Source: Diadema antillarum (lineage: Eukaryota). Taken from it: a stretch of DNA of 64,000 nucleotides. The stretch spans positions 2,170,001 through 2,234,000 of the forward strand of contig NW_027271836.1 of the NCBI RefSeq assembly GCF_040938485.1. Reading direction: 5' to 3'. Under the pieces are notes generated by a model. That model was not told the origin of the DNA. It saw only the letters and a list, made by a program, of their open reading frames with translations, and ran no database searches. Position 1 is the first letter of the stretch. Every line of letters begins with the position of its first letter. Shown piece by piece: positions 1-64,000 of the stretch. The position numbers and the translations under genes are program-made.

Positions 1-112
1 CTTCATCCGACTTCCATTTCCATTGGATTTATTATCAGGGCCACTCACGCATAGTAACTACCAGGAGACAGAGGCATGTTCACTAAATCAAGTACTCTCA
101 ATTTCTTGTAAA

Positions 113-197
113 CCCGTTGAGGATGGGCCAATATTGCTACAACATGCATTTCCCATAGACACTTGCCCGAATTTACTCTGGACTAGTCTTCAACGGG
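113..197. mobile_element. ~85-bp piggyBac-like MITE (CCCGTTGA...TCAACGGG, TTAA-type flanks)
   Basis: Terminal inverted repeats, TTAA on the right; same family as 32631-32714. Confidence 0.6.
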
Positions 198-304
198 TTA
201 AATTGTCCAAAAATAGGCAAACTGATGTAGAAGGAATATCCACAGAATTACGAAAGGATGTATCAAATTTCCTAACGATCCCTCACCCTAACCGATCTAC
301 TCAC

Positions 305-3300
305 CTGATGCGGCTTGACCACTCGGACGATGTGATCAGGCAGGAAGATGTCCGGTTCGTCCGGCGGATGGTTGACGTTGACCAGGATGAGACCCTGGGC
401 GTCGGGGACGTTGGCCTCATCGTTGGTGTGCATGCCGCTGCTCCCTTCGTCCATGTCGGCCTCCTCATCACTGTTGTCGCTGACCAGGGTTACTTCTTCG
501 TCTGAACTGATGGTAATGACCTCATTCTCTGAAAGAAGAACACAGCATAAGACATTCACTTTACACTTTAAAGGGATGGTATAGTATTGGATGAGGTGAG
601 AATTCAGCCTTTAACTTTTTTGCGAGATATTTAGAAACTACTTTCTGAAATGTTTAATAATAAGCCTACAAATCTAAAAGGAATTCAGAGCATATTTGAT
701 GAAAATCGGTTTTGAAATGACTGCAATATCCAAAAACAAATTAAAACAAAGTGATCCTAATAAAAGGTGGGCCCCATCTTTTATTAGGATTACTTTGTTT
801 TGGATATCTCAGCCATTATCAAACCAATTTTCATCAAATAAACTTTGAATTCCTCTTTGAATTCTTTGCTCTTTCATATTTCATAAAAAGGTTACTCATT
901 ATTTAAAAAAAAATATCATCAAAATATGTTGGAAACCTCAAACCCGACCTCAGCTGAAACTGTACCATCCCTCTTGGGGTTACATTTTGTCTTGAAGCAA
1001 GGCTTTCTAAACACTGTCCTCAATCTCAATCCACAGACTGGTCAATCAAATGCTGCCTATTACCCAAGGTTGACTTGATATTTCCTCACAATGCACATTA
1101 CTGCTTCAGCAAAACTTGCACCTTGGATTGTTATTATCAGTTTTAGGCAGCAATTTAATATCCAGGTAGCTCCAGCTACTAATCTCCAGTATGAACTATG
1201 TATATTCTAGATGGTTCAAGGCTTTAGCAGTCATGCATAGTGTTCACAGATAATGAAAACTGGAGAAATCTCAGTTACATAAAATCACATGCTCATACAT
1301 TGTATTAAAGGGATCGTATAGTTTTGGTTGAGACCTGATTTCAGGTTTCTAACATTTTTTGGTGAGATAATGAGAAACCTCTTATGAAATATGAAATAGC
1401 ATGTAATTCTATGAGGAATTATTTTATTTTTATTAACATTTATTTGATGAAAATTGGTTTTAAAATGGCTGAGATATCCAAATAGGGTGATTCTGATAAA
1501 GTGTGGGACCCACACTTTATTACGATCGCTTTGTTTTACTTTGTTTTTGGATGTTTCAGTCATTCCAAACCCGATTTTCATCAAATAAACTTTGAATTCC
1601 TCTTAAAATGGTATGCTCTGTACTATATCATAAGTGTTTTCTTGGTATCTGGCAAAAAGGTAAATGCCCAATTCTCATTTCCACCAATACTGTACTATCC
1701 CTTTAAACATCAGTATTTGGGTGTAGGGTTGTATTGCAGCACACTGGATGTTTTAGTTTCTGCTCCATACCAGATGGAAGATGTATTACATAATTTCGAA
1801 GTGANNNNNNNNNNNNNNNNNNNNNNNNNNNNNNNNNNNNNNNNNNNNNNNNNNNNNNNNNNNNNNNNNNNNNNNNNNNNNNNNNNNNNNNNNNNNNNNN
1901 NNNNNNNNNNNNNNNNNNNNNNNNNNNNNNNNNNNNNNNNNNNNNNNNNNNNNNNNNNNNNNNNNNNNNNNNNNNNNNNNNNNNNNNNNNNNNNNNNNNN
2001 NNNTAGCACATTTTCCATAAAAACAAATGTTCAGATGTGCTTTACCAGTGGATTATTGACATTATGAAACAAGTGAGTTTTTAGATGTCAAGTTCAAATC
2101 TATTGCAAGCATGCATTCAAAGGGCTATATAAAAATGAAATTAATCTTGAGAACTATGATGTGCTCCCTTTTTTCCCTTTTGTTGTTTAGTTTGCTTTCA
2201 CTATTATGTGAAATTTTACCGCATACATGTGAAAATAGCTACAGTGTACATTGTACTGTGCCTAAATATATCCTGGGCAAAGTCAAGGAACTGTTTTTTT
2301 TTTTTCTTTTCTGGGTAAGAATTATCACACATTGTTTGCTCATCTCCCTACAGCATAATGTTTTTTTTTTTAATCATGTTGATTTTGTGACAGGATCAGA
2401 ATGAATACCAGAGATTGTGCCAAGTGATATCACTGTACATAATGTGGTACATGTTACTCCGTGTCTGTACATACACGGATAAGATGTGCAAATAGCCACT
2501 TCCTTTTGTAACACTTCTGGTTCACAAGGAAATTCCATGTATTTTGTACACCTCATAATTTCATTGCTTTGAGGAGTCCATAAATATTCAAATCTTGCTA
2601 TCTTCAATATCACATTTGTGCATGAATGCCGAATACAGACTAATTATGAGCCTTGAATGACATCTGGGGTAAATCATGTTAGTTTGTACATTGGAGCTAT
2701 TGCTGCTTGAAGAAGAAGAGGAGGGGGTGAGAAAGGGGAAGAAGGAGGAAGAGGAGGAGAAGGAGGAGATAGGAAGAAGGAGAAGTAGTAGCAGGAGTTG
2801 GAGGGGAAGGGAAAATTAAAAGAAGACAGTGAAGAAAGACAATGGTGGAAGAAGAGGAAAGATAAAGAAAAGATAAAACAAAGTTAAAATTAAAAAGAAG
2901 AGGAAGAAGAAAATGCAGGCATTATAACTACATTATATGTCCAGAGATATTGTAGAATAAGAAAATTTCATGTGCACTTTAATTTTGTGAATTTCGCGCA
3001 ATTAAAATGCACACGAAAGTTCATGTCTACACTGCAGGCATTCAATGTCAGTGGCAGTTTGCAAAAATTTCATGCCGCAAAAAAAAAAAAAGGCTGATGG
3101 CTGCAATTCGCAAAAATTTCATTTTGTGAAAAATATCTTGCTGTACAGTACAGTATCCCCTCAACCATGCAAAAAAAAAAAATAAATAAAAAAGAGAAAA
3201 AAAATATAACCTTGACAAAGTCTTCTCACTTCCAAGACTATTCCACTCACAACTGGTAGTTTTCCAAACCACACAATGTACATTTCGTGGGTCTGTGGAG

Positions 3301-6300
3301 GGGAAATCCCTTTTCTACCCCTCTTCATCTGACATTACATCTCCTGATCATGGGTGTAATCACACACGTGTGTGTACTTCACCCACGATAAAAGAATTGG
3401 CTCCCAGTTCTAACAGCAATAGCATTCATGTCCATGTCTGACGTGAGAACAGCCAAACAAAGGCGAAGGATTTCTCAAGTTTTGAAAAGACTGCAATCAT
3501 GTGTCTCACTGGTTTATAAAAGAATGCAGTTCACAAAAAAATTCATGTGATAAGACCCGAAACACATAAAATCACATGACTACGATCTATTCACGCACGA
3601 GTGGAAGGGGGAGAAGAATGAAACTGTAGTCTGTTGTGGTTGTTCACTTGAAGTAGGAATAGGTCTTCAATAACGCCCCCGCACATTATCCATGACATGC
3701 TCTAGAAATCTCATAATTTTTCATGAGAAAGATACTTTGAGAATTGAAACTTGAAAGACAATTTTGCATGTGGATTGTGTTTTAACTTGCAACTGCAAAC
3801 CAATATGACAGAATAAGACAGAATTATTATCCTTTTCTTTTTCTACCCTGGACACAAAAACAAGACATTTATGTTTGGAGAGGAAATATTCTTGCTAGGT
3901 GATCAGTTAAAAGATACTGGTTGACTTGAAAAGTTCACAAAATAAAAACAAAAATATAACTTTAGGCAAATACATTGAATAATTTCTTTCTTAAAATCAT
4001 ATTTCACATTTCTCTGAATTACATGCATTTATCAAGTACAATCTGACAAAACATGTCTTCTTACTTCATGCAATTTATTAAAATCACATTTATTCATTTA
4101 TCTGCTACAAAAAATTGCCATCACAAAATTCAAATTGCTTCACTTAAAATCAAGATTTTGCTTTCAAGTCGCTGAAAGATTTTGCTTTGTTTCAAACTGA
4201 TCAGTCTTTCCCACTGACACTCACTTTCACCAGTCACACACTACTGTTTTTCATTTGTTTGTTTGTTTTGGGTGTTTTTTTTTTTTTTGTTGGGGGGGGG
4301 GGTTACATACACTGTACACATACAATTGTGCTATCCACAGTTTGTGCTACTACCAAACAATCAAATGAATGGAAAAAAAAAATCCTGATATAACAATCAT
4401 TCCTGCTATACGTCACAAGACAATAAAGCTTCTTTTCAAGATAGCAACAATAAGACACCCCAGTGGTTCATTGCGTCTACAGAACAAGGTTAATTGTCAA
4501 TGTCGCAGTTTCAACAATGGGGCTTGACATTCTTTTTCTGCTGAAAACCTATTTCCTAGTTTAGAAGAATTCACAGCATCAGGAACTGAATGCACAAACA
4601 CTACACATTGGTGATTTTTTTTTTCCTTTTCCGTGACTGATGTGAGCTCTTTTCACAGGCGAACAATGAGTGAGCCCAGGGGGATTCCCACCAAAATCAC
4701 CTCATAGCCTTATCATTGCATACTAACAGTACTATAAACAAGCTGTAACACTATACATTATCATAGGAGTATGTATGCGTTGGCAGTTCCTCCAATGAAA
4801 TGTATGAACAGTGGGCACCAGACATAATGTGTAATGACACTGCTATTTCAAATCAAACAGCAGAGTGTATATTCCCATTTTGCATTGAGGAATCTACATT
4901 GCTGTCATGTTAATCCAACATGCCTCTGTGTGTTATCACTGGTATCATTTATGTGTACTTGGGGGTAAAAATGTGGTTGATTATCGAGTGTTTCATCCAT
5001 AGTTGCTACATGCATGGCAACATAATGTGAACTACTGCTAGTACACTCACTTTCCTCTGTTTCTGGATTAATGATGATAGGCATATTAGGCACTGAAACA
5101 AATTTTACCACCTAACCCGTCTCCAAATGGATAGCATATTTGAACATTTGACTATTTGTATGCTATTTTTTCACATTTAATTCCTAAAGTCAATTTTGTA
5201 GGTTGATTCTCTGCATAAGTTCCTCTATAAAATCTATTTCTCCAGCCATTGTGTAAAGTATCCAATTCCATGAACTAATTTGCAGCTATTGTGGAAATAT
5301 CCAAAAGATACATTTGTTTTTACTCACCAGATATACAAGAGCTGACTATCGACGTGTCATAAGAACACATTTTGAGATACAATGAAGTGCACAATTCTCT
5401 ACTGACAGACAATGCACTATCCTCCATGGTCTTTCAAGATAAGTTTAATTACTTAATAATAAGCAATATAACAAATGACTAAATTACTCACTTGTGGAAA
5501 CTATTTTCTAATTTTTTGAAATGCAGAATATAAAATCAGCAGGTCACAATGCTCTACGTAACATATCCCACTCTTTCATAAACTCACTCAGACACTTTTT
5601 TGATGGTCTCTTGTCAGCAGCTGTTACTATTAACAGTGTGATTACAAGAAAAATTTTGTATAACTCATCAGCATGTGTTTGCGAAGGCTCATTACATTTG
5701 AACGATGCTACTACACTTGCGAAGTACATCTGTATCATGCCCAGACGGATTATGTATGTCATGCATATCAGTAGCTAAATGTTTACATCACTGAAGAATA
5801 AAGAGTTGAGCTGAGGAATAAATCATCCAGTTTTTCAGTAAAGACAATTATATTGGCTGGCCAGAAACTGACTGCTATGACCTTATAGCACTAACAGAAA
5901 ATGAGTGCAATAGAGTTGTTGGATGGAAAATCACAAACATGCTCTGTAATGATACTGTCTGGTTGCACCTTGACAGTACCTAGCCAGTCAACATAAATCC
6001 ATTATCTCCCTTTCTAGGACATCTTCTATTCCACATTGATCAGATATGTAGTTATAGCTAAAGGCAGTACAGTCTTTTTATGAAAAACACCAAAAAGCAA
6101 TCAATATTTCTGCTCACCTGGTTTGGATGTTTTGTTGGCATCTCGCTCGCTCTCACTGCCGCTATCGACCAGGATGCATTCTGAGTTGGTGGGGACGGCG
6201 GCGGCGGTGGCAGCAACGGCGGCGGTAGCGGAGGTTGACGAAGAGGGGGCGGAGGAGCTTGGGATGTCAGTAGAGGAAGCCCCAGGTTTTGCCTCTTCAG

Positions 6301-9300
6301 ACGACTGGGCTAGGGTGTGAATGGTGGCTGAGACTGCAGCCAGAGCCTCTTCGAGCGTTTCTGCAAAACAAAATACCGTAACTATGAAATTCGAAAACAC
6401 CATATTGTCTGAATGTGGGATGGACTATCCAAGCATCCACAGACTTATATGAGAGGGTCTTTTTTCAGGATGGATGTAGGTCTAAAAGTCAGCCATGTAT
6501 AGAAGCGGGAACTTCCACACCACATGTATCAGGGCAATTACCCCACGAGAGCAATTACATCCCCCCCCCCCAACCGGCTAAATACTGGCAAGTGGTAAGG
6601 TTAGAGTACAGATTAGGGTTAGAGTTTGGGTAAGGGTTGGGATACAGGATTAGGATTGGGGTTAGGGTCAGGGGAAGGGTCTGGGGTAATTGCCCAGAGG
6701 GTAGTTGCCCTAGACCCCACATATAATATCATTTGGAGAATGCTTCTTCAAAGGTGCATTAGTTACTCACCAGCAGGACCAGATGCAGCTTTGGTCTTCT
6801 GGCTCTTCTGCTCATCCATCCGCCGCTTCCTTTCCTCCTCCAGCCGTTTCTTCCTCTCCTCCTCCTCCCTCTGGGCATTCAGCGTTTCCGTATCCAGCTG
6901 GTCCTCCCGTAAGAATGACCTGTCACGTTAAAGGAGACCTCCGGATGATTTTAAGATTTTTACATTTGAACAACTATAAATTTGTTATACCAAGGACAGA
7001 GTTTCAAATTTTTGTGATAATTGGGATGAAGAATATGAATATTTTCAAAATTTAGAACAAATTGCAATGAACAAGGATGATGACATGGCAGAGTCACCAT
7101 AAGAATGCATGAGTTGGGGCTCAAGGAAGCAGAACAAAAGAAGAAGGTATGCATAGATCATACACAGGTGAACTCGCAAGCAAGCGGTATTGTAATGGAA
7201 TTACACTGGTACATTTCTGAAATATATGTAGTATGTATAGTATTGTTTCTCTGCTCAAGAACCACAATAAATTCCATAAATCTATACATTGTACATACAT
7301 TGAGTTGTCGATTTATGTAGTGTGATGTGAAATTATGAAAATCGTCTGAATGTCCCTTTAAGAATGCACAAGGGCAAAAGTGGGAGGAAAACAAGTTTTA
7401 GTGGACTAGTCATATCCAATCTACAAGTATATGGTCTTGATCATGTTTGCCTTTATGCACATTAACATTCTAGTGTATTTGGCACATGATTATTATATTT
7501 CCTAATGTCATCCCATTCAAATTTCCCATACCATTGTAATATCCTGATTCTCGCATCAGAATATGAATTCAATCATTGATTGAAGGGGAGTTGTAATTCA
7601 TCATCAAGCATCTTGAAATAAATTTTGTGCTGATGCTACATGTAAGTAGTTATTATTTCATATAAATTGACTTGAATGTACATTTGTAGCATACACATGC
7701 AGCAGTTGAGGGACAAATTTTCTTCTTCACACACATCTGGACAAAAGATACACATTGCACACTTACATACCTACATAGTATACCACAGTACTGTACTGTG
7801 GATAAAAATCATACACCGTTTCAAGTCCCATAGAACTCAAAATTCTTGACTTTGACCCCATGATATATCGATATGTATGGATTGAACAGATAAAAGATAA
7901 TAACTATGGTGATTAACACAATTTCTTGGAATGTGACTAATAACCAAGTCATAATGGCTCCATGGAACCACGCCAGCAACAATTACCAGGACCACGCTGT
8001 CTGGGATGAAAACGCCTTTGTTCAAGTAAATTGCCCTGTCTTTCTACATACAGCTAAAGCTGTACATCACAAGACTCAATGTCATATAAAACTAGTGTCA
8101 GATCGTGAACAATGAAAGCCATTACCAACATCTGTATCTAAAAGTTAATTTCTTGATTTGATAAACATCAATATTACAGGGTATCTTCATTTACTGGTTT
8201 CTGTTTTTTGTTTCCTTTTTTATATCATTTTAATGTTGAGCAAGTAAATTTTGTCCTCCTATTGTTTTTGTACAGTTGTTATTGAACAAAGGATAAAAAA
8301 TTCAGACACATCAGCAAAGTCAAGAAAAATCTTATGCAAACACATACCAGACATATAATCAAAATGTTTACACTTACATGTACATATCTGACCCATAATG
8401 ATGGAGACAAATAAGATTATGTTTACAACCAGAATTTACCTTTCAAACAGAATTTATAAATACATGCACCTAGGCATGCCCTTGTTTTGCAGCTGCACCC
8501 CCCCCCCCATCTTTGGTATAACCATGTCAAAAATCATGAAATACATACTATTAAAAAAAAAAAATCAGTGATTGAAAAAAAAAAACACACTCAAAAAAAC
8601 AGAGTGCGTAAAGTAATGCTCTTTCATCTCAAGAAGGATACATATTGATAAAATATGCAGGCCTCATTTTTACTTGTGCTTGAAATGAAAGAGGTTACAC
8701 TGATTAAAGGATTTTAGCGTTAAACATTTTGTGAGATATTCAGAAACCACTCTATGAGATATCAAAGAGCATGCAATTCTAAAGGGCATCACAAGTTTAT
8801 TTGCTGAAAATCGGTTTTGAAATTGCAGAGATATCCAAAAACAAGGTGAAACAAAGAGATCCTTATAAAAGGCGTGGCCTGTCACCTTTTAGTATTATCA
8901 CTTTTTCGGATATCTCAGCCATTTGAAAACCAATTTTCATCAAATAAATGTTGAATCCTTCTTAAAATTTCATGCTCTTTCATATTTCATAAGAGGTTTC
9001 TCATTATCTCACTTAGGAATGTTCAAAACATGAATCCCCACCTCAAACCAGTACTGTACAGTCCCTGAAGCCACTGTGTTTTGATCCTCACAACTGACTT
9101 AACTTAACTTTTAACCCTTACACTGTATTGTTTGCTGATTTACATGCTCTGAAGTGCTTTGTTTGTTGACTGGCTCAGATGTCTGGAAACTAGATTGTAT
9201 AAAGTTTCAATGACCAAAAGATTACTTAATCCCCCTAATCCCCATTGTGTCACATTGGTCTTCCTGTTAGCCTTAGGAGGCACTTTGTAATGCTTGAGTG

Positions 9301-12300
9301 GGCTGGCTAAAACTTTACAACTAGATCAAGTTCATATGGATTACTTAAAGCTGATGAAAAAACTAGAGGCAAGTTAAGCAAAGTGCACGAGCACATAATC
9401 ATACAGCATTAATCAGTGGCCATCTACCAAGTACTGATATCCCCCCCCCCCCATTTTTATTTTTCTTAAACATCAAATGTGTTGGAAATTTCATTTTCAA
9501 TCATATTGCTGCCTGTTGGGCAAGCCCTTGTGAGGTTGCAAGACTGCATTCATTACATGTACAAGTACAGGTATATCGTCATGTTTAGAGCTAGAAGTAT
9601 CTAGAGATAGTTGAGGGTTCCCTGCTTGTGCCAAGAGCAACTTGTCCTCTACGATTCAAGACAGGAGAGTATGCACTTTGAAGTTATGCAAGTTTGGCTG
9701 ATTGTGTAGAGCCATCGTCAAGTCTTACATAAGGGTTGGCAGCACAAATGAAAAAGGCCTTTCACTGCACGTCACAACGCCGTCAATGCATTGCACACAG
9801 AGGCAGCTTGCCTCAGTAGCACTTACACACCATCAAGGAGTATTTTCAACTTAATGACTATTCTGGACCAAAAATTTTATTTAAAACAAAAGGACAAACA
9901 ATTTACAGACAAACAATAAAACTTAATAAAAATTGACATTAAATATGGAAGTAATGAAATTGTCAAGATTTGGTAACTAATTGCAAAATAATTCTCAAAC
10001 AGTTGATCATTTTGTTACATGAGTGAGCTGATCATATCATTGCCTCACAATTTTCCATTGATCACCTACAAACAAAAAAATTAAGAAAATCCAATTTGTC
10101 TGCTACAAAAGTAGAAAACAAAATGCTATCCAATGGTGAATGATTTCAAAATAATGATCAGTCAGATATCAGATGGATTTGATACTGCATAGGAGACAAT
10201 TGCATTAAAAAAAAGAAATAAAAAACTTGAAATTTCAATATTTTGTGTGTAAACTATTTAGCAAGTTGCTGTCATCAGCAACTTACACTCAACTGCATGA
10301 TGTTTAGTGAAATTAGCTAAGATTCACAACTTCATAATTTAAACTGAACTCCCAAATTTTTAGCTGATTTTGATCATATTTTCACTATTGTGCTTTGACA
10401 ATTTTACTCCTTTTTTTTTATTTCAGACTTAACTATTAACTGGTGCGGGATTGTCCTTAAAACAAGTCGTTATCTCCATTGGTGATATGGTTATCGTAAT
10501 ATCTCAAAAATCACTTAATGAATTTACCGCATGAGGCAATTATATACTCGAACACTTCTACATTGATATCTGTATAAAAATGTACCTGCAACAAAAATTT
10601 ACAGACAAAATTTTGCCTTGGACTGGTGCGACTCCAACATGCTCCTATCACTTTGATACGGCGCCTACTAACAGTCTAGGCCTACATGTACAAGGTGTAT
10701 GTTATACAATTGATGTAATTGTAAGGTCACACACTGTGACCTTGTGCCGTAATAACATTTTTTTTTTTTTTGCAACCCATCAAATGGTAAAACATTACAT
10801 GGTCTATTAATGACAAACAAGACTGCATGCATTGATTATCACTATTCTGCCCCCTGTATCTAAGGCAAAAATTGGTATTCCAAAGCTAATATAGCTGAGA
10901 AACTACAGATCACATGAGTTAACCTCAGATTAAAGGCAAAGTTGTATTTTACCAATTGCTGTCTCAATGGACAAAATTCCCATGCAAGTTTCAAAAGACA
11001 AAATACGGTGTACATGCATTCAGGTATTTGTTTCATATAAAATATAGTTAACATCACGTTCTGTCAGTTTCTTACACTGTACTTTATATGGTATTTAACC
11101 ATAATTTGTAGTTTGTGTGTATTCATTGTGTTGTGGTGAACCTACTTGTGGTACTTGCCCTTTTAAAGGGGATGGCTAGTAACCGATCAGACGGAATCAG
11201 TGGGAATGCTGGGGGATGGTTGTTCCAATCCTTGTGGGATTCATTTAAGAGTACATTATATATTGTTGTGTGAAAATTATTTGCTTCAGAATGGTCTCAT
11301 ATTCAAGTAATGTGCAGTTTAATGCCCTGTCACTGTACTGGCAGGCTAACCTGGAAACATTAAACTGCACATTACTTGAATATGAGACCATTCTGAAGCA
11401 AATTATTTTCACACAACAATAGACATAATGTACTCTTAAATGAATCCCACATTTAAAGAATTGGAACAATCATCCTCCAGCATTCCCACTGATTCCCACT
11501 GATTAGTTACTAGCCACTCCTTTAATCTAAAAATACATTTTATAATGCATGACTGAAGATACAGTGTATTCATACTTTGTACTACATCCTGTTAAAATTT
11601 AGGCATCGATAAGTAGCACACCCAGCTGTACAAACATACAGTATGTGTATCAGAATCACTGAAGTTTATGCCAGAGTTTTGTTACCTTGATGTAACAACT
11701 CTCTGACATGTGTCACACAGCTTTTTCCTGTTTCTTACACAACTTTGTATGTGCTCTGGTAATGTACAAAGTATGCTTCATGAAGAGCATAAACTTGGCA
11801 TCATAAATCATGTGACTCGAGTACATGCAGGATTATACTAGGCCTCACTGTATGAGAGCATAAATATCACAGCAAATGTGGCAAATTTCCAGATAATGGA
11901 AAAAAAAAAAAGGTTTCTATCAACACCTGTTCACAATACCATACATCAGTGGCCCTTGAGAGGCACTTTTTGTCTTGAACTACTTTAGCTGCCGAAATTC
12001 AGTGTTATTGACCTTTTCGGAGGAAGGGGTTAACATGCTGTTGATACTGTTTTTACATTGTTTTTCTTTCTTTCTGAGAGGAGAAAAACCTACAGGGACC
12101 TTCACATCACAACTCAACGTGATTTTGGATGTTTGGGATGAGGAAAGTTTGACGTAAAAGAAGCAAACACTCTGCACAATTTTATTCAAGCATGGGCTAT
12201 AGCACAAAATGTCAAATTGAGAGCTCAGATTACAACTCAATATGAAGTCATTTGGTCAAATCATGCATTATTTTTACTTAATGGCAAGTGGAACATGCCG

Positions 12301-13786
12301 AAGCATATAAAACTTGTAAGTACTACACTAAGTCAGTACCAAAAAGTAAAACTTGTGTACATTGTACATTGTTGTGTCGATCAATGCAGACTTAAACACT
12401 GAATGAAGAAATGTCTAATACTTAGAGAGGTTCATTGTAGAACCATAGGCAGACAGAATTATACTAACCAAGGCCAAAAAGAATTTGTGCGTGAAAAACT
12501 TAAGATTTTGTCTTTAGAAGTTGCTTTAGAATCATATCAGCGTGTCTTGGTTTATTTTGAACATACTGTTGTGTGTACAGTGACTGATATTTCTTGACGT
12601 GTGTTACAATGTACATTGTTCATATCAACTTTTGTTCATTTCGAGTAGTTATTGGCTCCACAGGAACATGCAGATGCATTATTGATCAGGTTTCAAGACG
12701 TTGTCAATGAACAGAGAAGCAATAGCTATCCTTGTAGTCCCTGATCAAACAACTAAATAACTCAGCTGGGATGTTAATAATGCTATGTGAACTAGCCAGA
12801 TCAGTTGTGTGTTTGAATTTGTAATTTACAAGTGATATTTTGGGAACTTCGACAAAACTTGGGGTCACTCTTGACACACATTACTGTCTCTTTCATAAAA
12901 AGCTGTGAAAATGTACATCTGAACAATGTGCTGGGGACTGTTTCATATAACTTGTCATCAGTGACAAGTTGTCATTGTAGATGTGACAAGCTACTGAAAT
13001 CCTTGCATCTGATTGGCCGAGAGCAAATTTGTCATAGAAATGTGGCAGTTGTCACTGATGACAAGTTTTATGAAACGGGTGTAGGTCTTCTATGAGTGAA
13101 GATATATTATACAGTATAGGATACATAATTTCAAGTTATTACAGGTACGTGTACACACTGTATCCAGAATGACGCAGTGCAATGGCCGGAAAGGTTGACA
13201 CATAAGAAAAAAAAGAAAGAATCAACAAATACACATCAACTTTTAGTACAGTAAAATCAAAAGTTTGCATTACTCACTTTATATTCCTTCTCCTATTTGC
13301 TGGCTTGTTCTTTCCCTTTGACTTTCCCTTCTTCTTTCTGGTTCCCTCCCCATTCTCCTCCCCTTCTTTCTCCTCTTCCTCCTCTTCCTCATCCTCCTCT
13401 GCCGCTTTTTTCGCCTTCCTCTTCCTCCTCCTCGGACCTGCCTCGGTCCCGCTCTTCTGGCGCCGCCTCTTGGCGGCTCTCTTTTTCGAGCCGGAGGAGT
13501 TGCTCTCGGGACCCGCTCCCGGCGGCTCCAGACCCTCTGGCATGCTCACAAAAGACTGCGTCAGCAAAGCGTCTTCTGGCGGATCTTTGAAGGTGTACTC
13601 GTCCTCCATCAGGGAGGGCGTGGTAGAACTCGGCCGACTGGCAGGATCATCGTCAATGGAGGATGCCTTGTTGTCGGGCTCTGGGTTCGAGCCCTCCGAG
13701 TCGTAGGAGGCATCGCTCTGGAGGCCAGGGGGTAGAAACTCCTCAGAGTCTGACTCACTCTCACTTATTGGGTGGTTTTCACTCAT
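305..13786 (-). CDS. RAD54L2: RAD54-like 2 / helicase ARIP4 (SNF2 family), 5' part only. Coding exons 13786-13278, 6919-6771, 6360-6118, 528-305; the gene continues off the left edge
   Basis: Exons join at canonical GT-AG sites in compatible phases (2,1,1,0): 1125 nt, 375 codons, no stop. Spliced peptide ...PANRRRNIK/SFLREDQLDTETLNAQREEEERKKRLEEERK... and ...ENEVITISSDEE...GMHTNDEANVPDAQGLILVNVNHPPDEPDIFLPDHIVRVVKPHQ match my recollection of human RAD54L2 (RRNIRKLLREDQLEPVTKAAQQEELERRKRLE; GTHVNDVLNQRDALGRVLVNLNHPPEEENVFLAPQLARAVKPHQ). The ATG sits in a gcaccATG context. Confidence 0.93.
572..972. mobile_element. ~400-bp TTAA-flanked non-autonomous DNA transposon (AGGG termini, Kolobok-like), copy 1
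   Basis: TIR agggatggtatagt / actgtaccatccct; internally palindromic; siblings at 1309-1702 (inverted) and ~8700-9066. Confidence 0.7.
1309..1702. mobile_element. Same Kolobok-like MITE family, copy 2, inverted relative to copy 1
   Basis: TTAA at 1305-1308 and 1703-1706; TIR agggatcgtatagt / actgtactatccct. Confidence 0.75.
1805..2003. other. Assembly gap (N run)
   Basis: 199 Ns. Confidence 1.
2705..2915 (+). repeat. Polypurine (GAA/GAG-rich) low-complexity tract
   Basis: Near-continuous A/G run on the plus strand. Confidence 0.8.
6532..6716. mobile_element. Short element with 13-bp inverted repeats and an internal degenerate TTAGGG-like array (Helentron/HINE-like)
   Basis: gggcaattacccc (6532-6544) is the perfect reverse complement of ggggtaattgccc (6683-6695); internal gttaggg/gttagag/ggtaagg variants. 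Family assignment is inference. Confidence 0.4.
8700..9066. mobile_element. Same Kolobok-like MITE family, copy 3, degenerate left end
   Basis: Shares internal blocks (gaaaatcggttttgaaat, ggatatctcagccatt, accaattttcatcaaataaa) with 572-972. Confidence 0.65.
11167..11521. mobile_element. Fold-back MITE: ~160-bp inverted arms, 33-nt loop, TTAA target-site duplication
   Basis: TTAA at 11163-11166 and 11522-11525; arms 11167-11324 and 11358-11521 are nearly identical in reverse complement. Confidence 0.85.
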
Positions 13787-25400: not shown

Positions 25401-28400
25401 GCAGATGCCTCAAATCCTGATATCTCACCAAATGCACCACTTCACTGTTGCATACACGTATGTCAGGATCACAGTTTTTCTGTTGGATCATGTGGGTAAT
25501 GAAAATAGCATTTTTTTTTTTTTGACAGGTATCTTATGGAACGGTCCACGATGTCAGATCAAGTTGAGCCACGAATCGCCACAAAGACCCTTCAATCTGC
25601 TCTTGGCTGGCAGTATGAAGTAACCTCTCCACACAAGGCTACTGCCCAGGTAAGGATCAGCCAGGGATGTATCAGATATTACCTTGGAAGACCAGATGCA
25701 GCTTAATTGATTGTGTATACTTGATTTTACCTTTCATACAATCAGAAGCAATGGACAATGATAGTGGGAGATGTTAAGTGATATGCCATATTTATGGCCA
25801 GTTGAGCATTCATATTGAATTCAATTTCCATTTGATATGTGCTGGTCTTCTCAGTTGTACCATTTGTCTCTACATTGGATTGCTTATCAAAGTTTAAGTT
25901 TGTTGATATTTTGCTCATTTCCAAGAGTAAAGCGGGTGAGGGAATTTCTTAATTTTTCTTCATAGGCATGCTCTATTCAGTTTTTGAGCCAGTTCTTTCT
26001 GGAAAAGAAAAAAAATCAATTCAGTTTGTCATCATGCAGAGCTGAAGCCCCTTTTGACTTCCTGCCTCCATCATGACAATTTTTAGCACTGCCCTCTTTT
26101 GGAGGGAGAGAGGAGGGATAGAATGTTTGAAAACAGGTAGCATGTACTGATATACATATGACTTATTGAGCTATACATCTCGGCATTTAGTGTATATAGT
26201 GACAAACATAGATATTTGTAGCAGTATACCAGCATATAAGCTAGGAGCAGTGTTTGTTGAGCCATTTGGTTTTTTTTTTTTCGATTTTTGTAATTTGTAA
26301 GCAAAATATTTAGATAAATGACTGTAAGTTTATCTTCTCCATTTTCTGTATAGACAATATACCAAAACACTGGTCAGCGTAGGCCGACTGGTACTATGGC
26401 CCCATCTGCAGCATCCAATGAATGTGACTACTGCAGCATCTGCTATGAGGAGCTGAGTGAGATGTGTCCTGGCACCGCTCTGACTGCCTGCAGCCATTGG
26501 TTTTGTGACCAGTGCTGGAGCAGTCACATGATGTCAAGGGTGGAGCAGGGAGACCTCAACATCACCTGTCCAGTAAGTTTGTCACAAAGGGATCATTTAA
26601 CATGAAGCATTGTAGACTCAATCAGACTAGAGAGGAAGATAGTAGAGGAAATAAAAAAAGGAGAAAGCAGAAGAAAAATAAGATAAGAAGAAAAGGAAAT
26701 CAGAGCAAGAAATAGACTATCTGAGCAGACAAATACACAAGATTTCATGCTGTATGTCAGAACACATTTGTCAAAACCATTCTTTTATTTTTACTCCTGT
26801 TGCCAGGGTTACCAGTGCACCAGTCTTGTGGATGAGGTTACCTTGATGTCGTTCCTCCCAGCCACATTCTTCGCTCGTCACCGGAATAGCAAGGTGAATA
26901 CTGCCCTCATGCTGCATCCAGAGCTCAGGTGGTGCCCGAGTCCATCGTGCGGTCGTCTGCTCAAACTGTCCAGTCATAGGACGGATGTTGGTAATGGGGT
27001 TGGGATCCCTGTCAACTGCAGTTGTGGTACATTCTGGTGCTCCGAGTGCAAAGAAGAAGCCCATTGGCCGGCTTCTTGCCAGCAGGCAGAGGCATACCGC
27101 AAAGAGGCAAAAACTTTGCTCAGTAAGTGCCTAGTGACATCTCTATCTTGATTTCAATATTTCAATAGCAATAAAATTTTTGTGCAATAATGGCAAATTC
27201 TTAGACATGAATGATCTCTTCTGTTTTTTACTCAGTTCAGTATTGTGCAGGTAGAACGTGTATTCTTTACTTTCAAAGTTTTGTAGTCTGACTCTTGGCT
27301 TTGCTATCTTATTTGGTGTATTCATATATGATGTATTTCTGATGAATCCATTCTACAAACTTGTATCTTTTATTCTCAACTCATTTGAGCAATCATGTTT
27401 TAGATGAGTAGTGACATGCAATACATTAATTGTTCAGTTTCCTCATCATCAATTCAAAATAAAAATGTAAGAATGAAAAGAAATGTCAAAAGCTGATGTT
27501 CACAAAAATAGACCAATACAAATGTCTTGGCATGCATTTTTATCATGATTACTGTATACGCCGAATATTTCACGAGGTTTTTATTTTCGTGAATTTCGCG
27601 AGTCGGGTGCTATTCGCGAAATTAAAGACACGCGAAAATATTGACTCTGAACCCGATGTGAATATGACGTATGCCTGTACATTTCTCCATTCAGTACAGG
27701 ACTCCACCATCGCGAATTTAACCGCTCTGGAAATTGTCGGGAATTCCTGATTCGCGAAAATTTAGACTCGTGAAATATATGGTGTATACAGTATTTGTTT
27801 GGGAAGCATATTAGGGTACAGAGTAGTCACTCAATTGTGGAAAACATTTGTTCCAAAAAGCGATTTTTTTTTTTCCTTTATAATTGGTGAACTTGCCTTG
27901 CACATTGTTTTGTTGAATAATGTCTTCTGCCTGGTGATCAGGAGAGTGAAACCCAATTGTTTGTGTTACTTTTTAAAATGATATCCTCATGTCATACCTT
28001 AGCTTCAGTGACAGAAAGTGGTTGTGAAAGAATGAGTGTATTCTTCAATAACATACGTTGATGCAGTGGGTTGTGGAAATATTGAAAAAATTTTGACCCC
28101 TCCCTTTTTTAGAGCTTCAAAGCACTCGTGACCGTCCTTTTCGAGTACCAACCAAGAGGTGTCCCCGATGCCACTATCCCATTGAGAAGTCGTATGGCTG
28201 TAACCACATGGTGTGCAAGTGCGGACATGAATTCTGCTGGGAATGCGGCCAAAACTGGGAAAACGGTCATTTCTACTATCGCTGCAAGAATGAGGGAAGG
28301 TGGAAATACCAGGTAAGTTGCCGTCGGATGAGATGCAAGTGTGGTATCATCCTTGAATTTAAACGCATGCTTGTTCGGACTCGTTGGTATGTTACTGCAT

Positions 28401-31400
28401 GTTTTTAAGCTGAATTTGAGACAATCTAGTAGATTCCTGGCTAATTTCCTAAAGTCCTGACACTCATATTTATTTCTAATCAACATCATTTTTTTGTCTA
28501 CCTTCCTTGGACTTTTTAATCATCCTTGGTGCAGTTCTTGTCTTTCTGGAAAATATTACAGAAAACATGAAAAAAGAAAGAAACCTGGGAGGTCAGAGTT
28601 AATGTATGTCTCTGCTGACCCTTCTAAACCTATCAGTTTTTAACTCTGAATACTTTCTTGATCGTCACAAACCTGTATAATTAATCTTAAAGATGTGGTT
28701 AGCATGATGTGTGTTATTTTTTGTTGATTCAAGATTACAGACCATGCTGGTTTCCAGTTCTTCCCGCATAGATGAAGAACAAGACAAACCGCAAATTAAT
28801 TATTATTATTTTTTTTCCATCAAGTGAATATTAGAAATTGATCACAGTAGGCCTTGTTGTTCAGATTTGGCTAATCGAGACTCTTACAGTGTCGCTGAAG
28901 GTTTTTTTTTCCTTCTACTATCTCCTTAATCTTTGATGGTAATCACTCAGTGTGTGTTATAATTTGTCATCAACCATTAGATGTACACCATAGAGCCTGT
29001 GGAGAAGGTAGAGAAGAGTGCACTGGAGCTGGCTGTCATGCATCACAGAAACACTACCTCCGTGGCCTGCCACCGCAGAATGCGGAAAGCCACAAAGTTG
29101 GCATCGCGAATGGTAAGGTCACGTTTTGTATAGCTGCAACCAATTTCAACAACTTTCAGTGTTAATCATTGAGTGAGAATGTATGCACGGGAATGTCAAG
29201 AAAATATGATATGTATCGCAAGCATTATACTATTTGATGGATGATACAAATTTGTGGATGGTTAACTCAAAGATCAAAAACAGCAGCGATATAAGGGTGG
29301 AACAAATATTTTCTCCAATCAAAGGGGTATTGTTTGCAATGTCATACTGTGGAGACACTGTTCACTGCATTAACTTTATTAAAACAATATTTTCATCTAT
29401 TGTTTATTTCAAAGGTATCAGTTCACTTGCAAAATTCACAAAAATAAACCACCACAAGACTTATGGCACATACATACATGATGGAACTTGATGAATATAT
29501 AAACTGATATGTCAAGATGTAGTTAAAGGGGTGGCATTTAGAATTCAGGAAGGGAACAATATTTTTTAAACATTGTTGCACATGAATGAGAAAGTTGATT
29601 GTTATCAAACATTGATAAAGGTATTTCTGTTTTAGATACATGTGCAAACAAAACACTGGAGTGGAAATATACTTGCATATTAATACAGCTGCTTTAGGTA
29701 TTACAAATTTGTTGTTTTTATCCTTCAGATCTCATGGCAAAGGTGGCACATAATTCAATTACATTTTATTTTCAATTTGCTTCTACATGCAGACGCATGA
29801 TGGTGAAAATGGCCATAAATTTGGTGATGCAACTTCATTGCTGTAATGAATTTTGAAACTGTGATGATAGAATATCATATCATGACATTACTTTTATTCC
29901 TTTCTCCCACCCACCCCTTATTCCAGAAGGATCACACCAATACTGGATCAAAGTCTGATTCTGGTAGAAATCTTTCTCACTCTTCCCCATCTGCTGCCAT
30001 GGCAACCAGTGAGATAAACCCTTTGTCATATCATCATGAAATTAAGGGAATCTTCAGAAGCACTGCCACCTTCATTTCAGAGGTAAATGAACTGATATTC
30101 ATTGGGGTTTGATTGTGTAATACTCTGTAGATACATTGTTGATTTATAATTGATTATCATTTATAATATGCTATTCTACACAGAAAGTCCTAGAAAGTCT
30201 GTCTTGTATCATGAATGGAAATAACTGTGCTGGGTGACATATTCTAATGTTTTGGGTGAAAATTACAGTGAAGGCATTGAATATCAATTTGGATAACTGA
30301 AGGATACATGTGGTATGAACAAGCAGTTACAGTGATATTTAACCAAAGAAGCAAATGTCCTCACCGTTATTGTCATCACGATTCAGGAAAGAGTGATGTT
30401 AATTCATTTTGAATCACAACTTTGTCTTATCACGACTTGGTCTATGCCATGAAGACATGGAAACCTACAGCTGTGATTTTGCTTTTTACAGTGAATACAG
30501 TAATTCATGATTATCATAATGTCATGATGTTTCTATTGAAAAGCAAGCAAGCAAACAACAAAGTTAAGTTAAGTGTTCAGGGATTGAAACTGTAATCTGC
30601 TCTTCAGGTGAGATATGAAAAGACATCTTATCCCCATTTCCATTTTTGATTGCCTTTCATTATGCAGGCGGAGTTTGTTCTTCAGCACCTAGAGATCTTC
30701 CTCTCGAATGCCCCACCCGGCAACCAGAAGAGAGTCCTTTCTGAACACAGGGCCAGACTCATCTTTATATTAGATGTCCTTCATAAGGTAGGATTATAGT
30801 TTAATCACAAGCTGTCATGAAACAACACTTATCTAAGAGCTTTTGACTGTTGTTCTTTGAATGTTGACCGAAATGTGTTTTGGGAAATATCTGTATAAGT
30901 TCCTTGCTGAAAACTTTACAGTCTTCAAGTAAGATGTAATGCTATTTTCTGAAGATTTTGAAATTATAATTTGCGGGGTATTGACCATGAAAGCAGTCTT
31001 AGCAGTTTAGATGCATATATCACTTATGTTGACGATATGATTGATCTATTGATCCCTCTTATATACTTGTTACATGATTTAATCTGTGGTCAAATGATTC
31101 AGCATCAAAACAGTTTTCTGTGCGTAAACTCCTACTTCAGACTTTACAAGGGGCTCTATGTACAGAATTAGGAAGGTTTACTTTTAGTCCCTGGCTTGCT
31201 TTACAAATTGCAGATAGTCAATAGCATAATACATAATGCATCCAAAAACGTGAATGATAGAGTATATGTGGCAGGTCAGTTTAGAGTGGAGTTTTTTTAT
31301 GAAGCAGCACTTTAGTGTCCTATTGTTTCTCCATTCTTCCATTCAGATTATAAACAAAGCTGCCAAACGAGACATCCACAAGATCCAGCACCTGTTGCAT

Positions 31401-31487
31401 TGTGGGAAAAGTAGTCTGAAGTGGATCGCCCTGGCTGCAACGCGCCTCTCAGGCACCATGGCTTCAACAGCTGCCAAGGAAGAGTGA
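22487..31487 (+). CDS. Ariadne-like RBR E3 ubiquitin ligase, paralogue A (972 aa). Exons 22487-22685, 23126-23548, 23982-24873, 25529-25649, 26354-26572, 26807-27122, 28113-28312, 28981-29112, 29927-30082, 30668-30787, 31347-31487
   Basis: All junctions are GT-AG and in frame (2919 nt). RING1 [23 protein letters not shown]; [32 protein letters not shown]; RING2 [33 protein letters not shown]. The helical C-terminus is patterned like the Ariadne domain. Confidence 0.92.
27552..27791. mobile_element. Tc1/mariner-type MITE in intron 6 of paralogue A
   Basis: TA TSD; imperfect TIR ctgtatacgccgaatatttcacgag / ctcgtgaaatatatggtgtatacag. Confidence 0.8.
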
Positions 31488-31653
31488 ATGCTGGCATAGA
31501 CAATACTGACTGGCTAGCATAATGTATTTGACTGAATAGTGTGTACTGGATTTATGTGCAAACATGGACATGTTTTTGCAAGTTTTGCTTCAGTCCTTTT
31601 TCTTGCTATATCGATGAGAGTTTGTCAGTGTAAACAACTGCTGCAATATATCA

Positions 31654-31655
<2 letters not shown>

Positions 31656-31705
<50 letters not shown>
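31656..31705 (+). repeat. (TG)n microsatellite in the 3' flank of paralogue A
   Basis: Direct inspection. Confidence 0.9.
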
Positions 31706-31706
<1 letters not shown>

Positions 31707-32630
31707 TTGAGTGTCTTTCAGAATCTTTCACAAAAATGTCTTTCAAAATCCCCAGGTGAAATACTGTGAGTACTTTATTTGGAATAAATATCTCACACCT
31801 AGTGAATGCTGTTGAAATTATTTGCAGTCATAGATTTCTCTAGGAAGGCTGTTGAAGAGATAGAATCTACAAATGTGATGAGACGGTCTTGATTGCAATA
31901 TTTTCTTTTGTGAAGCAAAGTGCTCTTAGAACATTCGTGCCTTACCCTTGTCAAATTGAAGAAGTCTAATGAAATTGGATATGAAGAAATATTCAGTATA
32001 TAAGTGACTGCCCAACTCAAAACCCACAAAAAAGTCATTGATTAGGATTATTTGTAATGGGCCAAGATATGTCATTTTGATTGGCCAACTCAATTGTTCT
32101 AAGTTTGTCTTACCTGAGAGAATACTGTTTTTTCTACCTAATATCAAAATTAGATGGCATAAAACCAAACCAAAATCAAGAAATTAACAGTTTTACTGGA
32201 ACTTTTTTTTCTGCCAGGAAATTGATACTTCTTCACAACATTCCAGAGTGACCCTAAGCTTTAAATCATCATTTCTTCCTTTTTTGTTAAACTGCTCCTC
32301 CTAACTCTCTCGTATTTCAATCATTTTTTTTTTTTGAGTGGGCTTGATTGGTCAAATTTTAACAAGTTATATTTATTCTAAAGCAAAGAGCCTTCTCTTT
32401 GAAACTATGTAGAAAAGCGGACATTCATTTTGGCCTATTGTGGTTTTTTTTTTTATTGGTGGGTTTTGAGCTGAGTAGTCTGCTTTAATATGCACATGTC
32501 TTTGGAGGAAACACAGAAATATATCTTCCCTTCTATTTCCCTGATGTTTATTTGACTGCACACAATCATGGCATTTTGCACTTGTGTAAAGTTATCATTA
32601 TGTTATGTTACAATATATTTAGTGTCTTAA

Positions 32631-32714
32631 CCCATTGAGGATGGTTTGATTTGCTACAAAATGCATTTCCCACAGACACCTGCTCGAGTATACTTGGGAC
32701 TCGTCCTCAACGGG
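32631..32714. mobile_element. 84-bp piggyBac-like MITE
   Basis: TTAA on both sides; TIR cccattgagga / tcctcaacggg. Confidence 0.75.
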
Positions 32715-33637
32715 TTAAAGTGAAAATGTCGAATAAATGGAAGCATTAAAAAAAGTACAATGAGAGGGATATGGTGGCTATTCATTTGAACATTCCGCTG
32801 TAACTTCAAGCATTTTTTAGGTTGCCTCTCTGAGCAGTAAGAGCTACTGTAAGTTATTGTCACATTTTTTTTTTTCTAATACTAGTTTTCTCTGTGATTA
32901 TGGATGCTCCTTTTATATTCTGGATTCATAGAGGAATGAAAAAACAGAATGAGTCACCAATAAATTTGGAATGCATTTTCCAGTAGCAAGAAAGAAGCAT
33001 TTACATACAGTTATGTTCAGAATTCTTATAGATAAAGGGCAGGACAGTTGTCAAATATTTGTACAAACCTTTGAAATCTGTGCAATATCTATGCCTTGAT
33101 GTCTTTGTACACTTGGCCCCATAGATGATTGTATTTGGATTTACTTTGTAATGTACCATGAAATTTCAAGCTCAGTAGTTTGCAGTGATAATTGCTGATG
33201 AATTATTCTGATCAGGGGAACAACTAATTTTGTCCCCATCGTGCCAATTATACATTGCATTTGTGCAATTGTATTATGTGACTGCCTACCCACTGAAATG
33301 TACTCATGTGGAAATATGTATATTGGTGAAATATAAAAGCTGAAGATATGAATTGGGAAATATACAGTGAAATCCATGAATGATTCTTTTGCATTCCTAC
33401 TTTGGAATTGGAATTTCCTGTGATTTTTTATGTGCATGCATGTGGCATTCTTTTTGTGTGTGTAAGCATGGGACATGAAGTGTGTGAAGGGTTCTATATT
33501 CTAATGTACTATTTTATGTATGAGTGTGTGTTCCTGTGAGTATGGATGTGTATATTACTGTAATAAATAAATAGCAGATAGGAGACAGATTTAGATAAGA
33601 GAGAGTTATATCCATAATACTTTCATCTATCTATCTA

Positions 33638-33832
33638 CTGTACGAGCTGAAATTTTTGCGTACAGATATTTTGGCAAATTGCTACTTGGAGGACATTTTC
33701 GTGTGTTGTTAATTTCGCGATTGCGAGGGTCTAACTGAACTTGGTTATTCACGCGTCGTTATTTTCGCGGTTCAAAGGCGATACGTGAAATTCGTGAAAA
33801 TAAAACCACCACAAAAATTTCAGCTCGTACAG
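33638..33832. mobile_element. Tc1/mariner-type MITE
   Basis: Perfect 21-bp TIR ctgtacgagctgaaatttttg; TA TSD. Confidence 0.85.
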
Positions 33833-33939
33833 TATCTATTTATCTCATCTACGATATATCATATCTATCTGTTTGTCTACCTATCTGTCTATATATCTCT
33901 CTAGCTGTGTATCTACATGATTATATATATATATTGACA

Positions 33940-34265
33940 GCAAAGCTTGCACAGAGACGTAGCCGATGTTGGGTAGCACCCTTTTAATTAAGCTTTCGGG
34001 CGAATTGCCCTTCTTCAGAATCTACAATGACAATAACAACATATAAACAAAATCAACCTCGGTGTAAATTCATACTGAACTTAACTAACCTTCAATATTA
34101 TACATTCAAAAATATACTAAACATAACAATAAATACAAAACATACAAACAAACATAGTATTAATAAATACAATCACAGAACAAAAAAACTTACTGTATTA
34201 CTGCTGAGTGCGGTCTTGTGATGTTGTTTGTGTAAAGATTGTGGCCGGGTGTATCTTATATGTGT
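33940..34265 (-). mobile_element. Probable Penelope-like retroelement pLTR remnant
   Basis: On the minus strand: a TATA-like tataaga, a T-rich stretch, then a hammerhead-like core and an aattaaa/short 3' tail. Absent from the homologous B-C spacer. Family assignment is inference from the hammerhead motif. Confidence 0.5.
33986..34022 (-). ncRNA. Candidate minimal type-I hammerhead ribozyme (Penelope-type variant)
   Basis: Minus strand reads GAUU CUGAAGA A GGGC AAUUC GCCC GAAA GCU U AAUU: core CUGANGA and GAAA, 4-bp stem II, palindromic AGCU in place of stem III, and a 4-bp stem I including one G-U pair. Confidence 0.5.
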
Positions 34266-34282
34266 ATGTGTGTGTATAATTC

Positions 34283-34285
<3 letters not shown>

Positions 34286-34334
<49 letters not shown>

Positions 34335-34402
34335 TATATATAATTTATGTAATCATATTCACATATTGTGTGTATATGTTTACATGTGTATGATGTAATA
34401 CA

Positions 34403-34450
<48 letters not shown>
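34286..34450 (+). repeat. Interrupted (TA)n microsatellites
   Basis: Direct inspection. Confidence 0.85.
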
Positions 34451-35376
34451 GGCTATTTGCAGAAAGGCAATTATTTCTAAAATGATTTTCAAAATATGCT
34501 GCATATAGTGTAGTGTGCATCTGGTTATGATATAAACTCAGTTTTTATCATCCATCACCTTGTCATCCCAAATATATTATTGTCGTTGGCAGCCCCAAGA
34601 AAAGGTAGATTATAATGCAAACAAGGAGATTATGACAGTCATCAAAAGGTCAATCGAATAATCAACTTTGCTTTGGAATTTGTAGTGAAACAAAGTATAG
34701 AAATTTAGAATAGAAATCTAGTGAAGAATTTATCTGCGCCATTTCTTAAAATCTCAGGACTTTTTTTCTTACGAATTGTACATATTTATATTAACCCACA
34801 GGTATAAACGATGACAAAATGCATTGTTCCTCTTTTCATCTGTACAGTTTGATTTTGCCTGTAATCCATGCAATTCTTTTATATTTAATGCTTAGATTGA
34901 CATGAATACATGCACATATCTCTGGCATCTGGCAATTAATTCTTATGTGTTATCAATTTTAAAGCAATGGAATGTAATAAAAAACAATGAAATCATGGGC
35001 ATGATAGTGACAGATATGATGAAGAAACAGTTCTGTTAGAAAGATAAATCGATGGACACAATGACACTGATAGTAATAATCATGAAACAGGACTCAAGAT
35101 AATAATGATTATGATACAATACTGTAATGACAATGACAATGAAGTTGTGTAAACGATACATTTCGATTCCCTTGGTTAGGAAGTGGTAAGAAGGTGACGA
35201 AGCAGAAGAAGAATGAGAAGAAAAGAGGGATGGTGATGATGATGATGACGATTATAATGTTTATGATGATCAAATTCAAAATTGGGATGGAATACTAAAT
35301 ATGAAAACATTTCATTAGCCCCGATCGAAAGAGAACCAAATGCCTGTCACGGTAGGGGAAACAGACTACAATTTAA

Positions 35377-35935
35377 AGGACAAGTCCACCTTCATATACA
35401 TAAGGATTGAGAGAATGCAGCAATATTAGTAGAGCACATCAGTGAAAATTTGAGGAAAATTGGACAATCCGTTCAAAAGTTATGAATATTTTAAGAATTT
35501 GCGCAGTCACTGCTGGAAGAAAAGACTACTACAGTATATGATGTCACATGCGTACAACTATATAAGGAATATAAAAAGAGAATTTCACAAAACTTTACTT
35601 TTTGAATAAAGTGCACAGTTCTTCGACTTGCTACTGACGTATGTTAAGGGTAATATTATTCCCCCTGCCTTCTGAAAGAGAGAAGTTGAGTGTTCTTTTG
35701 TTATGGGAGAAAAATGGAAATATGTTGAATTTTCTTTATTCTTTCTTTATATCGTTGTACTCATGTGACATCACAAGCTATAGTAGTCTTTTCATCCAGC
35801 CTTGAATGAGCAGAAACTTCAAAAATTGATAACTTTTTAACTGATTGTCCGATTTTGCTCAAGCTCTCACTGTTGTGTTCTACTAATATTGCTGCATTCA
35901 CTCAACCCACATGTCTATGAAGGTGAACTTGTCCT
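35377..35935. mobile_element. 559-bp Kolobok-like MITE
   Basis: TTAA TSD at 35373-35376 and 35936-35939; 20-bp TIR aggacaagtccaccttcata with 1 mismatch. Confidence 0.85.
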
Positions 35936-36099
35936 TTAAGTAGTTAGGTTTTCTTGTAGAAGTGATACTGATGCAGTCCCTGCAGAAATATGCCCTTCAC
36001 TTGAAAATCTCGAAAAGAGCATTATCGCAATGATTCAAATATTTTTCATATCCATTCACCCTCACAATTCAAGTAATTCCTACCCATCTAACAATGAAC

Positions 36100-36541
36100 T
36101 CGTCCAAGTACTCGTGTTTTATTAGTCCAGACTCATGATTGATCGAATGGTCGAATGGTCGGGATTACGACCCACTAATGAGATTACGTAAACCACAGCT
36201 GCATTGGAAACAACCACTGAAATAACCTTTGATCCCCGCTTCTCTCGCTCTCTGGGCTGTCGATCGCCGTGGCGCAACACACATGCGGAGAGTCGGCCGG
36301 ACTCAAAGTGCAGCGGATGTCGTCACTGTGCCAAGATAGATTAAACTGTCAACAAAGTCTTGTGGTATTGCACAACAGCTAGAAAGGACACAATGTGAGC
36401 TCATATAAAGCATAAAATTGGCGAAGATGAAGCACAGTGTCGAGGTGAGCCTGTCCAGTGCCGAAAGGAGGAAGGTGGTGTCGGGGAAAGCGACCAGCAA
36501 GAGCAAGAATAAGCAATCGGCGCAAGAAGTAAAAGAAGCAG
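36100..36541 (+). promoter_or_regulatory. CpG-rich promoter and 5' leader exon of paralogue B (donor at 36541, acceptor to 37539)
   Basis: CpG-rich; donor G|GTAATT; homologous to 54100-54649 upstream of C (shared block aaactgtcaacaaagtcttgtggtattgcacaacagctag). Confidence 0.6.
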
Positions 36542-37617
36542 GTAATTTAACTCATTACTTCCAGATGTGGGTCTACTCCCTGCCTCCAGCCAGCCCGACC
36601 AGACGCCGTGCGAAGAGTCGCGACACTTGTGTACAGCGCGCGACAGGGCTGTGTGCGGTTATTTATATCGTGGTCTGACGTGGAGACTTTACCTCCATGG
36701 TTTGTAAACGGCTAGTGTACTAGTAAACTCAGATCCATGGTTTGCCACTGAAATCTTGAGAACTATATGTTTTCTCAATGAATGTGCAGTGCAACTACAA
36801 CGAACAACTAGCTAGCTCAGAATTAAAGCTTCTTGCATAAATTGCTGACCACTGCCCGAGGGCGAGGAATAAATTTACTTGCATGCCTTCTAAACAAGTT
36901 ACTAACAAATGTTAGATATATTTATAGGCCTAGGCCTAGACCTATAGCCTAGTTATATGTGTAGTGATTGCTATAATAGCCACAGTACACTGTCAGGTGA
37001 TAATCTCAGGAGCTGGGAAGTTGGCTAGTCACAGAATAGACTATGTCAATAGTCAAGATAGCTGTAACGTTACTCGTTAGCCTTGGGCTACTCAGTGTTT
37101 ATTGCCAAAGTGTGGTAGTTTGCTGACCTGAAAACATATCAATTTTCGTAGATTTAAATACAACTACAACTTACAATTCCTCTTTGATATTGTGCAATTG
37201 TACATAAAAATATAGTAACATCAACTGCACGATGACTGGAACACACAGTGTTCTGGTCACTGGTACAGCTGGTTGCAGCGTCCTGGGGTTAATCTAACAA
37301 CGTAGTAAACACCGCACCTCTTTGAATATTATAGGGTAGTAGATTATAAATGATTAAATTGCTTACTGCACTGTAGCTATCCTCTGAGAGTGAATTAAAG
37401 TATCATGACCAATCCCTGTAGTAGTATGGCCTATTAAAAAGTGTATTTCTAAGCTACATGTAGAACCCCCAAGTCCCTAACTTGAATCATCTACCTATGC
37501 AATGGTAGCCTACATGTTATATGCTTCCTTCTTTGCAGGTAACCCAGGTAACAAACGCACCAGTTGTCCAAGTCTTTTTAATCAACAAGTAAAGCGACCA
37601 AGAGAACCTAAAGAATC

Positions 37618-40600
37618 ATGGTGCGAAGAGAAGGAACCCGCTTTGGTCTTGCTACCAGCCACAACGTCAGGCGTCTGCCCTTCCCTTACAAAGAACTCTG
37701 CAGCAGGCAGAGTATCGTGGTCAAGACCAAGATTGATGGTGAGGACCATCAGGTCAAGAAATCTGCCAAGGCTGCTGTGAAGAGGCAAATGGAAAGTGGT
37801 GCTTTCAATGTCCAAGGTAATGTGTATGTATGGTCAATTTGGGGTGGCTCACATGATGTCAGATGCCAAGTGTGCATACTATTTGAAAATATTTTTCTCA
37901 TTTACGATGTTTACTAGTACCTGTTTATGTAACTCCTTTCTATTGTCAAGGTATTTCATCTAGTTGAAAATAGGACAGACACGATACATTCATACTTTAT
38001 TCTTAGCAACTATAGAAATCTATGTCTTTTTTTTTTTCTCGTCTGAAATAGCAAAGCTCATGGATGGTATTCTGAAAATCTTCCTAAGTTTCTTCCTAAG
38101 TTTCTTCCTACAAATGTAAGTCAGAAACTTAGGAAGTGCCTAGGAAAGACAAAATTGGTATTCTGAAATTTCTTCCTAGGCACTTCTTAATGCAAATTAG
38201 GCCATCCTTATTCCCGCCCACGTCCTTTCCTAAGCCAATACGAAATGCCGTATCATAAGGAACTAACCGATGTCTGCCAATGACAATCGCATATTACTAT
38301 GACGTAGGGTCAAATACACGAGGGCGCGGCATGTCCCCTTTCTCACGCTCATTTCGCGCATCAAAGTACATGTGCGCGCAATGACTGACAAGCGCGCCTA
38401 TCACGATGCTTGCAGTTTGCTATTCTTAACAACGTACTTAGGACAGGGGTGGAGCTTTCCTAAATATTTTCCTAAAATTCTTTCCTAAGTGCATTCTAGA
38501 ATACCAACTTCTTCCTAAGTCAGAAATTTGCATATTCCCGCCCCCTTCCTAAGTTTCTTCCTAAGTCTACTTAGGAAGAAACTTAAGAAGATTTTCAGAA
38601 TACCACTTAGGAAAAAATCCTGACTTAGGAAGAAATTTCTTCCTAGGAAGGATTTCAGAATACCACCCCATATTTGTGGTGTTCACATTTGCCAAAATGA
38701 AAACCAGCTTCCTCACTTTAGAATTTGTGTTCATTTTCTGTCAACATCTGGTTCAGACATTAGTTTGTTTGTTTAAGTGCAGGAAGAATTGTTTTTGACT
38801 GGCCAGATTTGAAACCATGTGTATGGGAATCTTATTTTTGGAGAAATGAAAATTGTAAAATGTTCCATTTTCATTTTCTTTTCTTTTTTGTAGATGATAC
38901 TGAGCAGAAAGGGATTCACTTCTCCCTCAACAAAGCCAAGCGATGGGAGGTGATAGAAGGAATTAGGGATGAAGAAGAGTACTACGGCAACCGCAGCATC
39001 ATCACGGAGCACCACATGCTGAAGCAGGGCCGAGATGGAAGGAAATGCACAGGAGTCTATGACTCATCAGTCAGTGAGGTTCCAAAGTCCCCAAAGAAAA
39101 AGTACACTGCTGCCACCGATGTCTTTGTGGGACAGCAGACTGGGGATGTGATAGGAAATGATGATGACTTTGGGAAGAAGAATAGATGGAGATCTAGGAG
39201 GAGGAGAAAACATCATGATGAGGAGGATGCTCTTCCAAGCACTGTCTGGTATGATGTTACATTGGCTCCTCCCAGGCAAACCCTCCAGACGTACTGCAAT
39301 CCAGCAGGTAAGGATATTTGTGTGTTTGTATGTGACCTGTGTGGAGGAGAATGTGTCCAACATCGGCAATAACATCCGTATGTAAGTCCATGAGAAATGA
39401 ATTGGAAAGAATGAATGTGGTTGGTATTGAATTTAACTCCGACACATTGAATAGAATTGTGTGGAGTCAAAAACTGCTATGCTGTTTGTCCTTTTGCAGA
39501 AAGATAAAGATTTCTCTTTTAGTATGTAGCTGACCAGCAGACACAAGTGTTTTTAGATTACTCTGGAGGATAAGGCTCAGGAGAACTATTTCATAATCAG
39601 TACTGTGATTCTTTCTTTTTGAATACAGATAGTGGAAAACGAAAGAGAAACAGCAGAAATAGGACACACAAGTTACATCAGTGCAGTATGCAAGAGTTCT
39701 ACTCAGACAGTCAGTGGGAGTTTGATGAGGACTTCACCCAGGAGTGGGGGGAAGAAGAGGAGCAGTACTGGCAAGAAGAGACCAAAGATGCAGAACCCTA
39801 CCAGGTGTGTACTGATGCCCTGGAGGTTCTTGTTGCCAAGGCTATGATGGAACCTCATCGCCATGGAGACCTCAGGAGGACTTCATGGAGACATCAGGAG
39901 GAAAGCCAGCAGGCCTTGGGTACCAAGGATCGAGTCTTTCTTGTTGACAAGGAAGATGTCATGGTGATTGTCGAACCCCAGGTCACTGATGACGTGCAGG
40001 AGTCAACGAGGAAGAAAACCAGGAAGGAGAGGAGGCAAGAGAGACTGGAGGCTGAGAAGGAGACAAAAAGGCAACTGAACGAGATAGAAGAGAAAAAGAA
40101 AATGGAGGAACTTGCTGCCCTTCGCATCAAAGCAAGTGTTGATGTGGCAGTGGAAACCACCAGCATTGCCTTGGATGCACTGAGCGGGAATTTTGGTGAG
40201 AACTACACCGAGGGTCTGTGCACTCCTCGCCGATTTGCCATCAACATCACTGACTCGATCATTGACCGTCTTCAGACCAGTGCCAAAGGTGAAGTCTTGG
40301 CCAGTAGTCTCCTGCAGGCTGGTCATCATGTCTCTCTGATCGTGGACTGCATGCTTGATCCATGGCTGAGTGTAAAAGACGATGACAGTCTGGTAGAAGA
40401 CATCAGAGTAAAGCTGTGTGGGGTGACTGAAGACCGAGAGATGCTGTCAGAGTGCGTGACTGGTCCTGGTGTCTGCAACATCATAGATGTGGTCCATGCT
40501 GTGAGCTCAGGAGTAGCGACATTGCCTTCAGAGAGGTGAGTTCTGTCAACCATTAAACTGTTGCCCAAGGCATATAGCAGTTACCATAGAATTTGTTTGT

Positions 40601-43600
40601 GGCACCTCTGAATCCGTTAGATGATTGGTAAAAAAAAACAAAAAAACAAATATGAATAAAAATAATTGTCAAGGCCTCTATGGATTTAAATCTGTAGAAG
40701 TCACTGCCAGCCAAAATTCAGTCCAAATTGTTAACAAAGATGTAATATTAGACATCAGAACAGCACAAACATTTAACTCAGAATTTATGGAGATTTTGCT
40801 ATTAACTGATTTCAATATTTCTTCTGTTACAATATATTTTCTCTCTGCAGATATTTGTTTGAAAATTCAAACCACTCTTTGCCTTGTAAGCCAGCTTTCG
40901 CCATGGAAACCACCCAGTCTACGCTAGGCTGGAGATATGATGTCACCAATCCACACAAGGCAGTCCAGAAGGTAAATACAGAACTTTTCAAAAAGAAAAA
41001 AAAATGTCCCCTTTAAAAAGGTAATTTTGATATCATACAAGACAAAGTATGTCAATAATACAAGAGGAGCAGCTGCTTTGTGGCAGCTCCATAATTCTAC
41101 TTAATATTTGATTATGATTACTATTACTATTATTATTATTTATTTAATTTTCATTTTTTATTTCTATTTTTATTATTTCTTTTTAGGTAGAAGGCATTAT
41201 CTCCTCCCAGAACACAAAATGTTCCAGTTTCAGGCTGTTTTCTAATACACTTATATTTGTTTTTGCACTTTTTGGTCATGCCACATTTGTGATGGTTGTC
41301 ATATTGAATCTTTGATAATTACTATGTAAATTTTTCTTTTCTTTTTTGCTCTGTTTAAATTTATAGGCCCTACAGCAGAAAGATGCAGAAGACTCTGAGA
41401 CTGTTGACAGTACCCCATCTGTATCATCCAGTGAGTGTGGATATTGTAACATCTGCTATGAGGAGCTGAGTGAGAATTGTCCTGGCACCGCTCTGACTGC
41501 CTGTAGCCATTGGTTTTGTGACCAATGCTGGAGCAGTCACATGATGTCAAGGGTGGAGCAGGGAGACCTCAGAATTGCCTGTCCAGTAAGTATTCCCAGT
41601 CTTCTCCTATACCAATATCTATCCTTACTCAGAGAACCCAGTACTACATTATGATACCTTCATTTGCCAAGCATTTCCACCATGGCACAAACAAATGTTT
41701 GATCTGTATAGATGTCGATTTTAATTATTTTTCCTTCTCATTCTTGACAGGGTTACCAGTGCACCAGTCTTGTGGATGAGGTTACCATGATGTCATTCCT
41801 CCCAGCCACATTCTTTGCTCGTCACCTAGCAAACAAGGTGAATACTGCCCTCATGCTGCAGCCAGAGCTGCAGTGGTGCCCCAGTCCATCATGCGGTCGT
41901 CTGCTCACAGTGGCCAGTCAGAAAACAGATGTTGGCAGTGTCGGCAAGAGAGGCGTGGTTCCAATCAGCTGTGAGTGCGGCTCATTCTGGTGCTCCGAGT
42001 GCAAGAAGGAAGCTCATTGGCCAGCCTCTTGTAAGCAGGCAGAGGTGTACCGCAAGAAGGCCGCCAAACTTCTGCGTGAGTTGACTAAGTTTGTCTGATT
42101 CTCATTCACTTAAGTATCAAATGTTATTGGCATTGCAAATTAATCTTTCACTACTGTGTGATGATGTCCCTTGGCTCACTGAGAACAAGGCAATTAAGCT
42201 ATTGCATGAGATCAGTTGAAATTAACCTGAAATGTGTGCATACAGTGGATGCAGAAATAGTAGCAAAACACATTTGATAGTGAAGTTGAAGTTACATGGG
42301 ATAACTTATGCAAAAGATGTGAATTTTCAAGGTTTTGATAAAATTTTGAGCTGTCATAGCTGGATGTGAAGTCTACAACAATATGTGATGCTTAGAGTAA
42401 TATTTCCCTTGCCCTCTGAAGGAGCTTTAAAGCCAAATGCACTTTGACCCCTGTTACACATGAAAGGTTGCTCAAGGCCTGCTTTTTGTAGCCAACCTGA
42501 GGCCGCTTTGTGAGCTATTCTACACATGAACTTTGGGCCAACTCAAGCAAAAGCACAACAGCGTTTTACATGTATATGGTTTGGACATAATACTATGGTT
42601 CACATGGCCCCTCTGCATAAGGTCATGTGACTAGTCAATAGCGCAGCTGTGAAAAATGGCCTCGGGCTGGATGCCATTTTCACAAAGCTGGCCAGCCTCA
42701 GACCACCTGAAGAGGTGGCCTGAAATAAAGTCAACCCGATACTGGCCCAAGATTTGTGTGACTGTTGACACATACAAAAGGAAGCTGACGTTAGGCTTGT
42801 CCAAGGGCGGCCTTGCGTTAGCTTCTTCGTATGTGTAACAGGGGTATATCTTTGTTTTTGGTGGGAAAATGAAACTTGCATGACTTGTTTCCCAAACTCA
42901 AAAGAGTTCCAGAGGGGGTGAAAAATACTAATAGATGTTAAATCAGAATACAAATATACTTTTTATGCTCTCTTTTCAATCATATTTTCTTCATTTCAAG
43001 TTTCTGCAAAGCTTAAATCACCATTGCTTCTAACAAAAGGAGAATTAACCTTATGTTGTGCCTTTTTTTTTTGTCTCTCTCTATTGTCTCTTTAGGTTCG
43101 AGGCCTCTCAATGGCGACCTCACTGTGCGTGTGCCAACCAAGAGATGCCCTAATTGCTATTATCCCATTGAGAAGGAATATGGCTGTTACTTCATGCAAT
43201 GCAAATGTGGACATCAATTCTGTTGGGACTGTGGAGAAAAAGCAGATCACTACCGTCACCGCTGTGTGAGGAAGATTTGGAGCACTCAGGTACATTACAA
43301 AACTCTTTCTAAATACTCATTTTGACATTTGCATTTTGCGACTGATACGCTTAATATTGGCCAGGGCATTTTGACTTAAAGAAAATGTTCCAAAAAATCT
43401 CAGATAACACGCCCATGATTCCTTTAGCCAATTTGCCAGAAGCCATTTTTATGTATTTTTGTTGCTGAATTCTTGCAAGCTTGATGTTTTCACTCTGTGG
43501 CATGCAGACCAGAGATGAAATATTTTGCGATTTTTATCATCTTGCTGTAGGCAACTAGCTTTCTTGTGTTTGCATGATTGATTGTGCAAATGACTTGAAT

Positions 43601-46058
43601 AAGCCAGTTCACAACTATGTCATGTGCACATTATTACTACAAATGACCTCTCTTTTGTCTCACTTGGTTATGCACTTAATAATCCTTTTCAAAGTGACAC
43701 AATGCATAAGCTTTCCCGACAATTTATGGAATTTGTTTTATAAACACAAGATGAACTTGCCCAGACTGGTCCACTGATCAACCAACACTTGGGGAAGCAT
43801 CCAATCTTATGTTTTGCTTTGAATGCATCAACAAACTTTTGTTGTTGTTGTTGCTTTGTTAACATTACCAAATACCAGGCTTGTTGTCAGGTGGATGTGT
43901 GTTGGCAATGACATTATAAGTGACCACCTGGTGTTTTGTTGTACCTCATCAACTGCAGGTATACACGATCAGACCGGTTGACTTAGTGGTCAAGAGCACA
44001 GTGGAACTGGCTGCTGGACATTACAAGCAGAGAACACACTTTGCCTGTCATCGCAGAATCAGGAAAGCAAGGAAGCTTGCATCCAGAGTGGTATGTCAGA
44101 ATCTCTTGATTTGTAATGGTTTCTTGATCTCAACGGTTGTAAATCTCATGTGGCACATCTCATCCTGCTCTTCATCTCGTAATTGCTTCACTTTTTTTCC
44201 CCTTACAAATTACCTTCCTGATTTAATTTTGAAACAAATGTCTCTAGGCAGTATAAAGAATGACATGAAGAATACAGGTTGAAACAACATTGATTGAGGT
44301 GAAATTCAACCAAATTTGCAGCAGAACAAACAAACAAACAAATAACTGACCACAGCTCCGTATTGTGGCACCAAAAAGAGACAAAAAAATAATGTGCGTC
44401 TATATGTCTGTTGGTTCTGCAGGTTCCCCCCCCCCAAAAAAAAAACAAAAACCCAACAACAACAAAACAAAACACACACACACATGAGAGAGATTACTGT
44501 GTGAGTATGTCAGTCTCGAGTTCTAATCATCGTGCTATGTCATACCTCATGTCTTACTTCTCATCTTCCTGCACCACAGAAATGTGAGAGCAAGGAGGAG
44601 TCAGATTCTGATGACACAGTCAGTCTCTCATCCTCATCGTCATCGTCATCCTCATCTGTTTCCATAACAACCAGAGATAGACGACCCTCGCCTTTCCTCC
44701 AGAAGATCAGGGGGATTTTGAAAGAAAGTGCCGACTTTCTGTCAGAGGTGAGACAATTGATGTCCTTTACCTTTGCTGACTACTGCGTACTTTGAAAGAA
44801 GAAATTTGAAATGAAACATTTTGTGCATTGAAAAGCACTCTGTGAGTGCAGACCTCTGCCAAGCAGCTCATTTCCACACATAAACACTTGTGCTAAAATG
44901 GCCCTCTTTCCCAATGATAAAAAACCTTTCTAGTTAGTACAGTGTTTCTACCTTTAGATAGCTTCTTGCTGTGCCTTGAGCACGTATTCAGTGTGCGTAT
45001 GTGCACCTCAAGGATGTGCAGCCTGAATTTCCACAATGTTTGCCCAAAGAATCCTTTAAAAGATTGTAAATTTATTCTCGGATCCAGATGGTGATCCGGA
45101 TTAGTACCAAAATTCAAATCATCTGTTCCTTGTGTCATCAACTTTACTCGAAAATGTAATTAATATCTATTCATAACTTTTTGGAGTAGACAAAACCAAT
45201 GCCAATGGAAGCATAACTTTGGCAGATGTAATCAGTTGAGTAATGTCAGATGATCTGACACATGTGATTCACATCTCATTTTTTTCCAAACAGGCTGAGT
45301 TTGTACTCGAAAACCTGGAGATCTTCCTGTCTAATGCCCCACCCAGCAGCAGGAAGACAAACCTCTCAGAGCACAGGACCAGACTCATCTATATCACAGA
45401 TATCCTACACAGGGTAAGATTGAAAAGAAATGAATTTAATGAATGGAAAGGAATACAGAAAATGGATAGTCCCTTCATACCCTCACAATAAAACAACATA
45501 ATGTATGCCAGTATGATTTGTAGCTGTAAAAGATGTCTCCAACTAACAAGGTATATTTTGGGTTTCTGAGTGAAATATGCTCAATGCAGGTACACCAGTC
45601 AGGATTCTACATCGAACATGTATTAATGAATTTGGCCATCCTTGTATGAATTTAATACCTGTGTGTTTGTGGAAAAATGAAAACAAAATTTTGTGTTATG
45701 TGATATTCATATATTGATCCATTGCATAGTTAGCTCTCCTGTTAAGCTTTCACTGAACCAAATATTAACTTGACTTGCACAAGGTCGGTCTAACTCACCA
45801 CTGTAGTCCCCCTATGTAATTGCAGTTCTCTGTTGAATGTTGAGTTTGTGCGTATTTTCTGTGCAAGGACTTGTTTGTGATTCTGTGTATTTGTTTTTTT
45901 GCCCCTCTCCACTTGTACAGATATTCAATGAAGAAGACAAACTTGACATCAACAAGGTCCAGCATCTGTTGCATTGTGGGAAGAGCTGTCTGAGCTGGGT
46001 GGCTCTGAGTGCAGTGCACCTCACCAATGTAATGGCATCCAATGCCAGTGAAGAGTAA
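37618..46058 (+). CDS. Ariadne-like RBR E3 ubiquitin ligase, paralogue B (978 aa). Exons 37618-37816, 38894-39307, 39629-40535, 40851-40971, 41367-41585, 41751-42075, 43096-43289, 43959-44090, 44580-44747, 45294-45413, 45921-46058
   Basis: Same 11-exon structure and intron phases as A, open throughout (2937 nt). An in-frame TAA 9 nt upstream of the ATG fixes the start. RING2 reads PTKRCPNCYYPIEKEYGCYFMQCKCGHQFCWDC. Confidence 0.9.
38062..38668. mobile_element. 607-bp PIF/Harbinger-like non-autonomous element in intron 1 of paralogue B
   Basis: TIR gg(a/g)tggtattctgaaa; 3-bp TSD CAT; multiple ttcttcctaag/cttaggaagaa subterminal repeats; empty site in the homologous intron of C (~55740-55770). 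Confidence 0.8.
42447..42845. mobile_element. ~400-bp MITE in intron 6 of paralogue B
   Basis: Perfect 15-bp TIR acccctgttacacat; absent in C (flanks align at ~62130-62170); no TSD seen. Confidence 0.65.
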
Positions 46059-46150
46059 ATGCACCTCACCATTGCAATGGCATACATTGCCAGCGAACAG
46101 TAAATGCACCTCAACAATGCTATGGCATCCATTGTCAGCGTAGAGTAAAT
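46016..46150 (+). repeat. Three tandem 45-bp copies spanning the stop codon of paralogue B
   Basis: Units start at 46016, 46061 and 46106: GCACCTCACCAATGTAATGGCATCCAATGCCAGTGAAGAGTAAAT and two diverged copies. Confidence 0.9.
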
Positions 46151-46931
46151 GTGAAAGGTGTTATGAAAGCCTTCAAGGATTTTGGAGGTTTTTTTTTTTT
46201 CTGGGTTTCATGTGGTTTTACACACATAAATAATTACAAAGTCATATTTTGATTTTTGTCTCTGATCCAGTAAGTTTCCAAATTGTTTAAAAAAATACAT
46301 CTCTTCTATTTGAGCTACTCCTTTTTTTTTTGTGGCTGTGTCAAAGTGTATGCTTTGGTGCCGATGACTGTGGATGAATAATTATGTTGAATAAGTATCC
46401 ATTAGCTTTGTCTGAACGTCAAATGAACCTGTTGTGCCTTTGTTTACGGACATACTTAAATCAGATAAGGAAATAAAAATGTCAGCAGTAAGTGTGTCTG
46501 AAATACTTTCATACACGACTCATGTATACACTAAAGTCAATTTGAAACAAAAGTCTTTATGCTTCGATTTCAAAGAAAAGTAAGACTGCTATTCATTCAT
46601 ATTCAATAGGGTGAATCTTAATTGATTTTTTGTCAAATAGGTAAGAAAGCTTAAGAAGCATTTGTCTGGTATGATATTACAATCATGGGATTAGTGAATC
46701 GTAGAACCAGTGGGGTGATCAAACAAAGCTATTTTGTCTTCACATGGATCATTTTCTCCAATTGATGTACTGTAAAGACACAATCCCTTTTTCTCAATGT
46801 CATTCCCAAATTTTTCTTTTATCATATACTGGCGATATAACACATACAAAGCGTTGGTGGGGTGACAAAACCTCGTATCTCAAAAATGTCAAATGTTCAG
46901 GAGAGCTAAAAAACATGGCTGCCATAACACG

Positions 46932-47007
46932 CAGGCCCGTAGCCAGGATTTTTCAAGGGGGGGTGCGGTCACTAAAAAAATGGACCTTCGGTACCAATAC
47001 CAATGAT

Positions 47008-47094
<87 letters not shown>

Positions 47095-49965
47095 TTTGGA
47101 CGACCGAACTACAAAAGTTGTATAAGAATTTGCGCGCGAAGCGCGCCGCAAATTGTGAATTTTGACTGTTTTAATGACGTTTTAAAGTATCGAGGAAATT
47201 TGTATTTTTGTCTGTTGCATGCAATTGCGTTACGGTATTTCATCTAGGAAATAGTAAAAACTCATTTTGCCAGGAAGTTGCAAAGTTTAATTGTGTTCGA
47301 GACTCTGCGCGCGTAGCGCGCCGCAAAATTGAGAATAGTGATTTTCCTGGTGTTGTTTTAACTTTTATTTTTTCTATTGTATACCCGCGTTAGCAGGCCT
47401 GAAGCCAGGATTTTTAAAGGAAGGGGGGATTGCGTTAATTAACAAAACGGTCCTTTGATACTGTCCCGGGAGGGGTAGCGACAATTAAAAGGTGGACACC
47501 ATGCTCATACATGGACTTTCAAAATGGCCCCTAAACGAGTAATGATCATATGATTTTTTTGGGCCTTAAAAACAAGTATTCCTTAAATGTTTCCTGCACC
47601 CTAAAGAAGTACTTCATCATGATTGAACAATATACCATTTTCCCAAATTTCGGCCTTTTTGATACCCTTTGATTATATACGCTCGTACATCACACTTTCC
47701 ATCTAATCCGTGAGAAAAAACGACCCCTATTACGCGTTTTCTTTAGCGAGTATGGTCACGGTGTCCACCTTTCAGTTGGAGTTTTCCATCCCATTGGATG
47801 CTGTTTGGAAGATGAAACATTCACTTTACTATACAGTATATCAGCCGTTGGTATGCGAGTTTGTCAAAAACGAAAATAAATAAGAAAATTTTTAAAACAA
47901 AATGAATTGTAAATGTGAACCATTTATATTTTGCCTCCTTGTGGTAGGATATTTCCAGCATTTCCGAACTTTCAAATAATCATTTTAGATTTAATAATAT
48001 TAAAGGTAGTAGATCCGATTCGCAAACATCTCCAATATCAGTCAAATGTCATATTAACCATCATGCTAAGAAGGTTTTCTTTGTGAAATTTGGAGGTCAG
48101 TGAAATTCAAAAATTAAACATCCGTTAGCCATTGGAAGAAGTTGAGTGCAAATTCAGACCTCAGGCTTAGTGCTCAGATGTTATCCTATTTGATTTGATC
48201 TGTCTTACTGTGCACACTAAGATACATACTGGAATGGTTATTTCTTATTTATTAAAGTAATTATAGTAGCATATTTGGTTACTAGCTGTCTCTAAGCATT
48301 TTCGAATTTGGGCTGCAAAGAGATCCACTACCTTTAAGTTAGAAGAGAGATAAGTAAATAATGATAAAATAAACAAACAAAAAAGAATGAGTTTCTTTTG
48401 TAATACTATCTGACAAACTTTTTACTTTACCATTTTACTTCATAGCTCAGCACTTTCCATTCTCTCTCATACCCTCTTACCCATTACATTTAAATGAAAT
48501 ACAACTAAAATGAGTTTGCGTGCCTGCATAATACTCTTTGGAAATTATAAGTGAGAATGTTCTTAGGTTTTGGCTCACTTTAAAATGAGAACCAATAGAA
48601 CTGTCACAACATGAGAAAATGTATAAGTAATAATCAACAGTACATTTCCGAATTTGGCCTGCAAAGAAATCCGCTACCTGTAAGTTAGAAAAGAGATTAG
48701 TAAATAATGATAAAATAAACAACAAAAAAGAATGAGTTTCTACCGCCGTATCCAGAACAGAGCCTGAAACGGTGCAGGCTCAAGAAATCGTTTGTACTAA
48801 TACGTCTTGAAGTACTGTGTGATACTGTTGACTCAGACTTCTACAAAGCTGTAAGTAAGAATTTTAACCCAATCCGGCTCATTACCTGTGTTTTTTATGA
48901 AAAAGATGAATAAAGAATGTAAATTAAATAACGACGCGTCACAATGCAGTCTAACGCTCTCACAATGTTATCATACATAGGGTTTTTCCCTGACTGTTTT
49001 TACTCCGGAGCTCTTGCAATATTCAGGCTTTTGTAATACTATCTGACAAACTTTTTACTTTACCATTTTACTTCATAGCTCAGCATTCTCTCTCATACCC
49101 TCTTACCCATTACATTTAAATGAAATACAACTAAATTGAGTTTGCGTGCCTGCATAATACTCTTTGGAAATTATAAGTGAGAATGTTCTTAGGTTTTGGC
49201 TCACTTCAAAATGAGAACCAATCGAACTGTCACAACATGAGAAAATGTATAACTAATAGAGAACTGGAGTAAGACAGGCCTTTCATTTTGTTTCGTCTCT
49301 CCTGATCGTTCGTAAGAAATGCTAATTCATGACCACCTTTTCACAATTTGATTGGAGCATGCATTCATAATGGAAAATAGTTGACATAATAATCTATCCC
49401 CAGGCATTATCATGCCAACATGTACTTATATGTACATGTACTATATCTTTGTGAGACGTAGATATAAAATGTATCAGGTTTTCGATTATAGTAATTTCGA
49501 GGAATTTCTTTAATTTTTATCATAATTTATATGTAAACTTGAGGCTATTAGATTTTCATCCACTTACCTCTGTACCTGTGAAAAAATGCAAGTGTCAACC
49601 TTAATGTCATCCACGAATCGCACGTACTCGGGCGGCCAGTGGAAAAAAAAAACACCGGTCACACGCGCCAAGGGCCATGGCATGCAGTGCCAATATAATA
49701 ATAGCTCGCACAAATTGATACATAACATTTGTGTTTGTGTGCATGGGGACGATCCGATGGTTCATACAACAAAAGGGTTTCGTACAATTATTTTTAACAT
49801 TGTTAAACGTACTCTTCCACATTTACGTAGCATATAATGTGTCTTTATATTTATTTGGATTGTTATCTTGAGAATTGCTAAAAACCGTTATTATGAAAAA
49901 GTGGACCTTTCAGAATTTGGGGGGGTGCGTACGCACCCGACGCACCCCCCCTGGCTACGGGCCTG
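46932..49965. mobile_element. ~3-kb non-autonomous TIR element (CAGG...CCTG termini) nested in an older inverted-repeat element
   Basis: Perfect 16-bp TIR caggcccgtagccagg; flanks acacg/acatg; outer inverted arms at 46852-46883 and 50106-50137; internal duplications 48304-48399 ~ 48651-48740 and 48399-48620 ~ 49029-49255. Confidence 0.6.
47009..47091 (+). repeat. Compound (CA)n-(TA)n microsatellite
   Basis: Direct inspection. Confidence 0.9.
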
Positions 49966-50502
49966 ACATGTAAGTCAATGGAAACAGCCAACTTTTATTT
50001 ATCATTTGTGACCTTATTTTTGCAGATGGGCATATAAGGATTGGGAATTACGTAGTAATGGTTCCTAGCTTCAATATAATGAAGAAAACTCATTTTCACC
50101 AAATATTGAGATACGAGGTTTTGTCACCCTACCAACGAAAGGCCATAATGTTGTTTTGGGAATGGAAATGTATTATGTGATAGATCTTGCCCAAAATTTG
50201 TTCTTGAAGGTATACCTGAATTATATTATGTCGACCTTTACCAGTGACCCTTGCTTTGCTGAAAAACCCAAAATAAAAAGCCAAGAATGAATAATGAGTC
50301 TATGGTTAAACCACAAATGTATTCAGAGAGTTTTTGAGGGTTTATCAGTTTTGAATTTAGACTCGTAGGCAAGCTCAGTAGCAGGACTTGTGACCTCTGC
50401 CTTGACAGTTTTGCTGGCTTCGATTTCTGTGTGTGCCTGCCTGCTAGCAATTCTATGCAAGAAGCTGAGAACCAATTTGGCCAAGGAATGATTTTATGTG
50501 TA

Positions 50503-50540
<38 letters not shown>

Positions 50541-50947
50541 GGAGAGGGAGATAGGGAATTCACGGCCTCTTTATTTTCACGAGATAAGAGCAGTTCAATA
50601 AGAACTTATTGAGGGTAGACTACATTACTTTGCCACTGTGGAACAGCGACTAGCTGCATCAATATTAGCAACTGAATGACCTGATCAGGAATGTTTTTCA
50701 ACACAAACTTTCCATATAAATGGCAGAAATTTTTTTTATAGTTTCATGGATTTAATGGGGGGAAATGCCATAAAAAAAAGAATAAAAATTGCCTTGATGT
50801 GGAGTTAGTTCTATACATAAAAAAAAACTCATATTTTTGATTGCTCAGAATTTGGAGAAGAGTGATTTATAGGGAAGTAAAACATGTCACAAAGATAACT
50901 GTGCTGCAGTTCTCTCTGTAGTGTAACCATTTTTGTGTGTGTTATAT

Positions 50948-51081
50948 CAGGGCTCCACACTAACTTTTATTTTTGGTGGCGCGATCAGGCCACCAAATTC
51001 TTCATTTCTGAAATTTGGGTGGCCCGACGTGCGTCTCTGGCTGGCCTCGGGCCACCGGGCCACCGTTAGTGTCGAGCCCTG
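50948..51081. mobile_element. 134-bp MITE with a 7-bp TSD (hAT- or P-type)
   Basis: 17-bp TIR cagggctc(c/g)acactaac; GTTATAT at 50941-50947 and 51082-51088. Confidence 0.75.
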
Positions 51082-51567
51082 GTTATATACGTGGAAATTG
51101 TTGGGATCTAGCATCTACGAGCTTGGCATTTTACTGTTACATGTACCAACTGAAATATGAAAGCTGTGACTCACTTGGAAATGTATATGTATATACAGTT
51201 GTATTGTTCAAACATGACAGCTGAATTTACCACAATAGATGAATTTTGAAATAAACATACAGTAAAATTCATGTACAACGTTTTTGCATTGCTTCATTGG
51301 AATTTGGATTTTCTGTGATATCATTCATTTGCATGTGTTGTTTAAATTGGTTTCCTCTTTGTATGTGTGTGTAAGCATGAGGTGTAGTTTTTTGAAGGGT
51401 TTATATATACAAATGTATTAGTTTATGTATGAGTGTACAAGCTTATCTAAGAGATAATCAGCAGATGGAAGACAGATTGAGATACAGAAATATCTGCAGC
51501 ACACTCTCATCTCTATCTATTGGTCTATCTATCTATCTATCTATCTATCAATCTATCTATCTGTTTG

Positions 51568-51607
<40 letters not shown>

Positions 51608-51610
<3 letters not shown>

Positions 51611-51704
51611 CGAAGAATAAACCGGTAATGCAATATTTCGCCAATATAGAGTTTATTGAACTCTATATTGGCGAAATATTGCATTACCGGTTTATTCTTC
51701 GTTA
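51608..51704. repeat. Perfect palindrome: 46-bp arms, 5-nt loop, between two (TA)n tracts
   Basis: 51608-51653 is the exact reverse complement of 51659-51704. Confidence 0.95.
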
Positions 51705-51743
51705 AATTGGAGCCAATACGTGAATTCTCAACATGTTTGGACT

Positions 51744-51776
<33 letters not shown>

Positions 51777-51882
51777 TGTATATCTCTCTAGCTGTATATC
51801 TATGCAATTATACATCTTAATGTACATGTATACATTTTTTTGAAAGCTTATACAGTATCTACCTTTGACCAGAAAACTGCTA

Positions 51883-52064
51883 CAGTGAAAACTCAGTACG
51901 TGTATAACAAAATCATTAGGACCAAGACAGTTTGTTCTTTATATCAGATATTTTGTTATATCAGCTTGCAATAAATAATAAAAAACAAAGGAAATGCATC
52001 CCTTGGGACCGGAGAAATTAGTTTGTTATATCAGATCTCTTAATGCAATATCAAGTTTCCACTG
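51883..52064. mobile_element. Tc1/mariner-type MITE
   Basis: TA TSD; TIR cagtg(a/g)aaact; internal ttatatcaga repeats. Confidence 0.65.
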
Positions 52065-52549
52065 TACACCGTATATGAGAAATCAATTTTAATTGGAGCC
52101 TAAACTCCTCCTTTATGTGATTTCTTGGAGAGAAAAGAAATTCATTCATACATCAAAATTTCAAGTGAGCACTGAGGAATCTGAAGTAGCAATTCAGACA
52201 CTTTCCAACAGCCTGTGTGTGTATGAATGTTCACTGTAACATATACTAGTGAAAGGCAGGTTTCTGGTATCATTCACGAAATAATGCTGTACATGGTATA
52301 ATAGTGTGCATCTGGCGAGGATTAAGTTGGCTCTTATCATGATTCATACCTTTTCATGCGAAATGATTGTGATAGGATATTGTAGCTGTTGTTGCTGGTG
52401 GTCTCCAGAGATAAATGAAAAAGGCAGCGTCAGTTACAGCAAAGTACTCAGGCCAGGTAGTTTTCTTTTGTTGTATCAAGATTTCATTTTAGCTGAATTC
52501 AGTAAAAAGTATATAAAGATAGATATATAATAGTAATCATGTAATAGTA

Positions 52550-52885
52550 AACAATTAACAGTTAAAAGAACAATCTCGACTCTCGGAGAAAAAGCCTTTG
52601 TTTCTGCAGCCCCATCTCTCTGGAACGCTCTTCCACTGAGGATCCGATCAGCAGAGACCATTGAAACATATAAAAAGCTTTTGAAATCACATATGTTCGC
52701 ATCTTGTTTCGATTGAATTTTCAACGAATTGTTCATTGGTGTGTATATCTCTACCTATCTCTTTCTTCTTTTTCAACCTTCTTATGTACAATTATGACTA
52801 CGATGTACGTTATTCTTTTCATAATTACGTCCCTCTGCGCCTCAGAATAGGATACTAGATCGAAGGGGCATTACAAATGCTGTAC

Positions 52886-52913
<28 letters not shown>
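52550..52913 (+). mobile_element. 5'-truncated CR1/L2-type LINE: ORF2 C-terminus, 3' UTR and (TTA)n tail
   Basis: Translates to LTVKRTISTLGEKAFVSAAPSLWNALPLRIRSAETIETYKKLLKSHMF*, the typical G-x-x-AF-x-x-AAP-x-LWN-x-LP terminal motif of this LINE clade; ends in (TTA)n. Confidence 0.8.
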
Positions 52914-52916
<3 letters not shown>

Positions 52917-54099
52917 CACCGTAGTAATCTTTAAAACCTGAATGTATACCTTATCCTAAAGAGATTTTCATCATAACATATGGGTCTGGTTTAACGGGAG
53001 TGAACTACATGTACATTGTATTATCTGCATGTGCAAACAAGATTATGACAGTCATTGAAAGGTTATAATCAAAATAATCACCTGCTATGAAATTCATTGT
53101 GACACAGAGTATGGTTAAAAATGGATAAGAGAAGAATTTATCTACACTAGCTTAAGTCAAATTCCAAATCTGGTGAATATCTTTCCCTTCTTTCAAGAGC
53201 ATTGTACATATGGCAACCTATACAATTAGGGGCCTTTCGACAATGACGAAATATTTTCTCTTTTATACCTGCATGATGTGGAGTATATTTACATACATGC
53301 ATGTATTTTGACTTCATATTGTTATACACTGTACCCGCGGTACATAGACATACAGTTCAAAGGACTGCATTCCTACCACATATACATATTTTCAGCATAA
53401 TATCACCAATTCCTGTTTTGTTATCACTTTTAAAGTAATGGGAATTAAAAAGAAAGTGAATCGTGAGCAGAGTGACAGATATGTGACAAGTGACTAGGAT
53501 GTTGTACAGAACGACCATCAATAATCACAATCAGTCATTTTGTGAAACAATTTACAAATATCATAAATATAGTGATTACAATATTGTGTAATGACATTGA
53601 AGATGTGAAAACAAATAATTATGTTGATTATACATGCCAATTCTCGTAAAAGTGCAAAAGAAGGTACAGTGTATCCAGTGTAAAAGAAGGTATCCAGGTG
53701 TAATGTGTGTGAACAAAGAAGAATAGGAATAATTATTAGAAATGACTATATATCTAGGGGCCTATACAGGCGAGTGATAAATGATGATGAAGATAATAAT
53801 GTCTATGATGATCAAACTGGAATGGGATACTTTGGAAAACATTTCAAATACTAAATGCATACTTTGAAAAACATATCAAATACTAAATGCATTTCGACTA
53901 GGGAAGCACATAGAGACAGGGCTAGCTGGGCCTAAATAGCCCCGCTCGAAAGAGAACAAAAACACATTTGGGTATGGGAGGCAGACTAACACTGTATTGA
54001 AAAGCAGCCATTGATATTCAATGCAATGCATTTCACCACCCCTGAGCACTATAATAATATGATCTCTCGAAGAGGGCAATGAACGATTCAATTATTTCT

Positions 54100-54649
54100 C
54101 ATATCCAGTCATCCTCACAAATTCATTCCATTCGACAACTGCTAGTACTGTACTAAGTGCTCGGAGTTCAAGTGCAGACGTGTGTTTGGTCGAATGTTCA
54201 GCTATTTTTGTTCGAGTTAACCTTTGATCCGGGCTTTCCGTCCCACTGCAAGAGCAGAGGCCATGCCAGGAGGCGGATCGTCGGCCGAACTCCTGCGGGA
54301 TACGTCACGTTTCTACTGTGCGTGGGAGCTTCGCGTTCGGGCGCCGGGCTGGTCTTTGTCGGCTCGGCGGTTGCAATTGCGGCCAGACCTGGATGTGGAT
54401 GTCGTCATGTGCTAAAATTAAACTGTCAACAAAGTCTTGTGGTATTGCACAACAGCTAGCAAGTACACAGCCACAACAACAGGCAACAGCCCATGCCATG
54501 GCGTATAAAATTGCCGTAAAATCAGAAAGTATGAAGCACAGTAACGAGGGAAGCCTGCCTACTAAGTAGTAGTGCGATAAGGAGGAAGGTGGTGCCGGAG
54601 AGAGCGACCAACAACTTGAAAAAGCAATCGGCGACAGAAATTAAAGGAG
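54100..54649 (+). promoter_or_regulatory. CpG-rich promoter and 5' leader exon of paralogue C (donor at 54649, acceptor to 55302)
   Basis: Homologue of the B leader exon; donor AG|GTAGGC; acceptor tttgcag at 55295-55301. Confidence 0.6.
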
Positions 54650-55371
54650 GTAGGCCTAAATTAGAGTCTGTTTTGAATGTATAAGTACTATAACGTTAGT
54701 TGTTAGAACTATAACAAGTTAGTTTATTCCTAGGTAGATAGAATTAAATAGTCCAAACTGTAGGCCTAGCTAGAGTTCTATAGGCTAAACAATGTTCTTA
54801 CATCAACGACAACGTCCAAACGAAGATTCAGAATCAACAGGGCGGCGCGGCTCTCCATTTGTGTACTAAATCCCTGGCCTGAAGTTGCAGAAGACATACA
54901 GACAAATGTAACCCGAGGTGCTGTAACCAGTAACGACATGAATGTGTTTGGGTTGTGGGTGCAATTAAAATGCAGATAGCCTTGGCATATAGCCCAGCCC
55001 CATCATTACATTGTGGGAGTTTCCAGGGAACATTTATATACATATACAGGGCCCTTGCTTGTAAATAAACATATACCGGTAACTAGTGTTGTCACTGATG
55101 CCGGTATCAGCATCACCCCAATGAGATTAATAGATCTACTACTAGTGATGATTGATGAGTACGGTAAATGGCTGAGAATGCTGCAGCTATTTTCTGGGAA
55201 TGAAGGAAGACTTAAATGCCTGCTTGATGTATACCTTCAAATCTACTTGAATCATCTATTTTAATTGTTATAATGTTGTATGCGTCTGTCTATATTTGCA
55301 GGGCACAAACACACCAGGTGTCCAAGTCTTTTTAATCAACAAGTAAAGCAACCTAGAGAACCTAAAGAATC

Positions 55372-58300
55372 ATGGTACGAAGAGAAGGAACCCGCTTTGG
55401 TCTTGCTACCAGCCACAATGTCAGGCGTCTGCCCTTCCCCTACAAACAACTCTACAGCAGGCAGAGTATCGTGGTCAAGACCAAGATTGATGGTGAGGAC
55501 CATCAGGTCAAGAAATCTGCCAAGGCTGCTGTGAAGAGGCAAATGGAAAGTGGTTCTTTCAATATGAAAGGTAATGTGTTTGTAAAATGCTGAGTGTATA
55601 CCATGTTTCATGGTATTGTTCCAGTATGACTAAATTGTTACCATACTTTAGTGTTGTTTTACTCTTGTCTACTGTAAGACATTTTATCACAGTATGATGA
55701 ATGTACTCACCCAGCTAGATAAAGCTACTTTTTTTTTTCTGAAATGGCAAAGTTCGTGTGTGTGATGTTAACATTTGCTAACATGAAAGCCAGCTTCTAC
55801 ACCACCATATTTTGTGTTCATTTACGGTCGACACTGGGCTCAAATATTAGTCTCTTTGTTGAAATGCAGCATGAATCGCTTTTTGACTGGTAGTTTGGAA
55901 CCAAGTGTATAGTGAATCTTTTTTATTTTCAAGGAATGAAAATTGTAAACTGCACTGTACCATTTTCATTTTTTGTTTTTAGACGATACTGAGCAGAAAA
56001 GGATTCATTTCTCCCTCAACAAAGCCAAGCGATGGGAGGTGATAGAAGGAATTAGGGATGAAGAAGAATACTACGGCAACCGCAGCATCATCACGGAGCA
56101 CCACATGCTGAAGCAGGGCCATGATCAGAGGAATATCACAGGAGTCTATGACTCGTCGGTCAGTGATGCCCCAAAGTCTCCAAAGAAGAAATACACTGCT
56201 GCCACCGATGCCTTTGTAGGACAGCAGACTGGGGATGTGATAGGAAATGATGATGACTTTGGGAAGAAGAATAGATGGAGATCTAGAAGGAGGAGAAAAC
56301 ATCATGATGAGGAGGATGGTGTTCCAAGTACTGTCTGGTATGATGTTACGTTGGCTCCTCCCAGGCAAACCTTCCAGACGTACTGCAATCCTGCAGGTAA
56401 GGGTAGTTGTGTGTTTGTGTACATACATTGTACATGTGTTTGTGCGTAAATGCTAAAGTTGCAATGATTTGGGGGACTTGCATTTGATTTTTCGAATGTT
56501 TTAGATTACTCTTGAGGCTCAGGCTCATCAAAGCCGTTTTATAATCAGCACTTTATTTGTTTTCCTCAAATACAGATAGCGGAAAACCAAAGAGAAACAG
56601 CAGAAATAGAACACGGAAGTTCCATCAGTGCAGTATGCAAGAGTTCTACTCTGACAGACAGTGGGAGTTTGATGAGGACTTCACCCAGGAGTGGGAGGAA
56701 GAAGAGGAGCAGTACTGGCAAGAAGAGACCAAAGCTGCAGAACCCTACCAGGTGTGCACCGATGCCCTGGAAGTCCTTGTTACCAAGGCAATGATGGAAA
56801 CTCATCGCCTTGGAGACCAGAAGCATCGCGATGTACATCAGGAGGAAAGCAAGCAGACCTTGGGTACCAAGGATCGAGTCTTTCTTGTTGACAAGGAAGA
56901 TGTCATGGTGATTGTTGAACCCCAGCTCACTGATGACGTGTCAAAGTCAACAAGGAAGAAAACCAGGAAGGAGAGGAGACAGGAGAGGCTGGAGTCTGAA
57001 GAGAGGGAGGCAAAAAGGCAAGAAAAGGAGCTGAAAAAGAAAAAGGAAATGGAGGAACTTGCTGCTCTTCGCATCAAAGTGAGTGTTGATATGGCAGTGG
57101 AGACCACTAGCATCGCCTTGAATGCACTGAGCAGGAATTTTGGTGAGAACTACACTGAGGGTCTGTGCACTCCTCGCCGATTTGCCATTAACATCACTGA
57201 CTCGATCATTGACCATCTTCAGACCAGTGCCAAAAGAGACGCCTTGGCCAGTAGCCTCCTGCAGACTAGTCATCATGTCTCTCTGATAGTGGACTGTATG
57301 CTTGATCCATGGCTGAGTGTAAAAGAGGATGACGGGCTGGTAGAGGACATCAGAGTGAAGCTGTGTGGGGTGACTGAAGACCGAGAGATGCTGTCAGAGT
57401 GCCTGACTGGTCTTGGTGTCTGCAGCATCTCAGATGTGGTCCGTGCTGTGAGCTCAGGAGTAGCGGCATTACCTGCAGAGAGGTGAGTACTCTCAACCAT
57501 TCTTAAAAGAGCATCTACAAGTAGTTTGTAACATTGCCTTTTTGTTTGATAAGGCTTTAGACACGCTTCGCTGCAGCTGCATATGGTAGAAATTTGCTTG
57601 AGTTTGCCAACAGGGTACTCTTTAAAATGTTTAAACTGGTGCCCCAGTTATGTATCAATGACCCATGAAGCTTGTGTGTGGCATATTTAGATCTCAAATC
57701 AAAGAAAAAGGTAGAGAAAACAATTGTCAAGGACAGTGGAAATCAGTGGAAATCACTGCCAGTCAAAATTCATTTCAAATTTCATGCAAATATGTTATCA
57801 TATGAAATTTCCACTGCTGTAATTGTCATATGGTTACCAGAAGACAAACATCTCAATAGTCAAACTAATAGATTGATTTGTAAACATGAATAAAACATAA
57901 CCCATTCCTGATTATCTCATAAAATGTTGCATGTATTTTGAGGCTTAATGTCCTTAATTCTGGTTAATACCTCACTTTGCTTTGCCAGTATGTGGTGCAT
58001 TCAGTATGGTTTTCTGCCTCCTGGAAATTCATCTTTGAACACCAAACATCAGTATCAGCATCTATTTTCTCTTTGCAGATATTTGTTTGAAAAGTCAAGC
58101 TATTCTTTGGCTGGTAAGCCAGTTTTTGCCATGGAAACCACTCAGTCTACACTAGGCTGGAGATATGATGTCACCAATCCACACAAGGCAGTCCAGAAGG
58201 TAAATACAAAACAGAATACAGAAATACAGAAAAAAAATGGTACCTTATTAATCATGCTCAAAGGTAATTTTGATACCATGGATACCAACATACTTAATAG

Positions 58301-61300
58301 TACTAAAGAAGCAACTGCTTTGTGGCAGGTACAGTACCCTATTTGAGTGATTATGTTGTGTGTATATATATATATAAATATTCATTTTTTTATAATTATC
58401 ATTTTTTTTAATGAAAAGCAGTTTCTGTTTCCAGAACACATAATGTTCAACTCTCAGGCTGTTTTCTGATAAACTGTTTCGTGTTTGCCCTCTGATTTCA
58501 TGCCATGTTTGTCATAGTTGCCATAGTGAATCTTTGATAGATACTCTTTGTTTTTTCTTTTTGTTTTGTTTGTTTTGTTTAAATCCATAGGCTCTACAGC
58601 AGAAAGATGCAGAAGACTGTGAGACTGATGACAGTACCCCATCTGTATCATCCAGTGAGTGTGGATACTGTAACATCTGCTATGAGGAGCTGAGTGAGAA
58701 TTGTCCTGGCACCGCTCTGACTGCCTGTAGCCATTGGTTTTGTGACCAGTGCTGGAGCAGTCACATGATGTCAAGGGTGGAGCAGGGAGACCTCAGAATT
58801 GCCTGTCCAGTAAGTATTCCCAGTCTTCTCCTATACCAATATCTATCCTTACTCAGAGAACCCAGTACTACATTATGATACCTTCATTTGCCAAGCATTT
58901 CCACTATGGCTCAAACAAATGTTTGAACTGTAGAGATGTCGATTTTAATTATTTTTCCTTCTCACTCTTGACAGGGTTACCAGTGCACCAGTCTTGTGGA
59001 TGAGGTTACCATGATGTCATTCCTCCCAGCCACATTCTTTGCTCGTCACCTAGCCAACAAGGTGAATACTGCCCTCATGCTGCAGCCAGAGCTGCAGTGG
59101 TGCCCCAGTCCATCATGCGGTCGTCTGCTCACAGTGGCCAGTCAGAAAACGGATGTTGGCAAGGGGCGCATGATTCCAATCACCTGCGAGTGCGGTTCAT
59201 TCTGGTGCTCTGAGTGCAAGAAGGAAGCTCATTGGCCAGCGTCTTGCGAGCAGGCAGAGGCGTACCGTAAGAAGGCCACCGAACTCTTGCGTGAGTTGCC
59301 CATTAAGTTTGTCCAATTCTCATTTCCTTGTACCAAATGTCATTGGTATAGGAAATTAATCTTCACTGCTGTGTGATGGTGTCCCTTGTCTCATGGAGAA
59401 TTAGGCACTTAAGGTATTGTATGACTTCAAGGTGTATTTTCCCCAAACATATACCAAGGTACCAGCTATGTAGATGCAAAAAATACAGGGTGTATCAAAA
59501 AAAGGTAAACCAATTTTAGAGGGCTACTATTTCATAATTGTCAGCTATGGAGAGCACAATTTTGGTTGTGAGGAAAGACAAACTCTTCCTCTTTCCATTG
59601 GTACCTAATTATGTTGACAAATGTCATGCATGACTGAGCACATGAACTTAAAAGGCAACAATGACAAATTGCACTTTTTCCAAGTTTGTGTGTTATTGTG
59701 AAATAACAATGCATGTCTCACTGCATGGATGAGATCTGTCAATAAAAGTGGCCAAATAGGCCAGCCTGTTCGAATGCAGGTTCGTGTTAACCCTAACTAG
59801 GCCGGGCTATTTAGGTAGTTGATAGAGCCGGGGGGGCCTCCCAGGCCCCCCCTCCAGATCTCGGCCGTCGACCGCGCGATCGCGACGAAAATTGGCACAC
59901 ACATTGCCTATGATGTAATCTAAAATACTATGAAGTTAATTTTTCAAAAAATCATAATTTATGCTAAATTATAATAATTTATGCATGATGATGCATAAAA
60001 TCAGACTAATTGGCATAAATCACAAAATAAAGCTCAAAACAGGCACATTTTTTGTGTGAATATTCTTTTTAGTGTCCTTAGCAAATGTAATTTAAAAAAA
60101 ATTGTGATATCAGAAAAAATTCTTAAGTATTTTATTGTTTTTTTTGAATTTCTTATGTATTTCTTTGTTTTTTCGACTTTATGTTTTTCATTGTTTTTAC
60201 GATGAAATTTGTCCGCGACATCGCTCCGAACAAGAAAATATGTTATTCATTGATTTTAATCAATAAAACACCCAAATAATCATGCTTTTATGAAATTTGC
60301 CAGTAAGCACAGTTTGCATTGAAATTGTACACGAATTAACGTTTTTGAGCAATTTTTGGTCTGACATGCATGTACATATTTACGCGTAACTTCGGAACCG
60401 CACGCCCGGGCGTCGCAAATTTGGTGTCAAAAGATGCGGGAGACTCGAAAGAAAAAAGTCATGAAACGTCGCGGCAATAGCTTTTTGCGATGGCGATACA
60501 TCACGCGGAACGTCGAGGGGGGGCCTCAGACCCCCCCCCCCCCCCCCGGCCTAGTTAGGGTTAAGAGTTTCTCCTCACATTTTATTATTATTGTTATTGT
60601 TATTATTATTTTATTATTAATTGTTGTTATTATTATTATTTCATTATTCATTGTTATTATTATTATTATTGTCATCATTATCATTATTATCATACTCTTT
60701 ATTTGTTTCATACCAAGCACATTATTATATACAATATTTCATAAAAAACATGCGAATATACATTGTACAAACATAATATATTGAACAAGAAAAAACAAGC
60801 TCACACTTACACTTAAAAATGCCTTCAAGGAGATCTAACAGACATCCACATAATTTCTGTGATTTATAAATTTAGAATAAGCAAAGTTCAATATTTTGGT
60901 ATGGTTCATAACCTTTAAAGGTAGGGAATCCCATTTGCACGCCTTAAATGAAGAGTTGTATAAATACAGTGGTATGTTGAAGAGAATATCATTTTAGAAA
61001 CTCCCATAAAGTATTGAAAGTGGAAGGCAACATTTAGTACATTTTTTTGACGGTTAGATTTTGAATTGAATTGTTTTCGGGGCTCACCGTAAATTCCAGT
61101 ACATTACTAGGCTACCTTTGCAGACCCATGTACTGCATGTGTGTCCATCATGTATATTTTGTGAAGAAAGTTCATCAACACTTACAAACATTTCTATATA
61201 CATTCTTACCACACACTCTATATGTTATTACATCAGCTCTTGTACTTTTAGATTTGTTTTTTATATATCACAAATACAGAAGAATGCAACAAAAAGGCTT

Positions 61301-63821
61301 AAGTGTGGCTGACACACAAAACTACTGAGCAGTTGAGTTTTGTGCATTATTCAAATTTTAGATAACTGTTGACTTCCAAATTTCTAAGCAGTGGCCTAAG
61401 CAAGTCGCCTGAGGTTCATATTTAATGTTTTGCTGCATTTTGGGAGGTCTGTAAAAGGTATCCCCTACCTTTAACATGGCCACCTGTTCGATAACTTGGT
61501 CACTCCCACAGAGGCCAATCCACACAGTCTATTTTCTCTGTTCATATTCAACACATAGCTCGCAGCGACAATCCATGTCTTGAAAATGATGAGAGAAAAA
61601 TGGATTATGATTTAACGTTTATAGGAAGGACCAAGTTATCAACAAGGTGACCATGTTGAAGGTTATGAACCATAAAAGGTTAGAAGAAACCCTAAACACG
61701 AACCTGCAGGCTGGCCTAATCATTTGACCAGTTTCACTGACAGATCTCTTCCATGTAGTGAGACATGCATTGTTCCTTCACAATAACATGCAAACTTGGA
61801 AAAAGTGCAATTTGTCATTGTTGTCTTTAAAGTTCATGTGCTCAGTCATGCATAACGTCTGTCAACACATTTAGGTATCACTGAAAAGAGGAATACAATG
61901 TAGTTCCTCTTTCCTCACAACCATCGTTGCACTCTCCATAGCTGACAAGTTTAAAATAATAGCCCTCCAAAATTGGATTACCTTTTTTTCAATACCCACT
62001 TTAGTATAATTACACATCAGTGAAGTTTGAATTTTCAATGTTTTGATAAAAATCCATGTACAGTTATTGTCGGATATGAAGATTACAACAATTTGTGAAG
62101 TGAAGAGTAATATTCCAGTAGCCTTTGAAAGGAGGTATACAAATGCTCTTTCAGTGTGCTGGTAAAATGAAAATAATGTTGTTTTTTTGAGATGTAGGCA
62201 AAAGCTACCATTGATGTTTCATCATGGCAGACACAAATAGATATCCTTTGTATGTACCCTTTCCATGCATTCTTTCTTACTTTCAGATATCTGCAAAGAT
62301 TAATTAAACCATCTTTGCTAGGAACGAAAAGTTAACCTCTTTTTTTTTTTTCTCTCTCTCTCTATTTTCAATTTAGGTTTGAAGCAATCCAGTGATGACC
62401 TCACTGTGGTAGTGCCAACCAAGAGATGCCCAAATTGCTACTATCCAATTTATAAGGAATACATGTATGGCTGTTACTTCATGTTCTGCAAATGTGGACA
62501 TGGCTTCTGTTGGGACTGTGGGAAGAGAGTGATCCACTATGGCCACCACTGTGAGGGGAAGATTTGGATGACTCGGGTACATTCCAAACTCTTTCCACAT
62601 ACTCATTTTGACGTTGCAAATGTGTGGCTGATAGAACTGACATTGGCACAATCATATTGGCACATCCAGGGCATTTTGACGTAGAGCAAATATTCCAAAA
62701 AAGTCTAGAGTTACTAACCCACCAATGGTTTTAGCCCATTGCCAGAAATCATACTTATGAATATGTATTGCTTTGTAAAAGAATTCTTACGAGCCCAATA
62801 TTTCATACTGAAATGCAGATAAGAGATGAAATATTGGGCAAATCCTTTATATTACTATAGGCAACTTGCTGCCTTTTTTTTTTACACACAAAGTTCTGCA
62901 AATGTCCTAAATTATAAAAGTCATGAAGCTTGGCAAATTTTTGTCTTATGCCCTTTATAACCCTATGTAAAACAAAACAAAAAACAAAACAAAACAAAAC
63001 TCTGTGTCAAGTTTCTTGACTTTTTTTAAACACTATTCTGTGAAGTCATTTCATTATTTTGGACCCACTTTGGGGAATGCACAATGACTGGATAAGGCTA
63101 ATGCTTCTTGAATGTAAGATTTGAGAATGGGTCCTGCCAGGTTGAACATTTCTTGGACAAGACAAGAGTGACCCTCTGTGTTATCTGTACACTTACAGGT
63201 AAAAGTAGATGTCAATTGATAGCAATTCAGAGGGAAATGATAATTGCAGAGTGCTCCTACGGGACAGTGCTGATATTTCAGGGGCTTCTCTTAGTAAATA
63301 AAATCATCTCTTATTATGACAACTGTTCTGATGTTGATTATGGTGATGATGGTGATGATGATTATACTAATGATAATGATAATGATTTTACTAATACTAC
63401 TACTACAACTACTACTAATGATAATATTAATGATTGTTATTGTCATCATTATTATCATAATCACCTTCGTCATTGCTTATCTATCACTATAAATAGTATC
63501 AGCATTACGTTGTTATTAATCTATTGATGTATACATATTTATACATTTTATTGATTTCAATAATTGTTGCTATCATGAATATCCTACTATTGTTACCAGT
63601 AACATTCTGTATGGTAGTTGACTCAAGTATCAGATACAAAGTATATCGAATGAGTAACCAGCAGATTTATTGTGTCTCATCAACTGCAGGTTTACAAGAT
63701 CATACCTGTTGACTTAGTGGTCAAGAGCACGGTGGAACTTGCTGCTGAACATTACAGGCAGAGAACACACTTTGCCTGTCATCGCAGAATCAGGAAAGCA
63801 AGGAGGCTTGCATCCAGAGTG
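55372..63821 (+). CDS. Ariadne-like RBR E3 ubiquitin ligase, paralogue C, partial (exons 1-8; continues past the right edge). Exons 55372-55570, 55983-56396, 56576-57482, 58079-58199, 58591-58809, 58975-59290, 62377-62576, 63690-63821
   Basis: Exon-for-exon homologue of B, open over 836 codons. RING2 reads PTKRCPNCYYPIYKEYMYGCYFMFCKCGHGFCWDC. Confidence 0.88.
59791..60560. mobile_element. 770-bp piggyBac-like MITE
   Basis: TTAA TSD at 59787-59790 and 60561-60564; perfect 16-bp TIR ccctaactaggccggg. Confidence 0.9.
60579..60898 (-). mobile_element. Probable retroposon 3' end with AATAAA and a (TAA)n tail
   Basis: About 110 bp of ATT-type repeat followed by unique AT-rich sequence; it interrupts the fold-back arm. 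Class is inference. Confidence 0.45.
60919..61470. mobile_element. 552-bp Kolobok-like MITE
   Basis: TTAA at 60915-60918 and 61471-61474; TIR aggtagggaatcc / ggtatcccctacct. Confidence 0.8.
63310..63530 (+). repeat. GAT/AAT/ACT trinucleotide low-complexity tract in intron 7 of paralogue C
   Basis: Direct inspection. Confidence 0.8.
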
Positions 63822-64000
63822 GTATGTCAGAATCTCTTGATTTGTAATGTTTTCCAAATCGCAAAGGTTGTAAATCTCATGTGGCGCATCTCATCCTACT
63901 CTTCCTCTCCTGATTGCCTCTGGGTTTTTTTTTCCCTCAAAATTTATTTTCTGATTTCATTTTAACCCTAAAGGTGGGGGGGGGGGGGGGGGTGGGGAGC

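Follow-up and report, generated by a model that had tools for sequence, protein, structure and literature searches.

Two tandem Ariadne-type RBR ubiquitin ligase genes of Diadema antillarum keep the RING2 catalytic cysteine and lack the active-site histidine

Introduction

The question raised by this locus is what becomes of an RBR ubiquitin ligase that keeps its catalytic cysteine and loses the histidine beside it. RBR ligases are usually described with a Cys-His-Glu/Gln triad, to which RNF216 and HOIL-1 are the known exceptions, each of them mechanistically informative, and members of the Ariadne subfamily are further characterized by being kept autoinhibited by their Ariadne domain until a neddylated cullin-RING ligase activates them. 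The triad is not universal among the RBRs (PMC7458406), and the literature does not regard it as defining. The HOIP H887A and HHARI H359A mutants still form the thioester and trap E3~Ub (PMC5462532, PMC7458406), the Parkin H433A mutant is also impaired in transthiolation (PMC7458406), and RNF216 is an active ligase without an active-site histidine (PMC7458406). In HOIL-1, the position two residues after the catalytic cysteine (Cys+2) is occupied by Trp462 (PMC9853177), a binuclear zinc cluster at the C-terminus supplies a catalytic histidine, His510, and the enzyme makes ester links (PMC9853177, PMC11962058); the H510A mutant loses its activity on serine and sugars and gains activity on lysine (PMC11962058).

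Here, we analyze a 64-kb stretch of D. antillarum DNA (the window; 64,000 nucleotides) that contains one RBR gene with the histidine and two without it. The original prediction was that the latter two may have altered acceptor chemistry, trap ubiquitin as a thioester, or act as decoys or regulators of the first.

Results

Gene models and domain order

The window carries a tandem array of three genes, A, B and C, for Ariadne-type RBR E3 ligases of about 975 amino acids with 11 exons each. Their exon coordinates were placed by hand and then checked, with the D. antillarum protein P0153 (XP_071490268) serving as the guide for exon 4 and the RING1 exon.

22487..31487, forward strand: gene A, 972-aa RBR E3 with the canonical RING2 motif GCNHM, eleven coding exons
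22487-22685, 23126-23548, 23982-24873, 25529-25649, 26354-26572 (RING1), 26807-27122 (IBR), forward strand: A exons 1-6
28113-28312 (RING2), 28981-29112, 29927-30082, 30668-30787, 31347-31487, forward strand: A exons 7-11
37618..46058, forward strand: gene B, 978 aa, intact
37618-37816, 38894-39307, 39629-40535, 40851-40971, 41367-41585 (RING1), 41751-42075 (IBR), forward strand: B exons 1-6
43096-43289 (RING2), 43959-44090, 44580-44747, 45294-45413, 45921-46058, forward strand: B exons 7-11
55372..63821, forward strand: gene C, intact up to the window end and encoding at least 836 aa, with the last three exons past base 64000
55372-55570, 55983-56396, 56576-57482, 58079-58199, forward strand: C exons 1-4
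58591-58809 (RING1), 58975-59290 (IBR), 62377-62576 (RING2), 63690-63821, forward strand: C exons 5-8

All exon junctions in A are AG/GT, there are no internal stops, and the protein is about 99% identical to P0153. The B protein is 86% identical to P0151 from the syntenic array in D. setosum, and C matches P0152 and P0159 of D. antillarum and P0001 of D. setosum. Stops, frameshifts and broken splice sites were absent from five B/C-clade genes of the two species, and the claim that B and C are open genes holds for the 11 exons of B and for C as far as the window extends. No fourth paralog was found in the rest of the 64-kb window.

The Pfam models zf-C3HC4/RING, IBR and IBR_1/IBR_2 matched exons 5, 6 and 7 of A, respectively, and the same RING-IBR-RING2 order was recovered in P0151, P0153 and P0001. 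The RING1-IBR-RING2 triad of the RBR class is present, with a complete set of Cys/His ligands, in A, B and C. The overall domain order starts with an N-terminal region and a coiled coil, followed by a domain of RWD/UBC-like fold (residues about 378-505; a modest match, Z about 7), RING1-IBR-RING2 and an Ariadne-like helical domain. Neither a Pfam search of the roughly 570 N-terminal residues nor a Foldseek search of the N-terminal 569 residues against the PDB gave any match; other modest structural matches of the N-terminal part were to C. elegans irg-2 and to nematode and mollusc proteins. In RNF14/ARA54, of about 470 aa, an RWD domain precedes the RBR, and there is neither a long N-terminal region nor an Ariadne-like C-terminal domain; the RWD-type fold upstream of the RBR is a feature of general architecture that it would share with the A/B/C family.

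The Pfam Ariadne model did not match A or the relatives searched in D. setosum and D. antillarum, and the assignment to the Ariadne subfamily comes from a structural match to the C-terminal helical domain. In an AF2 prediction covering the RBR to the C-terminus of the D. setosum B ortholog (P0151:560-977; pLDDT 88.4, with RING2 blocks at 72-95), four long helices follow RING2, and the top Foldseek matches were the complete RBR-Ariadne chains of ARIH1 and ARIH2 over about 405 columns (E about 1e-16). This part of the protein is thus predicted with confidence to fold onto ARIH1/ARIH2. As in ARIH1/HHARI and ARIH2/TRIAD1, RING1-IBR-RING2 is followed by a helical Ariadne-like domain and the catalytic cysteine is located in the same loop, whereas the acidic/UBA-like region of the ARIH proteins bears no relation to the roughly 570 N-terminal residues.

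The RING2 active site

The three active-site motifs are in frame within RING2 exons bounded by GT-AG, and read exactly as in the original prediction.

28196..28210, forward strand: A active site, GGC TGT AAC CAC ATG, G-C-N-H-M
43182..43196, forward strand: B active site, GGC TGT TAC TTC ATG, G-C-Y-F-M, the main finding
62469..62483, forward strand: C active site, GGC TGT TAC TTC ATG, G-C-Y-F-M

In phmmer searches against the PDB, GCNHMVC of A and GCYFMQC of B were both aligned with GC(357)NH(359)MVC of ARIH1, and GCYFMFC of C was aligned with GCLHMTC of CUL9. Since the phenylalanine is aligned with H359 of ARIH1 and with the corresponding histidine of CUL9, it occupies the position of the catalytic histidine, and the alignments agree with the earlier reading that B and C keep the cysteine and lose the Cys+2 histidine (H359 in HHARI, H433 in Parkin, H887 in HOIP). 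By the same alignments, the catalytic cysteine lies in the RING2 beta2-beta3 loop, at ARIH1 C357 for A and B and at the CUL9 equivalent for C. The RING2 zinc ligands of B and C, also reported earlier as retained, are complete and in standard spacing (CxxC, C-x-C, CxxC, His, Cys).

The change goes beyond the histidine described earlier. The triad is C-H-E in A, C-F-Q in B and C-F-G in C, and the tryptophan that buttresses the histidine (the HHARI W379 equivalent) is replaced by alanine in B and valine in C. The histidine, its buttress and the triad glutamate, which is glutamine in B and glycine in C, have thus all been replaced. Gene C differs further by an in-frame 6-nt insertion at 62463-62468 (Met-Tyr; palindrome ATACATGTAT) directly before the Gly-Cys, which is an indel polymorphism since it is absent from the other D. 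antillarum copy of C (P0159), and by a tyrosine in place of the family-typical glutamate of the I-E-K motif. ARIH1 is the best PDB sequence match of the A RING2, with an identical GCNHMVC core, and the E-values against ARIH1 rise from 1.7e-16 for A to 2.6e-9 for B and 1.8e-4 for C, for which CUL9 is the best match (3e-5). B and C lack the equivalents of His359, W379 and the glutamate of ARIH1. Identity to ARIH1/ARIH2 is only about 21%.

The strings DHYRHR and IHYGHH, put forward as possible sources of a substitute histidine, are present as quoted. A histidine two residues before the last zinc cysteine was found in 4/4 B/C-clade sequences and is absent from A. Placed by positional homology to the NMR description of HHARI, it corresponds to Y387, which contacts zinc site II and not the catalytic loop (PMC3772753), and it is thus probably located near zinc site II, away from the catalytic loop.

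Timing of the histidine loss

In the syntenic array of D. setosum, the residues at Cys+1 and Cys+2 are NH in A and YY in B and C, so that the B and C orthologs read GCYY, and the outgroup Lytechinus has NH. Because the A orthologs and the outgroup keep the histidine while the D. setosum B and C genes are without it, the loss predates the B/C split; by sequence parsimony it is a derived state that arose in a single event on the B/C stem. The original prediction of one change before the split is thereby upheld for the loss of the histidine, though not for GCYFM. Tyrosine, a single step from histidine (CAC to TAC), is the state common to the B/C clade, and phenylalanine (TTC) is confined to the two paralogs of D. 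antillarum, so that on parsimony GCYFM was not inherited from the B/C ancestor. The phenylalanine in both paralogs reflects either a parallel change or micro-conversion. The duplication that separated A from B/C is placed in the Diadema lineage, and the remodeling of the active site came after it.

Family-wide survey

A direct homolog search gave 5-7 close relatives only. The family survey was a search with the IBR exon for representatives at 50% identity, which may include a few RBRs from outside the family, such as ANKIB1-like proteins; it yielded 118 RING2s, 90 rows from the RBR to the C-terminus and 47 representatives sharing the N-terminal domain. A, B and C are tandem paralogs within an uncharacterized, invertebrate-wide family of Ariadne-type RBR ubiquitin ligases of about 1000 aa, which is large, occurs in echinoderms, hemichordates, molluscs and nemerteans, is tandemly expanding and is fast-evolving in marine invertebrates. 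A literature search found no paper on this RBR family.

The catalytic cysteine is present in 118/118 RING2s, the zinc cysteines vary little or not at all (115/118 for the last one), and the flanking glycine (Gly-1) and methionine (Met+3) are nearly invariant among the representatives. Histidine occupies Cys+2 in 46/112 RING2s (about 40%) and in 18/47 of the representatives with the shared N-terminal domain, which gives the same picture; about 60% are thus without it. The other states are ranked Y > F > S > N, followed by others, with aromatics making up about half, and at least 17 switches between histidine and other states were counted on the family tree. Thus, the loss in B and C is one case of a recurrent state in the family, a real but not exceptional variant. 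The histidine two residues before the last zinc cysteine is only weakly enriched in the members that lack the Cys+2 histidine (13/70, compared to 4/48 of those that have it).

A raw co-variation between the Cys+2 histidine and the triad acid/amide (19/36 vs 4/54; Fisher 2.5e-6) lost its significance when phylogenetically independent pairs were compared (median p 0.375), and no coupling is therefore claimed. Likewise, co-variation of the histidine with the tryptophan position was weak in the raw data (p 0.04) and not significant when controlled.

Selection on B and C

Between D. antillarum and D. setosum, omega is 0.32 for B (Fisher p 1e-11) and 0.38 for C (p 4e-7), both significantly below 1; purifying selection acts on B and C across the whole gene, including the Ariadne-like domain. 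The omega of the RING2 exon is 0.26 in B. In C, this exon has accumulated 8 non-synonymous and 1 synonymous changes since the species split (omega 1.8), a ratio whose difference from the remaining exons is not significant (p = 0.08); together with the polymorphic two-residue insertion beside the cysteine, it could indicate relaxed constraint. A and B/C are near-identical in the RING1 exon and in the first coding exon (A-B dS of 0.05 and 0.38), while dS is above 1 elsewhere, which suggests that E2 binding and N-terminal contacts are probably shared. With dS at only about 0.1-0.5, the time elapsed is too short for retention of the cysteine to say much by itself, and its family-wide invariance carries most weight.

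Discussion

We favor the hypothesis that B and C are active ligases that form a thioester and discharge it either independently of a base or with the help of a partner, which is the most likely reading and one to which we give an even chance. After the duplication, the B/C ancestor would have remodeled the second shell of RING2: the Cys+2 histidine would have changed to tyrosine and later, in D. antillarum, to phenylalanine, and the tryptophan packing on it to alanine or valine and the triad glutamate to glutamine or glycine, with the catalytic cysteine, the flanking glycine and methionine and the zinc ligands all retained. The RING2 cysteine would then accept ubiquitin from the E2 in thioester linkage, a step that is plausible because HHARI and HOIP need no histidine for it, although the transthiolation defect of Parkin H433A means that thioester competence is not guaranteed. 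Discharge would most likely occur without an in-cis general base, probably to amines, and may be slower or depend on a substrate or partner that positions or activates the acceptor, with RNF216 as the model. RNF216 (TRIAD3) is the best precedent for a working RING2 without the histidine, but it belongs to another RBR subfamily, carries a zinc-finger insert in RING2, lacks an Ariadne domain, and matches the A RING2 only weakly (E about 2.5e-3).

We also considered the possibility that B and C load ubiquitin, or only bind the E2 and partners of A, and discharge poorly, as dominant modulators of A or pseudo-enzymes. The trapping behavior of H359A and H887A, the near-identity of the RING1 and first coding exons to those of A, and the additional loss of the tryptophan and the glutamate would all fit. 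However, the cysteine is invariant in a family where most members lack the histidine, which favors productive catalysis in most of them, RNF216 is active without it, and purifying selection reaches into the Ariadne-like domain; we consider this explanation unlikely. We likewise regard it as improbable that the changes are nearly neutral or degenerative ones in redundant duplicates, at least in C, where the excess of non-synonymous changes in the RING2 exon, the insertion adjoining the cysteine, the tyrosine in the I-E-K motif and the worsening PDB matches from A to C would be expected of early decay. The reading frames and splice sites of the five genes are intact, omega is low across both genes and in the RING2 exon of B, the cysteine and all zinc ligands are kept, and the non-synonymous excess in C is not significantly unlike the rest of the gene, all of which argue against it.

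Yet another hypothesis is that, as with HOIL-1, ubiquitin is placed on acceptors other than lysine, whether Ser/Thr, sugars and lipids or further non-protein targets. B and C have an aromatic residue in place of the histidine, as does HOIL-1 (RBCK1) with W462, aromatics account for about half of the non-histidine states in the family, the clade has a histidine near the last zinc cysteine that A lacks, and the family has both expanded and evolved fast in marine invertebrates. Against this, the RING2 domains of B and C are of standard length and have neither an extra cysteine cluster nor the C-terminal binuclear zinc insert that carries the distal histidine of HOIL-1, and the presence of tyrosine in D. 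setosum and phenylalanine in D. antillarum shows that the hydroxyl is dispensable. The candidate substitute histidine sits at the HHARI Y387 position, by zinc site II (PMC3772753), and is weakly enriched in family members without the Cys+2 histidine. Furthermore, a general base matters more for transfer to hydroxyl acceptors than to amines, as HOIL-1 H510A indicates (PMC11962058). With the Cys+2 histidine being a minority state that has switched at least 17 times, and with RNF216 active in its absence (PMC7458406), the case for special chemistry is weakened on all these counts; ester chemistry is less likely than originally suggested, and for B and C we find it quite doubtful.

RBRs without the histidine are already known, from the active RNF216 and from HOIL-1 with its distal histidine, and the finding by itself reveals no new mechanism. 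A broader idea is that the Cys+1/Cys+2 dipeptide is a diversification hotspot between a near-invariant Gly-Cys and methionine, with paralogs differing in acceptor chemistry or specificity, perhaps as part of an innate immune response to non-protein targets. We think that this is a long shot, but if true, Diadema B and C compared to A would be a recent and tractable natural experiment with a matched, histidine-bearing control gene next door. The locus combines one gene with a canonical triad and two in which the histidine, the tryptophan buttress and the glutamate are replaced, and a second species has tyrosine for phenylalanine. With the histidine lost or regained many times around a constant catalytic cysteine, the family offers a natural test set for the role of the histidine in RBR catalysis and for how RBRs without it discharge ubiquitin.

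Gene Array and Active Sites

Three paralogous genes for Ariadne-type RBR E3 ligases, here called A, B and C, lie in tandem on the same strand of the window, which has about 37% G+C and three short N runs. Gene models were built from open frames, GT-AG junctions, paralogue comparison and annotated relatives. All three are split into 11 coding exons whose phases are conserved, their reading frames contain no internal stops, and the proteins comprise 972 aa (A), 978 aa (B) and at least 836 aa up to the window end (C). The A protein is about 99% identical to the Diadema antillarum RefSeq model P0153 (XP_071490268), and two D. antillarum models, P0152 and P0159, match C. In Pfam, exon 5 matches RING, exon 6 IBR and exon 7 IBR_1/IBR_2. 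Upstream of the array, a 170-aa open frame rich in Ser, Glu and Lys/Arg runs (13274-13786, - strand) could belong, as an exon, to an unrelated gene for a nuclear protein.

RING2 active sites (+ strand)
28196-28210, A: GGC TGT AAC CAC ATG
43182-43196, B: GGC TGT TAC TTC ATG
62469-62483, C: GGC TGT TAC TTC ATG

These strings were confirmed letter for letter. In phmmer searches against PDB, the RING2 of A aligned to ARIH1 IEKDGGC(357)NH(359)MVC (E = 1.7e-16), that of B to the same stretch with Phe opposite His359, and that of C to the CUL9 GCLHM motif. The alignments thus place the Phe of B and C at the catalytic-His position, as the original prediction had it, and both proteins contain the full set of RING2 zinc ligands. 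In the window, C also carries a 6-nt in-frame insertion (Met-Tyr, 62460-62469) directly before the catalytic Gly-Cys, which generates the perfect palindrome ATACATGTAT. It is present in P0152 and missing from P0159, which derives from another D. antillarum contig, and hence represents a segregating indel polymorphism or a haplotype difference.

An AlphaFold2 model of residues 560-977 of the D. setosum B orthologue, based on a 90-sequence alignment, had a mean pLDDT of 88.4 and a pTM of 0.76 (RING2 blocks 72-95). Its top Foldseek matches in PDB were ARIH1 and ARIH2 (about 405 columns, E 1e-16 to 1e-14), which identifies the helices after RING2 as an Ariadne-like domain. For the N-terminal part of A (569 residues), the model was less confident (pLDDT 67.6) and a Foldseek search of PDB gave zero matches. 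A long helix or coiled coil spans residues ~310-368, and residues ~378-505 (exon 3, 23982-24873), upstream of RING1, are a confidently modelled domain with a modest resemblance (Z ~6-7) to RWD/UBC-like folds: the RWD domains of GCN2 and RNF25 and the central domain of FANCL. Residues ~15-300 (exons 1-3) showed weak structural matches to the C. elegans infection response gene product irg-2 (E 1.9e-3), to a CABIT-domain protein from a nematode and to the N-terminal parts of RBR proteins from molluscs and nematodes.

Origin of the Histidine Loss

The same A-B-C order and orientation were found in D. setosum (GCA_964275005.2, OZ188187.1; locus L001:1-1901, 10001-18356, 25344-28356), and the triplication is therefore older than the split of the two Diadema species. 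The D. setosum A orthologue (P0156) has GCNHM, as does the Lytechinus variegatus relative P0154, an outgroup to the Diadema A+(B,C) clade, whereas the D. setosum orthologues of B (P0151, TAC TAT) and C (P0001, TAC TAC) both have GCYYM. From this distribution, the His loss is a derived state that arose a single time on the B/C stem, most simply by a change from CAC to TAC. Phe (TTC) occurs only in D. antillarum, yet in both paralogues, which requires either parallel A-to-T changes in the two genes or conversion of a very short tract. The original prediction of a single origin before the B/C split was largely correct: it holds for the His loss, but under parsimony not for GCYFM itself.

Family Context

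The result that most alters the assessment of B and C comes from their family. With a profile of the IBR exons of A, B and C as query, a search of 1.84 billion representatives at 50% identity recovered 506 proteins at E <= 1e-3, many of which are 850-1100 aa long with the RBR at an equal relative position. Echinoids, a crinoid, hemichordates, gastropods and a nemertean are represented among the members sampled, all of which are annotated as uncharacterised. The residue two positions after the catalytic Cys (Cys+2) in 112 RING2s was His in 46, Tyr in 22, Phe in 10, Ser in 8, Asn in 6, Gln in 4 and Trp in 3, with others in the remainder; among RING2s whose proteins also share the N-terminal region of A, it was His in 18 of 47. 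The catalytic Cys, the preceding Gly, the Met at +3, the Lys of the E-K motif and the zinc cysteines were invariant or nearly so. A maximum likelihood tree of 90 RBR-Ariadne regions, built with the scored columns left out, required at least 17 His/non-His switches and 42 residue changes at Cys+2. Members of this family have thus commonly and repeatedly lost the His while keeping the Cys.

RBR ligases are described as having a Cys-His-Glu/Gln triad (PMC7458406), and in the RING2 NMR structure of HHARI, W379 is juxtaposed to H359, like W453 to H433 in parkin (PMC3772753).

Residues of the RING2 active site and its second shell
Protein: Cys+1, Cys+2, triad position, Trp position (HHARI W379 equivalent)
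A: N, H, E, W
Lytechinus: N, H, D, F
D. antillarum B: Y, F, Q, A
D. antillarum C: Y, F, G, V
D. setosum B: Y, Y, E, A
D. setosum C: Y, Y, G, V

In B and C the entire second shell has been remodelled, with the Cys and the zinc scaffold retained. In the family, Asp/Glu/Gln at the triad position accompanied His in 19 of 36 cases versus 4 of 54 (Fisher 2.5e-6, raw counts), and a phylogenetically controlled pair test of this co-occurrence was not significant.

Selection and Gene Conversion

Segments compared (+ strand)
22487-22685, first coding exon of A
37618-37816, first coding exon of B
55372-55570, first coding exon of C
26354-27122, RING1 and IBR exons of A
41367-42075, RING1 and IBR exons of B
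58591-59290, RING1 and IBR exons of C
40832-42209, stretch of B alignable with C
58060-59424, stretch of C alignable with B
43096-43289, RING2 exon of B
62377-62576, RING2 exon of C

The first coding exon has about 94% DNA identity among A, B and C, a sign of gene conversion or of strong constraint on the nucleotides themselves; similar N-termini of the form MV-x-K/R...G recur in distant family members. The dS between A and B was 0.05 in this exon, 0.38 in the RING1 exon, 0.63 in the IBR exon and above 1 in most others, the last two thus lying well below their flanking exons. B and C can be aligned across the intron at RING1-IBR (85%), and this looks like a conversion tract covering RING1. The low A-B values suggest that gene conversion has homogenised the 5' end of the array and RING1. 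The RING2 exon seems to have been spared: synonymous divergence between B and C in this exon was 0.48 in D. antillarum and 0.56 in D. setosum, 2.5-3 times the gene-wide 0.17-0.19 in both species (p 0.008 and 0.0003).

In Nei-Gojobori estimates between the species' orthologues, whole-gene omega was far below 1 for B (0.32, Fisher p 1e-11) and for C (0.38, p 4e-7). The RING2 exon of B had an omega of 0.26, with 8 synonymous and 10 non-synonymous changes. That of C had 1 synonymous and 8 non-synonymous changes (omega 1.8), a difference from the rest of the gene that was not significant (p = 0.08). Relaxed constraint is an unlikely explanation overall, and a concern mainly for C.

Implications for the Mechanism

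Active sites of RBR proteins that lack the His are already known, and they are the majority state in the family of B and C. The E3~Ub thioester still forms in HOIP H887A and HHARI H359A, with impaired discharge (PMC7458406, PMC5462532); both steps are affected in Parkin H433A, and RNF216 lacks the His yet is active as a ligase (PMC7458406). HOIL-1, in which Cys+2 is Trp462, relies on the distal His510 (PMC9853177). Given these mutants, RNF216, HOIL-1 and the invariant Cys, the best reading, to which we give about even credence, is that B and C would still load ubiquitin onto the RING2 Cys and that no in-cis base would take part in its discharge, which would most likely go to amines, at a lower rate or with the aid of a substrate or partner.

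It was originally suggested that B and C may have an altered acceptor chemistry, trap ubiquitin as a thioester or act as decoys. This would in part run against the lesson of HOIL-1, where H510A abolishes Ser and sugar ubiquitination and confers Lys activity, as activation by a base matters more for hydroxyls than for amines (PMC11962058). Ester or non-protein chemistry is less likely, indeed distinctly improbable: B and C have no evident base, their sole clade-specific His is at the position equivalent to HHARI Y387, which contacts zinc site II (PMC3772753), and the presence of Phe in D. antillarum shows that the Tyr hydroxyl is dispensable. A role as trap or decoy is compatible with the RING1 and first exon common to A and B/C, and we consider it unlikely. 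The value of the three genes is as a natural matched comparison set, A versus B and C together with the Phe and Tyr orthologues, which sits within an undescribed invertebrate family of Ariadne-type RBR proteins.
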